A stretch of DNA of 64,000 nucleotides, taken from Acidobacteriota bacterium (GTDB lineage Bacteria; Acidobacteriota; Blastocatellia; UBA7656). The notes beneath the pieces are model-generated. The model saw nothing but the letters and a program-made list of their open reading frames with translations, had not been told where the DNA came from and ran no database searches. This document shows positions 1-64,000 of this stretch, one piece after another (the first letter of the stretch is position 1; each line of letters starts with the position of its first letter). The translations under genes and the position numbers were made by a program. The stretch is from positions 254 through 64,253 of the forward strand of contig JBBPIH010000032.1 in assembly GCA_038040455.1 (NCBI GenBank), written 5' to 3'.

Positions 1-3000
1 ACGCTCAACTCGCCGCCCGTCGCCGCAGCCCCGCTTGAGTCAAAGATCTTCCATTTGATCCGCGCGCCATCCATCGCGTACCAGTGATCATTGATGATCC
101 ACAGACCGCATTGGAAATCTTCTCCGACCCGCCACACGTCGCGGTCGTATTCGAGACTTGCGAGCACCATCTGAAAGCTTCGCTGCACGGTGAAGTAAGA
201 TTTCGTAGGCTTGCGAAAATAATCGAGCGCGGCCATTGTCACCGACGGCCAGAAATCAATCGCATGAAAGTGAAGGATCCCCCCGGCATCGTACTTGCGC
301 CGCCTCATTCGCTCTATCGCCAGTTGATGAAGTCTCGCAACGTAAGCCTGAGTCTGTGGAATGTACTCTTTGAGGGATTTGCCTGAAGGGAGACCCCAGG
401 CGCGCATCGCTTCGCTGATCTGCAGCTTGCGGAAGATCCACTCTTCTTTGTGGTCTTCGATGGGCCAGTGGCGGGGAAGAAACTGCATCAAGGTTTCGTA
501 ATCCGGCAGCGCCGTGGCTCCAAGCTCTGAGATGAATTTTTCTTCCGTCGTCGTGTACTGCCAGATGCTGCCGCCGTACCATCCATAATAAATATGACCG
601 TCGCCATACCTGCCTGTGGAGCGCACGACGGCGCGGCGCTCCTGGTCGCCGGCATATAACCGCCCGGCCAGGTGCTTCGTCAGCACCCGATAATTCTCCA
701 GGTCTTCTTCATCGCTCGTTGCCCAGATCGCCACGCACGGGTGATTGCGAACCATTCGAATATGAGCATCGTACAGTCGCGCCGCATGCAGCGCGAACTC
801 CGTGTCGTGCGGATACCAGGCTTCCAGAAAGTCCTGCCACACCAGTATGCCAAGCTCGTCGCATCGGTCATAGAACTCCGGATTCTGAAAATGACAGTGC
901 AGGCGGATCATATTGATGTTCATGCTCTGCATTAGATTTAGATCGCGGTCGTACTTCTCGCGGCTCATCTCTGACAGAAACAACTCGAGGTAGTACGAAT
1001 TGGTGCCGCGAATATACAACCGGCGACCATTGAGGTAGAAGACCCAGCCGACTTTTTCTATTTCGCGTATGCCAACCGCCTGCGAGCAGGAATCAGAAAC
1101 CTGCTCATCAACCAGCACGCGCGTCGAGAGGGTGTAGAGATTCGGCTTGCCGTGGTCCCAGGTCCACCATAATTGCGGCTTGTTCAGGTGAAAGCGAACC
1201 GCAAAGCGCCGCGCACTCCGGTCGCCGAGACGAGAGAGGTCAACCGTTGCCTTCAGTTGCTCAGCGCCCGAAAAATTGCGGGGCACGAGCGCAAGCTCTA
1301 CTCTGCCTTCCAACTCTTCTGCTCTCAGAGCCACTTCCACGTCAACGTCTGCCGAACCGTCTGGATTTAGCGAAGGCCGGGCCACGACCGTGTCAATGAC
1401 AATTGAGTGGTTGGCGATGAGGCGCACGCTACGAGTGATGCCGAGAGGAGTGATGTCATCGGGTTTTTGATCAACCGCCCCGTACGAGCCTTTGATCGTG
1501 TACGGACGATGCCGCCAGTAGTAATCAACAGGAGTCCATACGCGCACCGCAAGGACGTTTTCGCCATCGAGATTCAGCTCATCAGCAACGTCAAACTCGT
1601 AAGGGTCAATGTAGCCTTCGTGTCGCCCGAGGCGTTTGCCGTTGAGCCAGATATCGGCATAATAGTCTGTCGCGCCGAATTGCAACCGCAGGCGCTTGCC
1701 TTTCATCTGAGCGGGCATGCGAAAGCTCTTGCGATACCACCACTCTTTGAAGCTGATCCATTCGGCTTCGTGCGTATAGTAGGCAGGGTATTTGAGGATT
1801 TGAGTGTGAACAGAGCCCGGCACTTGAACCTTTTGCCAGGTTGAATCGTCTGCCGCGACTTCAAACAGTCTCTGTTTTTCGCCGTCGCCTTTTTCCGCAT
1901 GCCGAAGCTTCCACAACCCGTCGAGAGAAAGCTCAATTGCGCTGGATTTGTCGCTCTCGGCAGGCTTGTCTCTCGCCGGCCCCTCTTCAACACGGTAGAT
2001 AGCCGTTCTCGGAGCGGCCGTGTAAGCGGGGAGTTTCGCCAGCGGCTGCGGCTCGAGGCTATGCGCGAGGATCGGCTGCGCGAATCTGCGATAGCAGGCG
2101 CGGGCCTCAAGCAGCGTTTCGGTGCCTTTCCACGACGGGAAGGCAATGGCGATTTGTGATGACCAATCCTTGGCTCGCTCCAGTACATCCGGCCGTTTTA
2201 TCGCTGCGATTCCTGTCTGCACCGCTTGTGGTGGAGCTGCACCGAGTTCTCGTACGGCGTAGAACTGTCGAGAGCCGGCGGCGAACCATTTGAGCGCCGA
2301 GTCCAACTCAATGAAGTCCAATGCGCCGTAGTTGTCTTGCGGATTGTAGTAAAGAATGTGGCCGCCGGGGAGGTCGTCGAAATTCTGCGCGCGGACTAGA
2401 AAGCTCTGCGGAATGATTTTCTTATGTGGCGGCTTGTCGGTATCCCATCCGTCGGGCCAGCCGACTTCCGCGCCGCCAGCCCAGTGTGTGAACGGTTCAT
2501 ACGGGAAAGCCGAAAGCGCCGAAAAGAAGAAGCCGTAGGTTCCTGCTCTGGTTTCGGTTCGCGCGCGCCACACGACGACCGGGCTGTTAGCGTACCATTC
2601 AAACTCCCATTCTTCCGCGCTTGTTCCGAGACGCGCACCTCTGAGCCGCACGCGAGCGCGCAACGGGCCGGACTCTATCACATCAACGCCAGTGAATCCG
2701 GACGTGCGGGCTGGGTTAGCGACGTTATTTAGGGCGGTTCCCCAACCGGCGCTTCGTATGCCGAATTGCAGCTCCTCTTTTACATCCGGTGTCGTTTCGA
2801 CGAGGTTGAGCATACGATGCTCGCCCGACTTGCGGTTGTAGGCCTCAACAATCGCCGGCGTCGTGTTGTCTTTACCGAGATTGATGATGATGCCGAAGCG
2901 ACTATTGCCAAGCTCGAGGCGACTCGTACCCAAACGACGCACGACGATGTCCGTTAGGTAATCGCCGCCGCGCTCTCCGGGCTGTCGCGCCGATTGTGCG

Positions 3001-3329
3001 AGCGGCGAGGCCAGAAGCCGGTAACGCGGCTGGCGGCCGGGTATCAAGGTGACCGGGAAAAGAATCTCGGCTGATTTGATCGAGCCGTCCGGGTGCGCGT
3101 CGCCGACGACAACTTGAACGGCTACCTCACGGCTTTCCTCATCAAGCACGCGCAACAACTCGGCGCGAGCCTCGCCCGCGGCAAAGCGGGTGATGAAGCG
3201 CACAACCTCGTTGTCGCGGCGCTCGATTCCTGTAGGTTCTTCGAGCTGTATTACCCAACTCCGCCCCTGTGCCGCCGCCATCACAGCAGCGCCGAGGATA
3301 GTTAAGACCAGGGCGGCTATCTTAATCAT
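1..3329 (-). CDS. Glycoside hydrolase family 2 protein (beta-mannosidase / exo-beta-glucosaminidase-like), secreted; C-terminal end runs off the left window edge
   Basis: Absent from the ORF track (no in-window stop). No minus-strand ORF in this frame is listed over 3.3 kb, which fits one open frame. Hand translation from ATG 3329..3327 gives [23 protein letters not shown] (signal peptide). Checked internal stretches: [82 protein letters not shown]. These are GH2 sugar-binding and TIM-barrel hallmarks. Confidence 0.85.
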
Positions 3330-3465
3330 CAACGTATGCTAGATTGTAAACGGCTGTTGTACAAATCATTCTATTCTTAGTATGGGTGCCCCTCGATCAA
3401 GGCTAGAGGCACACCAAAAAGAAAAGGCAGCCGTTTAGCCGCCCCGTAATCTCCTGATTCTAAAG

Positions 3466-3539
3466 TACGCCCGGCACGACTCGAACGTGCGACCTCTTGC
3501 TTCGTAGGCAAGCGCTCTATCCAGCTGAGCTACGGGCGC
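3466..3539 (-). tRNA. tRNA-Arg (anticodon ACG)
   Basis: The reverse complement GCGCCCGTAGCTCAGCTGGATAGAGCGCTTGCCTACGAAGCAAGAGGTCGCACGTTCGAGTCGTGCCGGGCGTA folds as a 74-nt cloverleaf. It has a 7-bp acceptor, GCTC/GAGC D stem, CTTGC/GCAAG anticodon stem with loop CTACGAA, and GCACG/CGTGC T stem with TTCGAGT loop. CCA is not encoded. Confidence 0.95.
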
Positions 3540-3748
3540 GTAAGCGGAACTGATTGCTAATGCACCGTTGGTACTCAGCGATTATTGCAAGGCTCGCAAA
3601 GAGTGTCAACGAAGCGTGATTCGCGAAACGTGATGCGTGATCCGTGTAGCGTGAAGGTTGTCCTGCCTGTGACAAACAATGAGTGATTTAGCGGGCGCGC
3701 GATCAACCGAAGTTGCGCGCGAGGGTTTGTGGTGATAGACAGTTCGCG

Positions 3749-4438
3749 ATGAAGCAGGTAGCCCCCAACGCCTTTCCGCATATTCCAGAGTCGATCCCGT
3801 ATGTCATTCAGAATCTTGAAGCCGTCTACGGCGCGCCGAGGCCTGAGCGCGGGCTTGATCCGCTCGACGTTCTTATTGAGACAATACTCTCGCAATCTAC
3901 AACGAACGCTAACAGTAACCGCGCGTTCGCGAGCTTGAAGCAACGGTTTCCGACGTGGGATGCGGCGAGGCGCGCGCGCGTCAGTTCAATCGAAACGGCG
4001 ATAAGATCGGGCGGGCTTGCCAGACAGAAGTCGGTTCGCATTAAACAGTTGCTTACCGAAATTCACAAGCGCCGCGGGTCGCTCGATCTCTCGTTTCTCG
4101 AGAGCGCGCCCCTCGAAGAAGCCAAGCAGTTTCTGGCGAGCTTCAAAGGCGTCGGGCCGAAGACAGTCGCTTGTACGCTGCTGTTCGCTTGCAACCGCGC
4201 GGTGTTTCCCATTGACACTCACATCTTTCGTATAGCTGGAAGACTCGGATTGATTTCTGAAAGGTGCTCGGATGAAGAGGCTCACAGCTTGATGGGCGCG
4301 ATGATTCCGCGGAAACGCTACTACGAGGTTCACATCAACCTGATTCGTCACGGTCGCAAGGTCTGCCGCCCGCGCGACCCGTTGTGTGAGCAGTGCTGTT
4401 TGGTTGATTACTGCGAGTACTATCAAACGCTCTACTGA
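3749..4438 (+). CDS. Endonuclease III-like HhH-GPD DNA glycosylase with 4Fe-4S cluster
   Basis: Helix-hairpin-helix FKGVGPKTVACTLLFA, followed by PIDTHIFR. C-terminal Cys cluster CRPRDPLCEQCCLVDYC (C-x6-C-x2-C-x5-C). ATG 3749 is in frame with the track's non-ATG start at 3713. Confidence 0.8.
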   Translation: MKQVAPNAFPHIPESIPYVIQNLEAVYGAPRPERGLDPLDVLIETILSQSTTNANSNRAFASLKQRFPTWDAARRARVSSIETAIRSGGLARQKSVRIKQLLTEIHKRRGSLDLSFLESAPLEEAKQFLASFKGVGPKTVACTLLFACNRAVFPIDTHIFRIAGRLGLISERCSDEEAHSLMGAMIPRKRYYEVHINLIRHGRKVCRPRDPLCEQCCLVDYCEYYQTLY

Positions 4439-4974
4439 ACGGGCGGCTTCAACAGCTTTGTTATCTCGAGCGCGAGATGCTCAGGTGAGAAGTCGCCCGC
4501 CTGAACCGCAAAGTCCGCCTGAGCATAATCCGAACCCCTCTGTTCTAGTAGCTCTCTCATTTCATCTTCATCACCCAGCAGCGGACGCGACCGGTCGCCC
4601 CTGATTCTTCCGAGGCACACCTCGAGTGGACAGTCGAGCCAAACGGTCTTCCCAATCGCGCGCAACGAGGCCCGGTTCTCTTCCGAAACATAAGCACCTC
4701 CGCCGAGCGCGATGACCGTGCGAACCATCTCACTGCACGACTGAAGCGCTTCGCGTTCTAAGCGGCGAAACTCTGACTCGCCAAAGTCGGCAAAGATTGC
4801 TGGGACCGATTTGCCGACCTGGTTTTCAATAAGTCCGTCGAGATCGAAGAAGTCGTATCGGAGGTGACGGGCCAGCGCTCGGCCGACGGTGGTCTTGCCC
4901 GCGCCCATGAAGCCGATCAGAAAAATCGGCTCGTCTCCTGCCAGAGAGTTATTCGGCGCGGTCATCGTTATCAC
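4432..4974 (-). CDS. aroK: Shikimate kinase
   Basis: Walker A FMGAGKTTVGRALA. Size about 180 aa. Its start overlaps the aroA stop (GTGA overlap), implying an aroA-aroK operon. Confidence 0.9.
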   Translation of the reverse strand: MITMTAPNNSLAGDEPIFLIGFMGAGKTTVGRALARHLRYDFFDLDGLIENQVGKSVPAIFADFGESEFRRLEREALQSCSEMVRTVIALGGGAYVSEENRASLRAIGKTVWLDCPLEVCLGRIRGDRSRPLLGDEDEMRELLEQRGSDYAQADFAVQAGDFSPEHLALEITKLLKPPVQ

Positions 4975-6311
4975 TCAATGGGGCTGGGCGCAACGGTGCC
5001 TGGCGCGGTCAGCATCGCGAGCGACTGATAGAACTCCGGGAACGATACGCCGGCGCAGTCGGCATCGATGATCTCGGTCGTTCCTTCCGCGATCAAGCCG
5101 GCGATCGCGAACGCCATGGCGATGCGATGATCGCCGGAGGTCTCAACCCGGCCGCCAGTGAGCTGCTGCGGGCCGTTTACGGCGAAGCCGTCGTCGAACT
5201 CTTCGATCTCGCCGCCGAGCGCTCTTATGCCATCGACGACAGTTCTGATGCGGTCACTTTCCTTGATCCGTAGTTCTCCGGCATCGCGAACCTCAACTCG
5301 ACCTTCGACTTGCGTGGCGACGACGGTAAGGATAGGGACCTCATCGATGATGTTAGGAATGATTCCGCCTGAGAGCCTAGTTCCGCGCCGTTCGCTTCTA
5401 AGCTGCCCGCCGGAGACAAGCAGGTCACCAATCGTCTCGTTATGCTGCTCCCTAACATTCTGCTTTTGTATGTTGGCGCCGAGTTCATTCAACACGTCGA
5501 TGAAGGCTGTGCGAGTGGGATTGAGGCTCACGTCCGGAACCAGCACTTCGGAGTCGGGCAGCATTGTTGCGGCGGCAAGGAAGAAAGCCGCAGAAGACAG
5601 GTCGCCGGGCACGTGATAGTCGACGGCATTCAAGGCGTATAGCCCGTCAACGCTCAACGTGCCACTGAATGAGTCGCGTTCAAAGTGTGCGCCAAATTCT
5701 TTCAGCATCAGCTCGGTGTGATTGCGAGATAAAGCCGGTTCCGAAAAGCTTGTCCGTCCATCGGCGAGGAGCCCTGCAAACAGCACGCACGTCTTCACCT
5801 GAGCGCTTGCGACCGGGCTCGCGTAATCAACCGCGTTCAGCTTTTGCCCATGAATAGTCAACGGCGCGAAGGTTCCGTCTCTCGCTTCGATACGCGCGCG
5901 CATCAAGCTGAGCGGCTCGATGATTCGCGCCATTGGCCGGCGACGGAGGCTCGCGTCGCCGTCGATCTCGGATGTGAATTGTTGTCCGGCAAGCAGACCG
6001 GTGAGCATTCTTATCGTTGAACCGGAGTTAGCGGCGTTGAGGTGGACGGCCGGCGCGGGCGGGTGGTATCCGAAGAGTGCTTCGCCCTGAATTACCAGCT
6101 CCGAGCCGGCGTCTTCCACTCGCACTCCAAGCCTGCGAATGCAATCGAGGGTGGCTTGGCAATCGGCGCTGGAAGCCAGGCCGGTGATTCTGGATGCGCC
6201 GCTTGCGATCGAGGCAAGCATTACGACTCGGTGTGAGATTGACTTGTCGCCGGGAACCTTGAGCGAGCCTTTGACCCTCGCTGGCCCCATGATTCTCATC
6301 GATCTTGACAT
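4971..6311 (-). CDS. aroA: 3-phosphoshikimate 1-carboxyvinyltransferase (EPSP synthase)
   Basis: N-terminal LKVPGDKSISHRVVMLASIA, then LNAANSGSTIRMLTGLLA, and C-terminal GDHRIAMAFAIAGL. ATG 6311 (MSRSMRIMGP...) preferred over the track's upstream start 6335. Confidence 0.9.
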   Translation of the reverse strand: MSRSMRIMGPARVKGSLKVPGDKSISHRVVMLASIASGASRITGLASSADCQATLDCIRRLGVRVEDAGSELVIQGEALFGYHPPAPAVHLNAANSGSTIRMLTGLLAGQQFTSEIDGDASLRRRPMARIIEPLSLMRARIEARDGTFAPLTIHGQKLNAVDYASPVASAQVKTCVLFAGLLADGRTSFSEPALSRNHTELMLKEFGAHFERDSFSGTLSVDGLYALNAVDYHVPGDLSSAAFFLAAATMLPDSEVLVPDVSLNPTRTAFIDVLNELGANIQKQNVREQHNETIGDLLVSGGQLRSERRGTRLSGGIIPNIIDEVPILTVVATQVEGRVEVRDAGELRIKESDRIRTVVDGIRALGGEIEEFDDGFAVNGPQQLTGGRVETSGDHRIAMAFAIAGLIAEGTTEIIDADCAGVSFPEFYQSLAMLTAPGTVAPSPIE

Positions 6312-6419
6312 CGCAACTTTCCGTATGTTACACAATGACGCGCCTTGTGACCACCTAGCTTATATCGCGCGGTTCGACCAGGGTCTAAAAGGTTAAACGG
6401 AAAGGCATACCGCGAGCCG

Positions 6420-6839
6420 ATGACAGAGACCATCGAGCTTTCAATCGACAGCAAAATCGAGTTCGTTGATTTGGTCGCGTCGGTTACCAAGAGCGTTACG
6501 ACTAAGATGGGATACGACGAGGACGATGCAAGCTGGATCGAGCTTGCGGTGCATGAGGCGGTCATCAACGCAATAATGCACGGGAACAAAAGCGCGGCCG
6601 ACAAGCAGGTGGATGTTCGGTTCGTCACCGAACAGGATGGGCTCACGGTTTTCGTAAGGGATTATGGGGAAGGGTTCGACCCGGCGCAGTTGCCCGATCC
6701 CACAAACTCAGATAACCTGCTTAACCCGAGTGGCCGGGGGATCTTTTATATGCGCACTTTTATGGACGAGGTCGAGCATTCGATTCATCCAGAAGGCGGA
6801 AGCGTCGTGCGGATGAGAAAGATCAAGCGCTCATCTTAA
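6420..6839 (+). CDS. Anti-sigma regulatory factor, RsbW/SpoIIAB-like serine kinase (HATPase_c)
   Basis: N-box ELAVHEAVINAIMHGN, G1 box VRDYGEGFD, G2 box GRGIFYM. 139 aa. Confidence 0.8.
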   Translation: MTETIELSIDSKIEFVDLVASVTKSVTTKMGYDEDDASWIELAVHEAVINAIMHGNKSAADKQVDVRFVTEQDGLTVFVRDYGEGFDPAQLPDPTNSDNLLNPSGRGIFYMRTFMDEVEHSIHPEGGSVVRMRKIKRSS

Positions 6840-6878
6840 GAACCCAATTTCTTGTAGACGGAAAAGGAGACGTAGACG

Positions 6879-7226
6879 ATGGCTAATCTGAATATCAAGG
6901 ACCGCCAGGCTGGCGAAGTCACGGTACTCGATCTCTCGGGCAAGATAACGATCGGAGAGGGGAGCGTGCAGCTACGCGAGGCCGTCCGCCGCCTGCTCGA
7001 CGAAGGTAAGAAGAAGATATTGCTCAACCTCGGCGACGTGTCGTATGTGGATAGCTCAGGCATAGGCGAGTTGGTCAGCTCTTATACCACGACGAACCAT
7101 AACGGCGGCCAGTTGAAGCTGTTGAATCAGACCAAGAAGATTCACGACCTCTTGACCATCACCAAGCTTTTGACCGTGTTTGAATCGTTCGATGACGAAG
7201 CAAAGGCGATCGCGAGTTTCAAGTAG
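6879..7226 (+). CDS. Anti-sigma factor antagonist (STAS domain, RsbV/SpoIIAA-like)
   Basis: 115 aa. Contains [11 protein letters not shown] with the conserved phosphorylatable Ser context (DSSG). Lies directly downstream of the RsbW-like kinase. Confidence 0.85.
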
Positions 7227-7328
7227 AACAGCGAGGCCCTGACCGAAGGGCAACTGATGTTGAAGCTGATTAAAGGGCGCAGGCCTCTACGCTAAGTAGA
7301 AGGCAGCGCCCTTTCGCATCTGTAAACC

Positions 7329-9614
7329 ATGGCGACGAAGTTCCACTTGTTTGCAATACTGTGCGCCCTCCTGGCAATGCCAGCCAGCGCGCAGCCATCC
7401 AGGCAGGACGGGAAGACCCTGGCCGTTGTCATAGGAATTTCCAAGTATCAGAAGCTTCCCGGCGGCCAGCAGCTTCAGTTTGCGGATCGCGACGCCACAT
7501 CGTTCGCCGAGGCTATCCAGAAGAGGGGAGTCAGCGCTCAAGACCTCAGGTTGTTGACCGCCAGTGAAGCGACCGCCTCCGCCATCAAGTCGGCAATCGG
7601 CAACTGGCTCGCGCGGTCGGCTTCGGAGTCGGACACGGTTCTAATATTCTTTTCGGGGCACGGGTTGTTCGAGCGCGAGTTCGGGGAAGCGTACCTGCTC
7701 GCTTACGACTCTGATCCGAAGGACCCCTACAGCACCGCGTTGTCGGTCAGCGAACTCAGCCGGGCGGTGAATCGCAGGGTTCGTTCAGGTCGCGTGCTTG
7801 TGATTGCCGACGCCGTGCGACGCGACTTCTTCGATCCGGAAACCGACCGCGGCTCAGCCACTTTGTTCGGACAGTCTTTTGATCAGCTTGCTGCCTCTCG
7901 CCCGGGAGTGTCGGCGATTATTGCGAGTGGGCCCGGAGAGTTTTCTCGCGAAGGACAACGCTGGGGTGGTCGCGGCGTGTTTACCAAGCACCTGGCTGAT
8001 GTGTTGTCTGACGGAGCCGATAGGAGCGGCAACGTAGCCGCTGCCGCCGCCGAGCTTTTCGATCTCTTGAAAGGCCGAGTGGCGGAGGATACCGCCGGCA
8101 AACAGCACCCGTGGAGAAGCGGCACCGGGCTTGCCCCGCTTGAGGCGGCTCGCGCCGCGCGGCAAACCGTTCCGACGGTAGCCAAAGTCGAACCTGTCGT
8201 GAAGACGACCGCGCCTAATGTAGATTCGCCATCAAAGCCCGCTGAGGCGAAGAAGCCTTCCGAGGCTCCCGCTCAGCCCGAGCAGAAGCCGGCTCCGAGC
8301 CTGCCTCCCAAACAAGTCGCTGAGACAAAACCTGACCGCGCGCCGACTGAACCAAAGCCTACTGAAACGGTACGGGCGACTGTTGAGAAAGGCGAGCCCG
8401 TGTCGCCGGGTGTGAGCTCAAAGAGAGAGGCCGGACCGCCTGCTGGAGCGAGTGAAAAGAAAGCAGTGACCGGCGCGGCTAACGTCAGCGGTGAACGTCC
8501 CAATGCCAGCGTAGCGCCAAAGCCTGCCGCCACTTCAAGCAACACTACTCCCAGGCCCGCGCAGCCCGCGCCGGCCAAACCTTCGCCACCGCGAGGTTCA
8601 ACTCCGCCCGCAACTGAAGCCGTTGGCGGAACACAACCGGCGATGGCGCCACCTCACGGGCTGGCGCGGCCCGAAGTTGCGATTGCCGACATATCCGCAG
8701 CCCCAAGACCAACAATCATTCCGCCGAGCACTGGCGCTGTCTCATCGGATCGGGCGACCAATCAACCTGAAACTCTCTCCGCTTCTGTTCCCACGGCGCG
8801 GCCGGAAGCCGTGCCTTCGCCGCTGATCATACAACTCGAAACCGCGATCGCTTCGAAGAACTTGATCGAGCCCAGGAACGCCAGCGCGTGGGACTTCTAT
8901 CAGCGGCTGGCTTCCGACCCGGTCGCGTCGGCGGACGCAGCTCGGTTGAAGCCGATTCTCTCCGGGGCGCTAGCCGCGCAGGCGCGAGCCATAGTAAGCG
9001 GGGACGTCCGCAGCGACAACATCTCCGACAAGGTGGATGACTTCAAGCGAGCCGGACAGATGCTCGCACGGGCTCGAACGCTGACGCCTGATAACGGCGA
9101 AGTGAGCGCGCTCGAGAAGCTGAGTGCAGCCGAGGCTCTAATAGCGCTGCAGTTCTATGATGAAGCTGAACGAGCTTTGGGGCAGGTTCAGACTGCGAAG
9201 CTTGCTGCGGTCGAGAATGCGCTTGGGCTCGTGTACCAGGGCAAGCTCGACGCGTTTCGGGCCGAACGCGCGTTCAAGCGAGCGGTCGAGCTTGATGCGA
9301 AATGGGCGGCTCCGCATTACAATCTCGCGCTGCTTTATCGGAGCCAACAGAATCAGGCGGCGCTTTCAGAACTGGAAACCGCCGCCTCGCTTGACTCGAG
9401 CAACGTGCACCTGCTGGGTGCGCTGGGCGAGGAATACTTCACCCGTCAACAGTGGAAGCAAGCTACGGAAGCATTTCGCAAAGCGGTTGCTCTCAAGCCT
9501 TCCGATGATAACCTGCACACAAAGCTGGGCCACGCGCTCTACAGCCAGGGGCTTCAAGATGAAGCAAATCGCGAGTACCAGAAAGCTCGCGAGCTGCGCG
9601 GCAAACAACCCTGA
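7329..9614 (+). CDS. Secreted caspase-like (peptidase C14 fold) protein with Pro/Ala-rich linker and C-terminal TPR repeats; catalytic Cys position is Val
   Basis: Signal peptide MATKFHLFAILCALLAMPASAQ. Caspase-domain pattern LAVVIGISKYQ ... IFFSGHGL (His, codon 7659-7661) ... VLVIADAVRRD. The canonical D-A-C Cys is GTG = Val at 7815-7817. A low-complexity P/A/K-rich segment of about 250 aa follows. The C-terminus has TPR-like repeats (ALGLVYQGKLDAFRAERAFKRAVELD, HYNLALLYRSQ, ATEAFRKAVALKPSD). Confidence 0.7.
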   Translation: MATKFHLFAILCALLAMPASAQPSRQDGKTLAVVIGISKYQKLPGGQQLQFADRDATSFAEAIQKRGVSAQDLRLLTASEATASAIKSAIGNWLARSASESDTVLIFFSGHGLFEREFGEAYLLAYDSDPKDPYSTALSVSELSRAVNRRVRSGRVLVIADAVRRDFFDPETDRGSATLFGQSFDQLAASRPGVSAIIASGPGEFSREGQRWGGRGVFTKHLADVLSDGADRSGNVAAAAAELFDLLKGRVAEDTAGKQHPWRSGTGLAPLEAARAARQTVPTVAKVEPVVKTTAPNVDSPSKPAEAKKPSEAPAQPEQKPAPSLPPKQVAETKPDRAPTEPKPTETVRATVEKGEPVSPGVSSKREAGPPAGASEKKAVTGAANVSGERPNASVAPKPAATSSNTTPRPAQPAPAKPSPPRGSTPPATEAVGGTQPAMAPPHGLARPEVAIADISAAPRPTIIPPSTGAVSSDRATNQPETLSASVPTARPEAVPSPLIIQLETAIASKNLIEPRNASAWDFYQRLASDPVASADAARLKPILSGALAAQARAIVSGDVRSDNISDKVDDFKRAGQMLARARTLTPDNGEVSALEKLSAAEALIALQFYDEAERALGQVQTAKLAAVENALGLVYQGKLDAFRAERAFKRAVELDAKWAAPHYNLALLYRSQQNQAALSELETAASLDSSNVHLLGALGEEYFTRQQWKQATEAFRKAVALKPSDDNLHTKLGHALYSQGLQDEANREYQKARELRGKQP

Positions 9615-9618
9615 ACCT

Positions 9619-9705
9619 GTGAAGTAGCATAGACTTTAGTCTGTGTCCCGTGACTTTCCTGGTACGGGAATTACCGGACACAGACTAAAGTCTAGGCCAC
9701 TTCAC
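9619..9705. repeat. Long imperfect palindrome between convergent genes (possible bidirectional terminator / REP-like element)
   Basis: GTGAAGT..TAGACTTTAGTCTGTGTCC (9619-9648) pairs with GGACACAGACTAAAGTCTA..ACTTCAC (9677-9705). The core is a 19-bp perfect stem. An inner CCCGT/ACGGG pair is also present. Confidence 0.75.
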
Positions 9706-9710
9706 ACGTT

Positions 9711-10904
9711 CTACTTTTTCTTCTTTTCCTCAAACGGCTGACGGAGATCGAGCAGATAAAGCTCATTGTCCTTATCGCGGTCTGACCCATATAGAATCTC
9801 GGTGTTTGAAACGAACATGGGCGAGTAGTTGTTGGCAGGCTTGTAGGTAAGCTGCTTGATTTGATCCGTCGCCGAATCATAGAGAAAGAGCTGCGGGCCG
9901 GTTCGCGCGAGCCCGATGAACGCGATGAGCTTGCCGTCGGGGGAAAGCGTTGGATTCTGTTTGGGCAAATCAGGCTCCGGAAGCTCGTGGGCCTGCCCGA
10001 CTAGAGGATCTAACAGATAGATGGCGCCCTGTTGCTCCGCCTCTTCTTGCGCCCAAAGCACAAGCATTCCACGTGCTGCTCCGGTAATGTAGCTACGGAT
10101 ACGGGCATACCTGGTTTCGGTGATGTCCCGCTGAGCGGTTCCGTCAAAGCCATATTGCCAGAGCGAATGCCTTCCGCTGTTGTCACTCACCTTCAAGAGC
10201 AAGACGCTCTTGCGGTCGGCCGATATGCCGGGCTGAATCGATGAGCATTCGTCTTCGGTAAATACTTGCGGCTTACCTCCTTCAACCGGAACGGAGGCGA
10301 GGTGCAGAATGCCGAACGCCGCGTCGGGGAGCGGGCTTTCATCCGAGGTGTACAGCAATCGCTTGCCGTCGGGTGTGAACACAGGCTCCTTGTCGCTGAA
10401 GGCGTTCTTGGTGAGTTGGCGCACTCTGCCTGATTTGAGATCCACGATGAATATCTCGTCAAAGCTTGCAGTTTCGTTGAAGCCCGCAAAAGCTATCGAT
10501 TGACCGTCGGGCGACCATTGGGGACCGCCCACGCCCCACTTCAGATTGGTTAGCGGCGGCCGTATCGAATGATCGCCGAGGTTCATGATGTAGAGATTGG
10601 GCGATGCATCCGGTTTGCGAGCGATCAGCAAAACGGATTTCTTGTCTGGCGACACCGGGCCAATCGAGTATAGCCCCATTCCCTGAGTGAGTCGTTGGAC
10701 CTTGAACGCGTCGGGCTTCTTCTCTTCTTTCTTCTCGTCATTCGTCTTCGGTTCCTGGGCGGGTGCGCTGGACACGGAGCAGAGAGCGAAGGACAGGATT
10801 AGCAGAAGGGGCGCGCTCGGCAACGTTGGGCTGAGAGAACCACGTCCAATGATCAAACGCGATTTCGCAATAGAACAAACTTCGGTTCTTAACCAGAGTC
10901 TCAT
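9711..10904 (-). CDS. PD40 / TolB-like beta-propeller repeat protein, secreted
   Basis: Repeated W-x-PDG-type motifs: PQWSPDGQSIAFAG, PVFTPDGKRLLYTS, NPTLSPDGKLIAFIG. Hydrophobic N-terminal signal region. Confidence 0.75.
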   Translation of the reverse strand: MRLWLRTEVCSIAKSRLIIGRGSLSPTLPSAPLLLILSFALCSVSSAPAQEPKTNDEKKEEKKPDAFKVQRLTQGMGLYSIGPVSPDKKSVLLIARKPDASPNLYIMNLGDHSIRPPLTNLKWGVGGPQWSPDGQSIAFAGFNETASFDEIFIVDLKSGRVRQLTKNAFSDKEPVFTPDGKRLLYTSDESPLPDAAFGILHLASVPVEGGKPQVFTEDECSSIQPGISADRKSVLLLKVSDNSGRHSLWQYGFDGTAQRDITETRYARIRSYITGAARGMLVLWAQEEAEQQGAIYLLDPLVGQAHELPEPDLPKQNPTLSPDGKLIAFIGLARTGPQLFLYDSATDQIKQLTYKPANNYSPMFVSNTEILYGSDRDKDNELYLLDLRQPFEEKKKK

Positions 10905-10980
10905 CGTTGCACCCGCTTTACCGAGTCGAGGCGTTGAGCCTTAGCATCCTAGCACGGCACTACTTTCACAACCAAAGTGC

Positions 10981-11187
10981 AATGGAGTTCAGGGTTCAGG
11001 GTTCAGAGTTCAGGGTTCAGGGTTCAGAGTTCAGGGTTCAGGGTTCAGGGTTCAGGGTTCAGGGTTCAGAGTTCAGGGGATGCAGTTGTTGACTAGATTT
11101 ACACACCGACCCAGGAACGCCAAACGTTCAACCCTGAACCCTGAACCCTGAACCCTGAACCCTGAACTCTGAACCCTGAACTCCATT
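10981..11187. repeat. Inverted heptamer-array element (GGGTTCA/GAGTTCA type)
   Basis: Left arm 10984-11078 has about 13 tandem 7-nt units GGTTCAG/AGTTCAG. Unique centre 11079-11124. Right arm 11125-11184 has 7-8 reverse-complement units CCTGAAC/CTCTGAA. The termini AATGGAGTTCAG / CTGAACTCCATT are complementary. Located between divergent genes. Confidence 0.95.
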
Positions 11188-11239
11188 GGTTAGTGGTTCC
11201 CCCGCCGAGCGGGGCCGTGCTACACTTTCTTCCTTGCGC

Positions 11240-12331
11240 ATGACCGGCGAACTTAACATAGGAAACGTCACGATCAGTCCCAATCTCGCGCTTGCGCCGA
11301 TGGCTGGCGTCACCGACTCGTCTTTTCGTCGATTGATCAAGGAACTCGGCGGGGTTGGCCTGATTATCACCGAGTTCATCTCGGTCGAGGGAATCACCCG
11401 CGGCAATATGCGCACCCACCGCATGATGAAGTTCCTTCCAGAAGAGCGCCCGCTGTCGATTCAGATATTCGGTTACGATGACGAACGGATGGTCGCTGCT
11501 GCCGAGATCATTCAGGAAAGCGGCGCTGACATCGTAGACATCAACTGCGGTTGTCCCGCGAAGAAAGTCGTCAACGGTGGAGGCGGTTCCTCGTTGCTTC
11601 GCGACCTGCCGCAGCTCGAAAAGATTCTGCGCCGCGTTCGCGAGGCGGTGTCGATACCGCTTACGATGAAGATTCGAACCGGCTGGGATGATTCTTCGAT
11701 CAACGCGGTTGAAGTGGCTCGGTTGATCGAGGACTGCGGCGGAAACATGGTTGCCATTCACGGGCGCACTCGCGCTCAAGGCTACAGCGGACAGGCGGAC
11801 TGGAACGTGATAGCTGCCGTGAAGCGAGCGGTCTCAATACCAGTCATCGGATGCGGGGACATCACCACGCCTGAACAAGCGCTCACTCGCCTGGCTGAGA
11901 GCGGCGTTGACGGAGTGATGATCGGCCGCGGAGCGATCGCCAACCCATGGATATTCGGCCAGACTTCGGAGTTGATGCGCGGCGAGCCGGTGTATCAGCC
12001 CCCGCTTGCAGAGAAGCAGCGAGTGTTGCATCGCTACTACGAGTTGCTTCGCGATGAGCTGCCCGAGCGCGCCCTTTCAGGGAAGCTGAAGCAGATGTGC
12101 GGCTACTTCACGCATGGGCTTGCTGGGGGCGCGCGGCTTCGAGAGCGAGTATTCCATTCGCAAGCAATTTCTGAGATCTACGACCAGATAGACGAATACT
12201 TCGCGTCGATGATCGAACGCGGAGTCCCACCGGACGCTCTTACGCGAGAAGAGCGAGCGTTCGTTGACCCACATCCTCGCGATCCAAAAACCGCCGAGTT
12301 CACTCGAATTGCGCCGAGGGGAATCGGCTGA
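11240..12331 (+). CDS. dusB: tRNA-dihydrouridine synthase (DusB/NifR3-like)
   Basis: LALAPMAGVTDSSFRRL, IVDINCGCPAKKV, LTMKIRTGWD, AIHGRTRAQGYSG, GCGDI, MIGRGAIANPWIF. ATG 11240 chosen, because the track's 11186 start lies inside the heptamer repeat. Confidence 0.88.
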   Translation: MTGELNIGNVTISPNLALAPMAGVTDSSFRRLIKELGGVGLIITEFISVEGITRGNMRTHRMMKFLPEERPLSIQIFGYDDERMVAAAEIIQESGADIVDINCGCPAKKVVNGGGGSSLLRDLPQLEKILRRVREAVSIPLTMKIRTGWDDSSINAVEVARLIEDCGGNMVAIHGRTRAQGYSGQADWNVIAAVKRAVSIPVIGCGDITTPEQALTRLAESGVDGVMIGRGAIANPWIFGQTSELMRGEPVYQPPLAEKQRVLHRYYELLRDELPERALSGKLKQMCGYFTHGLAGGARLRERVFHSQAISEIYDQIDEYFASMIERGVPPDALTREERAFVDPHPRDPKTAEFTRIAPRGIG

Positions 12332-12375
12332 GCAAAGTCGGCTCTCAACGAGATGCAGAGTACGGGGGTGAGAAC

Positions 12376-12594
12376 ATGGCGAGGTCAGATGAACGCGAGT
12401 GTGAGTGGAGCGATTGCACAAACAACGCCTCGAAGCGCGTCGTTTACAACCATCGGAAAGGAGAAGCAGTGGGTAACAACTTGGGTGTTAGTGTTGAACT
12501 CATTTCAACGCATGCAGATCTCTGTGACGTACATATTCTGGAATTACGAAATCGTTATGCCGAGGTGAGTGAAGACAAAATTCGGACAGTGTGA
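12376..12594 (+). CDS. Hypothetical small protein (72 aa) in a lower-GC islet
   Basis: ORF only; no recognisable motif. ATG start, intergenic position. Confidence 0.3.
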   Translation: MARSDERECEWSDCTNNASKRVVYNHRKGEAVGNNLGVSVELISTHADLCDVHILELRNRYAEVSEDKIRTV

Positions 12595-12769
12595 TTGTTA
12601 CAACGAACAAACATGACCGCAAGACTTGACCCGGTGTTTGACTGAGGTCTGTTGTCCTGCTTAACGCTGTTATTTCGCCGCTCGCTTCTCGTGCCGTACG
12701 TCAACGCGGCTTCACAAGTGATATCTTCTTCAAGGCCAAGTTTACTTTGAGCAGGCATCGAGTTTCGCG

Positions 12770-13264
12770 CTACTTGCTTTGCCTCAACTGCTTCGCCACG
12801 CGTTTGGCAATGGCAGCTATAAACCGGTCGTCGTCAATCAGCGATGACCGAATCCGAGGTTGTTCAGTTGGCTCGGCATGCTCTCGGAGAATGTCATTTA
12901 TCTGAACTTCAAAGGAGGTGCCTGATTGCATAGTCCCTTGTTTGAGACGCTGAACAATATCGGCATCGAGAGAAATAGATACCCGTACTTTGCAGTTGCG
13001 AGGATCTGTGTCACCGGGCTTGATTCTCGCGACGTAGCGCCCTCGTTGCCCTTCGCTGAAGTCATATTCGCCACGCATCGGCCCTTCCTCGATGTGTCGG
13101 CCCAAATGGCTCTCGATGGCCTCAGCGACGAAATCCTGCTCATCGATGCTGTCCGCATCGCAAAAAAGCTTAAGTTTTGTAGCCACTTCTCGCGGGAGCC
13201 TCAAAGTCTTCTTGATCCGTTTGGTCCGTGAGGGGTATTGCGATTCACTATTATCGGTTTTCAT
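12770..13264 (-). CDS. brnA: BrnA-like antitoxin (extended, DUF4415-like core)
   Basis: Contains GEYDFSEGQRGRY, typical of BrnA/DUF4415 antitoxins. Overlaps the stop of the upstream BrnT gene by 14 nt. Confidence 0.6.
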   Translation of the reverse strand: MKTDNSESQYPSRTKRIKKTLRLPREVATKLKLFCDADSIDEQDFVAEAIESHLGRHIEEGPMRGEYDFSEGQRGRYVARIKPGDTDPRNCKVRVSISLDADIVQRLKQGTMQSGTSFEVQINDILREHAEPTEQPRIRSSLIDDDRFIAAIAKRVAKQLRQSK

Positions 13265-13523
13265 AGTTCTTCTGCTCTCTGCGTGTCGGAATTCTCGCGC
13301 TGATTAGTCGTATTACTTCGCCTCGTTCAGCGTAGGACACAACCAGCAAACGACGCTGATTCGATTCACCGAGAAGTAGAAACCTGGCTTCGTCAATCGA
13401 ATGATCCGGGTCCGGAAGCGCAACGGCAAGATCATCGTCAAATACCGTCGCAGCCTCGATGAAAGTCACATTGTGATCTCGTTCCTTGCCGTCTGCTTTC
13501 TCGTCGTCCCACTCAAATCTCAC
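13251..13523 (-). CDS. brnT: BrnT family toxin (DUF497)
   Basis: MRFEWDDEKADGKERDHNVTFIEAATVFDD ... HSIDEARFLLLGES ... IRLISARIPTRREQKNY matches the BrnT pattern (FEWD..K, HS..E.R, RIISAR..E..Y). Confidence 0.8.
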   Translation of the reverse strand: MRFEWDDEKADGKERDHNVTFIEAATVFDDDLAVALPDPDHSIDEARFLLLGESNQRRLLVVSYAERGEVIRLISARIPTRREQKNYENR

Positions 13524-13636
13524 CGTCTCATTATACCTTCGGATAAGTCTTTCACTAAACTAAGCCGTGGAAGTGACAGCAATCTAAAACGTGTACTTGA
13601 CAGGGCATTGAATCGGTGTGCTTGGTTCAGGTTTCG

Positions 13637-13665
13637 TTAGCCTTCGCCACGCTTCGTGCTATAAT
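13637..13665 (+). promoter_or_regulatory. Candidate sigma70-type promoter for the 13713 gene
   Basis: TTAGCC (13637-13642), a 17-nt spacer, then a perfect TATAAT (13660-13665). It sits 47 nt upstream of ATG 13713. Sequence match only. Confidence 0.3.
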
Positions 13666-13712
13666 CCCGCCGCTCGCTTCCCGCGCAACAAATTCAGAGT
13701 GGAGTCACGGTC

Positions 13713-14300
13713 ATGTCTTCGCCCCAGCCGAGCTACTCCGGTATGCACGTCAAAGGAGGGCTGCTCCGAGCGCGGTTCCTCTTCGTACTTCTCAATCACG
13801 GCGCTGACACCTGGGCGCGCGTATTGTCCAGTCTACCCGACGAAGAGCGCGAGTCGCTCAAGGAAATCATCGTAGACAACTGGTATCCGCTTGGGATGTT
13901 GGATTTGGTCGACCGCGCGATTGCGGAACAACTCGGCGACGAGGACAAGGAAGATGAAGTGTTCGACCGGCTGGGAGACTTCTCGGCAACGTCGGCCCTC
14001 TCCGGTCCTTTCAGCAGCTTGATCAATCCGGACGTTCACAGCTTCCTTACTCAATCAGCCTTGATCCATCACGGGTATCAGGATTTCGGTACGGCCTCTT
14101 ACGCACCCCTCAGCGACACCAGTGGGCTGCTCACGATCCAATACGACACGGCGCCTCCCTCAAGCTTCTGTGCGAGCGGCTCCGCATACTTTCGACACGC
14201 CGTCGAGCTGTGCGGCGCCCGGTCGGCTCGAGTTACACACACCCGCTGCCGGAGTCGCGACGATGCGGTGTGTGAGTTCTACTTCACCTGGCAACCTTGA
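13713..14300 (+). CDS. Hypothetical protein, tentatively DUF2378 / V4R-like small-ligand-binding fold
   Basis: 195 aa. The C-terminal pattern HTRCRSRDDAVCEFYFTW resembles the Cys-x-Cys-aromatic ends of the TIGR02265/V4R families. The family call is from memory only. Confidence 0.55.
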   Translation: MSSPQPSYSGMHVKGGLLRARFLFVLLNHGADTWARVLSSLPDEERESLKEIIVDNWYPLGMLDLVDRAIAEQLGDEDKEDEVFDRLGDFSATSALSGPFSSLINPDVHSFLTQSALIHHGYQDFGTASYAPLSDTSGLLTIQYDTAPPSSFCASGSAYFRHAVELCGARSARVTHTRCRSRDDAVCEFYFTWQP

Positions 14301-14301
14301 T

Positions 14302-14378
14302 CCCTGGGAACGCAGGCATCCCTGCCTGCTTTGGCGATGCGTGAGAAGAGGCAGGCAGGGATGCCTGCGCTCCCAGGG
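14302..14378. repeat. 28-nt-arm palindrome (REP-like)
   Basis: CCCTGGGAACGCAGGCATCCCTGCCTGC (14302-14329) pairs with GCAGGCAGGGATGCCTGCGCTCCCAGGG (14351-14378). One mismatch, 21-nt loop. A related TGCGCTCCCAGG motif recurs at about 26148-26160. Confidence 0.9.
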
Positions 14379-14552
14379 ACGCGGTGTGCCCGCCACCACC
14401 AAGACAACCTAACCTCAGAAAAAGGATACAAAGCACTCGCTGAACCTCACGCCTGTTGGACCAGGGGGTTCGCTCCCGTGTTTTTGACTTGGAAAGCCTG
14501 CGGCCATATAATCCGGCCGGTCGATTTTAGAGTCGTCGGAGGCAGCCTCAAA

Positions 14553-15350
14553 GTGCCGTTGCGGTTCATTCACCTTCTCGTCGTGCTGGCCGCGTGCTCT
14601 TCCCTTGCAGCATGCAGTCGCCCGTCGCGAGCCCACAACAATTCGGTTCAACCTCTCGTCGAGCCCTTCGCTGATTCCGATGGGGATGGCGTTCCCGATA
14701 AGGCCGAGCTGCGCTCGTTTGATGACCGGCAGAACTTCGCGCGATGGTTTGCGGCAATCGCCGAATTGCAGTTTTATCGAATGAGCGATGAATGGAACGC
14801 GGAGCAGCGCGATTGCGCAGGCCTGGTTCGTTTCGCGTGGCGTGAAGCGTTGCGCAAGCACGACCGGCCCTGGTTCCAGAAGATGGGCGCCGAGTACGAG
14901 TCGATAGCACCCGACGTCCGGGCGTTCACCCTGGAGACGAGTCCGTTAGGCGCGAAGCTCTTTCGAACGGATTTCGGCTCGTTTCAGGAGGGTGACCTTG
15001 CAGGTGGCAAGTTCTCGGAATTCGCGGATGCGCGCACGCTGAAGAATTTCAACTGTGTCCTCGTAAGCCGTGACCGCCGCCGCGCCCAGCGAGGCGATTT
15101 GCTCTTCTTCCACCAACCCCGGGTTCAGAAATTCCCTTATCACGTGATGATGTTCATAGGCGACCCGCTCAAGGATGGCGAAGGCGCAGCGGACTGGGTC
15201 GTTTATCACACGGGGTCTTCGCCAACGGACGAAGACACGGTGAAAAAAGTTCGACTGTCGGTTTTGGATCTTCACCCCGACAAACGCTGGCGACCGATTA
15301 AAGGCAATCCAAACTTCCTGGGGTTCTATAGACCAAAGTTCTTGGAGTAG
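14553..15350 (+). CDS. DUF1175 (YfaT-like) lipoprotein
   Basis: GTG 14553 gives VPLRFIHLLVVLAACSSLAAC (lipobox LAAC). DSDGDGVPDKAELRSFDDRQNFARWFAAIAE ... RDCAGLVRFAWREAL is as I recall for DUF1175 proteins that accompany bacterial alpha-2-macroglobulins. The track's longer 14331 start overlaps the palindrome. Confidence 0.6.
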   Translation: MPLRFIHLLVVLAACSSLAACSRPSRAHNNSVQPLVEPFADSDGDGVPDKAELRSFDDRQNFARWFAAIAELQFYRMSDEWNAEQRDCAGLVRFAWREALRKHDRPWFQKMGAEYESIAPDVRAFTLETSPLGAKLFRTDFGSFQEGDLAGGKFSEFADARTLKNFNCVLVSRDRRRAQRGDLLFFHQPRVQKFPYHVMMFIGDPLKDGEGAADWVVYHTGSSPTDEDTVKKVRLSVLDLHPDKRWRPIKGNPNFLGFYRPKFLE

Positions 15351-15399
15351 ACATACCTCATCAACTTCAAGCGACCGCTTCTCAAGGAGGGCATCAGAC

Positions 15400-18300
15400 G
15401 TGTTTCAATTTGATTTTTCTTCTCCCCGTGCTCCCCGTGTTCCCCGTGGTTTTATGACTGTCGCCGTCTATTCACTGATGATCGCCGGAGCGCTCTCGAT
15501 ATCGACGATGCGGCTCCGCGCTCAGAGCGGAGCGGTCGAAACCCCAGCCCCCTCAGGAGCGGCTTCCGCAGCCGATTACAAGCCGTATTTTTCACTGTCG
15601 ACCAATCGAACCTATGGCACCGCCGATCGAACGCGCGTCTGGATCAACTACGTGGGCGTCGACCATATGGACTTTCGTGTCTATCGAGTCGGTGACCCCG
15701 TCGAGTTTTTCAAGCAGCTAGAGGATCCCCACCAGATGGGCGAGGGTGAGAAGTACCAGATCATCTCGGCACTCAAGAAAGAACCGTCTGCTCTCGAAAA
15801 GGTCCGCAAGTTCAAAGTGTCGATCTTCAAATCAATCAAAAATTATTTCCGCAATCAGCTTCGCCGAGGAACACGCGAGTCACTGAATGAGAAACTGGGC
15901 CGTGAAGGCGACCGCCAGCCGCTCAATGTCGCCGACTACGCACGCGTTCCGCTGCTCAACCCCGATCGGATGGTCAGCAGTTGGCGTGAAAGGCTGACAC
16001 CGCTCGATAACCTCTACGACACGCGGATGGTGATGCTGGGCAAGCGCGACCCGGGCGTGTACCTGATTGAAGCCGTCAACAATGACCTTCGTGCTTACAC
16101 GATAGCGATCGTCACCGACCTGACGATGATCAACAAGACCACTCCGGCTGGTGAGATGCTCATCTACACGGCTGATCGCAAATCCGGCGCGCCTCGTGGA
16201 GGAGTAAAAGTCGAAGTCATCAACGCGAAGAAAACCGTCGCCACCGGAACGACCGACAAGAGCGGCATGTTGAAGACTCACATCGAGCGGCCGAAGCGAC
16301 AGGCTGAACAGGCGCCGGAGGACCGCGATCCCGAAGCCGAGGCGTCCAGCGAGGGGCGCGACTCTTATCTGATCACCGCACGCGACCGCGACCATTTCGC
16401 GCTCTCGGATCTTGCAGCTTATTACTTCGGCAGCGTCGAGGGCGGCGAGGAGGGCGAAGGCGAAAGCGAGGGCGGCGGCGGACTCACGAGTTACATCTAC
16501 ACTGACCGGCCCGTCTACCGTCCCGCTCAGAAGGTGTTCTTTAGGGGAATATTGCGGACCGCCGGCGAGCGCGGATATGAGTTACCGAGCGGCGCTGTCA
16601 AAACAACTATCGAAGATCCGAACGGCGGCAAGCTACTGGAAGCCGATCTGAACCTGACCGCGCGCGGAAGCTTCAGCGGGGCGGTCGACGTAGCGCCGGG
16701 CGCGCCGCTCGGCCAATATCGCATCATCGCGAAAGCCGGCGCCGCAACAGCAAGCGAATACTTCGAAGTCCAGGAGTACAAAAAACCCGAGTACAAAGTA
16801 ACTGTCACGACTCCCAAGAAGTTCGTCGAGGTAGGCCAGAAGGTCAAGTTCTCAATTGAAGCGCGCTACTTCTTTGGCGAGCCTGTCAAAGAGGCAGACG
16901 TCACTTATTACATCTATAGATCTCGATATTATCCCTGGTGGTGGGCAGCAGATGATGACTCCGCCCTCGACGAGGCCGAGAATGAGGAAGAAGGCGGCTA
17001 CGGATACGGCAACGATATGGTCAAAGACGGCCAGGGGGTTTTGAAAGCGGACGGCAAGATGGAAGTTGAGTTCGAGGTCCCGGCCGCGGATGAGAAAGAT
17101 TCTTCGGACTACACCTACAGGCTGGAAGCGCAGGTCACCGACGAGTCACGCCGTACGATCGAGGCCCGCGCGAGTTTCGTCGGCACGCGCGGCAACGTCA
17201 TCGCCAACACTCGCACCGATCGCTACGTTTACTACGAAGGCGACACGGCAAAGATCAAGGTTAACACCAGCGATTACGAGGGCCGTCCGCTTGCCGCCGG
17301 CGTTACACTCAAGTTCATCGAGCGCCGATGGGATGCAACGCCGAAGCAAGACGAGTCGGGCAGGACGCGCAACGAGTACACCATGCGCGAGCGCGAGTTG
17401 GCCTCAGCCGATGTCACGACCAATCAGCAGGGCGAGGCCAGCTACGACTACGCGGTCACCGGGCCCGGCAGCATAAACATCAAGACAATAGTCAAAGACG
17501 GCACGAAGCAATACCCATCGAATGAGGATTCCTTGTGGGTGGCTGATAAGAAGAGCGAGTGGTCGGACTGGTCTTATGGCGACGAGCAGTCGATCAAGCT
17601 GGTCCCCGACAAGAAATCCTATCAACCTGGCGAAACGGCTCACGTGCTGGCTATGTTGCCTACCGACAAGGCCCACTTGCTGGTGACGACCGAGCTGACC
17701 GGCGTGATGAGTGCGCGAATCGTCGACGCTCCGTCGCGCGCGGTGATGATCGACGTGCCGATCGAAGGGCGATACGCGCCGAACGTGTACCTCAACGTCG
17801 CGTATGTGAAGGACGGCGAGATGTACATGCACGACCGCTTGCTCAGCGTGCCGGCCAAAAGCAAGTTCCTCGACATCGAGGTGCTTGCTGACAAGAAGGA
17901 GTACAAGCCTCGCGAGACGGCTCGCTACACTATACTCGCTCGCAACTCGGACGGCTCTCCAGCGCCGGGCGCGGAGTTGAGCCTCGGCGTCGTCGACGAA
18001 GCAATCTACAGCGTTAAGCCAGATCAGACGCGCGACATACGCAAAGCCTTTTATGGGCGGCGCTACAACCAGGTGCAGACGAGCTTCACGATCTCTTATT
18101 ACTTCAGGGGCCACTCCGGCGAAAAGCCCTCGCCGCTCGCCGCGAACAAGCGCGCTTATCAACTGGCTGATTTCAAGAACGAAGGCCAGTATGCCGAGCC
18201 AACTATTCGAAAGGATTTCAAGGATACAACATTCTGGCAGCCCGACATCGTAACGGGCGCCGACGGCAAGGCCAGCGTTGAAGTCAAGCTGCCCGACAAT

Positions 18301-20334
18301 CTGACTACGTGGAGAGCGACCGTGCGCGGCGTAACTGCGGACACGCGAGTTGGCTCGGCGATCTTGAAGTTTGTCTCGCGCAAGAACCTGATCCTCAGAC
18401 TCGCGACACCACGCTTCCTGACCGAAGGCGATACTGTCACATTGTCGGCGATCGTTCACAACTATCTCGAGACAGCCAAGGCAGTGCAGATTTCAATCGA
18501 CGTAACCGGCGCGCGGCTTCTGAACGCAGCTTCCCAGACGATAACGATTCCGCAGCAGGGTGAACATCGGATCGATTGGCGTGTTGCCGCAAACCAGGTC
18601 GGAGAGCTGAAGCTGCTGGCAAAAGCGCTGACTGACCAGGAATCCGACGCGGTAGAGATACCTCTCGAGGTTGTGCCTCACGGATTGAAGCAGACCCTCG
18701 GCGGAGCTACGACGCTTTCGGACGACAGCGCCGAAAAGACCATCTCGCTCAACCTTCCAGCCAATGCTCACTTGCAAGCGCGCTCGCTTCGCATCGACGC
18801 GGCGCCTTCAATAGCCGGAACGCTGTTCGGCGCGCTTGATTATCTGACCGCGTATCCGTACGGCTGTACCGAGCAGACGATGTCGAGCTTCTTGCCTAAC
18901 GTAATCGTTGCCGGGGCGCTGAAAGAAGTAAAAACAACCTCGATTCGAGCGACGAATGATCTGGGCACGAAGGTTCAACGCGGGATGGATCGGCTCTACG
19001 GCTTCCAGCACGATGACGGCGGTTGGGGGTGGTGGAAGGATGACAAGACCGATCCGTTCATGACCGCTTACGTGATCGACGGGCTGACGCTTGCGTCTCG
19101 CGCCGGCTACGCCACAGATAAGTCACGAATCACCAGCGGCCGGGACAAGCTGATGCAAATGATCGCCAGCCGCAAGAGCGACGACGGACAGGCGATCGAT
19201 CCCGAAACGCGGGCCTACATGATCTACGCGCTCGGCGAAAGCGGGGGCCTGGACGCGGCATTGATCAATGAGCTGTTCGCCAGGCGCGGAGAGCTACAGC
19301 CTTACGGCCGCGCGCTGCTTGCGCTGGCGCTTAAGCAGCACCGCGATGACGCCCGGGCGAAGCAAGTCGCGGGTGAGATCGAGCAATCCGCTCGCTCCAA
19401 CGAGTACGACACGCACTGGGAATCGAAGCACAGCTCGCACGGTTACACGGTTGAGAACGACACCGAAGCGACGGCGCTCTCGCTCAAAGCGCTGGCTCGC
19501 ATCAATCCGCAAAGCGCGCTGCTGGCAAAGGCAGCAAGATGGCTGGTCGGCAGCCGGCGCAACGGCCATTACTGGGAGTCGACCAAGCAGACGGCCTTCG
19601 CGATCTTTGGATTGACCGATTATGTGAAAGTGAGCAAAGAGCTTTCACCTGATTACAACGTGGTCGTATACATAGACGGCCAGGAGGTACTGTCGCGACG
19701 CGTGACCCCCGAAGACCTTACGTCCGCGCAGGCGTTTGTCATCGAGCGCAAAGGTTCGCAGCTCGGCAGCTCGAATCAAGTGAGGGTGGTCAAGACCGGA
19801 AAGGGTGCGCTGTATCTTTCGACGACGCTCAGCTATTTCACCCGCGATGAAGAGATTCAAGCGCAAACAACGCCGAATCTGACGCTGACGCGCGAGTACT
19901 TGCGGCTGCGGGTGGTCGAAAGCGGCGAGCAGCCGCGCTGGGAGATCACCCCGCTGACAGGAGAGCTGCGCTCGGGTGATTTGATTGTGTCGCGACTTCG
20001 CGTTCAGGGTTCGAGAGCGCGGTACATGATGGTCGAAGACCCGATTCCCGCCGGTTGCGAACAAGTCGATCGAGTCAGCGGACTCGATCTGGCTTACATC
20101 GAGGGCGCGGGCACAAGGCGATGGACTGATTGGTACAGCGCGCGTGAATTCCGCGATCAGAAGACGGCGTTGTTCGTGGACTACTTCGACGGCGACGCGA
20201 TGTTTCAAGTCGCGCTGCGGGTGCAGGTGCCCGGCGACTTTCGGGTAGCACCGGCTCGCGCGGAGTTGATGTATCAACCGGCCGTGCAGTCGAACACCTC
20301 GAGCGCGAAGGTGAGTTTTCTGGATAAGAAGTGA
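15400..20334 (+). CDS. Bacterial alpha-2-macroglobulin family protein with intact thioester motif
   Basis: 1644 aa. N-terminal signal/anchor. Thioester site YPYGCTEQTMSSFLPN (CxEQ). Size and repeated beta-sandwich-like composition are typical of bacterial A2M. SD AAGGAGG sits 8 nt before GTG 15400. Confidence 0.9.
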   Translation: MFQFDFSSPRAPRVPRGFMTVAVYSLMIAGALSISTMRLRAQSGAVETPAPSGAASAADYKPYFSLSTNRTYGTADRTRVWINYVGVDHMDFRVYRVGDPVEFFKQLEDPHQMGEGEKYQIISALKKEPSALEKVRKFKVSIFKSIKNYFRNQLRRGTRESLNEKLGREGDRQPLNVADYARVPLLNPDRMVSSWRERLTPLDNLYDTRMVMLGKRDPGVYLIEAVNNDLRAYTIAIVTDLTMINKTTPAGEMLIYTADRKSGAPRGGVKVEVINAKKTVATGTTDKSGMLKTHIERPKRQAEQAPEDRDPEAEASSEGRDSYLITARDRDHFALSDLAAYYFGSVEGGEEGEGESEGGGGLTSYIYTDRPVYRPAQKVFFRGILRTAGERGYELPSGAVKTTIEDPNGGKLLEADLNLTARGSFSGAVDVAPGAPLGQYRIIAKAGAATASEYFEVQEYKKPEYKVTVTTPKKFVEVGQKVKFSIEARYFFGEPVKEADVTYYIYRSRYYPWWWAADDDSALDEAENEEEGGYGYGNDMVKDGQGVLKADGKMEVEFEVPAADEKDSSDYTYRLEAQVTDESRRTIEARASFVGTRGNVIANTRTDRYVYYEGDTAKIKVNTSDYEGRPLAAGVTLKFIERRWDATPKQDESGRTRNEYTMRERELASADVTTNQQGEASYDYAVTGPGSINIKTIVKDGTKQYPSNEDSLWVADKKSEWSDWSYGDEQSIKLVPDKKSYQPGETAHVLAMLPTDKAHLLVTTELTGVMSARIVDAPSRAVMIDVPIEGRYAPNVYLNVAYVKDGEMYMHDRLLSVPAKSKFLDIEVLADKKEYKPRETARYTILARNSDGSPAPGAELSLGVVDEAIYSVKPDQTRDIRKAFYGRRYNQVQTSFTISYYFRGHSGEKPSPLAANKRAYQLADFKNEGQYAEPTIRKDFKDTTFWQPDIVTGADGKASVEVKLPDNLTTWRATVRGVTADTRVGSAILKFVSRKNLILRLATPRFLTEGDTVTLSAIVHNYLETAKAVQISIDVTGARLLNAASQTITIPQQGEHRIDWRVAANQVGELKLLAKALTDQESDAVEIPLEVVPHGLKQTLGGATTLSDDSAEKTISLNLPANAHLQARSLRIDAAPSIAGTLFGALDYLTAYPYGCTEQTMSSFLPNVIVAGALKEVKTTSIRATNDLGTKVQRGMDRLYGFQHDDGGWGWWKDDKTDPFMTAYVIDGLTLASRAGYATDKSRITSGRDKLMQMIASRKSDDGQAIDPETRAYMIYALGESGGLDAALINELFARRGELQPYGRALLALALKQHRDDARAKQVAGEIEQSARSNEYDTHWESKHSSHGYTVENDTEATALSLKALARINPQSALLAKAARWLVGSRRNGHYWESTKQTAFAIFGLTDYVKVSKELSPDYNVVVYIDGQEVLSRRVTPEDLTSAQAFVIERKGSQLGSSNQVRVVKTGKGALYLSTTLSYFTRDEEIQAQTTPNLTLTREYLRLRVVESGEQPRWEITPLTGELRSGDLIVSRLRVQGSRARYMMVEDPIPAGCEQVDRVSGLDLAYIEGAGTRRWTDWYSAREFRDQKTALFVDYFDGDAMFQVALRVQVPGDFRVAPARAELMYQPAVQSNTSSAKVSFLDKK

Positions 20335-20400
20335 GCGCGTCGAAGGCTTATCAGACTGAACAGTGCCGGGAGCTATTGCCAAACAATAGGAGGTTTGCAA

Positions 20401-20664
20401 ATGGCTACTCTAAGCGCGGATGTTCTGGAAGACGATATGGCGGTATCTTTGGCGCGTGTCCTGGCCGCGGCGAATAGACGTGCCCGCGAGCTGAACATAG
20501 ATGTTCCACAAAGCCTCATTTCCGTCACGCAGGTGATCGATAATGGCCCGGGCTGGCGGATCAACTACGGCCCTACGGATTATATTGGGCGGCGCGGTGG
20601 CGACTTGGTCATTGAAGTGGATGCTACCGACGCAAGCGTCAAACAGGTGCTGCACGAGCAGTAA
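20401..20664 (+). CDS. Hypothetical small cytoplasmic protein (cassette 1 downstream of A2M)
   Basis: ATG 20401 is preceded by AGGAGG (20388-20393). 87 aa, no recognisable motif. Confidence 0.6.
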   Translation: MATLSADVLEDDMAVSLARVLAAANRRARELNIDVPQSLISVTQVIDNGPGWRINYGPTDYIGRRGGDLVIEVDATDASVKQVLHEQ

Positions 20665-20677
20665 GGAAAGGGTTACG

Positions 20678-20826
20678 GACTACTTCGACGGCGACGTTTC
20701 AAGTTGCGTTGCGCGTTCAGGTGCGCGGCGAGTTTCGAATGGCGCCGACGCGCGGAGTTGATGTATCAGCCTACGTTTCAAGCTAACACCTCGAGCCCGA
20801 AGATGAGTTTTCTCGATAAGAAGTAA
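20678..20826 (+). pseudogene. Orphan, decayed copy of the A2M gene 3' end (copy 2)
   Basis: Aligns by eye to 20179-20334 with two indels (-5 and -2 nt). Piecewise translation gives DYFDGD / FQVALRVQVRGEFRMAP / AELMYQPTFQANTSSPKMSFLDKK*. The native end is DYFDGDAMFQVALRVQVPGDFRVAPARAELMYQPAVQSNTSSAKVSFLDKK*. Confidence 0.9.
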
Positions 20827-20897
20827 GGGCGGCGAAGCTGAGGCTAGGCGCGAGCAGTAGTTAGCCCGCCCCGTGTTCGCCGTGATATTCTGCGTGC

Positions 20898-21202
20898 ATG
20901 CGTTTCCAAGAATTGGAGGCGGAGTGGGACGACGATAACGTGGAGCACGTTGCAAGGCACGGAGTGGAACCGGAGGAAGTCGAAGAGATCGTATACGAGG
21001 ACTGCCACCCCTCGTGGACTGTCCGCGGGCGCCGTCGCGGAGTCCGTGAAATGCGTTGGACAATCTTGGGCAAACGTGCGCCGGTCGTTATCTGATCGCC
21101 GCATTCGCACCGTCCCCGAAGCGCGGGGTGTGGCGTGCGGTAACCGCGAGGGAAATGGAACGGCGAACTCGACGGAGGTATCAACAGTGGCGCAAAAACT
21201 GA
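20898..21202 (+). pseudogene. BrnT-like (DUF497-like) toxin gene, frameshifted
   Basis: N-terminal frame: MRFQELEAEWDDDNVEHVARHGVEPEEVEEIV...RWTILGK. The C-terminal part continues in another frame: TCAGRYLIAAFAPSPKRGVWRAVTAREMERRTRRRYQQWRKN*. One extra A in the A-run 21072-21074 would restore a single frame. Confidence 0.65.
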
Positions 21203-21486
21203 CGGCAGCAAAGCGGCGGGCTCTTAGCGAAGAGGCCCTGGAATGGGATCATCTTAACGACGAAGATCTCGCGCGGCTTTTCGACGAAGGCAAACCCGTT
21301 CACATCCGCCTGCGGCGGCCACCGCCGAAGACGCTTACGGTCGCGCTCGATGCGCAGACGCTGAACCGGCTCCGGCGTGTTGCGCGAAGGAAACAAGTTG
21401 GCCCAAGACAACTCGCGGCGATCTGGATCTCAGAGCGACTCGGTGAGGAACCGGCCACCGCACCCAGACAGCGTCGGACGGGCTAA
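21187..21486 (+). CDS. BrnA / ribbon-helix-helix-like antitoxin
   Basis: GTG 21187 overlaps the toxin stop. LTVALDAQTLNRLRRVARRKQVGPRQLAAIWISERL resembles the BrnA/CopG-type C-terminal region. Confidence 0.6.
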   Translation: MAQKLTAAKRRALSEEALEWDHLNDEDLARLFDEGKPVHIRLRRPPPKTLTVALDAQTLNRLRRVARRKQVGPRQLAAIWISERLGEEPATAPRQRRTG

Positions 21487-21527
21487 CCAGTTCGTCAACC
21501 CAATCGGATGAGTCTTCCTACCATTTC

Positions 21528-21600
21528 GGGCCTGGCAGTTTCCGCGTGGCTGCGGCTCGCGCGGAGTTGATGTATTAGCCGACGGGGCAATCTAACGCAG
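21528..21600 (+). pseudogene. Orphan copy of the A2M gene 3' end (copy 3, shorter, with premature stop)
   Basis: Translates PGSFRVAAARAELMY*PTGQSN versus native PGDFRVAPARAELMYQPAVQSN. The Gln codon CAA in the native gene is TAG in this copy. Confidence 0.8.
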
Positions 21601-21692
21601 CCCAAATAGTTTAGGGAGTTGCTTTGCCGTCCGCTGATGTTGCTTTCATGGGATGGTCAACATTAGGTTGGACCGCCGGGCCATGGGTAGCT

Positions 21693-22268
21693 ATGAAATT
21701 GTTGGTATTCACAACACTTTATTCTCTCACGGCCTTGGTGGGCTTTGCTCCTTTTGCCGCGCACGGCCAGACGAGAACTTATGTTGACACACGAAAGCTA
21801 CTACTCAAAGTAGAGCGATCCCCAGCCAACAAGGCTCTTAAGAAGCTATTTGAGGAACGCGACACAAAGAGAGCAGACTTAATTCAAGCTCTACACGACC
21901 CGGAACAGAAAGTGAATCTCAACTCGCAGGTAATCCTAAAGTACTTGGCCGACCCCCAGGCGCTAGCCGCATTGGAAGAATGGTACGGCCTTCAACGAAA
22001 GCTGGGCAAAGATTATTCGATGCCGAAGATGGAAGTTCTGTCAGAGGTAAAATACCTGGAGGGGATTTATCGAGACCTAGGAGAGTTGGTGCTGAAGAAC
22101 TTACATCCAGAGTCAAAGGACGTATCGGTAGCTTACAACAAAAGAATGAGAACTGCTCTCATTGAGGTGATTATTGGTGAGGTGTTCACTGAGGGATGGC
22201 ACGTAGTCGTAAGGAGAGAGAATAGAAAGTGGCGATTGATTTCAAACCGTCTTGTATGGCAATCATAA
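21693..22268 (+). CDS. Hypothetical secreted protein (cassette 3), visibly lower GC
   Basis: ATG 21693 gives MKLLVFTTLYSLTALVGFAPFAAHGQ (signal peptide). AT-richer codon usage than its neighbours. No recognisable domain. Confidence 0.6.
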   Translation: MKLLVFTTLYSLTALVGFAPFAAHGQTRTYVDTRKLLLKVERSPANKALKKLFEERDTKRADLIQALHDPEQKVNLNSQVILKYLADPQALAALEEWYGLQRKLGKDYSMPKMEVLSEVKYLEGIYRDLGELVLKNLHPESKDVSVAYNKRMRTALIEVIIGEVFTEGWHVVVRRENRKWRLISNRLVWQS

Positions 22269-22350
22269 GTTCAATGATGGGCGCTGACATTCGAGCATCA
22301 CAGTTCCGACCCGGGCGCTAGCGAGGTGGTCGAGAACAGGGTTTATTGCC

Positions 22351-23205
22351 ATGATCGAAAGAATCTTTCACGCACTCGCTTCGGCCTCGCGCGAACTGTT
22401 TCGCCGCTGGGGCGCACTACTCATTCTGTTAGTGCTCTACCTGGGGATGCTCGGCGCCATCTACCTGTTCTTCGTCACCCGCGAGGCAACCGTAGGCCAG
22501 TTGCTTCTGTCGTTATTGTTGGCGCTCGCGGCGCCAGTTCTGTTCCTGGTCATTCAGACGATGGCTGCGAGGTACACCGCTGGAGACGGCCGCACATTGC
22601 CATTGCTGGGCGGATCACTGCGCGACTTCTGGAAGCTGCTGGTGATTTCGCTGCCTCTCATTCTCATCGCGGCGGTGGCGATTTATCTTTTCGGCAAGTT
22701 TGAGACAACCGCTCCGGCGGCGACCGTTCGCGAAGCCGTGCGCACGCTGCCCTCGCCTCCGCGCGCGCCCGTGCCGAAGCCTCAGCCGGTTAATTGGAAA
22801 TCCATCGCGATCACCACCCTTCAGTACCTCGTGTTCTGTTTAGTGCTGCCGCTAACCGCAATTCACCTGTGGATCGTGACTGCCCGCGATGGACTCAAAC
22901 AAGCGGTCAAAGGATCCGCGCGCATTCTCGGTCGAGCTTTCGCGCCCCAGGCGGTGATCACCTACGCGATCGGCTTCGTCTTTTTCGCCGTCGTTCCCTA
23001 CTTCCTGATTGTGACAAAGACATCGGCCGTTAGTGCCTGGCTTGACGCCGCGCTGTTAGGCTCGCGGCTGGTGTTGGCGGTTGTGTTCTCGCTCGTCGGT
23101 TGGGTTGTGACTGTCGGCGCGCTGGGAAGACTGTCTGCGGAAGGTGGTAGGGAGAATGTTGCTCAAACGAGTGAGAGCGCCGGTCATGTTCCTGCCGAAG
23201 CATAA
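22351..23205 (+). CDS. Multi-pass membrane protein, unknown function
   Basis: Several hydrophobic spans (ALLILLVLYLGMLGAIYLFFV, LLLSLLLALAAPVLFLVIQ, VISLPLILIAAVAIYLF, LQYLVFCLVLPLTAIHLWIV, FVFFAVVPYFLIV, LVLAVVFSLVGWVVTVGAL). Its 3' end overlaps the next gene by 50 nt. Confidence 0.65.
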   Translation: MIERIFHALASASRELFRRWGALLILLVLYLGMLGAIYLFFVTREATVGQLLLSLLLALAAPVLFLVIQTMAARYTAGDGRTLPLLGGSLRDFWKLLVISLPLILIAAVAIYLFGKFETTAPAATVREAVRTLPSPPRAPVPKPQPVNWKSIAITTLQYLVFCLVLPLTAIHLWIVTARDGLKQAVKGSARILGRAFAPQAVITYAIGFVFFAVVPYFLIVTKTSAVSAWLDAALLGSRLVLAVVFSLVGWVVTVGALGRLSAEGGRENVAQTSESAGHVPAEA

Positions 23206-25867
23206 CTACCTGAAGTCGGTTGTCGTAGTTGTCGCGCTGTTGCAGATCGCGGCGCTCTTCTCTTCTTGCGCGCGGCCGGAACCAACCGCAGAGGGCGCAG
23301 AGGACGCCGGGAAGAAAAAAGAGAAACCAAACGCAAACGCTGCTGAGATGGACCGCGCGTTGGCACAAGCCGCGACCGCAGCGCTCGGTTATCGCGAAGG
23401 CGCAGTGCTGGTGATGGACCCTCACACTGGCCGTCTTCGCGCAGTAGTTAACCCGCGACTCGCCTTTGAACAAGCATTCCCGCCTGGCTCGACGATAAAG
23501 TCCTTCACAGCGCTCACCGCGATGAGAGCCGGCTTAATTGACAACGAGTCGACAACGCTCTGCCGCGGGCGCTTTAGCGGAGTTGGCTTCGATGTTGTCT
23601 GTTCTCATCCAAAGAGCAAAGCGCCGTTCAACCTACCGCAAGCGCTTGCCTATTCCTGCAATTACTTTTTCGCGACGCTCAGCGGAAGGCTCAGCTTTGA
23701 CGCGTTCAAAGCCATTCTCGCGTCGGCGGGACTTGGAGCGCGGACCGGTGTGAATTCCGGCGGCGAGTCGGCGGGAATGCTTCGCGAGGGCGAATGGCGA
23801 GTGCGCGATTTGCTCGGCGACGGCGACAACTTGCTGGTCACGCCGATTCAATTGCTCACCGCTTACTGCGCGCTGATGAACGGCGGAAGGCTCTATAGGC
23901 CACAGATCGCTGTGGCGGAAAAGTTCGGTGCCGAAGAGCGAACAGGTCTTCACATCGAACCTTCCCGCAGGGCCGCGCTGGTAGAAGGCATGCGAGGTGC
24001 TGTCGTATACGGAACCGCTGAGAAGTCTGGACTCCGCTCGCTTCCGATTTTCATCTTCGGCAAGACCGGCACCTCGACTTCGAGCAATGGATTTCGACGC
24101 CAGGGTTGGTTCGTCAGCTTCGCGGCGGACGCTAAATCAGCGGCTGAAGCGACGCCTGAATCGCTTGAACTCGCGGTGCTCGTGTTCATCAAACGTTCGC
24201 ACGGATCGGACGCAGCCGTCGTTTCGCAGCGAGTCTACGAAGAGTACGTTAAGCGACGAGGCGGCGAGGAGAGCGCTCAACTCAGCGACCGAGAGATCGA
24301 GAAACGCGGCAAGCAAGATGCCAGCTCCCCGAGTGTGCGCGTCAAAATGCTGAGCGAAGGCCGAGTTGTGAAGCTTTCGCTTGAAGACTACGTCGCGGGA
24401 GTTCTGGCGGTTGAAGCAGCGGTTGAAGACGAAACCGAAGCACTCAAGGCACAAGCCATTGTCAGCCGAACTTACTCGCTAAAAAATCTCCGGCGTCATG
24501 CGAGCGAAGGCTTCGATCTTTGCTCGAACACTCATTGCCAACAATATGTGAGTGATGATTCACGAATTTCGGAAAGAATTCGCCGCGCAGTTGCCGGCAC
24601 CGCCGGCGCGGTACTGCGAGATGCGAGCGGCCGGACGGCCGATGCTTACTTCCATGCAGCGTGCGGCGGATACACTGCGAACTTCTCATCACTTTGGGGC
24701 AAGTCTGGGCCGAGCTATCTTCGCGGTGTCCGTGACGACTACTGCCGAGCGATGCCCAATCACGAATGGACCGATGAGATTGCTGCCGCGCAACTGGCAA
24801 AAGCGCTCGCCGGCGATCCGCTTACCGACGCGGGGCGAAGTATCGGCGATGTCGTCGTGACAAAGAAAGATGCGACTGGCCGGGCCGAGATCATATCGAT
24901 CGAAGGCGAGCGCCGTCGTCAGGTGCGCGGATGGGAGTTTAAGTTGGTCGTCGGCCGCGCGCTTGGATGGAATGTGCTGAAGAGCTCGCGCTTCAGCGTG
25001 AGTCGAAGAGGTTCGCGCTTCATCTTTCGCGGAAGCGGATTCGGCCACGGGCTCGGCTTATGCCAGAACGGCGCTCACGTAATGGCTCAGCGTGGCGCGA
25101 CCTGCGCGGACATCCTCAATCACTACTTTCCTGGCGCCCACCTCCCCGCAAGCATCAACGCAAAGACGCAAAGTCGCGAAGACGCAGAAGGGGATGGATT
25201 CTCTTTCGTTCCTGTTGCGGCGTTGCGTCTTCACGGCTTTGCGTTAAGTTCCCGGCTGACTCTCTCGAGCGAACACTTTCACGTCAACTATCCCGCTCGA
25301 ACCCCACGCTCCGAGGTTGAAGCCGCGCTTCGCACACTCGAAGCTTCGCACGCGGAGCTGGTCGCCCGGCTCAACTCTGCATCGATCCGTTTTTCAGAGG
25401 CGGCTTCACTGGAAGTGGTTATCCACGAAACCACGCAAGACTTTATCGCGGCGAGTGAACAACCGTGGTGGGTGGCAGGCGTGACGCGCGGCCGCCGCAT
25501 GGAGCTTCAGCCGCTCGGAGTCTTGAGGCGGCGGCGCATACTTGCTTCGACGTTGCGGCACGAATACGCTCACGCCGTGATCGAAGTTGTCGGTCTGGGC
25601 CGCTCTCCTCGCTGGCTCGCTGAAGGGCTTGCGATTCGTTTCGCCGGCGAGGGCCCGCTGCTGGAACGCTTCAGAAGCCACGCGCGACTGCCGCTTGACG
25701 AACTCGAGCGAAGACTAGCCAATCCCAGATCACCTGACGAGATGCGATCGCTGTACGCGGCGGCTTATCGCGAGGTACAGGCACTGATTCAAAGCGAAGG
25801 TGAAGCAAGCGTCTGGCGCCGCCTGAGAGCGGCCGCTTCGAGGGCCGCTGCCCAAGCCACCTCGTAG
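23156..25867 (+). CDS. Fusion lipoprotein: PBP transpeptidase domain + SpoIID/LytB domain + Peptidase_MA-like HExxH domain
   Basis: Possible lipobox ...LFSSC. Transpeptidase motifs STIK (SxxK), SCN (SxN) and KTGTS (KTG). SpoIID hallmarks AQAIVSRTYSLKNL, CSNTHCQQY and YFHAACGGYTANF. C-terminal RHEYAHAVIE ... WLAEGLAIRFAGE. No glycosyltransferase (GT51) region seen. Confidence 0.8.
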   Translation: MLLKRVRAPVMFLPKHNYLKSVVVVVALLQIAALFSSCARPEPTAEGAEDAGKKKEKPNANAAEMDRALAQAATAALGYREGAVLVMDPHTGRLRAVVNPRLAFEQAFPPGSTIKSFTALTAMRAGLIDNESTTLCRGRFSGVGFDVVCSHPKSKAPFNLPQALAYSCNYFFATLSGRLSFDAFKAILASAGLGARTGVNSGGESAGMLREGEWRVRDLLGDGDNLLVTPIQLLTAYCALMNGGRLYRPQIAVAEKFGAEERTGLHIEPSRRAALVEGMRGAVVYGTAEKSGLRSLPIFIFGKTGTSTSSNGFRRQGWFVSFAADAKSAAEATPESLELAVLVFIKRSHGSDAAVVSQRVYEEYVKRRGGEESAQLSDREIEKRGKQDASSPSVRVKMLSEGRVVKLSLEDYVAGVLAVEAAVEDETEALKAQAIVSRTYSLKNLRRHASEGFDLCSNTHCQQYVSDDSRISERIRRAVAGTAGAVLRDASGRTADAYFHAACGGYTANFSSLWGKSGPSYLRGVRDDYCRAMPNHEWTDEIAAAQLAKALAGDPLTDAGRSIGDVVVTKKDATGRAEIISIEGERRRQVRGWEFKLVVGRALGWNVLKSSRFSVSRRGSRFIFRGSGFGHGLGLCQNGAHVMAQRGATCADILNHYFPGAHLPASINAKTQSREDAEGDGFSFVPVAALRLHGFALSSRLTLSSEHFHVNYPARTPRSEVEAALRTLEASHAELVARLNSASIRFSEAASLEVVIHETTQDFIAASEQPWWVAGVTRGRRMELQPLGVLRRRRILASTLRHEYAHAVIEVVGLGRSPRWLAEGLAIRFAGEGPLLERFRSHARLPLDELERRLANPRSPDEMRSLYAAAYREVQALIQSEGEASVWRRLRAAASRAAAQATS

Positions 25868-26046
25868 AGGTGGAATGATTGTAGACCCGATGCTAAATAC
25901 GACCTCACCCCAGCGGGGTGATATGTGCTGGTCCCTCGTTCGGATATTGACGTGAAATCCCCGGATCAATAAGAACATTCAACCCCTGACGGGGTTGGTA
26001 GTCGGGCGCGCGATTCTTCTACAAACATTCCACCTCTACGAGGTGG
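25857..26046. repeat. Hairpin-armed palindromic element (MITE-like)
   Basis: Arms are CCACCTCGTAGAGGTGGAATG (25857-25877, overlapping the stop codon of the upstream gene) and CATTCCACCTCTACGAGGTGG (26026-26046). Each arm is itself a hairpin (CCACCTC-GTA-GAGGTGG). The core holds further small hairpins, CACCCCAGCGGGGTG and CAACCCCTGACGGGGTTG. Confidence 0.85.
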
Positions 26047-26201
26047 TTAGGCCGCTACGCGGTGCACGGCAGCTACGCGGCCACTCGCGTGGAGCGTGCA
26101 AATTTATCCCTTGTAAGTCCCGCCGGAGAAGCAAGCACGCGGGACGCGTGCGCTCCCAGGTTTGATGCTGCTACAATCCCCGTTTTCAATCAGGATAACA
26201 A

Positions 26202-27227
26202 ATGAGCGAATCTGGAACGGCGATCGGCAGCAGCGGCGAACCGCTATTCGAAGCTTTCTTGAACCGGCACGATGATAAGGCGTGGCGCGAAATCATCCGC
26301 AGGCTGCTTCCGTCTATACACGAGGTCGACCGTACAGCCACCGAGATCTGGTTTTACTTCTTCCCGCTCACGCTCGTGAGAGCTTTACAACAAGCAGGGG
26401 ATCCCGAGCATCTCGCACGGAAGCTCTTGCTCGAGGGGAAGTATCTCCTCAAACACCAGATCGACTCTTCGCACGAGTTCTTCTACGGCGATCGTTACTG
26501 GCCGCAAGTCAAAGCCGCGGTCAGCGAACTGGCGGCTTCGACGGGCTCGCCCGCAAGCCTGGATCTCGCCGCTCAAATCCGCCGCCTCGCCGCAGGCGTT
26601 GCCAGTCTGGAACAAGTTGACGAGCCGCTGGTTGTTGGCATCACCGCGGTGGCTTTCATGACTCTTCAGCAGGTTGGGGCCGAGGCGTTCAGATTGTCGC
26701 CGAGTACGAAGCGCACGCTATCCCCGAAATCGCCTGAGCAAATCCTGAAGGCGCGCTCGCGCGATGATAGGCAGGGCCTGTTCAGCTTCCTCAACCCGGA
26801 TAAGATCTTCACGATCACGTTTACCGAAAACGACCCGGGCGCCAGGTTCAAGCTCATCAACACTCAGCACCTGACGACTGCCGCCGCCAACGACAAGCGC
26901 GACTACCATTCGCGCGAGCCGCGCTGTGTTGTAGGTGAAGGGCCGATTCCTATTCAGTGTCGCTCAGCGTCGTGCGGCACTTGTTGGGTCGGCGTGCTCG
27001 GTGGCGCGGAGAAGCTGTCAGAAGTCGCCGATCTCGAGTGGCAGCGGATCAGAGAATTCGGCTACATCGATACGGAAGAGCCTCGTCCGCTGATCAGACT
27101 CGCGTGTCAGGCGCAAGCTTATGGCAATGTTTCGATCGTGATTCCACCCTGGAACGGAGTGTTCGGCAAATTCATACGTCAGCAGAAGATCGAGAGCGAA
27201 GAAGAGCAACAGAGCTCGATCATCTGA
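26202..27227 (+). CDS. Protein with unknown N-terminal domain fused to a C-terminal plant-type 2Fe-2S ferredoxin-like domain
   Basis: C-terminal CRSASCGTCWVGVLGG ... IRLACQAQ (C-x4-C-x2-C ... C). The N-terminal 230 aa or so has no motif I recognise. Confidence 0.65.
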   Translation: MSESGTAIGSSGEPLFEAFLNRHDDKAWREIIRRLLPSIHEVDRTATEIWFYFFPLTLVRALQQAGDPEHLARKLLLEGKYLLKHQIDSSHEFFYGDRYWPQVKAAVSELAASTGSPASLDLAAQIRRLAAGVASLEQVDEPLVVGITAVAFMTLQQVGAEAFRLSPSTKRTLSPKSPEQILKARSRDDRQGLFSFLNPDKIFTITFTENDPGARFKLINTQHLTTAAANDKRDYHSREPRCVVGEGPIPIQCRSASCGTCWVGVLGGAEKLSEVADLEWQRIREFGYIDTEEPRPLIRLACQAQAYGNVSIVIPPWNGVFGKFIRQQKIESEEEQQSSII

Positions 27228-27231
27228 AAGC

Positions 27232-28257
27232 ATGAAAGTCCTCATCATCGGCGGAACGCGCTTCATAGGCGTCCGGGTCGTACGGCGCCTGATCGAAGAG
27301 GGCAATGACGTTACCGTCTTTCATCGGGGTCACAGCAAATCCGAGATACCAACTTCGGTGAATCACCTTCTGGGCGAACGCGCCGCTCTATCAAGCTTTG
27401 CTTCTGAGTTCGCACGCATCGCGCCAGATGTGGTGCTGGACATGATCTGCTACAACGAGCAAGAGGCCGAGACCCTGATGCGCATATTCAGAGGCGTCGC
27501 GCGCCGTGTGGTTGTCGCAAGCAGCATGGACGTTTATCAAGCTTACGGTTGCTTGCTAGGTCTTGATGCTGCTCCACCTGATCCAATGCCGTTCAACGAG
27601 GACTCGCCGCTTCGCGAAAGCCGCTTTCCTTATCGGGGGCAAGCGAAAGGTCCCGACGATATGGCTTTCAACTACGATAAGATCCCAGTCGAGCAAGTCG
27701 TGATGAGCGATCCTGATTTGCCCGGCACCGTGTTGCGCCTGCCGGCGGTGTACGGTCCCGGCGACCATCGCGCGTTCGATCATCTGAAGCGTATGGAGGA
27801 TGGCAGGCGAGTTATTCTTCTCGAAGAGAAACACGCGCGTTGGCGTTGGACTCGAGGGTATGTTGACAACGTCGCGGCGGGGATAGCGCTCACGGTGACC
27901 GACGACCGCGCCGCAAATCGTGTCTACAATGTCGGTGAGCCGGATGCGCTGTCCGAAGCAGAGTGGGTTCGAAGCATTGGACGCGCCGCTGGATGGCAAG
28001 GCGAGGTTGTTGCGCTGCCGAAAGAGTTGATGCCTGAGCATCTCAGAATGCCTTACAACCTCGAGCATCACCTTGACGGCTATACAAGCCGAATAAGACG
28101 AGAGCTTGGCTACGCCGAGCACATCACCCGCGATGAAGCTATGAAACAGACTGTCGAGTGGGAACGCGCGCACCCTCCAGATCAAGTGGACGCGAGCCGC
28201 TTCAACTACGCAGCAGAGGATGCGGCGTTAGAGAAGCTTGCGGAACCGAGACGCTGA
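27232..28257 (+). CDS. NAD-dependent epimerase/dehydratase family (extended SDR)
   Basis: N-terminal Rossmann motif MKVLIIGGTRFIGVRVV. 341 aa. Confidence 0.8.
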   Translation: MKVLIIGGTRFIGVRVVRRLIEEGNDVTVFHRGHSKSEIPTSVNHLLGERAALSSFASEFARIAPDVVLDMICYNEQEAETLMRIFRGVARRVVVASSMDVYQAYGCLLGLDAAPPDPMPFNEDSPLRESRFPYRGQAKGPDDMAFNYDKIPVEQVVMSDPDLPGTVLRLPAVYGPGDHRAFDHLKRMEDGRRVILLEEKHARWRWTRGYVDNVAAGIALTVTDDRAANRVYNVGEPDALSEAEWVRSIGRAAGWQGEVVALPKELMPEHLRMPYNLEHHLDGYTSRIRRELGYAEHITRDEAMKQTVEWERAHPPDQVDASRFNYAAEDAALEKLAEPRR

Positions 28258-28281
28258 CGCTTTCGGCGATCGAGTTTTCGA

Positions 28282-28852
28282 ATGTTTCTGCTACATCGGC
28301 CCACCGAAGAACAAATCCGCCAGTTTCTCTCCTCACAACAGCACCAGTCCTTCTCATATCCAGGTCCTGGTGCTTCAGGGCTAGCAGCGCCTCGAGGTTA
28401 CACGGTGGATCACAACCGCATAAGGCTGGGCACCGGGCCGGAGGTCTTCAAACGAGCGGTTGAAGCACTCAAGCGATGGGAAATGTTCAACATCGGTTGG
28501 CTGCATCTCTGCTGGCCCGCCGCGCCGATTGAGACGGGCGCCACGGTCGCCGTGCTTGCTCACATCCTCGGCTTCTGGTCGCTGAACGCTTGCCGAATCG
28601 CCCTCGTGATCGACGAACACCGTGAGGTGCGGAAGTTCGGCTTCGCATACGGCACTCTGCCCCGAGCACGTAGAGCGCGGCCAGGAGTCGTTTACGATCG
28701 AGTTGCACAGCAAAGACGATTCAGTGTGGTACGACATCTATGCTTATTCGAGGCCAAATCACTTGATTGCTAAGCTCGGATACCCGGTCACTCGCTTACT
28801 GCAGAAACGCTTTGCGCGCGAGTCGATGGACGCGATGCTTCGAGCAGTGTGA
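28282..28852 (+). pseudogene. DUF1990 family gene, interrupted by a +1 frameshift in a C-run
   Basis: Frame 1 reads to ...FGFAYGTLP. The conserved continuation EHVERGQESFTIELHSKDDSVWYDIYAYSRPNHLIAKLGYPVTRLLQKRF is in the next frame (track ORF 28622..28852). The shift is at CCCC 28660-28663. It could be a sequencing error. Confidence 0.7.
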
Positions 28853-28869
28853 CCTGTGCGCGATTGTGT

Positions 28870-29017
28870 CATTAACACCTCACTTCAGTGAGGTGACGGC
28901 CGCAGAATCCGGCTCGAACTGTTTTAACAGTTTCAACGTGCGACTGTGGGCAAACCGTTGAAACGGTTCTACTCGACGCGACAGCGCAGTCCACCTCACT
29001 GAAGTGAGGTGTTAATG
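28870..29017. repeat. Hairpin-armed palindromic element (MITE-like)
   Basis: Arms are CATTAACACCTCACTTCAGTGAGGTG (28870-28895) and CACCTCACTGAAGTGAGGTGTTAATG (28992-29017). Each arm is a hairpin. The core holds the palindromes AACTGTTTTAACAGTT and AACCGTTGAAACGGTT. Confidence 0.9.
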
Positions 29018-29194
29018 AGATTCTGAGTGTGCCAGCCCAGACATTTGTTATGAGTGGTGTTGTGTTCAAGCCTCACTTCGAATGGCATCACGGAGGGACG
29101 CCCGCACAGGTGAATGTTTACGCGCGCACAAACTGGACATATAATCCTCGCTCATCGTTATCAGTGGAACCCCAAAGCTGACAGGAGAACAGCA

Positions 29195-30820
29195 ATGCTA
29201 AGAACCAGAGCCTTCTTCATGATATGCGTGTCACTGCTCGGTTACGCGCCGGTACTTGCGCAAGACGCCGCAGACATCAACGCGAAGATTCGAAAAGAGG
29301 AGACGGACAACTCGCAGATCATGCGGACGATGCATTTTCTTACTGACATCCACGGTCCGCGTTTGACTGGCTCGCCGAATCTGAAAGCCGCCGGTGAATG
29401 GGCGATCAAGCAGATGACCGCCTGGGGTTTTGAGAACGGCCATCTGGAACCGTGGGACTTCGGTCACCCGGGCTGGATGAACGAACGCTTTTCGGGCTTT
29501 ATCACATCGCCGGTGAAGGACACGCTTACCTGTGAAGTGCTCGCATGGACCGCGGGCACTAATGGACCGGTGACGGCGAAGGCTTATCAGATGGTCCTTC
29601 CCGAAAAGCCCACTCAGGAAGAGTTCACTGCGTACCTTGCAACGCAGAAGGACAAAGTCAAAGGGAAGTTCGTGCTTGCGGGCAAGCATCAGATGGTCGC
29701 CGTGAATCTTACTCCGCCTCCGCGCCGGCAAGACGACAAGCAGGCGAAGGAACGCTATGATCCGAACAATCCGAACGCGGGGCAGGGTCGCAGGGGTCGC
29801 GGGCCTCAACAGGAAGACCCGGGGAAGCTGACGGCGCGGCAAATCGATGAGCAACTCGATCAGTTCCTTCTTACAAGCGGGGCATTGATAAGAGCGAACG
29901 ATGCCGGACGCGAGCATCGCCAGATTCGGGCTTTTAACAATCGCACGTTCGACGCGGCCAAGGCGCTCCCGACCGTAGTGATGAGCAACGAGGACTATGG
30001 CCGCATCTCGCGCATTCTCGCGGACGGCCAGCCTGTCGAGCTTGAGTTCAACATAGTCAATCGCTGGTACCCCGAAGGCAAAACCGCTTACAACACGATC
30101 GCCGAAATTCCGGGCACGGACAAGACAGACGAAGTAGTGATGCTTGGCGGGCATCTCGACTCGTGGCACTCGGCGACTGGAGCTACGGACAACGCGATCG
30201 GCTGCGCGGTGATGATGGAAGCCGCGCGGATTCTGAAAGCCATCGGCGTGAAGCCTCGCCGCACGATTCGAGTCGCGCTTTGGAGCGGTGAGGAGCAAGG
30301 CTTGCTCGGCTCACAGGCTTATGTGAAGGAGCACTTCGGAACGTTCGAGGAGCCGAAGCCTGAATACAACAAGCTGGCCGCTTACTTCAACATCGACTCG
30401 GGGACGGGACGCGCGCGCGGCGCAAGCGTGTTCGGACCACCGGAGGCCGCAGCGATCGTGCGCGCAGCACTTGCGCCGTTCGAAGACGTTGGCGTGATGG
30501 GAGCGATTCCGTCTAAGAGCCGCGCGCTCGGCGGCACGGACAGCACTTCGTTCAGTCAGGCGGGCCTTGCCGGTATCGGGATAGGGCAGGACCCGATCGA
30601 ATACAATTCAGCTACGTGGCACACGAACCTGGACACCTACGAACGGATCATCTTAGACGACGCGAGGAAGGCAGCGATAGCGATTGCCGCTGCCGTGTAT
30701 CAGCTTGCGATGCGGGATGAGCTGCTTCCGCGCTTCAGCAAGGAGAACATGCCGCCGCTTCCGCCGAAGCCCGGCACACCCGCGACTCCAACACCGCAGG
30801 CGCCGCCCGGGAACAACTGA
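29195..30820 (+). CDS. M28 family metallopeptidase (aminopeptidase-like), secreted
   Basis: ATG 29195 after AGGAGA gives [23 protein letters not shown]. Zinc-site region [30 protein letters not shown] and [15 protein letters not shown]. Confidence 0.85.
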
Positions 30821-30826
30821 ACCTAC

Positions 30827-31083
30827 GGTTCAGAGTTCAGGGTTCAGAGTTCAGGGTTCAGAGTTCAGGGTTCAGGGTTCAGAGTACAAGCTTTAGCTTG
30901 CTACGGAGAGCAACCTAAAGGTTGTACTCTGAACCAGAAACCAGAAACCAGAAACCAGAAACCAGCAACCAGCAACCAGCAACCAGCAACCAGCAACCAG
31001 CAACCAGCAACCAGCAACCCTGAACCCTGAACCCTGAACCCTGAACCCTGAACCCTGAACCCTGAACCCTGAACTCGGAACCC
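30827..31083. repeat. Inverted heptamer-array element, asymmetric and multi-unit
   Basis: Left arm: 8 units GGTTCAG/AGTTCAG (30827-30882). Centre 30881-30930 has the small hairpins CAAGCT-TT-AGCTTG and CAACC-TAAA-GGTTG. Right arm: (AACCAGA)x4, (AACCAGC)x8, (AACCCTG)x7. The element fills the spacer between stop 30820 and ATG 31089. Confidence 0.95.
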
Positions 31084-31088
31084 TTTTT

Positions 31089-31547
31089 ATGAGCGAGATC
31101 AAACGAATCAACGACCAACTCAAGCGGGCGTTTGAAGGTAAGGCGTGGCACGGGCCGTCTGTCTCTGAAGTACTGGCGGGCGTCACTGCCGAGCAAGCGG
31201 CCGCGCATTCGATCCCGGGCGCGCACAGCATCTGGGAGCTTACTCTGCACATCGCTACATGGGAGCGCGTAGGCCGCAGGCGGGTAGAAGAATCGGATCC
31301 AATCGACGTCTCGGACGAAGAAGACTGGCCGGCAGTTGAAGACACGAGCGACGGGGCATGGCAAAACGCGCTTGAAGAACTCCGGCGCAACCACGAAACC
31401 CTCCGCGCAGCGATCAGGGGGCTAGATGAAGCGCGGCTTGAGGAGATCGTGCCTGGCACGCAGTACTCGATCTACTTCCTTTTACACGGCGTGATTCAGC
31501 ACGACCTTTATCACGCGGGGCAGATCGCGCTGTTGAAGAAAGCGTGA
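31089..31547 (+). CDS. DinB family protein
   Basis: 152 aa. AWHGPSVSEVL ... HSIWELTLHIATWE ... LLHGVIQHDLYHAGQIALLKK (DinB-type His triad context). Confidence 0.8.
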   Translation: MSEIKRINDQLKRAFEGKAWHGPSVSEVLAGVTAEQAAAHSIPGAHSIWELTLHIATWERVGRRRVEESDPIDVSDEEDWPAVEDTSDGAWQNALEELRRNHETLRAAIRGLDEARLEEIVPGTQYSIYFLLHGVIQHDLYHAGQIALLKKA

Positions 31548-31559
31548 ACCGCAACGCCG

Positions 31560-31937
31560 ATGGGCCAACGACGACAAAATCCTCCGTCACACCGGCATTT
31601 CGTTGAGAGTCGGCAAAACTCTGACCCAGCGACGGCGTTCAAACGGAGCTTTCTTGACCGCTTCTTCGTGCGATTTCACATGACCTTGTTGCTGGCGGGC
31701 GTGTGCGCTTCAGGTCTTCTTGCCAGCAAGCTTCTACTCGAATTCGGCTTGCGCTCAATGTTTTTCCGTTACTTGATAGCGGTCTGCGTCTCATATGCCG
31801 TCTTCTTCTTCCTGATCAGAATCTGGTTGTGGCACGTGACCGGTTCCTCAAAGTACGAGCCGCGATTGCCCGATGTCGACGTTGTCGATGCGGCTGATCT
31901 TGGCCGGATGTCTGTCGATGTGATTCCCGAGCGCTAA
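31560..31937 (+). CDS. Hypothetical membrane protein (possibly the N-terminal remnant of the disrupted AAA+ gene downstream)
   Basis: Two hydrophobic spans ([41 protein letters not shown]). No motif recognised. Confidence 0.35.
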
Positions 31938-32002
31938 ACTTTTTGGGTGCGGGTCAGGTTTTCGCGCATCACCTCTGACAGAGACTCATGAAAAGTCCGG
32001 GA

Positions 32003-32070
32003 ATCCCAGCCACGGCAGTGGGTGGATTGTTCAAGCCCAGCCTACGAAGAGAGCCGCCGGCCCCCTTTGT
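32003..32070. repeat. Solo arm of the 60201-60358-type hairpin-armed element
   Basis: TCCCAGCCACGGCAGTGGGTGGATTGTTCAAGCCCAGCCTACGAAGAGAGCCGCCGGCCCCC aligns by eye with the reverse complement of 60297-60360, which is TCCCACCAACGCAGTTGGTGGTGCTTTCATACCCAGCCTACAAGGAAGGCCGGCCCCCCC. Confidence 0.7.
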
Positions 32071-32076
32071 TTTTGC

Positions 32077-32619
32077 ATGCGCGCCGTGTTTACCCGCGCG
32101 CGAAAGACTACGCCGTCCATCGTCGTGCTCGAAGACCTGGACTCGCTGATCGACAATGAGAATAAGGCGTTCTTCTTGAACGAGCTCGACGGATTTGCGG
32201 AGAACGACGGTGTCGTGGTTCTGGCCACCACGAATCACCCCGAGAAACTGGATGCGGCCATACTCGATCGGCCCAGCAGATTCGACAGGAAGTACTATTT
32301 CAACTTGCCGGCGCCGCCCGAGAGGTTGACCTATATCGCTTCGTGGAACAAGTCGCTGGAAGTTGACCTGAGGCTTTCGGAGCATGCGCTTCCGAAGCTC
32401 GTCGAAGCAACCGGCGGCTTCTCCTTCGCATACTTGAAGGAGCTTTTCCTCTCGTCAATGATGCAGTGGGTAGCGGAGCGTGGTACCGGAAGAATGGATG
32501 CAGTCATGCTCAACCGGGCTACGGTGCTGCGCGAGCAGATGAACAACGCCGACGGCAAAAAGCGTAAGAAGGGTGACGGCAGAAAGAAGGCTAAAAAGGC
32601 GGCTGCATCGCGGTTGTGA
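32077..32619 (+). pseudogene. AAA+ ATPase, N-terminally truncated (no Walker A)
   Basis: The ORF starts just before Walker B ([12 protein letters not shown]). It then has sensor-1 [13 protein letters not shown], Arg finger [14 protein letters not shown] and a lid domain. I translated about 100 nt upstream in two frames, including the ORF's own frame, and found no GxxGxGK[ST]. Confidence 0.75.
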
Positions 32620-32696
32620 AAATCAGCGTCCACGTTGCATACTCGTGCACGGCGTGCTTCTGTGCAATCTCTATCACGCTGGGCTGACTATACCAG

Positions 32697-32848
32697 CCTA
32701 GCAGGCTGCTGAAAAAGGGCGCTCGCCACTAAGACACAAAGACACGAAGCTGCACCAAGTCAGTGAATGCAGTATGTTGTGGGCTTTGTGCTCCTTCGTG
32801 CCCTCGTGCCTTAGTGGCGATAGATTAGTTTTTCAGCAGCCTGCTAAG
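32697..32848. repeat. Long palindromic element
   Basis: CCTAGCAGGCTGCTGAAAAAGGGCGCTCGCCACTAAGACACAAAGACACGAAG (32697-32749) pairs imperfectly with CTTCGTGCCCTCGTGCCTTAGTGGCGATAGATTAGTTTTTCAGCAGCCTGCTAAG (32794-32848). Confidence 0.85.
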
Positions 32849-32985
32849 TTATACCCACGATTCCCAAGATGATTTCCTCGTGCCATTCCCCCATTTGAGG
32901 CCTGTGGCAAATCTATTTTTGATCAAAGACCAAAAAAGAGAGGCGTCTGGGTCAGCGGCTGTGCCAATAGGGAACCGCGCGCTAG

Positions 32986-33423
32986 CTACTTCTTGAAAAG
33001 TTGATCCCTCATCTTCGACACGATCCGGTCAGCTACCTTGCGCTGGCCGCCCCGTCTCAAGCCGAGCCCCCAGAGCGAGCGGTCGCCAGCCTCTCCGGCC
33101 CATACCATTGTCTTGTCCTTCACGCTGATCAACTGGACGCTGCCTTCGTTCTTATCCTTGCCGCCGAAGACCGTGTGATACCACTTGTCATCGCCCTTGA
33201 TAGAAGCGCCGGTTAATATGAAGTCGGCGTCCTTATCTTCGGTGACGACGGTGAGCGGCAGTTTTTTCTTGACGATTTCAGCTGCGATGAAGGGATGCAG
33301 ATTGCCTTCCATCGGCGCGATGAAGACCTTCGAACCGCTCGGTACCTTGGCGGCCAGGTCCTGAGCGACTGCGGCGCCGAGCATTGCAACCAAACATAGT
33401 CCTAAAGATATGAGACGATTCAT
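32986..33423 (-). CDS. Hypothetical secreted protein
   Basis: ATG 33423 is preceded by GGAGG. MNRLISLGLCLVAMLGAAVAQ is a signal peptide. 145 aa. Confidence 0.65.
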   Translation of the reverse strand: MNRLISLGLCLVAMLGAAVAQDLAAKVPSGSKVFIAPMEGNLHPFIAAEIVKKKLPLTVVTEDKDADFILTGASIKGDDKWYHTVFGGKDKNEGSVQLISVKDKTMVWAGEAGDRSLWGLGLRRGGQRKVADRIVSKMRDQLFKK

Positions 33424-33784
33424 TTTGTCTGAGCCTCCGTTAATCCAAAAGGTCGGCCTCGGGGCCCGACGCTCCTCAGAAATACAGACGACGTAACTCC
33501 GCACGACAATGCAAAAGAATACTTGCATCGCATGCGGTGTGCGGGCCGGCCTGCGCGCGTCAAACGAAGCATGAAGAGGAAATGTCTTCGACCTCGACGC
33601 CTGTATGCCACCCTAACAAGCGGGTCATTCTTATCACGTACCGAGCAGTAGATTCAATGAGTGGAGTGGATTTTTCAATGGGCGAGGTCAAATTGAGACA
33701 CAAAGTGTTGGTCGCTTTTGAAGTCGCTGCTTGCTAACATCAGATGGTCGATATTTCTACGCCTCGCTAAAATTACTGGACTGA

Positions 33785-35470
33785 ATGAGCAGTGCACCAA
33801 ACAAAGTCATCTACTCAATGGTCGGAGTCGGGAAGTACTATGACAAAAAACCGGTCATCAAGGACATCTATCTCTCTTACTTCTACGGCGCTAAGATCGG
33901 CGTCATCGGACTCAACGGCTCGGGTAAGAGTTCGCTTCTTCGCATCATCGCCGGCGTTGATAAAGAGTTCGTAGGCGAGACCGTTATTTCGCCCGGCTAC
34001 ACGACCGGCTTCCTTGAACAAGAGCCGCGCCTCGATGAATCCAAGACCGTTCGCGAAATCGTCGAAGAAGGAGTGCATGAAGCGATCGATCTGTTGAAGC
34101 AGTTCGAACAGATCAACGAGAAGTTCGCCGAGCCGATGAGCGACGACGAAATGACCGCGCTGCTCGAACAGCAGGGAGATGTTCAAGAGAAGCTCGACGC
34201 GGCGAATGCCTGGGACCTTGACAGCCGGCTCGAGATGGCGATGGACGCCTTGCGATGTCCGCCAGGAGAGACGCCGGTCAAGATTCTTTCAGGAGGCGAA
34301 CGGCGCCGAGTTGCGCTGTGCCGGCTGTTGCTCAAACAACCTGACATTCTTCTACTCGACGAGCCCACTAATCATCTCGACGCTGAATCAGTCGGATGGC
34401 TCGAACAGCATCTTCAGAAGTATCCGGGCACGGTCATCGCAATTACTCACGATCGCTACTTTCTGGACAACGTTGCGGGTTGGATCCTCGAGCTGGATCA
34501 GGGACGAGGCATTCCGTGGGAAGGCAACTACTCGTCGTGGCTCGAACAGAAGCAAACTCGCTTGTCGCATGAAGAGAAGAGCGAATCGCAGCGGCAGAAG
34601 ACGCTTCAGCGTGAGCTTGAGTGGATTCGCATGTCGCCCAAAGGCCGTCACGCGAAATCGAAGGCTCGCATCAACTCTTACGAGGCGCTGTTGTCGCAGG
34701 AGAGTGAGAAGCGCTCACGAGAGCTGGAGATCTACATCCCTGCCGGGCCGCGACTGGGCGATGTCGTCATCGAAGCGAAAGACGTCAGCAAAGCTTATTG
34801 CGATAACCTCTTGATCGAAGGCATGTCGTTCTCGCTTCCTCCCGGCGGAATCATCGGCGTGATCGGTCCAAACGGCGCGGGGAAGACTACGCTATTCAGA
34901 ATGATCACCGGTCAGGAACAACCCGACAGCGGGACGATGCGAATCGGCGAAACGGCAACGCTCGGCTACGTCGACCAAAGCCGCGACACGCTTGATGCGA
35001 ACAAGACGATCTGGGAAGAAATCTCCGGCGGCAACGACATGATCGAGCTTGGAAAGCGGCAGGTGAACTCGCGTGCGTATGTGGCTCGCTTCAATTTTTC
35101 TGGAACCGATCAACAGAAGAGAGTCGGCTTGCTTTCGGGTGGCGAGCGGAACCGCGTTCACCTGGCGAAGATGTTGAAGGAAGGCGCGAACGTCCTGCTG
35201 CTCGATGAGCCGACGAACGATCTGGATGTGAACACGATGCGCGCGCTCGAGGAGGCTCTTGAAAACTTCGCCGGCTGCGCGGTCGTGATCAGCCACGATC
35301 GCTGGTTTCTCGACCGCCTCGCGACGCACATTCTTGCTTTCGAAGGCGAGAGCCACGTCGAGTGGTTTGACGGAAACTACACTGAATATGAAGCGGATCG
35401 AAAGGCAAGGTTGGGCGCGGCCGCGGACCAGCCTCATCGAATCAAGTACCGCCAGTTGACGAGGAAGTGA
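33785..35470 (+). CDS. ettA: Energy-dependent translational throttle protein EttA (ABC-F ATPase)
   Basis: Two NBDs with Walker [10 protein letters not shown] and GPNGAGKTT, and signatures [11 protein letters not shown] and [12 protein letters not shown]-terminus [22 protein letters not shown]. Length 561 aa, no TMD. Confidence 0.9.
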
Positions 35471-35528
35471 CGCAGCGGCGTTAGCCGAATTTCTTGACGC
35501 AAGATCGATCAGTAATTACATTGTGAGT

Positions 35529-35783
35529 ATGAAAGCGCAGATCGTTAGAATAGGCAATTCTCAAGGCATCCGAATTCCCAAGCCTTTCTTACAGCAGAGC
35601 GGGATAGCGAAGGAAGTCGACATCGAAGTGCAAGGCAACCAGATAGTTCTTAGATCGTTGCGCCGTGCCCGCGAAGGATGGGAAGAATCTTTCCGTCAGA
35701 TGGCGAGCAAAGGTGACGACCGCTTGCTGGATGAGAAACTTCTGAAACAGACCAGTTGGGATGAAGACGAGTGGCAGTGGTAA
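35529..35783 (+). CDS. mazE: MazE / AbrB-SpoVT family antitoxin
   Basis: MKAQIVRIGNSQGIRIPKPFLQQSG (SpoVT/AbrB swapped-hairpin motif). Overlaps the following MazF-like gene. Confidence 0.8.
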   Translation: MKAQIVRIGNSQGIRIPKPFLQQSGIAKEVDIEVQGNQIVLRSLRRAREGWEESFRQMASKGDDRLLDEKLLKQTSWDEDEWQW

Positions 35784-36100
35784 TCAAACGATTCGATGTC
35801 TTTCTTGTAGACTTGGACCCCACGGTCGGCAGCGAGATCAAGAAGACGCGGCCCTGCGTTGTAGTTTCACCAGATGAAATGAACCGGTACATAAGAACAG
35901 TCATCGTCGCGCCCATGACGACCCGCGGCACTTCCTATCCCACAAGAGTTTCATGCAAATTCAAAGGCAAGCAGGGGAAGATTGTATTGGATCAGCTTAG
36001 AACGGTTGATAAGGTGAGACTTGTGAGGAAACTTGGAACGGTGACTCGGCCGACTCAAGAGCACGTACTTTCGGTATTGGCAGAAATGTTCGCTGAATGA
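35771..36100 (+). CDS. mazF: MazF/PemK family endoribonuclease toxin
   Basis: IKRFDVFLVDLDPTVGSEIKKTRPCVVVSPDEMN ... TVIVAPMTT ... IVLDQLRTVDKVRL. Confidence 0.85.
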   Translation: MAVVIKRFDVFLVDLDPTVGSEIKKTRPCVVVSPDEMNRYIRTVIVAPMTTRGTSYPTRVSCKFKGKQGKIVLDQLRTVDKVRLVRKLGTVTRPTQEHVLSVLAEMFAE

Positions 36101-36163
36101 GAGACCGCGGGAAAGAATCGCTACTATCTTCTGAGGTTGGCGCGTTGAAGTTGAGGTGACCAG

Positions 36164-38128
36164 ATGAAAAGGGCTTTGGTTTGTACATTGATCGCGGCGA
36201 TGGCGGCGTGCACAACGAAGACGACGGAACAGACAATGAACAACTCGGGTGACAAGGAGTTCAAGAAGATTCACGACGTTTACGTCGTTGAATTCCTGCG
36301 TCGCAACCCGACGGTCAACACCTATCTCGGCGGCGCCGGGCTCGACCCCTCCTTGCGCGATGTCGATGGTACGCTGCGGGATCACTCGGCCGCGGCGCTT
36401 GCAGCCGAAGACCGCTGGCTCGCAGAAACCGAGAAGGCTTTCCAGAACATCGACCCTAACACTCTTTCGGCAAGCCTGCGCATAGACCGCGACGTCGCGC
36501 TCGCTCAGATTCGGTTCCTGCTCCATCAGCATCAGGTGCGCCGTTATCAGGAGCGCGCGCTCGATACCTACACCGATGAGCCCTTTCGCGCGGTCGACTG
36601 GCAATTGCAAGGGATGACTCAAACCGGCGAGAAGACCTACGGCACCGCTGATGAGTGGTCGCTCGTGGCCAAACGAGTGAGCGTGATCCCGCAGTTTCTT
36701 GCCGTCGCTCAGGAGCAACTGCTCGCCGGTGTGAAGTCGAACAACGCGCCCGACTTTCGAGTGCTCAAACGCAACGGCCTGGATACGTCAGCAGCCGATG
36801 CGAAGTATTTTGAAGAGACTCTACCAAAATTGGCGGAAGAGCGGATCGCCGGAGCCCAGCGCGATCAGTTGCTCGCTCAGGTTCGCGACGCCTCGAAACA
36901 GGCCGCTGAAGCCTATCGCAAACTGGCCGGGTTTGTGACGAACACTTTCTTCGACTCGGGTAATGCTGCCAGAACGGTGAAGAAAGAATTCGCCGGCGAT
37001 CGATTTGCGATGGGGGAAACCGAGTACGACTGGGCGCTCAAGAACAACTTTCACATCGATAAGACTGCGGCGCAGCTTTACGACGAGGCGTGGCCGATCG
37101 TCGAAGCTACCCAGAAAGAGATGATCGAGCTGGCTCGCGAGATCGGAAAGTCGCACGGGTGGACCCTTCCCGCCGAAGGCCCGGCTGCAGTGCGCGCCGT
37201 CTTCGATGAATTGTCAAAAGACTACCCCAAGTCCGACGCCGAGATGGTCTCGTGGTATCGGGATGCGGCATTTCGATTGGTCGACTACGCGCGCAAGACA
37301 GGAATCTTCGACGTGCCTGGTGACTACAAGCTCGAAGTGGTCGAGACTCCGCCGCCGCTGCGAGCTTCAATCGACGGCGCGGCCTACTATCCGGCGCCTC
37401 CGTTCAAGACGACGGGTGTCGGCCGGTTCTACGTGACGCCTACGGACAACGACCCTGCTGCTTTGAAATCGAACAATCGTTCAGCGCTCGCAGACCTGTC
37501 GGCGCACGAAGGCTTCCCCGGCCACGATTGGTATTACAAAGTCATGACTCAGTACAAAGATCAAATCGGTGAGGTTCGCTGGCTGACACCGGGGGCGGTT
37601 GAAGATTCATCGTCGATGTGGGAAGACTCGATGTCGGCGGAAGGATGGGGGCTGTATGCCGAAGCCTTGATGGCTGAGCCGCAGCCCGGCGCGCCTCAAG
37701 GGGCCTACGCACCTGAAGAAAGACTCTACCAGTTGCAGGGCAAGCTCTATCGCGATCTGCGAGTTCGCGTCGACACGGGCATTCACACCGGCCGGATGAG
37801 CTACGACGATGCGGTCGATCTGTTCTCGCAGGTGGTCGATTTTCTTCCGGGCTCCTGCCGCGATACGTCGGCGACCGCGAAGGACGATAAGCGAGCAAGC
37901 TGCAAGTCGGCCGAGGGCGCTATCTTTCGTTATTCGAAGTGGCCGACGCAGGCAATCACTTATCGCCTCGGCAAAGACCAGATCTACGCCTTGCGGGAAG
38001 AAGCGTCGAAACTCCTGGGTGATCGGTTCTCGGCCAAAACATTTCACCTTCTCTTCATCAAGCAGGGCACCATCCCCGCGGGATATTTTCGCGATGAGTT
38101 GCTGCGCGAGCTTCGCGAGACGAAATGA
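36164..38128 (+). CDS. DUF885 family lipoprotein
   Basis: Lipobox MKRALVCTLIAAMAAC. HEGFPGHDWYYK motif. Size of 654 aa is typical for DUF885. Confidence 0.75.
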   Translation: MKRALVCTLIAAMAACTTKTTEQTMNNSGDKEFKKIHDVYVVEFLRRNPTVNTYLGGAGLDPSLRDVDGTLRDHSAAALAAEDRWLAETEKAFQNIDPNTLSASLRIDRDVALAQIRFLLHQHQVRRYQERALDTYTDEPFRAVDWQLQGMTQTGEKTYGTADEWSLVAKRVSVIPQFLAVAQEQLLAGVKSNNAPDFRVLKRNGLDTSAADAKYFEETLPKLAEERIAGAQRDQLLAQVRDASKQAAEAYRKLAGFVTNTFFDSGNAARTVKKEFAGDRFAMGETEYDWALKNNFHIDKTAAQLYDEAWPIVEATQKEMIELAREIGKSHGWTLPAEGPAAVRAVFDELSKDYPKSDAEMVSWYRDAAFRLVDYARKTGIFDVPGDYKLEVVETPPPLRASIDGAAYYPAPPFKTTGVGRFYVTPTDNDPAALKSNNRSALADLSAHEGFPGHDWYYKVMTQYKDQIGEVRWLTPGAVEDSSSMWEDSMSAEGWGLYAEALMAEPQPGAPQGAYAPEERLYQLQGKLYRDLRVRVDTGIHTGRMSYDDAVDLFSQVVDFLPGSCRDTSATAKDDKRASCKSAEGAIFRYSKWPTQAITYRLGKDQIYALREEASKLLGDRFSAKTFHLLFIKQGTIPAGYFRDELLRELRETK

Positions 38129-38129
38129 G

Positions 38130-38412
38130 AAGTGATGCGTGAAGCGTGAAACGGGATGCGTGGCTCGTGATGCGTGAAACTGTTTGGGAAGGCCCTATGT
38201 GAAGGATCACAAGTGGGGAAGGGAGGCTTTGCCCCGCTCCTTGAAAAGTCTCCTCTACCAAGACAAGAGCGGGGGTAAACCACCCTTCCAGACCTGTGAT
38301 CCTTTCGCAGTAACTTGAAACTTCATCTTCACGCATAACGCATCACGCGCGTCACGATCACGCATCCCGCATCACGAATCACGTTTCGTTTCACGTGTTA
38401 CGCATCACGCAT
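38130..38412. repeat. Composite element: degenerate ACGCATC-type heptamer arms around a nested 99-bp palindrome
   Basis: Left arm GAAGTGATGCGTGAAGCGTGAAACGGGATGCGTGGCTCGTGATGCGTGAAAC. Nested palindrome 38204-38302 (GGATCACAAGTGGGGAAGGGAGGCTTTGCCCCGCTCCTTG ... CAAGAGCGGGGGTAAACCACCCTTCCAGACCTGTGATCC). Right arm CACGCATAACGCATCACGCGCGTCACGATCACGCATCCCGCATCACGAATCACG... Confidence 0.9.
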
Positions 38413-38417
38413 TTCTT

Positions 38418-40331
38418 ATGGCCATGCATTTCTCTTTCGGCCCCGCCAGTCCCGGCAATGAGCGGCCAACGCTTCACGAACGGTTCGCTGCGCTCCGCTA
38501 CATCCCTCCACTGATCAAGCTCGTGTGGGAGACGCATCGCGGCTACACGACGGCGATGGCGCTGCTGCGTCTGCTGCGAGCCGGCATTCCGGTAGCGATG
38601 CTCTGGGTCGGCAAGCTGATCATCGACGCAGTGGTTGCTTCGCGCGAATCATCTCCGGACTTCGCAAGGCTGTGGAAACTCGTCGCTCTTGAAGTCGTCA
38701 TCGTGACTGCGAACGATGTTCTTGCAAGAGCGTCGTCGCTGGTTGAAAGCTTGCTGGGCGACCTCTTCTCAAACCACACAAGCGTGCGATTGATGGAGCA
38801 TGCTGCCACGCTCGACCTTTCGCACTTCGAAGACCCGGCATTCTACGATCATCTCGAACGCGCGCGGCGGCAGACGACCAGCCGCATAGGGTTGCTGGCG
38901 CAGCTTCTGGCGATCGGGCAAGACGGCCTCACGTTGATATCGTTGGGCGCGGCGCTGATAGTGTACAGCCCGTGGCTTTTGCTGCTGCTTGCGGTCGCAG
39001 TGCTGCCGAGCTTTTTCGGTGAGACTCACTTCGCGTCCCTGGAATATTCGATGCAGTTTCGGTGGACGCCCGAGCGAAGACAGCTCGACTATCTGCGCTA
39101 TGTCGCCGCGAGCGATAGAACCGCGAAAGAAGTGCAGCTATTCGGACTGTCGCCGTGGCTGATCGAGCGGTTCCGCAAACTATCCTGGAGGTTCTACGAC
39201 GAGAACAAGAAGCTCTCGGTTCGCAAAGCGTATGTCAGCACGGCTCTGTCGCTGATAGGGACGCTTGGCTACTACAGCGCGTACGTAATCATACTAGCGC
39301 GTGCGGTGAACGGTGTAATCTCGATCGGCGAGCTGACCTTTATAGCCGGGTCGTTCGCGCGAAGCCGAGGATTGATCCAGGGACTGTTGATGGGCGCGGG
39401 CGGAATTTATCAACAGTGTCTCTACCTTAAGGACCTCTTCGATTTCTTTGATATGAAACCGTCGATCGCTTCGCCGCCGGGCGCGCCGTCGGTGCCGCGG
39501 CCCATCCGTGAAGGGTTTCTGTTCGAGGACATCGGCTTTCGCTATCCCGGGAGCGAGGCGTGGGCGGTGCGGCACGTGAGCTTCACGTTGCGTCCCGGCG
39601 AGCGCATTGCGTTCGTCGGTGAGAACGGCGCGGGCAAGACTACGCTCACCAAGCTGCTGGCGAGGCTTTATGATCCAACCGAAGGGCGCATCTTGCTGGA
39701 CGGAGTCGACCTTCGCGAGTATGACATTCATTCCGTGCGCCGCGCGATCGGGGTGATCTTTCAAGACTTCGTCAAATACGATTTGCGCTTCGACGAGAAC
39801 GTTGGCGTAGGGGAGATCGAGGAAGTGCGGTCATATCTCGACGCTTCCAGTGCCGGCGAACAAGAGCGCGACTCAAGTGCGGAGGCTGACGGCAACGGCG
39901 CAGTGCCCGGCGCGATTGTTTCCGCATCTGAGAAGTCGCAGGCCTCCTCGTTACTGCCGCGATTCGAAAAAGGCTACAAACAGATGCTCGGCCGGCGTTT
40001 CGACGAGGGGGTCGAGCTGTCGGGCGGCGAGTGGCAGAAGATCGCGCTCGCCCGCGCTTACATGCGCGACGCGCAGGTGTTGATTCTGGACGAGCCGACG
40101 GCTTCGCTCGATGCACGCGCCGAGTATGAAGTCTTTATACGATTTTCGAAGCTGGTAGCGGGAAGGATGGCGGTGATTATCTCGCACCGCTTCTCGACGG
40201 TGAGGATGGCCGACAGAATCATTGTTCTTCAGAACGGAACGGTTGTCGAAGACGGCTCGCACGCCGAGTTGGTCGCCGCCGGCGGGTTATACGGTGAACT
40301 TTTCGCGCTGCAGGCGGAAGGGTATCGATAG
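38418..40331 (+). CDS. ABC exporter, fused permease/ATPase (MsbA-like half transporter)
   Basis: N-terminal 6-TM region. Walker A GENGAGKTT, Q-loop IGVIFQDF, signature LSGGEWQKIALARA, Walker B VLILDEPT, H-loop IISHR. A low-complexity stretch of about 35-40 aa sits between the Q-loop and the signature. Confidence 0.85.
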   Translation: MAMHFSFGPASPGNERPTLHERFAALRYIPPLIKLVWETHRGYTTAMALLRLLRAGIPVAMLWVGKLIIDAVVASRESSPDFARLWKLVALEVVIVTANDVLARASSLVESLLGDLFSNHTSVRLMEHAATLDLSHFEDPAFYDHLERARRQTTSRIGLLAQLLAIGQDGLTLISLGAALIVYSPWLLLLLAVAVLPSFFGETHFASLEYSMQFRWTPERRQLDYLRYVAASDRTAKEVQLFGLSPWLIERFRKLSWRFYDENKKLSVRKAYVSTALSLIGTLGYYSAYVIILARAVNGVISIGELTFIAGSFARSRGLIQGLLMGAGGIYQQCLYLKDLFDFFDMKPSIASPPGAPSVPRPIREGFLFEDIGFRYPGSEAWAVRHVSFTLRPGERIAFVGENGAGKTTLTKLLARLYDPTEGRILLDGVDLREYDIHSVRRAIGVIFQDFVKYDLRFDENVGVGEIEEVRSYLDASSAGEQERDSSAEADGNGAVPGAIVSASEKSQASSLLPRFEKGYKQMLGRRFDEGVELSGGEWQKIALARAYMRDAQVLILDEPTASLDARAEYEVFIRFSKLVAGRMAVIISHRFSTVRMADRIIVLQNGTVVEDGSHAELVAAGGLYGELFALQAEGYR

Positions 40332-40347
40332 CTTGGCGCATCACCGG

Positions 40348-40965
40348 CTAGCGTTGCGCTCGCGAGGGGGTTCGCTGGGTCAGGTGAGGAAGGAATTTGT
40401 TCAGGACGCGATAACCTAATAACACCGCCACCGCAACGCCAAACAAGACCGGCTCGCGAGTGTCGGCCTTAACGAGCATGTAGTAGTGAATTACCCCGCC
40501 AATTGCCGCGACGTAAGCTAGCCAGTGCAGCCGATTCCATCGCTTCCCGCCCAACCGCTTGATGCTCCTTTGAGTTGAAGTCAGAGCAAGCGGCACCAGT
40601 ATCACAAAGCTAGCCATTCCTACGGTGATGAATGGGCGCTTGACGATGTCTTCGCCGATGAGCCGGAACCCGAAAAACTTATCGAACCAGACGTAGGTCA
40701 GCAGATGCAGGCAGCCGTAGAAGAACCCGTACAGGCCAAGCAAGCGGCGGAACTTGATCATCCAGGGCAGCCCGAGCGTTTTGCGAAACGGCGTGACGGC
40801 AAGCGAGAGTATCAAGAACAGCAGGGTCAGAACGCCGGTCGTGCGAGTGGCGAATTCAGTGGGGTTCGCGCCAAGGCGGTGGTGATACCAGTCCCAACCA
40901 AGCAGCGAAAGCGGCACCGCGCTGCTGATGAAAATCACGAGTTGTGCGAAGCGAGTGTCTTTCAT
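40348..40965 (-). CDS. msrQ: Protein-methionine-sulfoxide reductase heme-binding subunit MsrQ (YedZ)
   Basis: 205-aa polytopic membrane protein with conserved His-containing helices (CLHLLTYVW, VIHYYMLVK). Downstream of msrP on the same strand. Confidence 0.8.
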   Translation of the reverse strand: MKDTRFAQLVIFISSAVPLSLLGWDWYHHRLGANPTEFATRTTGVLTLLFLILSLAVTPFRKTLGLPWMIKFRRLLGLYGFFYGCLHLLTYVWFDKFFGFRLIGEDIVKRPFITVGMASFVILVPLALTSTQRSIKRLGGKRWNRLHWLAYVAAIGGVIHYYMLVKADTREPVLFGVAVAVLLGYRVLNKFLPHLTQRTPSRAQR

Positions 40966-40970
40966 GCAAA

Positions 40971-41196
40971 TTTCGTGATGGGTGATGCCTCATTCGTGAA
41001 GCTCAAGGTCTAAGCTACCGTACCAGGATCACAGGTCGGGAAGGGTGGTTTACCCCCGCTCCTTGTACAGCCAACTCTGCCAAAGTCGAAAGACAAGAGC
41101 GGGGGTAAACCACCCTTCCCGACCGTGATCCTACCTATGGATCCTACCCAAACAGTTTCATGCATCACGGATTACGCATCACGATCAACGCATTAC
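40971..41196. repeat. Second copy of the composite element (opposite orientation to 38130-38412), inserted between msrP and msrQ
   Basis: Nested palindrome 41026-41131, with the right half nearly identical to that of copy 1 (AAGACAAGAGCGGGGGTAAACCACCCTTCC). Degenerate heptamer flanks TTTCGTGATGGGTGATGCC... and ...CATGCATCACGGATTACGCATCACGATCAACGCATTAC. The marker CCCAAACAGTTTC (41147-41159) is the reverse complement of GAAACTGTTTGGG (38176-38188). Confidence 0.9.
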
Positions 41197-41197
41197 T

Positions 41198-42169
41198 TCA
41201 ATAGTACTTCTTCAAATCCAGCCCGCTGTAAAGCTGCGCGACCTGCTCCCCGTAGCCATTGAACATCAACGTGTCTCTCAAGCCGAACTCACCGATGCGC
41301 CGCTCGCGGGCCTGGCTCCATCGAGGATGATCTACCTGCGGATTGACGTTTGAGTAGAAGCCGTATTCGCTCGGGCCCGCGATGTTCCAGGTAGTCGGCG
41401 GCTCGTCTTCAACGAGCTTTATTCTCACGATCGACTTGAGCCCTTTGAAGCCGTACTTCCACGGCACAACCAATCTAAGCGGCGCGCCGTTTTGAGGCGG
41501 AAGCGTTTCGCCGTACAGCCCGCTCGCGAGAATCGTCAGCGGATGCATCGCTTCATCCAATCGCAGTCCTTCGACGTACGGCCACTCAAGAACGTCCGAG
41601 GTCACGTTTGGCATCTGTTTCGGATCAGCGAGCGATTCAAACGCGACGTACTTCGCTTGTGACATCGGCTGCACTTGATCCAGGAGCGTGGCCAGCGGAA
41701 AGCCGACCCACGGAATCACCATTGACCACGCCTCGACGCAGCGAAGGCGATACACGCGCTCTTCGGGAGGGCTGATCTTCAACAGGTCGTCGATATCAAA
41801 AACGCGCGGCTGGTGAACGAGCCCCTCGACCACAACCGTCCACGGGCGAGTCACAAATCGTTTGGCCTTATCCGCGACCGCGCGCTTATCGGTCGAGAAC
41901 TCGTAGAAGTTGTTGTAGTGGGTTATGTCTTCATAGGACGTCTGCTTCTCGTCCAGCGTCTGAGCCACCGCCGGGGGAGGTTGCACGCTGGCGATCTTTT
42001 CTCCTGCCTGCGATTCTTCACTGTGACTTGTGAAGCGGCGGTAGACGAGTCCGGTAGCAGCCATTGTGCCCGCCAGTGCTGCGCCGCGGATGAACAGGCG
42101 CCGGGTCAGGTACAAATTCTTGCCGGTGATCTCGCTGCTTTTAATGTCTTCAGGTTTCTTGATCAACAT
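41198..42169 (-). CDS. msrP: Protein-methionine-sulfoxide reductase catalytic subunit MsrP (YedY), molybdopterin enzyme with Tat signal
   Basis: Tat motif [79 protein letters not shown] and VDHPRWSQ closely match E. coli MsrP as I remember it. Confidence 0.92.
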
Positions 42170-42516
42170 AGATGTTTCAATTCTAGCACTGCTCCATTAC
42201 ATGCACTCTCTAGTACGAGCCGCGCTGTGTCGGCGGTCTCCGAGGTAGCACAGACTTCAATCTGTACTCTGCCTGACACTCATGAATGCTTTCGCGCGGG
42301 CCGTTTATTCCTTTTGATTGGAATGTTCAGCGCGTTCACTCAGCGAAAAGCGCTCATCCTTTGGGTTTTGACGGCTGCTGGGCGAGCCGTAGCGGGTCCG
42401 CTACGGCGCCTTGTTTGACGGGGCGATCAACCGGCCGCGCTTTGCCGAGCGCCAGACACAAGCGCCGGAGCTGCGACACGCGCTTCAAGCGGACGGTCAC
42501 CGCTTTTGGAGACATA

Positions 42517-42987
42517 TCAACTTTCATCCAATCCCTCCTTCAATCGCTCGATGTCAGCGAGGTCCTGTCCGCTTGATCGCAGGGACTTCAGCGCGATTAA
42601 TCCCCTGCGAGATACTAGCCAGAGCGGTCCGTTTTCCGATTCGACTTGAGATCGAGAGGCCCACACATCTACGATCTCCGGTGTCACCAGAAGCAGATCG
42701 AGTGACAAAACGTCGCCGGCCTCGGTATCCAGCTTCGAGAAGCGCCGAATTTCGATTGCGCCGTGCGCGAAAGTCATCGGCATCGCTGCGATCGTATAGC
42801 CGAGATGCTGAACTGCAGTCCTCGCCCTATCAAGATCGTTTGGAAGAATCAGAAGATCGATGTCAACGGTAGCGCGAGGGTCGCTGTAGACAGATACGGC
42901 TAAGCCACCACACACGGCGTAGTCGATCCCGCCCTCCGTAAGAGAGGAGATTATCTCCCTAAATTCATCGTAGAGATCCAGCATCAA
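42517..42987 (-). CDS. Nucleotidyltransferase-fold protein (DUF2204/MNT-like)
   Basis: GIDYAVCGGLAVSVYSDPRATVDIDLLI (G-G ... D-x-D nucleotidyltransferase signature). 156 aa. Its start overlaps the HAD gene stop. Confidence 0.65.
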   Translation of the reverse strand: MMLDLYDEFREIISSLTEGGIDYAVCGGLAVSVYSDPRATVDIDLLILPNDLDRARTAVQHLGYTIAAMPMTFAHGAIEIRRFSKLDTEAGDVLSLDLLLVTPEIVDVWASRSQVESENGPLWLVSRRGLIALKSLRSSGQDLADIERLKEGLDES

Positions 42988-43627
42988 CTGTTGCCATCAT
43001 AGCTTTCAGCAAATCTACCGGTTCGTCGAGCACAAGGTCCGGCGACGCGGCAAGCAATCGCTCACGGCTTGATCCGCCCCATAGCGCCGCTGCCGTCCGC
43101 GTTCCGGCTGCGCGCCCCATCAAAATGTCAGCCGGACTGTCGCCGATGACAAGCGTCGAACAAGGATCCGCGCCAAGCTGAGACATCGCGCGCAGCACCC
43201 CGTCGGGTTCCGGTTTGGGTCTTTCAACGTCATCCCCCCAAACACTCAAGTCTATCATTGAGCGCAGCCCGGTGAAGTCGATCTCCCGTTCGCCCGCGCG
43301 CCTCGGCTTTAACGACACGACAGCAATGCGAGCGCCCCCCTCATTCAGCGACTCGAGCAACTCGGCGATGCCGTCGTAAGGGGTGAGATGATGATGGTGA
43401 TTGGCGTAGTAGTGCTCTTCGAAGCTAACCAGCATCTCGTCGAGCAGTTCGCGGCTGTAGCGGCCGAGCACTTCTTGAGGAGTGACGTTCCAGAAATCGT
43501 GAAACTCGTCTTCGTTTAATTCGAGCCCTGTGTGCAATCTGATCGAGTAAAGAAACGCCCCGCGGTACGCGGGTTCCGAGTGGGCGAGCGTTCCGTCAAA
43601 ATCGAAGATGAAGCAATCGAAATCCAT
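42965..43627 (-). CDS. HAD-superfamily hydrolase (phosphoglycolate phosphatase-like)
   Basis: Motif I FIFDFDGTLAHS, motif II VVSLKPR, motif IV VIGDSPADILMG. Confidence 0.8.
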   Translation of the reverse strand: MDFDCFIFDFDGTLAHSEPAYRGAFLYSIRLHTGLELNEDEFHDFWNVTPQEVLGRYSRELLDEMLVSFEEHYYANHHHHLTPYDGIAELLESLNEGGARIAVVSLKPRRAGEREIDFTGLRSMIDLSVWGDDVERPKPEPDGVLRAMSQLGADPCSTLVIGDSPADILMGRAAGTRTAAALWGGSSRERLLAASPDLVLDEPVDLLKAMMATVDAGSLR

Positions 43628-43634
43628 GAAAGAT

Positions 43635-43848
43635 GGTTTCGGGGTTCAGGGTTCGGGGTTCGGGGTTCAGGGTTCAGGGTTCAGGGTTCAGGGTTCAGGG
43701 TTCGGGTTCAGGTTCAGGGTTTACCTAATCGACGTATTACTCGAGGGAACTGGGACCTCCAAACGCTGAACCACGAACCAGGAAACTGAACTCGGAACCC
43801 TGAACTCTGAACCCTGAACCCGGAACTCTGAACCCTGAACTCGGAACC
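43635..43848. repeat. Inverted heptamer-array element (GGGTTCA/GGGTTCG type)
   Basis: Left arm 43635-43721 (GGTTTCGGGGTTCAGGGTTCGGGGTTCGGGGTTCAGGGTTCAGGG...). Unique centre. Right arm 43766-43848 (CTGAACCACGAACCAGGAAACTGAACTCGGAACCCTGAACTCTGAACCCTGAACCC...). Fills the spacer between two minus-strand genes. Confidence 0.95.
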
Positions 43849-43857
43849 GTTGACCCG

Positions 43858-44739
43858 CTATTGAATCAGCTTGATCGAAGACTTCGACTTCTCGACAAGC
43901 GTGCCTTCGCGCGGCTGCAGTTTTTCGCCTTCTCCCTTTGGAAGTGTGTTTGAGAGACGGCCTTCGATCGAAGTTTCGGTTGTTGCAGCAATGATGCGGC
44001 TTGCGGCCACGTCGTACTCGATTATGGTTCTGCCGTTCCCCGCCGCTATCACGCCTACGTCAATTCGGGCGTCCTTCGTTGTCAGCAATGAAGTCCCGCT
44101 CTGGTTCAGTGTGATTGCGCCTTCAATTAACGCTTTGGAACCATTTACCGATGATAGCTTGTAAGCGATTGTCGCGCGCTTTGTGATCTCGCCAATGGGT
44201 GTCGCAGAGATGTATTCAAAATTGCCTGCGAGGTTCTCACCGCCCGAGCCTTGTCCCCACGTCTGCCCGACGGCAACTTCGCCCGGCGGCGCCCACCTCC
44301 CCAGGCTGAATATCACCTGGGCCAGCCCTGTTTCGCTTACCGTTTCCGGAAGCGAGACTTTCATAACCTTGTCCTCTGAATCCAACTGGTATTCGATCTT
44401 CCGCCCAGCAAGAGAGGCGTCGGCGGTTGGTCTATCGACTCCGTCAACAGTCGTGCGAGTAGTAATCGCTTCGATGACCGCTTCATTAGTCAAATCGCCT
44501 TTCTCGCTGACAAGTGCCCGAATCACTACGGTTGCGACTGTCTCTCGATGCACATTGCTCGCGATGCCGTTCGAGCCCGTCGGAGTGACGTGCGTGTCAA
44601 CCGATCCGTTGATGAGGTAGCGATACTCCTGACCCGGCTTGAACACCGGCCTTAGCGACACGCGGCCCACCTGCGCACTCGCGGTTATCACTGTTGTCGT
44701 AACAAGCAAAATCGAAATGATGTTGGTTTTAGCGGTCAT
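43858..44739 (-). CDS. Hypothetical secreted protein
   Basis: ATG 44739 after GGAGA gives MTAKTNIISILLVTTTVITASAQ (signal peptide). The sequence looks beta-rich. The track's longer start (44895) overlaps the upstream gene. Confidence 0.6.
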   Translation of the reverse strand: MTAKTNIISILLVTTTVITASAQVGRVSLRPVFKPGQEYRYLINGSVDTHVTPTGSNGIASNVHRETVATVVIRALVSEKGDLTNEAVIEAITTRTTVDGVDRPTADASLAGRKIEYQLDSEDKVMKVSLPETVSETGLAQVIFSLGRWAPPGEVAVGQTWGQGSGGENLAGNFEYISATPIGEITKRATIAYKLSSVNGSKALIEGAITLNQSGTSLLTTKDARIDVGVIAAGNGRTIIEYDVAASRIIAATTETSIEGRLSNTLPKGEGEKLQPREGTLVEKSKSSIKLIQ

Positions 44740-44815
44740 TGCTCTCCTCGTTGTTTGTTCATCCGTGGTGTTTCTCTTCCCGTACCAAAGCAAGTTTGCG
44801 TTGATCCTCTGATCT

Positions 44816-46501
44816 CTACCGTTCCGGAGGCGGAGGCAAGTTCGTGCCGCGCGGCCGGTTATACGGTGAAGACGCCTTCCACGCGGGCATCGCATCCTGA
44901 TTGGCGATGCGCAAGCCTGCGATCATTCCGGTGACTGCAAGCCCCCGCGCGCCTTCCCAGTTCCAATCCGGCTGAACAGTGTCGGTGCTCATGTGATAGT
45001 CGGTCACCAACCACTTCGCCGCTCTTGGCATAAACCCCAGCAGATTGCCGGCCGGCGCGCCGATGAGATAAAGCGACGGTACGCCCTTTTTGAAGAACTC
45101 GTAGTGATCGGAGCGATAGAAGATTCGCTCTTCAGGAGCCATGTCCGGGACCAGCGTCAGACCCTGCGCCACGAGCACGTCATTGAGCAACTCGCCGAGG
45201 TCCGAGTGTTTGAACCCGTAGTCGATCACGTAACCCAGCGGTCCCCAGACTTCGGTGCCTATGCCGTCGTAGTTAATGTTGGCCGCGACTTTCTCTATCG
45301 GCCACGTCGGATGTTTGACCCAGTGAGCGGCGCCCAGCAGTCCGTACTCTTCTCCCGTCACCGCCAGAAAGATAATCGAGCGGCGCGGTTTTGTCTTTGA
45401 CTTTACCAGAGCTTCAGCTATCGCAATCAGCTTCGCAACGCCGATCGCGTTGTCGGCGGCTCCCGGATAAATCGTTCCGTCGGTGTCGATGCCGTATGCG
45501 TCGTAGTGTGCAGAGAGCACAACCGCTTCGTCTTTCAGCTTCGCGTCTGAGCCTTCGAGCACAGCTACGACGTTGCTGCTGGTTACCTCCTCACGGCGGA
45601 GCTTGACCGATACCGCAGCCTGCTTCGCGAGCGAAAGCGAGACGAACTCTCCGTTCTCGGCCTTCTGCTTAGCCTGAGCGTAAGTAGAGCCGGAGCCAGC
45701 GAACAGCTTTTCGGCGGTTGCGTCGCTTATCACGACCATCGGCGGAAGCTTCAACGGCAACTGCGGAACATCGGCGAGCGCAACCCGCCGCCGTGACAAA
45801 TAGACGGTCACTAGATTGAACGGTTGAGTATCGCGCGCCGCGACATAGGTCAACACGCAACCTGCCGCGCTGGCAATTGCAAGCCTTCCGAACACCAACT
45901 GCGGACTTGCAGCTTTGGACCAGGCTGCCTGGTCCACATTCTTCGGCTTGCCTCCGAGAAGGACGACAATTTTGCCTTTGACATCTATGCCGGCGAGGTC
46001 GTCGCGCTTCAACTCCGCGGAGGTCACTCCGTAACCGGCAAACACCAATTCGCCGTTGGCATCTGTAGATGCCGCCGGCAGCGGCGGCACCACTACGAAG
46101 TCCTTCTTGTACGCAAACGCACTGTCCGCAACTTTGAATGAAGAGTCAGCAAGAACCTGCTCGACTCTGAACTTGATTGGCTGAAGGTAGCTGCCGCCAT
46201 CTCCTGCTGGCTTCAAGCCGAGCTTAGCGAATCGATCGCCGATGTACTGCGCCGCTCGATCGGCTCCGGGCTGCCCGGTTCCCCGGCCTTCCATTTCTTT
46301 TGAAGCCAGCAGGTTCGTGACTTCCCTAATGGTCTCGGTGCTTATAGCTGCGGCGGCGGCGCGCTCCTTCTCCGAGAACCCAACGGCAGCCCGCGCCTCG
46401 AAATGCGAGCTAAAAGAAGGACTCGGCGCGATCGCCGACAACAGCAAGCCAGCCATTGCCAGATGAGAGCAGAATCTTTGGACGCGCGATTGCCCGATCA
46501 A
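44816..46501 (-). CDS. M28 family metallopeptidase with PA-like insert, secreted
   Basis: SAHYDAYGID ... GAADNAIGVAKLIAIAEAL ... FLAVTGEEYGLLGAAHWV ... YRSDHYEFFKKGVP. N-terminal signal region. Confidence 0.85.
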   Translation of the reverse strand: MIGQSRVQRFCSHLAMAGLLLSAIAPSPSFSSHFEARAAVGFSEKERAAAAAISTETIREVTNLLASKEMEGRGTGQPGADRAAQYIGDRFAKLGLKPAGDGGSYLQPIKFRVEQVLADSSFKVADSAFAYKKDFVVVPPLPAASTDANGELVFAGYGVTSAELKRDDLAGIDVKGKIVVLLGGKPKNVDQAAWSKAASPQLVFGRLAIASAAGCVLTYVAARDTQPFNLVTVYLSRRRVALADVPQLPLKLPPMVVISDATAEKLFAGSGSTYAQAKQKAENGEFVSLSLAKQAAVSVKLRREEVTSSNVVAVLEGSDAKLKDEAVVLSAHYDAYGIDTDGTIYPGAADNAIGVAKLIAIAEALVKSKTKPRRSIIFLAVTGEEYGLLGAAHWVKHPTWPIEKVAANINYDGIGTEVWGPLGYVIDYGFKHSDLGELLNDVLVAQGLTLVPDMAPEERIFYRSDHYEFFKKGVPSLYLIGAPAGNLLGFMPRAAKWLVTDYHMSTDTVQPDWNWEGARGLAVTGMIAGLRIANQDAMPAWKASSPYNRPRGTNLPPPPER

Positions 46502-46514
46502 GCTTGTCTCCTTG

Positions 46515-47471
46515 TTAAGAAGGATCTCTTGTTAGCCGGCCGGTGTGCGAGTGGGGCTGGTTCGTACGATCTTCGAACTCGCCCATCTTGCGAAACTTGT
46601 CGTAGCGTTGAGCGATGCGCTCCTCGCAACTGAGATCCCGCACCGACCGCAGTGCGTCCGACAGTGACGCGGCCAGCAAGCTGCCGGCCTCCTCGTGATT
46701 CATATGCGCGCCGCCGTCGGGCTCGGGAACGATTTGATCGATCAATCCGAAGTCGAGCAAGTCAGGCGCGGTCAATCGCAGTGCCCGAGCCGCTTCCTCG
46801 GCGTGTGCTTGATCGCGCCAGAGTATCGCCGAGCAGGATTCGGGCGAGATTACCGAATAGATCGAGTTCTCGAGCATCAACACTCGATCGCCCATCCCGA
46901 TCGCGAGCGCTCCGCCCGACCCGCCTTCGCCGGTCACGGCCACGATCACCGGCACGCGGAGTTTCGCCATCTCGCGGAGGTTGTAAGCGATGGCCTCAGC
47001 CTGGCCGCGCTCTTCGGCGTCGATGCCCGGGTAAGCGCCGGGAGTGTCGATCAGGCAGAATACCGGGCGGTGAAATTTCTCGGCCAGTTTCATCACTCGC
47101 AGCGCCTTGCGATATCCCTCGGGTTTAGGCATGCCGAAGTTGCGGTGCTGGCGCTGCCTGGTGGTGCGGCCTTTCTGATGACCGATAACCACGCAGGGAT
47201 CTCCGTGGAAGTGGGCGAAGCCTGCGATCATTGCCGGATCGTCACCGAAGCGGCGGTCGCCGTGAATCTCGAAGAAAGCGGTGAAAACCAGCTCGATGTA
47301 GTCGAGCGTGTAGGGACGATTCGGATGGCGGGCGAGCTTCACGCGGTCCCAGGCGTTGGGGGTGCCGGGCTCCGCGGTCAGATTGGCTGCTCCAGACTCC
47401 TTGAGTCGACGGTGAATCTCTTCGAGTGAGTCGTCGGCGACCGGGCCTGTCTCCTTCTTTCTCTCTACCAT
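46515..47471 (-). CDS. accA: Acetyl-CoA carboxylase carboxyltransferase subunit alpha
   Basis: ARHPNRPYTLDY, HGDRRFGDDPAMIAGFA, NFGMPKPEGYRKALRVMKLAEKFHRPVFCLIDTPGAYPGIDAEERGQAEAIA. Confidence 0.92.
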   Translation of the reverse strand: MVERKKETGPVADDSLEEIHRRLKESGAANLTAEPGTPNAWDRVKLARHPNRPYTLDYIELVFTAFFEIHGDRRFGDDPAMIAGFAHFHGDPCVVIGHQKGRTTRQRQHRNFGMPKPEGYRKALRVMKLAEKFHRPVFCLIDTPGAYPGIDAEERGQAEAIAYNLREMAKLRVPVIVAVTGEGGSGGALAIGMGDRVLMLENSIYSVISPESCSAILWRDQAHAEEAARALRLTAPDLLDFGLIDQIVPEPDGGAHMNHEEAGSLLAASLSDALRSVRDLSCEERIAQRYDKFRKMGEFEDRTNQPHSHTGRLTRDPS

Positions 47472-47690
47472 TTCGGACCTTAATTCTAGACTAAGCCGGG
47501 CGATGTTCGCCTACCCTCACGGCTGGGCCCCTCACTTGTTTCGCGCATACCTACCTCTGACCGAGGGTGGGTATGAGCCCAGGTTCAGAACTTAACATCT
47601 AACTATGCCGTTACCGCTCCGAATCTTGACACTTGCTCTCGCCCGGTGGTTACATTGCCAAGGCGTTCGCACCAAGGAGGTTCGGAGCTG

Positions 47691-49076
47691 ATGGCGAGGT
47701 TCAATGGTATAGAAGTTCCCCCCGACGGTCAAAAGATTACGGTCGACGGCGTGAAGCTTAAGGTGCCCGATCGCCCAATCATTCCGTTCATCGAAGGCGA
47801 CGGCACAGGGCGCGACATCTGGCGCGCGTCTTGTCGCGTATTTGACGCCGCAGTCGAGAAAGCTTATGGGACCAGCCGCCGGGTCGTGTGGTACGAGATA
47901 TTCGCGGGCGAGAAGGCGTTCAACCAGTTCGGCGAGTGGCTAACGGATGACTCGGTCAAAGCCATCGCCGAATTCGCCGTCGCGATCAAAGGCCCGCTAA
48001 CTACACCGGTTGGCGGCGGCATTCGGAGCCTGAACGTCACGCTTCGTCAGGTGCTGGACCTCTATGCCTGTGTGAGACCGGTGCGTTATTTCGATGGAGT
48101 GCCCTCGCCGGTCCGGCATCCCGAGCGCGTTGACGTGGTCATCTTTCGTGAGAACACCGAAGACGTTTACGCCGGGGTCGAGTTTGTTTCGGAGAGCGAA
48201 CGCGCGAGAGAAATCATTTCGCTGTTGAACGACAAGTACGGCTACAAGGTGCGAACAGACAGCGGCATCGGCATCAAACCGATCTCGCCAACGGGAACAA
48301 AGCGGCTCGTGCGCCGCGCGATTCAGTATGCGCTAGACTTCAACAAGCCTTCGGTCACGCTTGTTCACAAGGGCAACATCATGAAGTTCACCGAAGGCGC
48401 GTTTCGAGATTGGGGCTACGAGCTGGCGAAGGAAGAATTCAGAAACCAGATCGTCACCGAGCGGGAGACCTGGATACTGGAAAACCGCGAGAAGAATCCT
48501 TCGCTCACCGAGGAAGAAAATGCACGGATGATCGAGCCGGGCTTCGAGCAGATGTCTGAGAAGCAGCGTGCGGCGCTAGTCGATGAAGTCAAGAACACTC
48601 TGGCGGCGATCTGGGCGACGCATGGCAACGGTGAGTGGCGAAAGAAACCGCTGATCAAGGACCGGATCGCCGACTCGATATTCCAGCAGATACTGATCCG
48701 TCCTGACGAGTATTCGATCCTGGCGACGCCGAACCTGAACGGAGACTATCTGTCGGACGCAGCGGCTGCGCAAGTTGGCGGCCTGGGAATGGCTCCGGGA
48801 GCCAATATCGGGGACCGAGCCGCGGTATTCGAGGCGACTCATGGCACGGCTCCGAAGTACGCCGACAAGGACATGATCAATCCTTCGTCGGTGATTTTGT
48901 CAGGCGTAATGATGTTCGAGCACATGGGCTGGCGCGAGGTGAGTGAGCGGATCGTCGCCGCTCTGACGAAGACGATTGGGCAAAAGCGGGTGACCTACGA
49001 TCTACACCGGCAGATGGAAGGCGCGACCAGGCTTAAGACGAGCGAGTTCGCGTCGGCGATCATTAAGAACTTGTAG
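47691..49076 (+). CDS. icd: NADP-dependent isocitrate dehydrogenase (homodimeric prokaryotic type)
   Basis: AAGGAGG lies 10 nt before ATG 47691. [91 protein letters not shown]. Confidence 0.92.
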
Positions 49077-49156
49077 AAGCCGGGACGTCTCTGGATGATC
49101 GCGACCGGCAACTAGTGGAGCTTAAGGGCGAAAGTGACTGACTGTTACTCGCAATC

Positions 49157-49720
49157 ATGGAAGAAGCTACAACGCAGAAGATCATCCCTGAGGATTGGGA
49201 CGATTTCGTCAAGTTCATAAGCCAACATCGTGATGATATAGCCCACGGTAAATACGACCTTCGGATCGAGAAGGACTGGGCGAGAGACCTCACTGATGAA
49301 GACCTGCTGCTATTAATCGATCACTGCCCCAGCTCGCGACTCACTATCGCATCCGCAACCAGATCCGCTGAAGTCCTGGACCGCCTCGCGCGCGATTCCT
49401 CAAGCGATGTCAGAGAAGAGGTAGCCGACAACCCGCGCGCGTCTGCAAACACTCTCGATGCTCTCGCCAAAGATTCGATCGCGGCTGTTAGGATGGCGGT
49501 CGCCGAGAATGTCAATGTGCCGGCAGCGAATCTCGAGCGCCTCGCGGCAGATCATGTGAATTACGTTCGGTGGGGCGCGGCCCACAATGAGAAGACATCG
49601 GCAGACGTCCTGGCGCCTCTCATCCAGGACCCCGATTCGTACGTCAGCGACGAAGCGAAAAGAAACCCTAACGCTCCGAAGGCAGGGTTTTGGTCAAGGC
49701 TGTTCAAGAAACGTCAGTAG
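49157..49720 (+). CDS. Hypothetical protein with LRV/HEAT-like short helical repeats
   Basis: Repeating pattern ...SDVREEVADNPRASANTLDALAKDSIAAVRMAVAENVNVPAANLERLAAD... resembles leucine-rich-repeat-variant units. Confidence 0.55.
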   Translation: MEEATTQKIIPEDWDDFVKFISQHRDDIAHGKYDLRIEKDWARDLTDEDLLLLIDHCPSSRLTIASATRSAEVLDRLARDSSSDVREEVADNPRASANTLDALAKDSIAAVRMAVAENVNVPAANLERLAADHVNYVRWGAAHNEKTSADVLAPLIQDPDSYVSDEAKRNPNAPKAGFWSRLFKKRQ

Positions 49721-49823
49721 GACAACGTCGATTCTTGGTGCATAAGCCCGGAGCCGATGGTTCATCGGCCAACTGGAACTTTTTTGGTTGCCATCGTTTC
49801 CTCATGACGATAATCTAACGCGC

Positions 49824-50621
49824 ATGACACGAAGACTCTTCCTGGTAGGGGCGAGCTTGATATTAGTAGGTGCGTTCGCGCGTGATGCGGCGGCACAAGC
49901 TTCGCATCCAATCTATCTTCAGTACGACGGCTATGTGAAGAACAAAGACGGCACCTACACGCTGTCGTTCGGGTACTTCAACATGAATCACGTCGACGTA
50001 AGAATCGCCCCGGGCGAGGACAACACCTTTCTCCCAGGTCCCGCCGATCGAAACCAGCCGATACTATTCTTGAAAGGGCGGCATCGATTCGCATGCAGCA
50101 TGGTGGCCCGGGCGGACTTTGACGGCAAGCTCCAGTGGACAGTGCGTTTTGCCGGGAAAACTTTCACGTCGACGGCGAAGACACTCGATCCGCTGTACGA
50201 GCTTGAACTCGCGAGCGAGAAGCGGGCTACTAACGGCCTCGACTTGGCGAAGGCCCCGAAGGGGGTCTGCGTCAACCGCTCGCCCGCGATTCAGGTGATC
50301 AATCCGCAGGCAGACGTCAATGCCGGCGCCGACACGCTCGCGGCGACGGCGTTCGTTACACGCTTGGATCAGGAGCTTTCGCTGAACGGCAGTGTAGAGG
50401 ATGATGCACTGCCGAGGGGCGGCAAGGTAACGGTCTCCTGGAAGAAGAACAGTGGACCCGGGACGGTCACCTTTTCTGACATGACGACGCCCGTCACACG
50501 CGTGCGTTTCAGCGCGGTGGGCGTCTATGAGCTAGAGCTGTCAGCCACGGACACTGAAAACACCAACGGCGTGAAGATCAAAGTGACGGTCAACGCGGCG
50601 GAAGAAAAAAAGCCGGGCTGA
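49824..50621 (+). CDS. Hypothetical exported protein with C-terminal PKD/Ig-like domain
   Basis: ATG 49824 gives MTRRLFLVGASLILVGAFARDAAAQ (Tat-like RR signal). C-terminal VTVSWKKNSGPGTVTFSD...GVYELELSATD is PKD-like. Confidence 0.6.
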   Translation: MTRRLFLVGASLILVGAFARDAAAQASHPIYLQYDGYVKNKDGTYTLSFGYFNMNHVDVRIAPGEDNTFLPGPADRNQPILFLKGRHRFACSMVARADFDGKLQWTVRFAGKTFTSTAKTLDPLYELELASEKRATNGLDLAKAPKGVCVNRSPAIQVINPQADVNAGADTLAATAFVTRLDQELSLNGSVEDDALPRGGKVTVSWKKNSGPGTVTFSDMTTPVTRVRFSAVGVYELELSATDTENTNGVKIKVTVNAAEEKKPG

Positions 50622-50794
50622 AAAACACGAACGGGAGAGCCCCGGCATTCTAGAGAGCTGCTTTCAACATCTATGGCCGTTCACTGGGAGTAAGCCTCAT
50701 CCGCTGCTAACGGGGAGGTCCTTTGCAAATTCACCGGAATTACTTCTAGGTTTCTAATCCAGCTCCCGTATATGGCGAAGAAGCAAGAAAGGGA

Positions 50795-52459
50795 TCACCC
50801 GGCAAAGTATTCTCTGTGGCGACTCAGGTCGGTTTCGCCGAAGTATTTTTCCCACCACACATCCGTGGAGTTGAGGTACTGGGGCTCGTTGGTCACGGCC
50901 GGATTTCGGTGGGCGAGCCAATCGCGGAAGGCGTTATGTTCCCACAGGCGCATGAATTCGCCGAGATATATGTCCACCACCCGCTGGTTGCCACGAATGA
51001 TTAGCATGTTCTCGTCGTTCTTGTTGCTCGAAGCACCGCTAAAGTTAGCAGAACCTGTCACCAGCACGGGGTCTGGGCCGAGTGGATCAAGGAGCATGTA
51101 TTTTGTGTGCACATATTCCACGTGAGTATTCAACTCGGTCAGCTTTTCGCGAAACCATCCGGCGAGATCCTGCTCGCGGATGTGGTTGCCGACCGCGAAG
51201 CGGTTCTCGACCATGAAGCGGAGTTTCCTCATCTTCGCCGTTTCCTCCTCGCGCTTCTCCTTGCGTACACCTGGGCCGAGCAATTTCTCAAAGAGAGCGT
51301 AGCGCAGGCGAGACTTGCCGCTTGCGAAAGCGTCCTGGAAGAGCTTATGCATGCCGAAAGCAAAGGTCATGAAGACTGCCTCTTTGGCCTGTCCAGCCAA
51401 CCACGCGTAGAGCTCCAGCGCGTCGATGGAATCGCGCGGACTGAAGACCGAGGTGGTACCCTTCGGCGGAAGCTTTTTTGCGGCGATGGAGAAGTCGCTC
51501 GTTAAGCCGGGCGCGAGGTCGTTCTTCTCGGGATTCTTTTCCAGGCGTTGCCAATAGTCGAGGTAGGCCGCTGCGACTTTCGGATCCTCAACGATGTGGA
51601 CGACGTTAGATTGGCCAAAGATGCCGCCGAGCGAGAAGTTGGTCGAACCGGTCAGGACGGACTGCGCTTCGCCGTTCTTGAGCAACACGATGAATTTGTT
51701 GTGCGAGAGGGCATCGGGCTTGGGCACGCGCTCGGTGCAGAGACTCTTGATCCGCGCCTTGGCCACTTCCACACGGTTTTCGTCCCGCGGGAAAGCCTCG
51801 CCTGCGTCGTAGAAGATCTTCACGTCTACGCCGCGGTCCTGCGCGTCGTCGATCGCGCTGAGCACCGTCGGCAGACGGAATTCATAGGCTCCAACCCGCA
51901 GGCCCCAGTGGTTGTCTTCGGCACGGTCGATGAAATCGAGAATCGCTTCGTGCGCGCCGCGCGAGAGCCACTTCCAAGTCGGATGGTCCATATTGTCCTC
52001 CGGCGGTTTCCTGTTGCCGAAGCGGCGCGCGAATTCCTGCGAGGCCGTCGCCCCGCGGTTGAAATAGACATCGTGATCGCCTCCCGCCGGTTCTTCCGTG
52101 GCGATCTCCACCTTAACCTCGGCAAAAGGCTCGAGCGCCGCGGGTTCGCCCTTAAGCGCCACGACCCGGTACGTGTATTTGTGACCCGGCTTTGCCGAAT
52201 AATCTGACCACCAGAAATCTTGGATCGGCTGTTCGCGAGTGGAATGCCGCGCGCCCGGTGCCAGCTTCGGGTCGTTCTCGCGAAAGACCTTCGTTCCCTG
52301 CAGCCAATAAGCTTCTTCCTCGGTGTGGTCCGTGCGATGGATTCCAAAGCCGCGCAGGCCCGGGCAATGCGACTTCTTCAGATTGAATGTCAGCAGCACC
52401 ACATAGGTGCCAGCGATGGCGTGAACGGACAGGCGCGCGCTGGTGGCTTTTTTCCTCAT
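50795..52459 (-). CDS. Phospholipase D superfamily protein with two HKD motifs and an N-terminal beta-sandwich-like region
   Basis: HKD-1 is SHNKFIVLLKNGEAQSVLTGSTNFS. HKD-2 is VHTKYMLLDPLGPDPVLVTGSANFSGASSNKNDEN. No signal peptide. Flanked by visibly AT-richer spacers. Confidence 0.8.
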   Translation of the reverse strand: MRKKATSARLSVHAIAGTYVVLLTFNLKKSHCPGLRGFGIHRTDHTEEEAYWLQGTKVFRENDPKLAPGARHSTREQPIQDFWWSDYSAKPGHKYTYRVVALKGEPAALEPFAEVKVEIATEEPAGGDHDVYFNRGATASQEFARRFGNRKPPEDNMDHPTWKWLSRGAHEAILDFIDRAEDNHWGLRVGAYEFRLPTVLSAIDDAQDRGVDVKIFYDAGEAFPRDENRVEVAKARIKSLCTERVPKPDALSHNKFIVLLKNGEAQSVLTGSTNFSLGGIFGQSNVVHIVEDPKVAAAYLDYWQRLEKNPEKNDLAPGLTSDFSIAAKKLPPKGTTSVFSPRDSIDALELYAWLAGQAKEAVFMTFAFGMHKLFQDAFASGKSRLRYALFEKLLGPGVRKEKREEETAKMRKLRFMVENRFAVGNHIREQDLAGWFREKLTELNTHVEYVHTKYMLLDPLGPDPVLVTGSANFSGASSNKNDENMLIIRGNQRVVDIYLGEFMRLWEHNAFRDWLAHRNPAVTNEPQYLNSTDVWWEKYFGETDLSRHREYFAG

Positions 52460-52670
52460 GACCTAACTCCTCTGTAAGGGCAGTTCGAATTCTGAATCTA
52501 CGGTGCGTTGATCTTTCTAGTGGTAGAACGAGAGAAACATATTTGAATGACGTCAGGAAGAAAAGACGCCAGCTCTTCTTGAGATATTGAGTGGAGCTAC
52601 ATGAAGAGGAGAGGCTCTCGCGTAGGGAGCCTCTCCTCCGGGAACTGATCGCGACTGCGCCGGCGCGCTG

Positions 52671-54011
52671 CTACTGTGGATTTCCGCTTGCGGACGCCAC
52701 CGACCTCGACCGGCTCCCCTTTTGCTTCTGCAGTTCCGCGTACTCCTGATCGCTGATGTAGTAGAAGTCGAGCCAGCCGATGTTCATCTCGTCGACCGTC
52801 CGGTCGCCCCAGCCGATGAAGGCAGTTGGATCAGGATTTTCCTTGTTGCCCGGCGAGTTGTCATGGTAGGCGGTCATATGGAGGACCGTGCCCTTCGGCA
52901 AAGTCGGCGGGTTCTTGTACGGATAGGTGATCTGCCACGTCCAGACGAAGTGCGCAACATCGGTTAGCAACTCCACCTGGCCGCTTGGAAGAATCGCCTC
53001 GAGCGTCTGCCGCTTACCGCGATAGTGCATGTGCGGTTGGAAGCTGACGAGCCTCGCCGGCTCCTCGAGACGAAAGTAGGCATCGCTTCGAGCATTCGGT
53101 TCGCCCGGAGGAATGGCCAGCGTCGAAGGCGACGAGATGCCCTTGGTGGAGATCAAGTATTTCGGAGTGTAGCCCTTCGGGAAGAATTTGAATCCGATTT
53201 TCGCGCGCTCGTTGACTGCCTTTTCACCGTCGGGGTGATAGTGGAAGCTGAAACGGAGTTTCGACCCTGCCTTCAGCAGCTTGGCTGTGCCGTTGGTGAA
53301 GATGTCGCCGTCGCCACCTCTTGCGTGCTCGATGAGGAGGGAATTACTGACAGGGCTTCGGCGCTGTTCGCCCCGCACGCCGCCGGTGGCAGGTTCGCCT
53401 TGGAGTGCATAAATGAGGACGTGGTGAAGAACCTTCGGGTCCTCGGGGATGACTTGCATCCACTTGATGTACCGATCCTCGGTAAGCCCCGTGGGGACAT
53501 CCACCTTAGGATACTGATCAGCAGCGACTGCAGGCACTAGGAACCCTGAGCTTGTCACGACCAGGTCAGGCTCCTCGCCGAACACCCACGAATTGGCTGC
53601 CGGAAAAACTTTCGGCGGAGGCGCGTCTTTCGGATCCCCTTTCGGCGCGCCGCTGTCCACCCACTTGGCGATAGTGGCGATCTGCGCATCGCTAAGCGAG
53701 GGATCGGGGTCGTATTCACCGACCGTGCGATCGATATGCCACGGCGGCATGTATCGCGTGACGACTTTCTCCTTGATCGAGCGCGCCCACGGCCGAGTCT
53801 GCTCGTAAGTCAGCAGCGACATCGGCGCCATTGTGTCAGGCCGATGACACTCCTGACATGACTTTTGGAGGATCGGAAGGATGTCCTTGGTGAAGGTCGG
53901 GGTCTTCGGGACCGCGCCGTCATTCGAATCGGCCGTCGCGGCGGGAAGAGCGATCCCTGTGATGACGATCGCGAAGGCTACGACGCCAGCGAGCTTCCAG
54001 TTGATGTTCAT
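52671..54011 (-). CDS. Exported c-type heme (CxxCH) protein fused to a PHM/DBH-like copper type II monooxygenase fold
   Basis: ATG 54011 after GGAGGAG. Signal/anchor NINWKLAGVVAFAIVITGIALPA. Heme motif CQECH. Ordered His/Met pattern LHHVLIY ... FSFHYHP ... QPHMHYRG ... LHMTAYH matches the CuH (HH..H) and CuM (HxH..M) ligand order of peptidylglycine alpha-hydroxylating monooxygenase. Confidence 0.6.
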   Translation of the reverse strand: MNINWKLAGVVAFAIVITGIALPAATADSNDGAVPKTPTFTKDILPILQKSCQECHRPDTMAPMSLLTYEQTRPWARSIKEKVVTRYMPPWHIDRTVGEYDPDPSLSDAQIATIAKWVDSGAPKGDPKDAPPPKVFPAANSWVFGEEPDLVVTSSGFLVPAVAADQYPKVDVPTGLTEDRYIKWMQVIPEDPKVLHHVLIYALQGEPATGGVRGEQRRSPVSNSLLIEHARGGDGDIFTNGTAKLLKAGSKLRFSFHYHPDGEKAVNERAKIGFKFFPKGYTPKYLISTKGISSPSTLAIPPGEPNARSDAYFRLEEPARLVSFQPHMHYRGKRQTLEAILPSGQVELLTDVAHFVWTWQITYPYKNPPTLPKGTVLHMTAYHDNSPGNKENPDPTAFIGWGDRTVDEMNIGWLDFYYISDQEYAELQKQKGSRSRSVASASGNPQ

Positions 54012-54233
54012 AATCAGACTCCTCCTTGATGGGTGTCTGAGTCTCGAGACTTTCGGACACTCTAGCACTACCAGACTTCAAAGTCTAACACTTCTCGATC
54101 CGGTTGTCTCTGGGATCCGAGTCCCACGATGCCTTGTCACCTCCAGCCCCCTGAGTGCGGCACCCAGATGTTAGTGCAATAGTGCCGTCCCGGTAAATCG
54201 TGAAGTGCGGTAAGCCGCTGCGATACCAATTCT

Positions 54234-55319
54234 TCAGCGGCTGGACATCGGCCGCGCATCCGGGCGCAGCGTGAGCTTCTGGACGCGCCAGTTCAAAAGC
54301 TCCGCCACGTAGACCTCGTTCTCCGAAGGGCAGGCTATTTCGTGTATCCAGCCGAACTGCTTGGGCTGCTTGCCTGACTTGCCCACCACCCCGAGGACCT
54401 TCCCCTCCAACGTGAGCTTGTAGAGGCGGCCGGGGTACGCGTCCGAGGAGTACAACACTTGATTCGGTCCGGGAGTTATGCACATCGCCCAGGGCGCGCC
54501 GTTCTGCGCGGCCGCCGCTTCAGGCGTGGGCATGTTGCCCTGTGCCGGCCGCGTGTTCGGATCGAAAGGCACATCGATCGTGATCGCGCGAATGAATGCG
54601 CCGTTGGGATCGAACACCTGAATGCGCCGGTTCCCCCGATCCGCTACGTAGATGTTTCCTTTGGCGTCTGCAGCGATGCTGTGGGGCGTGTTGAATTCAC
54701 CCGGTTTGGTTCCGCGATCGCCCCACTGCTTCACCCAGGCGCCGTTCTTGTCGAACTTGGCTACGCGAGAGTTGATGTAGCCATCGCTGATGAATACGTT
54801 GCCTTCGGTGTCCCACGTCACGTCGGTCGGCTGCCGGAACAGGCCGTCTACGGCTGGGCGCGGCGGCGTGACGCGCGTCCAGGGCACGGCCTCATCCGAC
54901 GCTTCCTTCTTGCGGCCGAACACCATCACCACGCGCCCTTCCGGGTTGAACTTGATGACCATGTCCGAGCCTTTATCCACCGCCCAGACGTTGTCCTCTT
55001 TGTCGATCCGCACGGTATGAGCGTACGACCACCCGTATAGGTTCTTGCCGATCTCACGGATGAACTTGCCGTTCGGTGCGAACTCCAGCAACTGCGCCGC
55101 CGTTGCCGCGTAAGCCGGTCCGGTTGTGTTCCCGCGCTGGAAGACGAACACGTGGCCCTTCGAGTTGACGGCTACACCCGCCACTTCACCCAGGTGCAAA
55201 TCTGGCGGCAGCTTAAGGAAGTCGACGTTCGCATCGACCTTGATTTCAGGCACCGGTGTTTGAGTAAACACAGGATTCGCTGTCAGCAGGAGAGTCAGAA
55301 CTAATAACAAGCGTCTCAC
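54234..55319 (-). CDS. NHL-repeat six-bladed beta-propeller, peptidyl-alpha-hydroxyglycine alpha-amidating lyase (PAL)-like, secreted
   Basis: Signal MRRLLLVLTLLLTANPVFTQ. NHL units GVAVNSKGHVFVFQRG, PTDVTWDTEGNVFISDGYINSRVAKFDKNG, PHSIAADAKGNIYVADRGNRRIQVFDPNG. Confidence 0.7.
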   Translation of the reverse strand: MRRLLLVLTLLLTANPVFTQTPVPEIKVDANVDFLKLPPDLHLGEVAGVAVNSKGHVFVFQRGNTTGPAYAATAAQLLEFAPNGKFIREIGKNLYGWSYAHTVRIDKEDNVWAVDKGSDMVIKFNPEGRVVMVFGRKKEASDEAVPWTRVTPPRPAVDGLFRQPTDVTWDTEGNVFISDGYINSRVAKFDKNGAWVKQWGDRGTKPGEFNTPHSIAADAKGNIYVADRGNRRIQVFDPNGAFIRAITIDVPFDPNTRPAQGNMPTPEAAAAQNGAPWAMCITPGPNQVLYSSDAYPGRLYKLTLEGKVLGVVGKSGKQPKQFGWIHEIACPSENEVYVAELLNWRVQKLTLRPDARPMSSR

Positions 55320-55479
55320 GATATCCTCCTAAAATGTGCGTTATTGCTCGAGAGTCGAAGCGTGAAATGCGACGACCTGCCATCTAGCCTCGAGCCGAAT
55401 GTACACCTTCGGGAAATCTTGGCTTCAATTTGTAAGATCGGCTCTGATTTAGAAGGCCTTGGTTTCCAGGAACACCGCA

Positions 55480-55818
55480 TCATTTCGGACGCTTGAACCA
55501 CGATTCTATCTGATTGGTGTAGCCTGCGTAGGAGCCCGAGCTGAAGGTTTCACTGGAACGAGGTGTTACCGAAACCAATTCCCATCCCTGATCGCCCAGT
55601 TCTTTCACCTTCGAGACGGCACTAACGGGGCCAGGAAGCGCCTTGTCGTCCTCAAACCAGGCTGACCAACCGCCACCACCGGTCGAAGAACGATGCACAA
55701 CAATGACTTTATACTCCCAAGCTTGCCTCACTGTTGTAGGTCTTTGTGCGTACACGCTCCATACCCCTACGCACAAGAAGGCGGCCACAGCCAGCGAAAG
55801 GTAAAGTTTGTTCTTCAT
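55480..55818 (-). CDS. DUF4177-like small exported protein
   Basis: Signal MKNKLYLSLAVAAFLCVGVWSVYAQ. WEYKVIVV ... LGDQGWELVSV pattern as in DUF4177. Confidence 0.55.
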   Translation of the reverse strand: MKNKLYLSLAVAAFLCVGVWSVYAQRPTTVRQAWEYKVIVVHRSSTGGGGWSAWFEDDKALPGPVSAVSKVKELGDQGWELVSVTPRSSETFSSGSYAGYTNQIESWFKRPK

Positions 55819-55919
55819 TGTACCTGTCCACCTCCGTTTGATTCTGAGTTGCCAGAATTAGGCGAGCGGCGTTAGAGCCTAAAACGTCGTTGCGACGCCT
55901 GAACGTCCAGTCATCGCCC

Positions 55920-56984
55920 CTACTTCTTTACATATCTCTTCAAGGCTCGCGGGCCTACTTCCGCCCCGTATATGTTTCCCTTCGCATCCACCGCGACGCC
56001 CTCGGCCGCGCTGGTTCCCGCCCCGGGTCCTGAGTCCACATTCGGGTTCGGATCAGGAATGAAAGCCGTGACCTTACCGTCCTTCACGCTGCCGATCCTT
56101 ATGCCCCTCTTCCATCCCGGGTTCCGCCTCGCGCTCGATTCTGAGTCAGCGGCATAAAGGATATCGTTCCTGATGTAAATACCGCTCAACCGGCTAAACT
56201 GCTTCCATTCTTCGAGGAACTTTCCATCCTGATCGAAGATCTGGATCCGGTTGTTGTTACGATCGGCGACGAACAGCCGGCCTTTGGAATCCATCGCCAG
56301 ACCGTGAGGCGTGTCGAACTCGCCGGGAGCCGTGCCCTTCCTTCCCCACGTCTTGATGAACTTTCCGTTTTTATCGAACTTGACGATGCGAGCGTTTGTA
56401 TTGCCGCCGTGTCCGTCCGCTACGAAGATGTCGCCGTTGGGAGCGGTGATAACATCCGATGGCTGATTGAAAGTGTCCGGGGCGTCTCCGGCAACTCCGA
56501 GTTTTCCAAGCGTCAGCAAGACCTTGCCCTCGGGACTGAACTTGACGACGATATGTCCCTTTCCCGTTGCCGCTTGCTGGTTGGCAGCGCCCGGCGGAAT
56601 GCCGTCGGTCACCCACACGTTTCCCTGTTTGTCGACATGGATGCCGTGGGGGAAGACGAACATTCCCGCGCCGAAACTCTTCACAAGTTTGCCCGTCTCG
56701 TCGAACTTGAGAACCACCGGCAGGTTCGAACCGGCGCAACTGTTTGCGCCGCATCTTTCGGCGACCCATACCGACTTGCCGTCGGGAGCGATGTCGACAG
56801 CGCTTGTTGCTCCCCACGTCCTTCCCTCAGGCATCTTCGCCCAGCCCTCGACAGTGCTATATGGATTGGGCAGGTCATTGACCGGTTGCACATTGCCCTG
56901 GGTGTGCGCCATCCCCGCAGTAGATGCGAGCACGGCAGCGATGGCTACGAGAAGCATGAATCTCTTTCGACCTGAATGCGACAT
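55920..56984 (-). CDS. NHL-repeat beta-propeller (PAL-like paralog), secreted
   Basis: ATG 56984 after GGGAGGA. PHGIHVDKQGNVWVTDG, PSDVITAPNGDIFVADGHGGNTNARIVKFDKNG, PHGLAMDSKGRLFVADRNNNRIQIFDQDG. Confidence 0.7.
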   Translation of the reverse strand: MSHSGRKRFMLLVAIAAVLASTAGMAHTQGNVQPVNDLPNPYSTVEGWAKMPEGRTWGATSAVDIAPDGKSVWVAERCGANSCAGSNLPVVLKFDETGKLVKSFGAGMFVFPHGIHVDKQGNVWVTDGIPPGAANQQAATGKGHIVVKFSPEGKVLLTLGKLGVAGDAPDTFNQPSDVITAPNGDIFVADGHGGNTNARIVKFDKNGKFIKTWGRKGTAPGEFDTPHGLAMDSKGRLFVADRNNNRIQIFDQDGKFLEEWKQFSRLSGIYIRNDILYAADSESSARRNPGWKRGIRIGSVKDGKVTAFIPDPNPNVDSGPGAGTSAAEGVAVDAKGNIYGAEVGPRALKRYVKK

Positions 56985-57019
56985 GGCAGTTCCTCCCTTA
57001 AGAAAAGACGTAGTCCATC

Positions 57020-57133
57020 CATTCTTCATTTGTCATTTGTCATAATTATCATTTCAATTTTGAGTGCCCGCAATAAATGGCCTATGACAAATCAAAAATG
57101 ACAAATGACAAATGGAAAATGGAAAATGACATG
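57020..57133. repeat. Inverted heptamer-array element (TTTGTCA / TGACAAA type, AT-rich)
   Basis: Left arm is CATTCTTCATTTGTCATTTGTCATAATTATCATTTCAATTTT. Right arm is ATGACAAATCAAAAATGACAAATGACAAATGGAAAATGGAAAATGACATG. Confidence 0.9.
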
Positions 57134-57147
57134 CTCTTTCGACCTCG

Positions 57148-58626
57148 TCAGTTTGACCGCGGTTTGGTGGTGGACTGTATCATCAACTCTGGGTCGTTCG
57201 CCATATTCGAATCTTCGCGGTCAACGACCGCGCCTTCAGCGACCCGCCCTGCTCGGTGCCGAAGCACCCCGGCGAGCCAGATCACGCCCGCAAGAATCAA
57301 AATCACAATCAGCCAACGCATGGCAGTCGCTAGTAGAGCGGCGTTCATGACAGGCCATCCGAACTGCCTCAGCCGCTCCGCGCGCTCGATCATCCAGTGC
57401 CAACCGGCGTGGGCTACCAGCGCTGACAGAATGATCGTACCCACGCGTTCAGCGACAACGAACCGGAACAGGACCTGCAGCGCGGGGATGAGCAGCGCGA
57501 GCACCAGGAGCTGCCCAAGCTCGACGCCGATATTGAATGACAGAAGCGAGGTCAGCAGGTGGGACCCGCCAAACTGGAGCGTCTGCCGGAGCGCGAACGA
57601 GAAGCCGAACCCGTGGACCAGACCAAACCCGAGAGCGATCATCCACCGGCGCTGCACGTTGCTCCCGACGATGTTCTCGAGCGCCATATAGATGATTGAA
57701 ACTGCGATCAGCGTTTCGATCAGCGGCGGAAACCACAGTGCGTCCGGCCCGAGGTTGTAAGCGGACGCGATCAGCGTAATCGAGTGCGCCACGGTAAAGG
57801 CGGTGACGACCATGATGAGCGGGCGGAAACGGCGGAATGGGATCACGAGACAAAACAGGAACAGAAGATGGTCGGTTCCGTCGAGGATGTGCAAGAACCC
57901 TGCTTCGACGAATCGCAGCGCGGCTTGATGCCACCGCGGATCAAGCCTGACCAGACCCGGATCGCCCTCGAACTCGAAGGCGCGAACAGCACCCCCGGGC
58001 GGGAGGAACCGAAGTACGGTGACTACTCGCAACCCCAGTCCCGCGAGTCGGGGACGGATCGAAAAGTCCGATAGGGCCGAGTGAATCGGGTACTCGAACA
58101 ACACGTCGAGCAGCCCCTGGTTCCAATAGAGCTCGGTATCGATGGGTAGCCTGGTGCCCGTAACGTGCGCAAGGGCGTCTTCGTAGGATTCGAAGAACTT
58201 CTCCGACTCCAGACCCGCGCGGGCGGCGATGACGCGCGGCTCACTGAGGCGGGCATCGCCTTCGTACAGCTCGACATTATCAGAGATCCACAGTGTCGCC
58301 GCGTCGCGGAGCGAGGCGTCGGCTCGCGCGAGATCCAGATAGCCCGGCCCACGTGTCGGAAAATCCACATCGCGACAGGCCCGTAGCGGCACGCGAACCA
58401 GCAAATGCAGCCGCTGACCTTCGGGCTTGAGAAATGCCTGAACCGTGACGTCGTTCGGAATGTCGTGAGCGGTCGCGCGGAACTGCAGCGTAAGAATCAG
58501 CGCCGCCACCAACGCAGCGATCACGCGCGGCCTGACGATTGTGCGACCGCCCTTCAGCACGATCCTCTTCTCCTGCGGGTTGCTGAGTTGAAAGTCTGAC
58601 TCGGAGTCCAACACAGTGAAGCCCAT
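57148..58626 (-). CDS. HupE/UreJ-family membrane protein with a large N-terminal periplasmic domain
   Basis: C-terminal TM core GFLHILDGTDHLLFLFCLVIPF ... TAFTVAHSITLIASAY ... FGLVHGFGFSFAL ... FNIGVELGQL. About 250 aa of soluble region precede it. ATG 58626 chosen (MGFTVLD...). Confidence 0.65.
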   Translation of the reverse strand: MGFTVLDSESDFQLSNPQEKRIVLKGGRTIVRPRVIAALVAALILTLQFRATAHDIPNDVTVQAFLKPEGQRLHLLVRVPLRACRDVDFPTRGPGYLDLARADASLRDAATLWISDNVELYEGDARLSEPRVIAARAGLESEKFFESYEDALAHVTGTRLPIDTELYWNQGLLDVLFEYPIHSALSDFSIRPRLAGLGLRVVTVLRFLPPGGAVRAFEFEGDPGLVRLDPRWHQAALRFVEAGFLHILDGTDHLLFLFCLVIPFRRFRPLIMVVTAFTVAHSITLIASAYNLGPDALWFPPLIETLIAVSIIYMALENIVGSNVQRRWMIALGFGLVHGFGFSFALRQTLQFGGSHLLTSLLSFNIGVELGQLLVLALLIPALQVLFRFVVAERVGTIILSALVAHAGWHWMIERAERLRQFGWPVMNAALLATAMRWLIVILILAGVIWLAGVLRHRAGRVAEGAVVDREDSNMANDPELMIQSTTKPRSN

Positions 58627-58902
58627 CACTCCGCCAGGCCGGTGCCTCTCTCCGCGACCGCATAGTAGTAGTCCGGGGCGGCGACTGACAAGCGAAATGA
58701 GGGGCAGCACTTTCCTGGACCGCGGAGCCGGCTATCGAGGCTATCGAGAAAAACCTCGCGACGGATTTGAAGCGAAACGCGTATAGTGATACGCTCCGAG
58801 ATCTCCGAGAGAAATCCTGTTTCTAGTTTGTAATCAGCACCAGTTGAAGGCGAGCCTCCCCGCTGTGACCACGGAGCTTGCACCTGAAAAGGGAGAACCT
58901 GG

Positions 58903-60153
58903 ATGAGCAATATCAAGCAGAAGCATGATCTTCATGTTGGTGCGCTTCTTGTCACTGCCCTAATCGCTCTCATAGTCAGTCACACGTTACTAGAGAAGAG
59001 CGTAGTCGCTCAGCGACGGGGCGGAGTGCAGGCGCCCAGGTTCCAGGTGGACCCGCTCTGGCCGAAGCCGCTGCCTAACCACTGGGTCCTCGGTTCGGTT
59101 ACTGGCGTCGCCGTTGATTCTCAGGATCATATTTGGATTGCGCATCGAGGAGCGGATTCGCTCGGCAACAACGAAAAGGGCGCGATACTAAACCCTCCGA
59201 CTGGCTGTTGCGTCCCGGCCCCGCAGGTTCTCGAGTTCGATCAAGCAGGTACCCTGGTCAGTCACTGGGGCGGCCCGGGGCAGGGCTTCGACTGGCCGCA
59301 GTCTACTGGTGGGATCACCGTCGATCACAAGGGAAACGTGTGGATCGCAGCCGCTGGTCAGCCCGAAACGGCTGCTGGGCGAGCCGCCGGAGCGCCCGCT
59401 GCCGGAGGCGCGAGAAGCGCCGCCTCGGCAGCTCCCCGGCTGCAAGACGCTCACGTGATCAAGTTCTCTCGCACGGGACAATTCCTTTTACAGATCGGAC
59501 GCGCGGGCAAGGTCGAGGGCAGTGACAGCAAGAGCGGGCTGAACCGGCCGGCAAGCGTAAGAGTCGATCCTGTTGCGAATGAGGTTTACGTCGCGGACGG
59601 ACTAGGCAATCACCGGGTAATTGTGTTCGACGCGGAAACCGGGGGCTACAAGCGGCACTGGGGAGCCTACGGCGATAAGCCTGATGACGCGACTCTTGGT
59701 CCGTACGATCCCAATGCGCCGCCGGCGAAACAGTTTCGCACCGTGAGCGGCGCAGCCCTCTCGAAGGATGGCCTGGTATATGTCTGCGACCGCCAGAACG
59801 ACCGAATACAGGTGTTCCGCAAGGACGGCAAGTTTGTAAGGGAAGCGTTCGTATCGAAAACCACTCTCGGCGACGGGTCGGTGTGGGACATTGCGTTTTC
59901 CAGCGACCCGCGGCAAACCTTCGTCTACGTTGCCGACGGACACGACAAAAAAGTGTTCGTCCTGCGGCGGGATACGCTCGAGGTCGTGACGAGCTTCGGC
60001 GACGGAGGGCGCCTGGCAGGCCAGTTCTACGGTGTCGGAAGCATCGCCGTGGATTCGAAGGGCAACGTCTACACCGGCGAGACCTACGAAGGAAAGCGCG
60101 TACAGAAGTTCGTTTATAAAGGCCAGGGTACGGTCGCGGGTCAGAATCGGTAG
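58903..60153 (+). CDS. NHL-repeat beta-propeller, membrane-anchored/exported (tandem paralog 1)
   Basis: N-terminal anchor LHVGALLVTALIALIVSHTLL. PRFQVDPLWPKPLPNHW, GVAVDSQDHIWIAHRG, PASVRVDPVANEVYVADGLGNHRVIVFDAETG, GLVYVCDRQNDRIQVFRKDG. Confidence 0.7.
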   Translation: MSNIKQKHDLHVGALLVTALIALIVSHTLLEKSVVAQRRGGVQAPRFQVDPLWPKPLPNHWVLGSVTGVAVDSQDHIWIAHRGADSLGNNEKGAILNPPTGCCVPAPQVLEFDQAGTLVSHWGGPGQGFDWPQSTGGITVDHKGNVWIAAAGQPETAAGRAAGAPAAGGARSAASAAPRLQDAHVIKFSRTGQFLLQIGRAGKVEGSDSKSGLNRPASVRVDPVANEVYVADGLGNHRVIVFDAETGGYKRHWGAYGDKPDDATLGPYDPNAPPAKQFRTVSGAALSKDGLVYVCDRQNDRIQVFRKDGKFVREAFVSKTTLGDGSVWDIAFSSDPRQTFVYVADGHDKKVFVLRRDTLEVVTSFGDGGRLAGQFYGVGSIAVDSKGNVYTGETYEGKRVQKFVYKGQGTVAGQNR

Positions 60154-60200
60154 CAGTGGATGGAAAGCAACTACCAGCAACTGACGCGAAGTGGCGAATA

Positions 60201-60358
60201 CCACCAACGCAGTTGGTGGATCATTCATACTCAGCCTACAACAGCGTCGCACGATCGGTTCCGGTTCTCCCTCTCGCGGCACGAGAGGGAGCAAAACGCG
60301 GGGGGGGCCGGCCTTCCTTGTAGGCTGGGTATGAAAGCACCACCAACTGCGTTGGTGG
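60201..60358. repeat. Hairpin-armed palindromic element (MITE-like) between the tandem NHL paralogs
   Basis: Arms are CCACCAACGCAGTTGGTGGATCATTCATACTCAGCCTACAA (60201-60241) and TTGTAGGCTGGGTATGAAAGCACCACCAACTGCGTTGGTGG (60318-60358). The terminal 19 nt of each arm form their own hairpin. The core hairpin is CTCCCTCTCGCGGCACGAGAGGGAG. Confidence 0.9.
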
Positions 60359-60426
60359 GATTTCCCGGAAGGTCTCTGTATTAGACTTCCCGCAGGCCTG
60401 ATGGAGCAGGAAGGAGATGCTGAAGC

Positions 60427-61611
60427 ATGAAGAGCAATCGTAATGTCTATATCGGCGCTATCTTTCTCGCGCTTCTTGTCGCGCTGTTCATCGGTCAAAG
60501 CATGCTGGACAAGACAACGGTCGCTGAAGGAGCGGCTGTGATGGCGCCCAGATTCGAGGTTGACCCGCTGTGGCCGAAGCCGCTGCCGAACCGTTGGTAT
60601 ATCGGTATGACGATCGGAGTGGGAGTCGATGCCCAGGACCACATCTGGATCGTTCATCGGCCCGACACGCTCTCTGCTAACGAAGCTGCCGCCGACCAGA
60701 AGACCGGCGCATGCTGCTCGAAGGCGCCGCCTGTCCTGGAGTTCGATCAAGCAGGCAACCTGATCGGGCACTGGGGCGGCCCAGGACAAGGGTACGAGTG
60801 GCCAGAGTCGAATCACGGAATCACCATCGACCACAAGGGCAACGTCTGGATCGGGGGTAACGGCACCAAGGACGCTCACATTCTGAAGTTCACCCAGGAC
60901 GGCAAATTCCTGGCGCAGTATGGTCATTCCGGAAAGAACGGCGGCAGCAATAACATGGAGAACTTCGGGAGAGTGGCCAAGATCTTTGTCGATCCAAAGG
61001 CCAACGAAGCCTACATCGCCGACGGCTACCTCAACAAACGCGTGGCTGTGATCGACGCGGACACCGGCAAGTTCAAACGCTACTGGGGCGCCTACGGGAA
61101 CAAACCCGACGATAAGAACCTCGGCCGCTACGATCCGGACGCGCCGCCTGTCCAGCAGTTCCGCAATCCGGTCCACTGCGCCGAGCTCTCTAACGACGGG
61201 TTCTTATACGTCTGCGACCGCCCGAACAACCGGATTCAGGTGTTCGAGAGAGACGGCAAGTTTGTGAAGGAACAATTCATCGCCAAGAGATCTTTGGCCG
61301 ACGGGTCGGTGTGGGACATCGCCTTCTCAAAAGATCCGCAGCAGAAGTACATCTACGTCGCGGACGGCCGCAATCAGAAGGTGTACATCATACAGCGTGA
61401 TACGCTCGAGCTGTTGACCAGCTTCGGCGATGGCGGTCGCCAGCCGGGGCAGTTCTACGGGGTGCACAGCATCGCCACCGATTCGAAGGGCAACATCTAC
61501 ACCACCGAGACCTACGAGGGAAGGCGATTGCAGAAGTTCGTGTACAAAGGTCTCGCGCCGGTCACTAAGCAAGACCAGGGAACGGTCTGGCCGGCGGCAG
61601 GCGCAAAGTAG
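60427..61611 (+). CDS. NHL-repeat beta-propeller, membrane-anchored/exported (tandem paralog 2)
   Basis: Anchor VYIGAIFLALLVALFIGQSML. PRFEVDPLWPKPLPNRW, GVGVDAQDHIWIVHRP, GFLYVCDRPNNRIQVFERDG. Collinear with 58903..60153. Confidence 0.7.
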   Translation: MKSNRNVYIGAIFLALLVALFIGQSMLDKTTVAEGAAVMAPRFEVDPLWPKPLPNRWYIGMTIGVGVDAQDHIWIVHRPDTLSANEAAADQKTGACCSKAPPVLEFDQAGNLIGHWGGPGQGYEWPESNHGITIDHKGNVWIGGNGTKDAHILKFTQDGKFLAQYGHSGKNGGSNNMENFGRVAKIFVDPKANEAYIADGYLNKRVAVIDADTGKFKRYWGAYGNKPDDKNLGRYDPDAPPVQQFRNPVHCAELSNDGFLYVCDRPNNRIQVFERDGKFVKEQFIAKRSLADGSVWDIAFSKDPQQKYIYVADGRNQKVYIIQRDTLELLTSFGDGGRQPGQFYGVHSIATDSKGNIYTTETYEGRRLQKFVYKGLAPVTKQDQGTVWPAAGAK

Positions 61612-61627
61612 TCGGGAGGCGAAAACC

Positions 61628-61753
61628 CCATTTATGATTTGCAATTTTCCGTTTGTCATTTGTCATTTGCCATCGCTGGAAGCGCGCCAAACAACAAAGA
61701 GAACAATGAAAAATGACATATGGAAAATATGGAAAATCGAAAATGGAAAATTG
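61628..61753. repeat. Inverted heptamer-array element (TTTGTCA / GGAAAAT type)
   Basis: Left arm is CCATTTATGATTTGCAATTTTCCGTTTGTCATTTGTCATTTGCCAT. Right arm is ATGAAAAATGACATATGGAAAATATGGAAAATCGAAAATGGAAAATTGG. Confidence 0.85.
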
Positions 61754-61802
61754 GCTGCGTGCGTCAGATAGTTCTTGCCAGTTTCAAACAAAGGAGTCGC
61801 AT

Positions 61803-63005
61803 ATGATTCAGAATTCAGCGACACGTCGAACATTCATAGGGTCAATAGCAACGGCTCTTGGTCTAGTCGGCCTACGTCCCCATCTAGAAGCTTTCGCGCA
61901 AACGCGACAAGCTCGACAGGGTGAACCCGGGGAGGAACATCCCGAGGAAGATTACGACTCCATGGCGAAGCTCGCGAGCAACGAGAATTGCTGGGGACCT
62001 TCCGCCTCTGTGCTCAAAGCGATGAACGACGCGTGGAAATATGCCAACCGGTATCAGTATCCCGACGGCGGCATCGTCGACGCTATTGCCAAGCATCACG
62101 GCTTGAAGCCCGAGAACGTGATACTCGGCGCAGGGTCGGGCGAAGTCCTCAGGATAGTCGGTCAAGCGTTCCTGCTTGATCACAAGAAATGCGTCGGCGT
62201 CGACCCCAGTTACGATTCAGTTTATCGCTACGTCACAAACAGCAAAGCCGACGCGATCAAAGTCGCCTTGCTGAAGGACTACCGTATGGACATTCCAGGG
62301 GTGATACGCGCCACGAAGATGAACTATCGCGATGTAGGCTTTGTCTATCTCTGCAACCCGAACAATCCAACCGGCAATATCATCCCCAAGCATGAAGTGA
62401 AGATGCTGCTCGACAGCATTCCTGGGGATGTCCCGGTGCTGATCGACGAGGCCTACCATCATTTCGTCGCGAGTCCTGATTACGCGACGTCGGTGCCTTA
62501 CGTTCAGGAAGGACGGCCGGTGATCGTGACCCGCACGTTTTCGAAGATCGCAGCACTGGCCGGGATGCGTCTCGGCTATGGGCTCGCGCCGAAAGAGCTG
62601 ATCGAGAGGATGCGCCCGTTCGGCGGCGGCGGCCTGAATGCCATCGTGAAGTACGGCGGCGTCGCGGCTCTGAAAGACGTGGCATATGAGAGAAAGATCA
62701 AGCAGATGGCGATTGATCTTCGCGAAAAGACGACCCGGGAGTTGCGTGCTTTTGGCTACGAAGTAATTCCGTCAGAAGCAAACTTCTTTATGGTGAACGT
62801 GGGCCGCGATGTGACTCAGGTGGCGGAAGACTTCAAGAAACGAAAGATTCTGGTGGGGCGAAAGTTTCCGCCGATGAACAACTGGCTGCGGGTGTCGGTC
62901 GGCACCGAGCCTGAGATGGCGCGCTTCATGGCGGCATTCAAAGAGATGTTTCCGGCGGGCGGCATCAAAAAGGCTAAGAAAGAAGCGAAGGAGGCGGGTG
63001 CCTGA
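61803..63005 (+). CDS. Class I/II PLP-dependent aminotransferase (HisC-like) with an apparent twin-arginine signal peptide
   Basis: AAAGGAG lies before ATG 61803. MIQNSATRRTFIGSIATALGLVGLRPHLEAFAQ (S/T-RR-x-F-I). LASNENCWGP, YLCNPNNPTG, IDEAYHHF, and the PLP-Lys context TRTFSKIAALAGMRLGY. Confidence 0.75.
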   Translation: MIQNSATRRTFIGSIATALGLVGLRPHLEAFAQTRQARQGEPGEEHPEEDYDSMAKLASNENCWGPSASVLKAMNDAWKYANRYQYPDGGIVDAIAKHHGLKPENVILGAGSGEVLRIVGQAFLLDHKKCVGVDPSYDSVYRYVTNSKADAIKVALLKDYRMDIPGVIRATKMNYRDVGFVYLCNPNNPTGNIIPKHEVKMLLDSIPGDVPVLIDEAYHHFVASPDYATSVPYVQEGRPVIVTRTFSKIAALAGMRLGYGLAPKELIERMRPFGGGGLNAIVKYGGVAALKDVAYERKIKQMAIDLREKTTRELRAFGYEVIPSEANFFMVNVGRDVTQVAEDFKKRKILVGRKFPPMNNWLRVSVGTEPEMARFMAAFKEMFPAGGIKKAKKEAKEAGA

Positions 63006-63042
63006 CCTGCGATGCCAGCGGCTGGCGAAAGTAGTTGGAGAG

Positions 63043-63489
63043 TTACCTGGAGATCCTGCGTTTCCGCAGCGATCGTTTCTTTGCAGCGGTTGGCGGGAAC
63101 ACGTTCTCGTCTATCAGGGCGTGTCGAAGGTTAACGCGATGGGGCAGATTGATTTCCAGGACGGCAATTGTCGAACGCCCTATCGAAGTACGCCCTTCGA
63201 GAATAGGGCCGTTCCATCTGAAATGTTGGCGCCACTTGTGGCGGCGCGGATGGAAAAGACGTACGATGCGTTCTGTGAGAGGATCACGTCCTGCGATGTT
63301 CGGTCCTTTGTGGTTGTTGCAAGGGAAGCAAGCTAAGGCCAGGTTTTGGGCGGCAGTGAGTCCGCCATGTTTGCGCGCCAGGATGTGATCAATCTGAAAC
63401 GGGAGTTCGTCGTATTCCTGCGGTATCTGGCAATACTCACACGCTCGCTTAGCGCGCCGCCAGATCAGACGTTCGAGACGAATGTTCAT
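63043..63489 (-). CDS. HNH endonuclease
   Basis: CEYCQIPQEY...FQIDHILARKHGGLTAAQNLALACFPCNNHKG (Cys pair, DH, N, CxxC-like HNH core). Confidence 0.85.
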   Translation of the reverse strand: MNIRLERLIWRRAKRACEYCQIPQEYDELPFQIDHILARKHGGLTAAQNLALACFPCNNHKGPNIAGRDPLTERIVRLFHPRRHKWRQHFRWNGPILEGRTSIGRSTIAVLEINLPHRVNLRHALIDENVFPPTAAKKRSLRKRRISR

Positions 63490-63497
63490 GGCAATGC

Positions 63498-63785
63498 TCA
63501 GTTGGCACTGCGGACCTTTTTGAGAGCCTTGCGGGCTTTTGACTTCATGAGCGATAACACATGACCGACCCGCTCATAATTATCGAGTTCGATGTGCTCT
63601 TCTAGAGTCAATGTGCCGGCGCGGGCCTTCTCTGCCAGTTCGTGCATGCGGTCAATGTCCGGCTGCGGGAACCTTAGAGTAAGGACGTAGCGAGCCAAGT
63701 CTGTAGAAAGCTCGTGGCTGGTTGGATCGAAAAGGCGCCCCCACAGGGCTGCCTCGCTTGAGTTGATAATGGAGGCTTCTTGCAT
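63498..63785 (-). CDS. Hypothetical small helical protein upstream of, and probably co-transcribed with, the HNH endonuclease
   Basis: ATG 63785 (MQEASIINSSE...). 95 aa. 8-nt gap to the HNH gene. No motif recognised. Confidence 0.5.
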   Translation of the reverse strand: MQEASIINSSEAALWGRLFDPTSHELSTDLARYVLTLRFPQPDIDRMHELAEKARAGTLTLEEHIELDNYERVGHVLSLMKSKARKALKKVRSAN

Positions 63786-64000
63786 CTTGAACTCCGGTTG
63801 GTGATGTTTAACCGACGCCAATTGTACGCCTGTTCGGCTCACGAGGTGAAGAGATGCGCGTTTGATTCGCAGTTGTTTTTGTTTATGCGGCAGTCACTGG
63901 AGGTTCTGGCCTGTCGCACTGTTTGGGCTGAACTGGTTCATGCCGCTGTCCAACAAAACGGAGGTGAACGATGTCACGAATAGTATGTCGATCAATCACA

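Follow-up and report, generated by a model that had tools for sequence, protein, structure and literature searches.

Repeated 3' ends of an alpha-2-macroglobulin gene and their small cargo genes at a recombination hot spot in Blastocatellia

Minimal mobile elements, known from Neisseria, and integration hot spots lying between conserved genes have strain-variable cargo and empty sites; they need no mobility genes, being exchanged by recombination between flanking sequences. The interval behind an alpha-2-macroglobulin (A2M) gene described here has the same conserved flanks, variable cargo and empty sites, and would be exchanged in the same way. Unlike those elements it lies inside an operon, all of its cargo is co-oriented, and some haplotypes keep duplicated fragments of a flank.

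A second group of described systems leaves partial copies of a gene behind. For rhs genes, a displacement of C-termini by homologous recombination with a circular intermediate has been modelled (Jackson et al. 2009, PMC2935791), and the likeness to orphan C-terminus arrays at Rhs/CDI loci, drawn in a preliminary description of this DNA, is apt. In both cases an intact gene precedes partial, directly oriented copies of its own conserved 3' region, which vary in length and have different genes behind each of them. At rhs/CDI loci new units enter in front and move older ones to where they are silent, with no dedicated recombinase; homologous recombination is proposed and a circular intermediate is possible, features that the A2M locus would share. 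In contrast, A2M traps proteases and is no polymorphic toxin, it has a conserved 3' end in place of a variable 'tip', and the cargo is wholly outside the gene and unrelated to it. The A2M orphans are also short (about 80-157 nt) and decayed, and most haplotypes stack cargo without any orphan.

The effector-immunity modules of the Vibrio cholerae type VI secretion system (T6SS) undergo sequential displacement (Kirchberger et al. 2017, PMC5361080). There, as at the A2M locus, a conserved upstream region would provide the homology, downstream genes are retained and accumulate in arrays, multiple copies are judged not to be duplications since they group with alleles of other strains, and plain replacement is commoner than displacement. 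Persistence of the displaced genes in Vibrio is explained by selection to keep immunity genes (PMC5361080). The A2M-site cargo, however, is heterogeneous, and a putative toxin/antidote logic is seen only in the DUF4329-p87 and BrnTA modules.

Two Escherichia coli cases have similar geometry. In a conjugation experiment, re-circularised fragments integrated by single crossover duplicated 109-950 bp of a gene end, while true homology-facilitated illegitimate recombination gave deletions (PMC3240628). The size of the duplication and the gene-end repeats bracketing foreign DNA are like those seen here, but that case is a laboratory construct and circles in these Acidobacteria are hypothetical. Prophage e14 (and phage 21) at icd leaves the 3' pseudogene icdC (PMC13626634); the inserted DNA brings a replacement 3' end, so that the target gene stays intact, and the original end becomes a pseudogene fragment on the far side. 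This also resembles the A2M locus, although e14 spans 15 kb, encodes its own integrase and uses a defined att core, whereas the A2M units are 0.3-0.8 kb, their repeats vary in length and no recombinase was found.

The window, a stretch of 64,000 nt from a soil bacterium of the Acidobacteriota, holds an operon in which a DUF1175 gene (14331-15350) precedes the A2M gene (Table 1). The A2M product has Pfam matches to MG2, A2M_BRD, A2M, TED_complement and bMG10. Alignment and blastn confirm the earlier claim that the end of this gene is present three times in direct orientation. Copy 2 is 83% identical to copy 1 over 150 aligned nt (80-83% in gapless blocks) and has one 5-nt and one 2-nt deletion; copy 3 is about 76-79% identical (76% over 67 nt) and reads TAT-TAG where copy 1 has TAT-CAA, a Gln-to-stop change. 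Both the deletions and the stop had been described before and were seen again in the alignments. Similarity beyond the stop, given earlier as about 18 nt, does continue in copies 1 and 2 but measures 11 nt (GCGCGTCGAAG vs GGGCGGCGAAG); this short motif also follows the A2M stop in several other haplotypes.

Table 1. Features of the A2M junction and its flanks, in window coordinates
Feature	Position	Strand	Basis or remark
A2M gene, 1644 aa, intact	15400..20334	+	source of the repeated 3' end
Copy 1, working A2M 3' end	20178..20345	+	last 157 nt and 11 conserved nt past TGA
DUF4329/JAB-like gene relic	20366..20389	+	last 24 nt including TAG stop; alignment with L021, L022, L032, L082
p87, 87-aa conserved protein, cargo of unit 1	20401..20664	+	homologues
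Junction J1, 12-nt spacer (GGAAAGGGTTAC)	20665..20676	.	p87 stop to start of copy 2
Copy 2, probable displaced non-coding A2M 3' end	20677..20837	+	from -156 to former stop TAA (20824-20826), plus 11 nt
BrnT-like toxin pseudogene	20898..21202	+	weak Pfam BrnT_toxin match; frame broken
BrnA/CopG-like antitoxin gene, 99 aa, intact	21187..21486	+	homologues in related loci
Copy 3, probable displaced A2M 3' end, shorter and more decayed	21526..21603	+	from about -105
p191, 191 aa, lower GC, cargo of unit 3	21693..22268	+	N-terminal hydrophobic signal-like segment
284-aa conserved membrane-protein gene	22351..23205	+	fixed right border of the hot spot; follows A2M in relatives
Transpeptidase/SpoIID-domain gene, 907 aa	23144..25867	+	next conserved operon gene; Pfam

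The similarity of the copies is well beyond chance. The 20-mer CGCGCGGAGTTGATGTATCA, at three or fewer mismatches, matches only the three copies in 64 kb (0.02 expected), and in blastn against A2M 3' ends copy 2 reached E = 7e-40 and copy 3 reached 6e-9 to 5e-17. Nowhere else in the window does a gene end recur in this manner. Mismatches between the copies are not limited to adenines and no signature of a diversity-generating retroelement (DGR) was found at them. Both downstream copies are best explained, with somewhat better than even confidence, as scars of former A2M 3' ends that no longer code for protein.

Independent assemblies show that the three-copy layout is no artefact. In nine Logan contigs, each assembled independently (runs SRR28961253-67), the region is 100% identical to the window; eight run through all three copies, and the ninth ends after copy 2. 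As the data are metagenomic, co-occurring strains might be suspected of having been collapsed or joined into a chimera. In a contig from one run (L107), moreover, copy 1 contains a cluster of six variants (20208-20250), and the contig breaks off 20 nt into copy 2. The probability of such an artefact is nonetheless negligible, given the nine contigs and the orthologous junctions in unrelated samples (L233, L234, L238); copies that are 17-24% divergent are not expected to confuse an assembler.

The surroundings of the copies are conserved in relatives. The same 284-aa gene stands behind A2M in about 130 related Blastocatellia/Pyrinomonadaceae loci, and the transpeptidase/SpoIID gene is kept downstream. 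The gap between A2M and the 284-aa gene is below 200 nt in most related loci and 0.5-2.6 kb in the window's clade. For example, of the 26 loci that reach 75% amino acid identity and include both flanks, 20 show a gap of at least 500 nt (range 46-2565 nt); in more distant relatives it is under 200 nt in 31 of 36 loci, and in the species genomes under 250 nt in 55 of 67. Empty sites exist (L001 and L027), where the 284-aa gene starts 62 and 46 nt past the A2M stop. The gap cargo within the clade includes BrnT/BrnA, DUF4329 with p87, XisH/I, AbiGi, DUF4238 and secreted proteins. The site had been proposed as one where cassettes are stacked, and it behaves accordingly: number and content of the cargo vary among relatives while A2M and the gene at 22351 stay fixed. 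The interval is a recombination hot spot of this Blastocatellia clade, in which small accessory genes are swapped.

Cargo at the A2M junction belongs to at least 12 families, all on the operon strand and tightly packed, and neither terminator-like nor plus-strand promoter-like sites were found in 20100-22500. This would also suit an integron-like or other dedicated system, which would capture promoterless cassettes at a fixed site and rely on the operon promoter to express them, the more so as toxin-antitoxin pairs are typical cargo of chromosomal integrons. Such a system is highly improbable, as intI is absent, no conserved repeat lies between cassettes at any locus, and the one RYYYAAC...GTTRRRY candidate (21590-21673) is weak, has a left box derived from A2M and belongs to no attC-like array. 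Module borders are also locus-specific and cut through genes; fragments of brnA and DUF4238 are found in other loci.

The cargo itself is as it was first described, namely an 87-aa reading frame, a BrnT/BrnA-like pair with a frameshifted toxin and a lower-GC secreted protein. To judge from alignments, the p87 'cassette' is the remnant of a two-gene DUF4329-p87 module. The usual upstream partner of p87 is a DUF4329/JAB-like gene, intact at 145 aa in L021, L022, L032 and L082, and p87 is paired with it in L021, L022, L032, L231-L234 and L236-L239, probably also in L082 (by sequence alignment only). This upstream gene has been lost independently three times. In the window brnT is broken by a 1-nt deletion near 21067, as aligned to the intact 101-aa genes of L026, L054 and L034, and the brnTA module (20845-21489) is 88% identical to those of L054 and L026.

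Taken together, a displacement of the 3' end by homologous recombination anchored in A2M and carried out by host machinery is considered the probable origin of the array. Such a process has been put forward for rhs and T6SS arrays; in the present case it would act on a gene that encodes no toxin. We infer the order of events, the homology on the A2M side and the form of the incoming DNA as follows. A segment made of an A2M 3' end and its cargo would be joined in from another haplotype by recombination inside the last ~100-160 nt of the resident gene. The segment would give A2M a fresh intact 3' end, and the old end with its cargo would be pushed downstream to decay. Two such steps would suffice, with copy 3 and p191 resident, copy 2 and brnTA placed in front, and then copy 1 and DUF4329-p87 foremost; later, smaller deletions would have removed the DUF4329 gene and broken brnT. 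No dedicated recombinase would be needed, the host's own recombination machinery acting on either a circularised fragment, by single crossover, or equally a linear one with one homologous and one illegitimate join.

One reason for this reading is that each unit of 3' end and cargo matches an arrangement beside an intact A2M elsewhere. Copy 2, the post-stop motif and brnTA are collinear with L046, L034 and L035, and the DUF4329-p87 pair follows A2M in L021, L022, L032, L231, L233, L236, L238 and L239; none of the loci sampled is the true donor or recipient. Another is that the orphan and working ends belong to different allele classes. Copy 1 is closest to the L021/L023 class (89%), and copy 2 to the L026/L027/L020 class (87-88%, versus 83% to copy 1). 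Of the informative sites in 20201-20290, all 6 in copy 1 are B-type and all 7 in copy 2 A-type (Fisher p 0.02-0.05), a signal drawn from about 150 nt of mosaic alleles. Against the L026-type end, the orphans of the window and L238 are 87.9% and 77.9% identical, versus 83.2% and 73.4% against the working ends of their own genes; the two working ends are 87.8% alike. A working 3' end may have been overwritten by later recombination, so that its present class may not be its class at the event. Along the window's A2M the body resembles L026, with the affinity moving toward the L021 group near the 3' end; donor-type sequence upstream of the repeat, from about 20050, is a weak sign, compatible with a circular crossover or a one-sided join.

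These allele classes bear on a simpler origin, in which unequal exchange between sister chromosomes duplicated the stretch from A2M -156 to the end of the first cargo in place, after which ordinary homologous recombination with other haplotypes exchanged the cargo that follows the orphan. A plain tandem duplication does occur at the same junction in L067 (last 81 nt of A2M and first ~500 nt of the 284-aa gene), and cargo behind shared junctions differs by lineage. Tandem duplication is nevertheless unlikely, as the window and L238 orphans resemble the L026 class and not their own working ends, and copies 1 and 2 differ in class at the informative sites; with three unrelated cargoes in three units, it also needs extra replacement steps.

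Orphan A2M ends are rare, yet they are found outside the window's lineage as well. The junction J1 (p87|orphan) is identical in the window, L233, L234 and L238, and the 2-nt deletion inside the orphan is common to copy 2 and the L238 orphan. The scar is therefore real, was formed once and is old, the lineages that share these features being only about 79% identical in A2M. Behind J1 stand brnT-brnA in the window, sec230-brnA in L233, and a brnT remnant with brnA in L238. A second junction type, brnA|orphan, also counts for displacement. In L236 brnA is followed by an orphan (4629-4703) that comprises the final ~75 nt of A2M with its stop codon and has a flank similar to that of copy 3; L235 possibly holds a relic. 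Here the gene behind the junction is p191 in the window; in L236 it is a PDDEXK_4 gene. As cargo differs behind the same junction, replacement behind an orphan has probably occurred.

The preliminary description had compared the layout with the outcome of repeated Campbell-type integration (single-crossover or site-specific) of small circles, each with a copy of the A2M end. The layout does fit units that carry their own gene 3' end. Discrete circles are rejected on account of the DUF4329 relic, the brnA and DUF4238 fragments and the thrice-lost upstream gene; that cassettes generally arrive with an A2M 3' end is rejected on the about 120 related loci without an orphan, and a recent date on the shared J1 and deletion. 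A RecA-type single crossover with a circular intermediate is possible. The site-specific variant of integration, in which small elements with an att site in the A2M 3' end carried in a replacement end and later lost their integrase and most other content, formally has the icd/e14/icdC layout (PMC13626634), and copies 1 and 2 start with an identical 20-nt block (family D5). That block, however, is conserved coding sequence present in most alleles, no att-like core is seen beyond it, and the repeats differ in length (157, about 105 and about 80 nt). In line with the earlier remark, the 40 largest reading frames outside the locus contained no integrase, transposase or recombinase domain, and neither an integrase nor a recombinase was seen among the genes called in those related loci that were examined. 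The 0.3-0.8 kb units contain relics of neighbouring hot-spot genes and not of mobile-element genes, and the orphan-free loci, with cargo or empty, also speak against this origin, which is judged quite improbable.

Some observations count against displacement or its simplest form. Most stacked arrays in relatives have no orphan, and many orphan-free loci stack the same cassettes two to four deep (L035, L026, L022, L239); either most insertions proceed without duplication or orphans are deleted quickly. A simple 'newest in front' order is at odds with p191, which would be the oldest cargo. It has the most foreign base composition (44-50% GC in its stretch, versus about 58-62% around) and is absent from L238, the closest relative. 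The longest p191 reading frame begins at 21624. Its homologues number 44 (42-67% identity), and all four with context examined lie in other genomic contexts, none adjoining A2M.

AlphaFold2 (AF2) models, suggested earlier for p87 and p191, had pLDDT of 85.8 and 84.5, and neither gave a significant match in the PDB. The p87 frame is preceded by a GGAGG ribosome-binding site and has 157 homologues at 57% identity or more. Homologues of the BrnA-like protein are found in 17 related loci at 62-90% identity, one of them with a weak CopG_antitoxin Pfam match.

The 3' end of the alpha-2-macroglobulin (A2M) gene occurs three times in the window, as the preliminary description had it, with all copies in direct orientation, so that an intact gene is followed by fragments of its own 3' region. 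Copy 2 matches copy 1 in gapless blocks that are 80-83% identical (83% overall, 150 aligned nt), and the shorter copy 3 is 76% identical to the A2M 3' end over 67 nt. On translation copy 2 is out of frame, and copy 3 has TAG in place of the CAA of the gene. The 20-mer CGCGCGGAGTTGATGTATCA, searched with up to 3 mismatches, is found in the 64-kb window at the three copies only (0.02 matches expected), and no second duplicated gene end of like kind was detected there. The repeats derive from the end of the bMG10 domain of A2M, which is conserved, rather than from a polymorphic toxin tip that has a cognate immunity gene. Duplication by the assembler, a concern raised at the outset, is ruled out: nine contigs assembled independently from different sequencing runs agree with the window at 100% across the region, eight of the nine span all three copies, and orthologous junctions are present in other samples. 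A contig from one run (L107; handles of this form denote related A2M loci or contigs) corresponds to window 19302-20697, stops 20 nt into copy 2, and departs from the window only in six variants, which cluster at 20208-20250 within copy 1. These may be a short tract imported from another allele or may reflect a strain mixture.

Features of the window around the repeated A2M ends and elsewhere
Feature	Position	Description
Heptamer arrays (three, intergenic)	10964-11197; 30798-31104; 43607-43870	GGGTTCA x7-13, short spacer, then TGAACCC array
Weak 36-nt direct repeat	12659-12694; 13651-13686	75% identical; flanks second BrnT/BrnA pair
Second BrnT/BrnA pair	12770-13523 (- strand)	BrnT match E 1e-22; BrnA-containing ORF of 164 aa
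A2M gene	15400-20334	Pfam matches MG2, A2M_BRD, A2M, TED, bMG10
Copy 1	20178-20345	Last 157 nt of A2M and 11 nt past the TGA stop
Relic of DUF4329 gene end	20366-20389	Last 24 nt of the gene normally preceding p87
p87 ORF	20401-20664	87 aa; cargo of unit 1
Junction J1	20665-20676	12-nt spacer between p87 stop and copy 2
Copy 2	20677-20837	Recurrence of copy 1 with 5-nt and 2-nt deletions
BrnT-like gene		Broken by 1-nt deletion near 21067; overlaps intact BrnA-like gene
Copy 3	21526-21603	Shorter match to A2M 3' end
p191		191-aa protein, N-terminus hydrophobic; stretch of 44-50% GC
284-aa membrane-protein gene	22351-23205	Follows A2M in the conserved gene string
(AACCAGC)n	30932-31019	At one heptamer-array locus
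MazE/MazF (PemK) pair	35523-36100	Intact; between ABC-F type ATPase gene and DUF885 gene
Repeat of about 90-140 nt	38203-38346; 40982-41124	Direct and inverted register
AbiEii-like ORF	42517-42987	Truncated
PLD-like nuclease-domain protein	50795-52459	554 aa
Internal direct repeats	59026-61505	120-300 nt, 73-79% identical, about 1.4-1.5 kb apart
HNH endonuclease	63043-63489	Small, 148 aa

The cargo behind the three copies was correctly listed at the outset as an 87-aa ORF (p87), a frameshifted BrnT-like gene paired with a BrnA-like gene, and a lower-GC 191-aa protein (p191). The nucleotide homology of the p87 module begins at 20366, inside the last 24 nt of a DUF4329 gene found ahead of p87 in L021, L022, L032, L082 and others; what appears in the window as the first cassette is therefore the remainder of a two-gene module. 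This pair is also present away from A2M, in an Armatimonadota genome. Three separate losses of the DUF4329/JAB-like gene, each deletion ending at different points (window 20366-20389, L035 about 7405-7450, L235 689-712), all left p87 in place. In many loci that retain brnA, brnT is broken or absent. Such losses would be expected if p87 and BrnA were antidotes that outlive their toxins. An intact BrnT homologue in L026 matches BrnT_toxin at E 2e-7, below the Pfam cut-off; the antitoxin side gives a weak CopG_antitoxin match only, and the toxin gene of the window is frameshifted. Structure prediction, which had been proposed for p87 and p191, gave confident models, and a PDB fold search with them returned no significant match for either protein. 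The predicted fold of p87 bears a weak resemblance to cystatin/PepSY, to be taken as a lead only. In the search for an origin of p191, the four homologue contexts examined proved to be unrelated loci that lack any A2M fragment. A search for terminator-like or plus-strand promoter-like sites in the insert of the window found none, which, with cargo that is co-oriented and packed, would fit read-through expression from the operon.

In this acidobacterium of the class Blastocatellia, A2M has conserved neighbours, in the order DUF1175 gene, A2M, 284-aa membrane-protein gene, transpeptidase/SpoIID gene. The related loci comprise 17 from species-representative genomes, 80 from metagenomes, about 70 further ones from a pattern scan and 9 from contexts of p87 homologues. 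The 284-aa gene comes next after A2M in nearly all Blastocatellia/Pyrinomonadaceae-type loci (at least 50% amino acid identity), and the size of the gap between the two is sharply clade-dependent. For the 26 loci of the window's clade (at least 75% amino acid identity), gaps range from 46 to 2565 nt; 20 are at least 500 nt and 6 are below 200 nt. The 36 more distant metagenome loci include 31 with gaps below 200 nt and 2 with at least 500 nt, and the corresponding numbers for 67 species genomes are 55 (below 250 nt) and 10 (at least 500 nt). Empty sites also occur, with 62 nt between the genes in L001 and 46 nt in L027.

Where the interval is filled, its content changes from locus to locus. 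It includes BrnT/BrnA, the DUF4329/JAB-like gene with p87, XisH/XisI, AbiGi, DUF4238, a 260-aa membrane protein, TPR and NHL-repeat proteins, and several secreted proteins. These cargo families (at least 12) are all on the operon strand and closely packed; partial brnA genes and DUF4238 fragments are seen in other loci. An interval between conserved genes that holds differing cargo or none, with no mobility genes, has the properties of a recombination hot spot or minimal mobile element. Because cargo differs among relatives and the flanks are fixed, the initial idea of cassette stacking, with variation predicted between A2M and the 284-aa gene, was sound. The interval is a mosaic formed by many illegitimate joins plus homologous exchange. 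For annotation, both fragments can be labelled A2M pseudogene relics and the interval a variable region, a practical consequence that is small. No description of a hot spot in A2M operons was found in the literature; the full-text search on bacterial A2M operons was narrow and gave nothing relevant.

Other arrangements were seen at the same place. In a distant relative (L067, 2342-2985), this junction has undergone a plain tandem duplication: roughly the first 167 codons of the 284-aa gene come first, the last 81 nt of A2M next, and a complete 284-aa gene last. In L026 (6751-6840) and L054 (562-650), an imperfect palindrome of about 85-90 nt (GTTCGTAGTAC...GTTACGAAC) lies directly past the A2M stop. 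L019, L024 and L025 also have the motif GTTCGTAGTA past the stop, and L027 and L037 a looser form of it.

Few related loci contain orphan A2M ends, although the window is not the only one that does. When all A2M 3' ends were compared with the intervals by sensitive blastn, about 120 loci showed no orphan; a degenerate pattern for the coding sequence of AELMYQP never matched twice in one stretch, and exact-pattern scans for J1 in the species genomes gave no match. The orphans outside the window came to light through the contexts of the closest p87 homologues. With orphans found in L233, L234, L236 and L238, the view that they are confined to the window was dropped. L233, L234 and L238 have A2M, DUF4329 and p87, then the junction of the window, then an orphan A2M end. 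In all three J1 reads as a stop codon, GG(A/C)AAGGGT(T/C)AC and GACTAC..., the last corresponding to A2M position -156. The orphan of L238 is full length and has a 2-nt deletion in common with copy 2 of the window, absent from L233. The identical junction and common deletion imply that these orphans are orthologous and that J1 formed once, before the lineages split; today the identity among their A2M genes is no more than about 79%.

The cargo behind J1 is brnT-brnA in the window, a brnT remnant and brnA in L238, and, in L233, sec230-brnA, a pair that also follows intact A2M in L030 and L033. A different scar is found in L236, where brnA is followed by the last 75 nt or so of A2M including the stop, and then by a PDDEXK_4 nuclease gene. 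The flank after brnA there is short and resembles window 21487-21525, and on this likeness the junction between brnA and the orphan (copy 3) is tentatively taken to be common to the window and L236. L235 may hold a relic of it. The idea of cassette stacking at the A2M end, as first envisaged, is borne out; the scars themselves are of old date and have been inherited, and the greater part of cargo turnover at the site leaves no scar.

The copies differ in their affinities. Copy 1 has its nearest matches (89%) in the A2M 3' ends of L021 and L023, loci with DUF4329-p87 or related cargo. Copy 2 is nearest to L026, L027 and L020 (87-88%), and its identity to copy 1 is only 83%; the brnTA genes of L026 and L054 are 88% identical to those of the window. 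At group-separating sites in 20201-20290, copy 1 is B-type at 6/6 and copy 2 A-type at 7/7 (Fisher p 0.02-0.05, for a comparison that covers about 150 nt of mosaic alleles after an old event). The orphan of L238, which decayed independently, is 77.9% identical to the L026-type end versus 73.4% to the working A2M end of L238 itself, and the window and L238 share 87.8% identity in their working ends. The body of the window A2M is L026-like (82-88%, versus 74-80% for the L021 group), an affinity that weakens or reverses toward the 3' end. Mapping of breakpoints gave a shift from L026-like to L021-like sequence with best positions near 19200 and 20050, in alleles too mosaic to decide. Taken together, the differing allele classes, the L238 orphan and the affinity of the A2M body favour an incoming unit whose own 3' end would have pushed aside a resident end belonging to another allele class, and they disfavour duplication in place. 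As the event is old, the working end may since have been overwritten.

Among the cargo ORFs and the 40 largest ORFs outside the locus there are no integrase, resolvase or transposase Pfam domains, no intI and no reverse transcriptase domain. An integron was rejected, the attC motif scan having given a single weak candidate (0.28 expected), partly in A2M-derived sequence, with no intI. A diversity-generating retroelement was also rejected, because mismatches are of every type and not confined to adenine, indels are present, and there is no reverse transcriptase. The left boundaries of the repeats differ (-156, about -105, about -80), and a search for a common att core found that exact blocks common to the junctions are conserved coding sequence only. 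The lack of a recombinase, the weak attC candidate, the exclusion of a retroelement and the unequal repeat lengths point to general recombination of the host rather than a dedicated system. Displacement of the 3' end by homologous recombination anchored in A2M is accordingly the account we consider rather likely, and no feature of the locus calls for a new mechanism.

The incoming DNA might have been a circular intermediate, entering A2M by a single crossover, or a linear fragment with a one-sided illegitimate join (HFIR). A first model with HFIR as the mechanism was revised in the light of an experiment in E. coli, in which most events were single crossovers of re-circularised fragments, duplicating 109-950 bp of the gene end, and true HFIR led to deletions, not duplications (PMC3240628). 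The sizes and geometry of those duplications match the A2M locus. There is a weak sign that donor-type sequence begins near 20050, upstream of the repeat, which would speak for a linear fragment whose left crossover lay at a distance. The same junctions before different cargo fit circles, and equally a later replacement of cargo behind an inherited orphan. The A2M-anchored displacement proposed here may have taken either route.

A more elaborate account makes the A2M 3' end the recombination handle of an integrase-free cassette exchange, in which circles of '3' end + cargo' would be excised between direct copies and re-enter related A2M genes, with orphans serving as internal landing pads for the exchange of cargo with other strains. 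Behind it is the occurrence of J1, and probably also of the brnA-orphan junction, before different downstream cargo in each lineage. If it were true, the operon promoter could express what is captured, given that cargo is co-oriented and that no terminator-like site was detected in the insert of the window. We regard such an exchange system as improbable.

Displacement anchored in A2M has counterparts in better known loci. For rhs genes, Jackson et al. proposed that circles of 'core fragment + tip + any intervening genes' are excised and re-enter by homologous single crossover, old tips being shunted downstream (PMC2935791). For T6SS loci, Kirchberger et al. proposed an anchor on an upstream conserved stretch and an illegitimate join at the other end (PMC5361080). 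The A2M locus works like these rhs/CDI/T6SS arrays in that 3' fragments in direct orientation vary in length (157 nt, about 105 nt, and about 80 nt in L236) and have different genes behind them (brnTA, p191, sec230, the PDDEXK_4 gene). It is not a strict member, because a conserved domain end is repeated and the cargo is unrelated to A2M. The layout is also like that of icd/e14/icdC (PMC13626634), without an element and without an integrase. As a minimal mobile element or recombination hot spot it fits fully, unusual in lying inside an operon with all cargo co-oriented.

Displacement arrays have been described at polymorphic toxin loci, where their persistence is explained by selection to keep immunity genes. 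Here the same architecture is found at an ordinary conserved operon gene of uncultured soil Acidobacteria, with TA-like, defence-like and secreted-protein cargo. This suggests that displacement arises generally as a side effect of homologous recombination at hot spots and is not a speciality of toxin genes. The related haplotypes form a natural series (empty, single cargo, stacked, with or without orphans) that can be used to study how arrays form.

Other features of the window were noted. The GGGTTCA and TGAACCC arrays form long imperfect hairpins, 80-97% complementary within and between loci, and one of the loci also has (AACCAGC)n. The second BrnT/BrnA pair is just upstream of the A2M operon, and the weak repeat that flanks it may be chance. 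An intact MazE/MazF pair and a truncated AbiEii-like ORF are also present. The PLD-like protein and the small HNH endonuclease, neither of them a recombinase, could be defence-related. The repeat around the ABC-transporter and ferric-reductase-like genes may be a REP/MITE-like element. The internal direct repeats near the end of the window extend over a 524-aa ORF (no Pfam match) and its neighbours, which suggests tandem paralogous segments.

Follow-up and report, generated by a model that had tools for sequence, protein, structure and literature searches.

Mirrored heptamer arrays in the window

The spacer between an M28 peptidase gene (29114-30820) and a DinB_2 gene (ATG at 31089) holds a repeat element, here called element B, in which a tandem array of G-rich heptamers is followed by a unique centre and then by a C-rich array. 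The left arm sets in 6 bases past the stop of the peptidase gene, and the right arm leads through a T5 run (31084-31088) to the ATG of the DinB_2 gene. The parts of element B are the following:

30824-31088, intergenic: whole element, G-rich array, unique centre, C-rich array
30827-30885, + strand: G-rich arm, 8 units, GGTTCAG and AGTTCAG in alternation
30886-30931, + strand: centre, a small hairpin in itself, GAGTACAAGCTTTAG...CTAAAGGTTGTACTC
30932-31015, + strand: one-sided block, (AACCAGA)x4 then (AACCAGC)x8
31016-31084, + strand: C-rich arm, TGAACCC x7 and variants

Tandem Repeats Finder, at period 7, reports 8.3 units at 30827-30885, followed by 12.6 and 9.9 units at 30932-31019 and 31016-31084. 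By direct count the element contains GGGTTCA x4, GAGTTCA x3, AACCAGA x4, AACCAGC x8, TGAACCC x7 and TGAACTC x1, which confirms the additional amplification of two further heptamers, (AACCAGA)x4 and (AACCAGC)x8, that the initial annotation had pointed out. The arms pair over 67 nt (30827-30893 with 31016-31082) at 90% complementarity, and the predicted fold reaches -133 kcal/mol (z -13.9); within it the AACCAGA/AACCAGC block, with which nothing in the left arm can pair, is left as an 84-base bulge.

Two other spacers of the window, by which we mean the whole 64-kb stretch of DNA analysed here, carry elements of the same kind, A and C:

10981-11188, intergenic, between divergent genes: whole element A
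10985-11078, + strand: G-rich arm of A, 13 units, with the 21-base super-unit GAGTTCA GGGTTCA GGGTTCA (period 21, 97% matches)
11079-11121, no strand: unique centre of A, sharing only unit-derived words with other centres
11122-11188, + strand: C-rich arm of A, TGAACCC/TGAACTC, about 8 units
43632-43849, intergenic: whole element C
43638-43721, + strand: G-rich arm of C, GGGTTCA/GGGTTCG, 12 units; G4Hunter up to 2.16
43722-43774, no strand: unique centre of C, with its own sequence
43775-43848, + strand: C-rich arm of C, GAACCCT/GAACTCT/GAACCCG/GAACTCG, about 10 units

Element A comprises arrays of 13 units (10985-11078) and 7.4 units (11130-11181) by Tandem Repeats Finder, and its inverted repeat reaches 4-5 bases past the arrays (AATGGAG...CTCCATT); the arms pair over 86 nt (10980-11065 with 11103-11188) at 84% complementarity, with a predicted fold of -139.6 kcal/mol (z -13.6). 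For element C the corresponding values are 12.3 units (43638-43721) and 9 units (43786-43848), paired arms of 72 nt (43638-43709 with 43775-43846) at 83% complementarity, and a predicted - strand fold of -123.9 kcal/mol (z -11.0). On reading all three loci we confirm that they share one design of array, unique centre and reverse-complement array, and that the arms, 67-86 nt long and 83-90% complementary, are able to pair as long hairpins with very stable predicted folds, as had been proposed. The further proposal that the elements fill their spacers nearly to the flanking stop and start codons holds for B and C, which leave 6-10 bases, but not for A. The left edge of C is 10 bases from the start codon of a HAD hydrolase gene (43627, - strand); on the right, 9 bases separate it from the 293-residue gene P0121, whose stop codon is at 43858-43860 (- strand). 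The left-hand gene next to A starts 76 bases away (10904), and on the other side the ATG of dusB (11240) is at a distance of 52 bases. The word CCAAACG, shared by the centres of A and C, does not recur elsewhere and was discarded as a candidate motif.

Four more mirror elements in the window (D, D2, E and F) are built from heptamers unrelated to GGGTTCA, and one array stands unpaired:

38129-38412, + strand: element D, GTGATGC-type arm 38129-38180, palindromic core 38202-38304, GCATCAC-type arm 38328-38412
40975-41182, + strand: element D2, the other member of family D, short GTGATGC-type arms, core as in D
57018-57131, + strand: element E, third family, TCATTTG arm 57018-57043, ATGACAA/ATGGAAA arm 57083-57131
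61642-61753, + strand: element F, third family, TTTGTCA arm 61642-61673, GAAAATG-type arm 61700-61753
3614-3654, + strand: single unpaired GCGTGAT-type array, beside tRNA-Arg (3465-3539, - strand)

Element D occupies the spacer from the stop of a DUF885 gene (38128) to the start of an ABC transporter gene (38418) and has a predicted fold of -141.8 kcal/mol (z -11.8). D2, whose core contains a perfect 28-base inverted repeat (41034-41061/41097-41124), lies between an MsrP-like gene (41198-42169, - strand) and an MsrQ-like gene (40348-40965, - strand). The two copies of this GTGATGC family have in common a core, palindromic and about 110 bases long, which found no match in the 205 loci examined or in viral contigs. 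Element E separates the stop of a HupE/UreJ gene (57148, - strand) from the start of an NHL-repeat gene (56984, - strand), and element F lies downstream of another NHL-repeat gene (stop 61611, + strand) and upstream of an aminotransferase gene. One genome thus holds three unrelated unit families in a single mirror design; the flanking genes are co-directional at 6 of the 7 mirror elements, one of them being the msrP/msrQ junction. The genome is a Blastocatellia one, the group to which the named homologues of the flanking peptidase belong; a cyanobacterial origin was rejected, the window having 57.5% G+C and only 7 GCGATCGC sites. Blastocatellia are thereby added as a lineage in which mirror elements are dense, at about one per 9 kb of window.

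Arrays on this scale are not expected by chance. A single detector found 7 arrays at period 7 and none at periods 5, 6, 8, 9, 10 or 11, and when the window was simulated 100 times under a second-order Markov model the same detector returned no array. Tandem Repeats Finder further recovers 14- and 21-base super-periods within the arrays. The predicted long hairpins of A, B, C and D lie between -124 and -142 kcal/mol, with z-scores from -11 down to -14. Rfam, searched over the whole window at the gathering threshold, returned tRNA-Arg alone and matched no element, and a search of 38050-41300 gave nothing up to E = 1. Promoter and terminator scans of A, B and C came back empty, the terminator scan covering loops of 3-8 bases and at most 20 pairs; T runs follow element B and most of its orthologues, and none follows A or C. 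A CRISPR array was rejected, the units being 7 bases long and contiguous, as against direct repeats of 23-47 bases that alternate with unique spacers about as long. In seven other sequencing runs, short-read contigs whose flanking genes are 100% identical enter the array through identical first units and end there; these contigs, together with arrays at the same junctions in relatives, rule out an assembly artefact. Unit numbers in the window are given as assembled, exact counts being a matter for the reads. One short-read contig, L209, is one unit short of the window near its end, and was not counted as strain-level polymorphism since contig ends in repeats are unreliable. As a practical consequence, heptamer elements break short-read assemblies at gene junctions.

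Orthologous junctions and arm polarity

The peptidase-DinB junction was surveyed in 17 genomes, comprising 16 syntenic relatives and the window, and 10 of the 17 carry clear mirrored arrays, with differing units and spacers of 122-295 bases. On a rough tree, the genomes with arrays include the deepest branches. The flanking proteins are 83-90% identical across relatives that keep elements at the same junction, and yet unit number and type differ at every orthologous junction compared; the comparison of spacers among relatives that had been suggested thus reveals sites that are kept while their units turn over. Orthologues with arrays have hairpin z-scores of -5 to -17, and the hairpin is kept in all 10 clear mirrored copies. 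In relative L214 the arms (53 nt, 91% complementary) contain four unit types in mirrored order, and unit variants are likewise in mirrored order in L131 and L124. The last of these shares with element B both the centre, which is conserved, and (AACCAGA)x4, for which L124 also has a mirror copy (TCTGGTT); beyond these two features the arms of the window and of L124 differ.

Several relatives have alleles with no element, in which the stop and start codons overlap (ATGA in L126, L147 and L193; TAGTG and TAATG in L212 and L213). These may be precise deletions or the ancestral state, and the tree of the B junction favours loss. The array in relative L166 begins as an exact duplicate of the last 7 bases of the gene, stop codon included, and then grades away from it (ATTCTGA ATTCTGA ATTCGGA ATTCCTA ATCCCTA GACCCTA ACCCCTA); the same junction in L148, L161 and L175 has spacers of 13-24 bases. 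The many uncultured relatives make it possible to trace one gene junction through time in this manner.

Across phyla, the 5' arm is the G-rich one in 45 of 48 pairs, and in 27 of 27 pairs of the GGGTTCA type. Where a lone GGGTTCA array precedes a start codon, the sense strand is C-rich in a ratio of 17:3, and the G-rich arm also comes first at a few pairs called between convergent genes (6 arms), both counts depending on gene calls from a crude ORF picker. Avoidance of G-rich leaders does not account for this last observation, which hints at some polar mechanism. The GGGTTCA heptamer is present in many phyla and in viral contigs, where (GGGTTCA)4 outnumbers five permuted sequences of equal composition by a factor of 3-24. 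Both the G-rich-arm-first polarity across phyla and the excess of (GGGTTCA)4 over permuted controls are newly found here, and they offer simple, testable handles on mechanism.

Arm mismatches were tallied in 14 elements between co-directional genes, and on the sense RNA they comprise 28 G·U and 40 A·C, a small count (p about 0.18) that includes non-independent orthologous copies. The lack of a sense-strand G·U excess suggests that arm complementarity is maintained at the DNA level. Over 189 units from ten arm pairs the consensus is RGTTYMK, in which by eye the GTT core, itself the anchor used in picking the units, is kept and the last three positions vary.

Published heptanucleotide repeats

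The initial annotation regarded the elements as belonging to no known feature class, a view that the literature corrects, as mirrored heptamer arrays have been published for Xanthomonas (Rehm et al., 2015, PMC4692102) and Geobacter metallireducens (Aklujkar et al., 2009, PMC2700814). Given that arrays in the window form at period 7 alone and that the published descriptions share the architecture, we are confident in classing the elements as palindromic heptanucleotide microsatellites, long simple-sequence repeats of the sort found in Xanthomonas, Geobacter and cyanobacteria. This kind of repeat is real, already described and functionally unexplained, and it is reported here from a soil acidobacterium. 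To our knowledge, neither the choice of 7 bases as the unit nor what heptamer arrays do has been explained in more than 30 years.

The closest counterparts are the GGGAATC arrays of Xanthomonas, with 70-75 convergent inverted pairs per genome adjoining stop and start codons, and the GGGGAYT arrays of Nostoc, both with 2-26 copies of the unit and with G-quadruplex formation shown in vitro (Rehm et al., 2015, PMC4692102). These arrays are intergenic, mostly between co-directional and rarely between divergent genes. Those that lie within about 50 bases of a stop codon are G-rich on the sense strand, and those equally close to a start codon on the antisense strand; related species differ in unit number and sequence, yet single sites stay single and paired sites stay paired (Rehm et al., 2015, PMC4692102). 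Most such repeats in Xanthomonas are transcribed, and no regulatory role was found for them (Rehm et al., 2015, PMC4692102). The window elements resemble this type in their head-to-tail 7-base units beyond chance expectation, in the convergent G-first pairs (three elements), in their intergenic position near stops and starts with 6 of 7 co-directional, and in keeping the site while units vary. They differ in the unit (GGGTTCA/GAGTTCA), in their acidobacterial host, in longer arms (8-22 units against a mode of 4), in G3 tracts that are not conserved at orthologous sites and in having several unrelated unit families in one genome.

Geobacter metallireducens has eight site pairs in which five tandem heptanucleotides (MTYCTGA) face each other on opposite strands at variable spacing, one pair lying between the operon genes proB and proA, besides other classes with 8- or 9-base units and a run of four GGGACCG units in tandem that is present 49 times (Aklujkar et al., 2009, PMC2700814). 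Those arrays are short, of fixed copy number and treated as conserved binding sites of a global regulator, in contrast to the window, where unit number and type vary widely. Short tandemly repeated repetitive sequences (STRR) of cyanobacteria were reportedly described by Mazel and colleagues in 1990. Of all long simple-sequence repeats in bacteria, heptamers are reportedly the most frequent, and they have been ascribed to polymerase slippage (Mrazek, 2007). TAACTGA repeats occur in Beggiatoaceae, cyanobacteria and Bacteroidetes, and a Beggiatoaceae genome has one inverted case among 170 sets that are otherwise direct arrays (MacGregor, 2015, PMC4679880). Like the window elements, STRR and TAACTGA repeats are intergenic tandem heptamers, sporadic across phyla, within a few bases of start codons and up to 43 copies long; unlike them, they are almost always direct rather than mirrored pairs.

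REP/BIME and REPIN sequences of proteobacteria are imperfect palindromes of 20-40 bases with conserved sequence, spread by RAYT transposase, and REP hairpins are intercistronic, co-transcribed structures that stabilise the upstream mRNA and can attenuate transcription. The window elements are likewise intergenic, often intercistronic and hairpin-forming, but their arms are variable tandem heptamers around unique centres and contain no conserved motif.

Origin, maintenance and alternative explanations

The explanation that we find best, at a probability of roughly 0.55, is that these are palindromic heptamer arrays grown by slippage and maintained by fold-back, and not a new regulatory device. 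An array would be seeded from local sequence and expanded by replication slippage in a 7-base register. Such growth in place is likely, judging from the L166 array that issues from a gene end, the block-wise variants, the 14- and 21-base super-periods and the 40 unrelated centres; the super-periods, the AACCAGA/AACCAGC blocks and the unit differences between orthologues also support the earlier suggestion that the unequal arms reflect slipped-strand expansion. The second arm would then be made, and kept similar to the first, by copying within the hairpin through template switching at quasi-palindromes, a DNA-level process that would act alike on both strands. Quasi-palindrome correction of this kind is known from E. 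coli (the Ripley model), where intramolecular template switching copies one arm to the other in a strand-symmetric manner, for point mutations and short patches. The mirrored order of variants and the absent wobble signature suggest a similar process here, although symmetric growth of arms of 60-150 bases would go beyond that scale, and the 84-base one-sided block of element B, which indicates that arms are not promptly homogenised, counts against it. We hold DNA-level maintenance of the arms to be an even bet.

Once in the transcript, a self-pairing insert would be looped out as one imperfect hairpin of 60-100 bp that leaves the upstream stop and the downstream start roughly 12-20 bases apart, which would explain its toleration inside operons; the argument does not extend to element A, which lies between divergent genes. 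Side effects may be those of long intercistronic hairpins in general, namely a target for RNase III and a barrier to 3' exonucleases, along with partial termination where a U run follows the hairpin, as at element B, provided that the elements are co-transcribed as we infer. G-quadruplex potential would be a by-product of units that contain GGG, and G-richness probably matters only negatively, in that G-rich sense arrays are avoided immediately before start codons. That elements persist so long at one junction could reflect selection for function instead of self-renewal, but we regard any specific selected function as doubtful.

One such function would be that of a REP/BIME-like RNA device, whose hairpin sets differential expression within operons by 3'-end protection, attenuation of read-through or an RNase III site, with selection keeping the arms complementary. 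The very stable hairpins predicted in the window and in orthologues speak for it, as do the placement of 6 of 7 elements from stop to start between co-directional genes, the T run after the right arm of B and of most of its orthologues, the retention of an element at one junction throughout a clade and the transcription of most Xanthomonas repeats (PMC4692102). The sense-strand mismatches, however, display no G·U excess, B includes an 84-base block that would stay unpaired, A and C have no U run, and A sits between divergent genes; the simple terminator scan was empty, though its design excludes stems this long, and Rehm et al. found no regulatory role for their repeats (PMC4692102). On balance we think such a device unlikely. 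A regulatory G-quadruplex, in which the G-rich array folds in DNA or RNA to influence transcription or translation and the C-rich arm serves as competitor or i-motif, appears very unlikely. Runs of at least four GGGTTCA units do match G3N4G3N4G3N4G3, as the initial annotation had it, and related GGGAATC and GGGGAYT oligonucleotides fold as quadruplexes in vitro (PMC4692102); 4 of the 5 merged canonical motif regions of the window fall within the arms of A, B and C, each of which has at least one arm with the motif (both arms of A, the left arm of C, and in B the right arm only, on the - strand, 31018-31069), and the strand bias described above (45 of 48 pairs G-first; 17:3 C-rich sense before starts) suggests consequences in vivo. 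The left arm of the focal element B, with its alternation of GAG and GGG, nevertheless fails G3-N1-7, pure arrays score only about 1.2-1.3 in G4Hunter, and the duplex is favoured by the presence, at a distance of 40-120 bases, of an arm with perfect complementarity. Any G3 motif is retained in only 2 of the 10 clear mirrored orthologous copies, where TCTGGTT, CCGGGTT and other units stand in place of GGGTTCA, and the four other mirror elements of the window use units with no G runs (GTGATGC, TCATTTG). The G-quadruplex would seem not to be the conserved property, and its reading is only partly supported. Site persistence with unit turnover, mirrored variant order, unconserved G tracts and the absence of an RNA wobble signature together favour a process at the level of DNA over a switch based on a G-quadruplex. 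A likeness of GGGTTCA to the vertebrate telomere unit, also raised initially, finds no support beyond the letters, and its likeness to the 5' half of the tRNA T-arm gave no sign of more than coincidence.

Insertion of a miniature mobile element of MITE or REPIN type, with the heptamer arrays as terminal inverted repeats mobilised by a transposase acting in trans, would account for presence and absence at exact junctions, where empty alleles have overlapping stops and starts, for the TAA...TAA(TG) that flanks the L214 copy, for the palindromic core of the two GTGATGC copies and for the occurrence of the same heptamer in many phyla and viral contigs. The conserved ends and interior by which such elements are recognised (Correia, Nezha) are, however, absent from the GGGTTCA family, where 40 centres have no common sequence but unit-derived words, and a shared core is seen in the GTGATGC family only, this core being absent from the 205 loci examined and from viral contigs. 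The ends are not conserved, and B, C and L124 have no consistent flank duplication; TAA...TAATG is seen around L214 and TGA...ATGA around B, bases that would also be needed just to keep stop and start, and none is visible at C or A. In L166 the array merges gradually into the end of the adjoining gene, and arms differ at every orthologous site while the centre is sometimes conserved. We consider a mobile origin highly improbable. Arrays of protein-binding sites read in a 7-base register, whether on DNA by a nucleoid or global regulator or on RNA by a ring-shaped protein like HutP, which reads triplets every 7 bases, are to us the least probable of the explanations. The GTT core kept in RGTTYMK and the excess of (GGGTTCA)4 over its five permutations in viral contigs would fit binding, as would the length of three units, 21 bases or about two helical turns, given that 21-base super-periods occur. 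Binding of IHF/HU type has been proposed for Geobacter (Aklujkar et al., PMC2700814). On the other hand, no protein stands out as a candidate, the design is common to three unrelated unit families of a single genome, unit types switch freely at one locus, and the GTT core is the anchor by which the units were collected.

A more specific version of growth by slippage and fold-back, which we offer as speculative and decidedly improbable, is a polar, self-organising mutational pathway in which a slippage array is made into a palindrome by fold-back synthesis only when the G-rich strand is nascent. This would explain the G-rich 5' arm, on both strands, in about 94% of pairs, across families and phyla and with the few pairs called between convergent genes included. 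If true, it would provide a general bacterial route by which long intergenic hairpins arise from nothing at operon junctions, possibly to become terminators or processing sites, and the dominance of heptamers among bacterial repeats would become experimentally tractable. The G-first palindrome also has the head-to-head geometry of fused telomere arrays.

Mirrored heptamer arrays in the window

The three loci that the initial annotation had described as a GGGTTCA-type array, a unique centre and the reverse-complement array (elements A, B and C) proved on reading the sequence to have exactly that design. Each centre is flanked by period-7 arrays, for which Tandem Repeats Finder also gives super-periods of 14 and 21 bases; the arms measure 67-86 bases, with 83-90% complementarity, and the units of element B match the annotated counts (as assembled, GGGTTCA x4, GAGTTCA x3, AACCAGA x4, AACCAGC x8 and TGAACCC x7). 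A single detector, run across periods 5-11 on the window and on 100 second-order Markov simulations, returned seven period-7 arrays in the window, none at the other periods and none in the simulations. The arrays are not assembly artefacts: contigs built from the short reads of other runs have the flanking genes in identical form, enter the same first units and end there, and the corresponding junctions of relatives bear arrays too. The finding is real and non-random. A different sequencing run of the same strain gave a short-read contig (L209, 1330-1377) that has, near its end, one GGTTCAG unit less than the window (43780-43848, minus strand); either the unit number is polymorphic or the assembly graph produced the difference at the contig end.

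Heptamer elements of the window
10981-11188: element A, GGGTTCA type; between PD40 propeller protein and DusB genes, divergent
30824-31088: element B, GGGTTCA type; M28 peptidase, then DinB_2, co-directional
43632-43849: element C, GGGTTCA type; 293-residue protein, then HAD hydrolase, co-directional (minus strand)
38129-38412: element D, GTGATGC/GCATCAC mirror element
40975-41182: element D2, GTGATGC/GCATCAC mirror element between msrP-like and msrQ-like genes
57018-57131: element E, TCATTTG/CAAATGA mirror element
61642-61753: element F, TCATTTG/CAAATGA mirror element
3614-3654: lone GCGTGAT-type array without inverted partner, just upstream of tRNA-Arg(ACG) (3465-3539, minus strand)

The design thus recurs with unrelated heptamers, giving seven mirror elements in the 64-kb window (G+C about 57.5%), six of the seven between co-directional genes; none matched any Rfam family. 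The genes flanking A, B and C are ordinary chromosomal genes, and named homologues of the peptidase come from Blastocatellia (Acidobacteriota). Both A+T-rich copies of the TCATTTG family place the T-rich arm first, with TCATTTG units followed by ATGACAA/ATGGAAA.

Turnover and probable birth and loss at orthologous junctions

A metagenome scan with the peptidase yielded 80 loci, 16 of which keep the peptidase-DinB arrangement; together with L124, a further locus, and the window they provide 18 junctions, 17 with an intergenic spacer and one (L126) with none, its overlapping stop and start codons reading ATGA. Clear mirrored heptamer arrays occupy 10 of the 17 spacers (window, L124, L131, L134, L135, L136, L137, L139, L143 and, in degenerate form, L130), which range from 122 to 295 bases; L127 and L138 hold weak remnants, and L128, L129, L133 and L140 have spacers of unrelated sequence. 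The comparison of orthologous spacers that the initial annotation had proposed shows that unit types vary among lineages (GGTTCAG, GGTTCCG, GGTTTCT, GGTTCGG, AGTTCGT and, in L137, a separate GAACGTC type) and that spacer lengths vary. In a rough neighbour-joining tree of the peptidases, mirror elements fall on every major branch of the syntenic group and the overlapping L126 allele is nested inside; therefore the element is probably old at this junction, with several losses or replacements. In the spacer of L129 (4130-4628, 499 bases) a GCCCTCCTGACGG-type motif occurs three times, and those of L128 (4148-4242) and L140 (1498-1602) contain a REP-like hairpin, GGGGCGGTCCTCAGTGGCCGCCCC; the junction seems to draw structured inserts of several kinds.

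L124 has the same centre hairpin as the window and the same (AACCAGA)4 block, of which its left arm holds a mirror copy (TCTGGTT); its outer units are CCGGGTT/AACCCGG, whereas those of the window are GGGTTCA/TGAACCC. In L214 (an element C junction), L131 and L124, the series of unit variants is the same in both arms, in mirrored order, the L214 arms being 53 bases long and 91% complementary with four unit types. The peptidase stop codon lies inside a lone reverse-orientation unit (cTGAACCtacGGTTCAg; 30815-30832, likewise L131 4130-4150), which makes a 6-bp mini-palindrome on the left border of element B and may have seeded the arrays. Upstream of the DinB start, the right arm is followed in most orthologues (e.g., L124 4890-4915) by a T run and a conserved TTTCGCGGAGCGAAA-CC-ATG; this is a small hairpin whose loop region contains GGAG, probably the ribosome-binding site. 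The 17 or so bases concerned are missing from the window (31080-31091), so that its right arm adjoins the start codon (CCCTTTTTATG), where no recognisable Shine-Dalgarno sequence was seen.

Alleles with and without an element occur elsewhere as well. At the element C junction, L212 (TAGTG) and L213 (TAATG) have no spacer, L214 and L215 carry a mirror element of 195 bases, and arrays are also present in L211 and in the window's own strain. Further pairs were found via matching flanks, the clearest being L166, in which a C-rich heptamer array (5386-5478) reaches the ATG of the next gene at a site where L148, L161 and L175 have spacers of 13-24 bases. Its start is an exact duplicate of the last 7 bases of the upstream gene, stop codon included (ATTCTGA), from which the units drift one by one (ATTCTGA, ATTCTGA, ATTCGGA, ATTCCTA, ATCCCTA, GACCCTA, ACCCCTA) to CCCTAAC/CCCTAGA-type. 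Read from sequence, L166 looks like a snapshot of array birth and offers direct evidence that local sequence seeds an array, which slippage then extends.

The centres speak against a mobile element whose body is conserved: 40 from different elements had only unit-derived words in common. The exception is the GTGATGC family, whose two copies, D and D2, have a common palindromic core of about 110 bases (AGGATCACAGGTCGGGAAGGGTGGTTTACCCCCGCTC ... GAGCGGGGGTAAACCACCCTTCCCGACCTGTGATCCT), with a perfect 28-base inverted repeat in D2. This core had no match in the 205 loci examined or in viral contigs; unlike the GGGTTCA family, the GTGATGC family looks dispersed and is possibly mobile.

Pairing of the arms and precedents

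The hairpin that had been offered as an alternative to a G-quadruplex is strongly predicted. As RNA, A (-139.6 kcal/mol, z -13.6), B (-133 kcal/mol, z -13.9), C (-123.9 kcal/mol, z -11.0) and D (-141.8 kcal/mol, z -11.8) each form a single long, imperfect hairpin. The (AACCAGA)4(AACCAGC)8 block of B is a partnerless, unpaired bulge and the centroid structure of B retains the centre hairpin alone, the ensemble being diffuse because of many alternative 7-base registers. The quadruplex reading gains only partial support: the canonical motif (G3+, loops of 1-7) is present on both strands of A, the plus strand of C and the minus strand of B, and fails in the left arm of B, where GAG and GGG alternate; pure arrays have borderline G4Hunter scores of about 1.2-1.3. 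Nor are the G tracts the conserved property, since the ten clear elements at the peptidase-DinB junction keep a G3 motif in 2 cases and a strong predicted hairpin in all 10. Were a hairpin in the sense transcript under selection, most of the mismatches between arms would be expected to read G·U on the sense strand. The 14 elements between co-directional genes, a small and partly non-independent sample, instead have 755 Watson-Crick pairs, 28 G·U and 40 A·C (G·U on the antisense strand only). This absence of a sense-strand wobble signature favours, from sequence, a strand-symmetric, DNA-level cause of arm complementarity.

We suggest that the elements are palindromic heptamer microsatellites that would grow in place through slippage, with copying within the hairpin holding the arms alike. 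What we say of function throughout, we infer: the element may loop itself out and so be tolerated at operon junctions, and incidental effects would be those of any long intercistronic hairpin. The architecture, which had been thought to belong to no known class, is already known, because reports from Xanthomonas and Geobacter metallireducens predate ours. Xanthomonas and Nostoc have intergenic G-rich heptamer arrays adjoining stop and start codons, which fold into quadruplexes in vitro and differ between species, and each Xanthomonas genome holds 70-75 convergent inverted pairs (Rehm et al., 2015, PMC4692102); in G. metallireducens, arrays of five tandem heptanucleotides are paired on opposite strands, and one such pair lies between proB and proA (Aklujkar et al., 2009, PMC2700814). 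TAACTGA arrays have also been described (MacGregor, 2015, PMC4679880), and Mrazek et al. (2007) are reported to have identified heptanucleotides as the commonest long simple-sequence repeats of bacteria and to have proposed polymerase slippage. As far as could be found, the GGGTTCA unit, the host lineage, the evolutionary series and the polarity and unit-frequency regularities are new.

Arm polarity and unit frequency

All the retrieved DNA together contains 48 inverted heptamer pairs, about 37 of them independent, from many phyla and of many unit types. In 45 of the 48 the G-rich arm lies on the 5' side (e.g., L002 2354-2510, L017 4718-4827, L109 3222-3382 and L222 4196-4381), in agreement with the "always convergent" Xanthomonas pairs (Rehm et al., 2015, PMC4692102). 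Exceptions include L042 6077-6207, L181 230-421 and, by eye, L147 2374-2470. The rule holds in 27 of 27 GGGTTCA-type pairs, from Acidobacteriota, Planctomycetota, Lentisphaerota, Gemmatimonadota, Desulfobacterota, Gammaproteobacteria, a Clostridia MAG and an ANME-1 archaeon; the A+T-rich TCATTTG family falls outside it because it has no G/C skew. By crude ORF calls, single GGGTTCA arrays direct the G-rich strand away from the nearest gene 39:13, and upstream of start codons their sense strand is C-rich 17:3. Judged from these arrangements, avoidance of G-rich leaders would explain the polarity in three of four gene configurations. The few pairs called between convergent genes (also by crude ORF calls) are G-first as well, and therefore the polarity may be mutational in origin.

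Exact (GGGTTCA)4 occurs in at least 119 stretches of species-representative genomes, often at contig ends, in very diverse bacteria and one ANME-1 archaeon (L002-L120). Viral contigs contain 24 such stretches (L218-L241), against 4, 7, 1, 3 and 2 for five permutations of the same composition and 1 for the Xanthomonas unit. A typical tRNA T-arm, GGGTTCA(AATCCC), also has GGGTTCA as its 5' half, a likeness that is probably coincidental.

Follow-up and report, generated by a model that had tools for sequence, protein, structure and literature searches.

PHM (EC 1.14.17.3) is the catalytic core of peptidylglycine alpha-amidating monooxygenase (PAM), and what is known of two-copper monooxygenases of the PHM/DBM type comes, to our knowledge, almost entirely from animal enzymes, which take their electrons from ascorbate. 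The locus described here raises the question of whether a bacterium can carry PAM chemistry in two separate genes. Literature searches yielded no work on PHM-like or PAL-like enzymes from bacteria, and a 2019 review of PAM evolution does not mention prokaryotes.

The window, a stretch of 64,000 nucleotides from contig JBBPIH010000032.1 of an Acidobacteriota bacterium (Blastocatellia), contains a gene for an exported PHM-like copper protein with a cytochrome c domain (446 aa; 52671..54011, minus strand, stop codon included; identified from its ORF and ribosome-binding site) and a gene for an exported PAL-like six-bladed NHL propeller, here termed NHL_A (361 aa; 54234..55319, minus strand; identified with phmmer, BLASTP and active-site columns). 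Both ORFs lie where the initial annotation had placed them, head-to-tail on the same strand with 222 bp between them. That annotation had read the pair as a possible split PAM; both of its homology calls stand, while the pairing of the two enzymes as a general system is not supported, the genes being only occasional neighbours.

The relationship of the first protein to PHM is visible only by fold comparison and profile alignment. Searches of PDB sequences with the protein and with its family profile gave no match, and no NCBIfam model matches it. The Pfam models proposed for checking the pair gave a divided result: the NHL and Cu2_monoox_C models matched, the latter below its gathering score, and the model of the PHM N domain (PF01082) did not match the window protein. 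The Cu2_monoox_C hit (PF03712) covers residues 298-424 with E=4e-4 and 20.3 bits, against a gathering score of 23; the same model matches 24/24 relatives, all sub-threshold or marginal (best E=1.4e-5). The AF2 model (pLDDT 76.7, pTM 0.75, with pLDDT <50 around residues 399-407, beside M409) has a two-domain core, for which the first 31 Foldseek matches in PDB are without exception PHM or DBH structures (probability 1.0, with E from 1.3e-11 to 1.1e-8; TM-score, normalised to the target, 0.35-0.60).

Six copper ligands align with those of rat PHM, and the annotated PHM fold thus survives. The N-terminal beta-sandwich (53187..53594, minus strand; alignment to rat PHM, conservation and fold match) holds a CuH-type site of H196, H197 and H257, which hhalign places on H107, H108 and H172 of the rat enzyme. 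The C-terminal beta-sandwich (52722..53186, minus strand; Pfam Cu2_monoox_C, alignment and conservation) holds a CuM-type site of H327, H329 and M409, corresponding to H242, H244 and M314; it also carries a subfamily-specific H378/H383, a conserved D384/N385 and R331. The hhalign comparison was made with one PHM sequence, the rat sequence as checked against PDB, and its E=0.035 is weak alone; the roles of the PHM copper ligands are stated in PMC12164859. All motifs quoted in the initial annotation are present (CxxCH, as CQECH, and LHHVLIY, FSFHYHP, QPHMHYRG and LHMTAYH), with one misassigned: the CuM methionine is not that of LHMTAYH but M409 in DEMNIGW, which aligns with DEM314C of PHM.

Conservation was assessed across 14 subfamilies, represented by 110 PHM-like sequences with 32-89% identity. 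The five copper histidines are invariant (110/110) and M409 is present in 109/110; the quoted motifs, CxxCH included, exceed what chance would give. The pairing of a His3 with a His2Met site is not known outside the PHM/DBM/TBM monooxygenases. The family is large, with >5000 homologues, its core being matched by ~6,400 clusters at 50% identity (E<=1e-3) or ~3,100 at E<=1e-10. As predicted from sequence and model, the window protein belongs to the PHM/DBM superfamily of copper monooxygenases, is fused to a cytochrome c, and has an export signal and a complete ligand set.

Translation of the PHM-like gene starts at an ATG at 54011, preceded 8 nt upstream by the ribosome-binding site AAGGAGG and shared by homologues. 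Residues 1-27 (MNINWKLAGVVAFAIVITGIALPAATA; 53931..54011, minus strand) read as a signal peptide, with cleavage probably after ATA. Signal-peptide-like N-termini are found in both proteins, in agreement with the export annotated for each, although the cleavage sites are predictions; a c-type cytochrome needs export for haem attachment. Residues ~36-130 (53622..53906, minus strand; Pfam and conservation) form a monohaem class I cytochrome c domain with the haem motif CQECH at residues 52-56 (53844-53858, minus strand) and Met88 (in RYMPPW; 53748-53750, minus strand) as probable axial ligand. Among the 110 sequences C52/C55/H56 are conserved in 109 and M88 in all. The class I assignment combines CxxCH, a distal Met and a helical fold, as seen in motifs, Pfam matches and the AF2 model: Cytochrome_CBB3 (PF13442) matches 19/24 family members (best E=1.3e-5), and the model has helices at 40-53, 69-84 and 108-119.

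The haem c domain is a plausible electron source for the copper core, judging from sequence comparison, because the haem and copper ligands are co-conserved and because relatives exchange the redox modules that precede the core. Many relatives are fusions of an AhpC/TSA redoxin domain, cytochrome c and core; Chondrinema has a redoxin gene 9 bp upstream of the PHM-like gene, and at two loci (L016 and L017) a gene for a PQQ quinohaemoprotein dehydrogenase overlaps the PHM-like stop codon. Delivery of single electrons from a haem to a mononuclear copper site would have analogues in the cytochrome domain of cellobiose dehydrogenase, which serves LPMO, and in cytochrome b561/ascorbate, which serves PHM/DBH. 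The window protein differs from these in that its haem is c-type and covalently fused with the copper enzyme in one polypeptide, and in that relatives add the thioredoxin-fold redoxin domain. One 84%-identical relative is named 'alkyl hydroperoxide reductase' by NCBI. At Hydrogenedentota and Nitrospirales loci 2-3 paralogues stand in tandem, and no evident pathway genes were identified around them.

The substrate pocket sets the window protein apart from PHM. In the hhalign alignment the residues that clamp peptidylglycine are replaced (R240->Q325, N316->I411, Y318->W413), and position 325 is Arg in 0/110 PHM-like sequences. In PHM, Y318 and N316 belong to the glycine-carboxylate clamp together with R240. 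The role of R240 is given in PMC12164859. With all three replaced, the substrate is probably not a glycine-extended peptide. R331, two residues past the second CuM His and conserved in 101/110 sequences, could bind a carboxylate in place of R240. Otherwise the likeness to PHM/DBH extends to the two beta-sandwich domains, to CuH His3 and CuM His2Met in the same order and register, and to residence in an oxidising extracytoplasmic compartment. The window protein differs in being bacterial and periplasmic, with Q/I/W in place of the PHM clamp, with a fused N-terminal c-type cytochrome instead of a dependence on soluble ascorbate, and with a dedicated Ig-like partner, described below.

For the second protein the relationship to PAL is direct. 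The annotated blade motif ADRGNRRIQVF is present, and Pfam NHL matches at E=1.4e-17. With rat PAL (3fvz), phmmer finds one long collinear stretch (query 44-246 on 3fvz 24-234, E=6.5e-24), and BLASTP extends over query residues 44-351 (1e-28; 29% identity over 336 alignment columns). The annotation would have fallen had the PAL active-site residues been missing; all six are kept by the window protein and by each of the orthologues compared (119/119), namely R62 (R533 of rat PAL), H101 (H585), Y181 (Y654), H213 (H690), R228 (R706) and H326 (H786). In rat PAL, H585, H690 and H786 are the Zn ligands, Y654 is catalytic, and R533 and R706 bind the substrate. Of the structural Ca site of PAL (V520 and L587 carbonyls, D787), NHL_A keeps V520 and has L587->V and D787->E, plus M784->W. 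Both proteins share the propeller fold, the Zn-binding histidine triad, the tyrosine of catalysis and the arginines Arg533 and Arg706. NHL_A differs in M784->W and D787->E and in that its gene stands alone, occurring in many bacterial phyla with no PHM-type gene beside it. The family keeps 65-75% identity from Acidobacteriota to Burkholderia; orthologues 65-67% identical to NHL_A lie on Burkholderia/Caballeronia replicons, with unrelated genes in the one neighbourhood inspected. No conserved neighbour of the PAL-like gene was found, the best cluster occurring at 10/80 loci. By its sequence NHL_A is a homologue of the PAL-family zinc lyases with a complete PAL-type site, and the family is widespread and usually stand-alone.

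How often, then, do the two genes occur together? For the PHM-like family to which the window protein belongs, 8/80 genomic loci have a PAL-like gene <=10 kb away; for a sister subfamily (subfamily 2), in an independent metagenome set, 4/80 loci do. Viewed from the PAL-like side, a PHM-like gene is present <=10 kb at 7/80 NHL_A loci and absent from the other 73. A motif scan of 120 loci, of which 117 encode an NHL_A relative, found PHM-like adjacency at 1/120; 116/117 NHL_A-encoding loci had no PHM-like gene within the 8-kb stretch. PAL-like loci without the copper enzyme include those of Burkholderia and other phyla. The genes can also share a genome and be unlinked: among the matches listed, 1.09 Mb of a single contig separates L017 from L357, while L020 and L232 fall on two contigs of the same assembly. 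Five Blastocatellia loci (L005, L008, L009, L011 and L012) keep the PHM-like gene and NHL_B, a second propeller gene described below, with no NHL_A at the locus. No fusion of a PHM-like core with an NHL domain was found in the 150 best core representatives, and the search for Gly-terminated exported peptides that the initial annotation had suggested came back empty, with no exported small ORF ending in Gly, GK or GR in the 48-61.5 kb neighbourhood. In the 222-nt intergenic region (54012-54233) promoter and terminator sites are no more numerous than in shuffled sequence, and folding gives a z-score of -1.8.

Adjacency is nevertheless far above random for single-copy genes, for which chance would give roughly ~0.1-0.3% per genome (a rough estimate), and several gene arrangements show it, in Blastocatellia, in one Terriglobia genome and in some metagenome contigs. 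The slot beside NHL_A is filled by members of two PHM-like subfamilies in Blastocatellia that are close relatives of each other. Gene order is rearranged at L089; in the Terriglobia genome (L346) NHL_A is followed by two PHM-like genes; and on metagenome contigs NHL_A is upstream of the PHM-like gene (L364, L390 and L403) or convergent downstream (L431). A facultative functional link may therefore exist. Conserved genomic coupling was not found at the loci compared, nor fusion among the 150 best core representatives, and adjacency is best read as largely lineage-specific, mainly to Blastocatellia. A two-step, amidation-like system as a general property, as first proposed, is unsupported given the rarity of adjacency, the many PAL-like loci without a PHM-like gene, the lost clamp, the lack of a Gly-terminated exported peptide gene nearby and the unlinked genes in shared genomes.

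What regularly accompanies the PHM-like gene is not the PAL-like gene but one for a secreted, two-domain Ig-like/PKD protein (265 aa), convergent in the window (49824..50621, plus strand). It lies <=1.5 kb from the PHM-like gene at 55/80 genome loci; its equivalent in subfamily 2 is found at 56/80 metagenome loci, or 56/59 of those with >=0.9 kb of downstream flank. Natural fusions with the PHM-like protein occur in both orders, internal signal peptides being absent (P0367, P0368, P0376 and P0380). An AF2 model and Foldseek show tandem Ig/PKD-like domains with only generic Ig/PKD matches. The N-domain has invariant N52, D54, N67, N79, Q90 and W117 and no conserved metal ligands. A role as copper chaperone was considered and rejected, as the N-domain lacks conserved His, Cys or Met.

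We consider it probable that the locus holds two separate periplasmic metalloenzyme systems, neighbours largely via lineage-specific gene order. In the first, periplasmic electron carriers would reduce haem c, the haem would re-reduce CuH, and CuH would hand electrons to CuM, which would activate O2 and hydroxylate a C-H bond, so that the haem domain would fill the role that ascorbate has in animals. The PHM-like enzyme probably acts with, or on, the Ig-like/PKD protein, its near-constant neighbour and sometimes its fusion partner. The second system would be NHL_A, which presumably needs no copper enzyme and cleaves a carboxylate of the N-(alpha-hydroxy) type or one like it. A split PAM would require that, in the periplasm, the PHM-like protein hydroxylate, via haem c, the alpha-carbon of a C-terminal glycine or N-acylglycine and that the PAL-like protein cleave the carbinolamide to amide and glyoxylate. 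We regard this as quite unlikely, even though both halves are true homologues (by structure or sequence) with complete metal and catalytic residues, both are exported and their genes lie on one strand 222 bp apart, their adjacency, much commoner than chance would give, recurs in varied orders and involves two PHM-like subfamilies, and the nearly invariant R331 could stand in for R240. The clamp is lost; 72/80 PHM-like loci and 76/80 subfamily 2 metagenome loci have no PAL-like gene <=10 kb, and the converse holds at 73/80 and 116/117 PAL-like loci; genomes holding both can have them unlinked; the five Blastocatellia loci named above do without NHL_A; and neither a fusion nor a Gly-, GK- or GR-ended small ORF turned up in the sets searched. 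It is likewise improbable that the PHM-like enzyme and then the PAL-like propeller form, in Blastocatellia and some few Acidobacteriota besides, a periplasmic ascorbate-independent hydroxylation/N-dealkylation pathway, a counterpart of PAM made from separate genes, in which case the recurrent facultative adjacency would be the genomic trace of the pathway.

Two further alternatives concern the copper protein and its partner. The PHM-like core may be no hydroxylase but a periplasmic redox protein, supplied by haem c and in relatives by a peroxiredoxin-like domain; it might serve as an oxidase, reduce peroxide or superoxide, or act as a copper-dependent electron sink. The redoxin-cytochrome-core fusions, the name of the alkyl hydroperoxide reductase relative, the tandem arrays without obvious pathway genes and the loss of all PHM substrate-binding residues would fit; the strictly conserved His3 / His2Met pair, not known outside PHM/DBM/TBM monooxygenases, speaks against it, as do the dedicated partner, the subfamily-specific H378/H383 and position 325, which suggest specific substrates, and we judge it rather unlikely. 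By analogy with MbnH/MbnP, the Ig-like/PKD protein might itself be the substrate, with a side chain hydroxylated by the PHM-like enzyme. Near-obligate adjacency, the fusions, and invariant polar and aromatic N-domain residues without conserved metal ligands are consistent with this, but a short-linker fusion equally fits a structural subunit or a substrate-binding module, and Foldseek returns only generic Ig/PKD folds; we hold it to be very unlikely. The family represented at this locus is bacterial, large and uncharacterised; it keeps the whole two-copper ligand set, has a c-type haem joined straight onto the core (relatives add a thioredoxin-fold domain), and has the Ig-like protein as dedicated mate. 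If active, its members would give mechanistic studies a self-contained form of PHM/DBM chemistry that needs no ascorbate, would make up a new class of C-H hydroxylases in the periplasm of soil Acidobacteria, and could be of use as biocatalysts. That the pairing with NHL_A is non-obligate should keep a 'bacterial PAM' annotation from spreading and moves attention to the PKD partner.

The remaining genes of the neighbourhood complete the picture. A PLD-like gene (554 aa; 50795..52459, minus strand; Pfam PLDc_2) separates the PHM-like gene from the gene for the PKD protein and was rejected as a module member: other Blastocatellia loci have a gap of 28-332 bp there, which cannot hold a 1.7-kb gene, and we therefore regard it as an insertion. 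Upstream of NHL_A are a gene for a small exported protein (112 aa; 55480..55818, minus strand; weak DUF4177 similarity) and NHL_B (55920..57029, minus strand), the second NHL propeller, whose PAL site is incomplete (Tyr->His, third His absent). They are followed by a gene for a HupE/UreJ_2-type membrane protein with a long N-terminal domain (57148..58710, minus strand; Pfam PF13795, E=2.4e-42), a putative metal transporter, and by NHL_C (58903..60153, plus strand), a third NHL propeller without a PAL site. NHL_B travels with the HupE-like gene at Blastocatellia loci, and in loci of this type the HupE-like gene is a recurrent neighbour of both NHL_B and NHL_A. Other NHL propellers and the HupE-like gene recur near the PHM-like module in 17/80 loci.

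The most fitting description of the locus is a PHM-fold copper monooxygenase module fed by cytochrome c (an enzyme and an Ig-like partner) beside an independently distributed PAL-family lyase. Five consecutive minus-strand genes (52.6–58.7 kb) encode a HupE/UreJ_2-type membrane protein (57148–58710), the NHL propeller NHL_B (55920–57029), a small exported protein (55480–55818), a second NHL propeller, NHL_A (54234–55319), and lastly the 446-aa PHM-like protein (52671–54011), whose start at 54011 has AAGGAGG 8 nt upstream and agrees with homologue N-termini. Downstream lie a PLD-like (PLDc_2) gene (50795–52459, minus strand, 554 aa) and, past it and convergent to the PHM-like gene, the gene for a secreted 265-aa PKD-domain protein (49824–50621). 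For all these genes the nearest relatives come from MAGs of Blastocatellia (Acidobacteriota). The HupE/UreJ_2 gene is nearly always a companion of NHL_B; its product has a ∼260-aa N-terminal extension, its mature end would start with His (..ATA/HDIPND), and it may be a metal transporter for the adjoining metalloenzymes. No paper on a bacterial PHM-like or PAL-like family was found in the literature searched.

The relationship of the 446-aa protein to PHM is barely visible to sequence searches: Pfam Cu2_monoox_C matches at E = 4e-4, under the gathering score, and PDB sequence searches with the protein or its family profile gave zero matches. It is clear by structure comparison. With an AlphaFold2 model (24 homologues as input, pLDDT 76.7) as Foldseek query against the PDB, ranks 1–31 are taken entirely by rat PHM and human dopamine β-hydroxylase (E 1.3e-11 to 1.1e-8, probability 1.0). 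Profile alignment to rat PHM (sequence verified against PDB entries) pairs H196/H197, H257, H327/H329 and M409 with H107/H108, H172, H242/H244 and M314, the CuH (H107/H108/H172) and CuM (H242/H244/M314) ligands of PHM (PMC12164859). The motifs listed in the initial annotation are correct, except that the CuM Met is that of DEMNIGW, not of LHMTAYH. In 109–110 of 110 sequences of the family, drawn from genomic loci (32–89% identity, 14 subfamilies), all six ligands, CxxCH and Met88 (RYMPPW) are retained, and across 24 members Pfam finds Cu2_monoox_C in all 24 and a Cytochrome_CBB3-type domain in 19. As modelled, the protein joins a cytochrome c to a core with the PHM fold.

Several residues differ from those of PHM. 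The glycine-carboxylate clamp of PHM, R240 (PMC12164859), is replaced by Q325, with Arg never at that position among the 110 sequences; N316 is replaced by I411 and Y318 by W413; and near the CuM motif a nearly invariant R331 and the subfamily-specific H378/H383 have no PHM counterpart. Judged from these positions, the protein is probably no close functional copy of PHM. The two His (codons 52878–52880 and 52863–52865) lie in LHxTAYHDN and are kept in 70–71 of 110 members; the following D384/N385, likewise without counterpart in rat PHM, are nearly universal, and these residues may make up an additional metal or substrate site.

NHL_A aligns with rat PAL (sequence verified) over almost its full length by BLASTP (1e-28, 29% identity) and in a single long stretch, query residues 44–246, by phmmer (E = 6.5e-24). 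PAL residues R533, H585, Y654, H690, R706 and H786 correspond to R62, H101, Y181, H213, R228 and H326, and these six are kept in 119/119 orthologues. NHL_A has Trp for M784 and Glu for D787. The two other NHL proteins of the window lack parts of the site. By alignment and site residues, NHL_A is a true PAL homologue; the pair of genes and both homologies proposed initially are confirmed.

The further proposal, that the pair forms a two-gene analogue of animal PAM, is another matter. Among 80 genomic loci of the PHM-like gene with 10-kb flanks, eight have an NHL_A-type gene at a distance of 10 kb or less, five of them at 1 kb or less, all being close Blastocatellia relatives, and ∼45 Vicinamibacterales loci among them have no NHL gene of any kind nearby. 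From the other side, a PHM-like gene occurs in 7 of the 80 NHL_A loci listed, where no other conserved neighbour was found; an independent metagenome sample of a sister PHM-like subfamily has NHL_A on 4 of 80 contigs. A motif scan added at least 120 loci, of which 117 encode a relative of NHL_A at a median identity of 68%; the loci span Acidobacteriota, Alpha-, Beta- and Gammaproteobacteria, Gemmatimonadota and Verrucomicrobiia, and among those listed a single one (L346, Terriglobia) has PHM-like genes beside NHL_A. In at least two genomes the two genes are both present but not linked: on contig CAVRVT010000004.1 they are separated by 1.09 Mb, and in assembly DASREL01 they fall on separate contigs. 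Cultured Burkholderia and Caballeronia have NHL_A orthologues (65–67% identical), with unrelated flanking genes in the one neighbourhood inspected, that of Burkholderia sp. YI23. Nor did a search near the two genes turn up any small ORF for an exported product with Gly, Gly-Lys or Gly-Arg at its end. Adjacency is a minority pattern, yet one seen much more often than single-copy genes would show by chance, and no single arrangement is fixed: in close Blastocatellia, where NHL_A is 84–92% and the flanking isocitrate dehydrogenase 89–91% identical, NHL_A stands beside either the window's PHM-like subfamily or one that shares 43–45% identity with it and has a PKD gene to itself. Orders also vary: PHM-like, PKD, HupE, NHL_A, NHL_B in L089; NHL_A, then two PHM-like genes in L346; and NHL_A downstream and convergent in L431. 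Because adjacency exceeds chance and takes several arrangements, we keep a split PAM as an improbable reading rather than discard it; the data do not support two-enzyme amidation as the role of either family. Other NHL propellers and the HupE-like gene also lie near the PHM-like module in 17 of 80 metagenome loci. On the YI23 plasmid byi_1p (L362:5875-10911), a serine-glyoxylate transaminase gene lies 2.7 kb from the stand-alone NHL_A orthologue; glyoxylate is the by-product of the PAL reaction, and the proximity may be coincidence.

The real partner of the PHM-like gene is the secreted PKD protein. The whole protein, or just the Ig-like domain of ∼120 aa at its N terminus, is encoded within 1.5 kb in 55 of the 80 genomic loci. 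In Vicinamibacterales the gene usually follows immediately downstream in the same orientation, and in Blastocatellia it is convergent; in the metagenome sample 56 loci have an equivalent, and 59 have a downstream flank long enough to show one. Among the best 150 core representatives, P0368, P0376, P0367 and P0380 fuse core and PKD protein in either order (the first three with continuous junctions lacking an internal signal peptide), and none fuses an NHL domain to the core. In its model the partner consists of tandem Ig/PKD-like sandwiches, and the conserved N-domain shows no conservation of metal-binding residues. The PLD-like gene separates the two in the window and looks like a recent insertion, since other Blastocatellia loci have only 28–332 bp at that place, where a 1.7-kb gene would not fit. 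Between NHL_A and the LRV/isocitrate dehydrogenase genes, close Blastocatellia carry two alternative PHM-like + PKD cassettes (window 49824–54011 versus L056:8063-14480, L082:6470-12839 and L083:433-6403), 43–45% and 27–31% identical to each other between flanking genes at 84–92%, which looks like cassette replacement in place. Tandem cytochrome c/PHM-like arrays of two to three paralogues (32–38% identical) occur in Hydrogenedentota, Nitrospirales and Thermoanaerobaculia (L066–L078), with no recognisable PKD partner in these loci.

The wider PHM-like family comprises 6,378 clusters at a cut-off of E ≤ 1e-3, or 3,145 when E ≤ 1e-10 is required, and several of ten long representatives scanned have an AhpC/TSA redoxin and cytochrome c before the core. 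The initial idea of haem c as electron donor draws support from the modular pattern of redoxin, cytochrome c and PQQ dehydrogenase; the haem domain would pass electrons to the copper sites of the core. P0363 (1251 aa) has the redoxin, cytochrome c and core set twice. A distant homologue (26% identity) on the Chondrinema litorale plasmid NZ_CP111057.1 (Bacteroidota; L363:5330-7383) has a separate AhpC/TSA redoxin gene 9 bp upstream. In two Acidobacteriota MAGs without the PKD partner, one labelled Vicinamibacterales (L016:10001-13491, L017:10001-13458), a PQQ quinohaemoprotein dehydrogenase gene follows the PHM-like gene, overlapping its stop codon, and its product is a possible electron source there.
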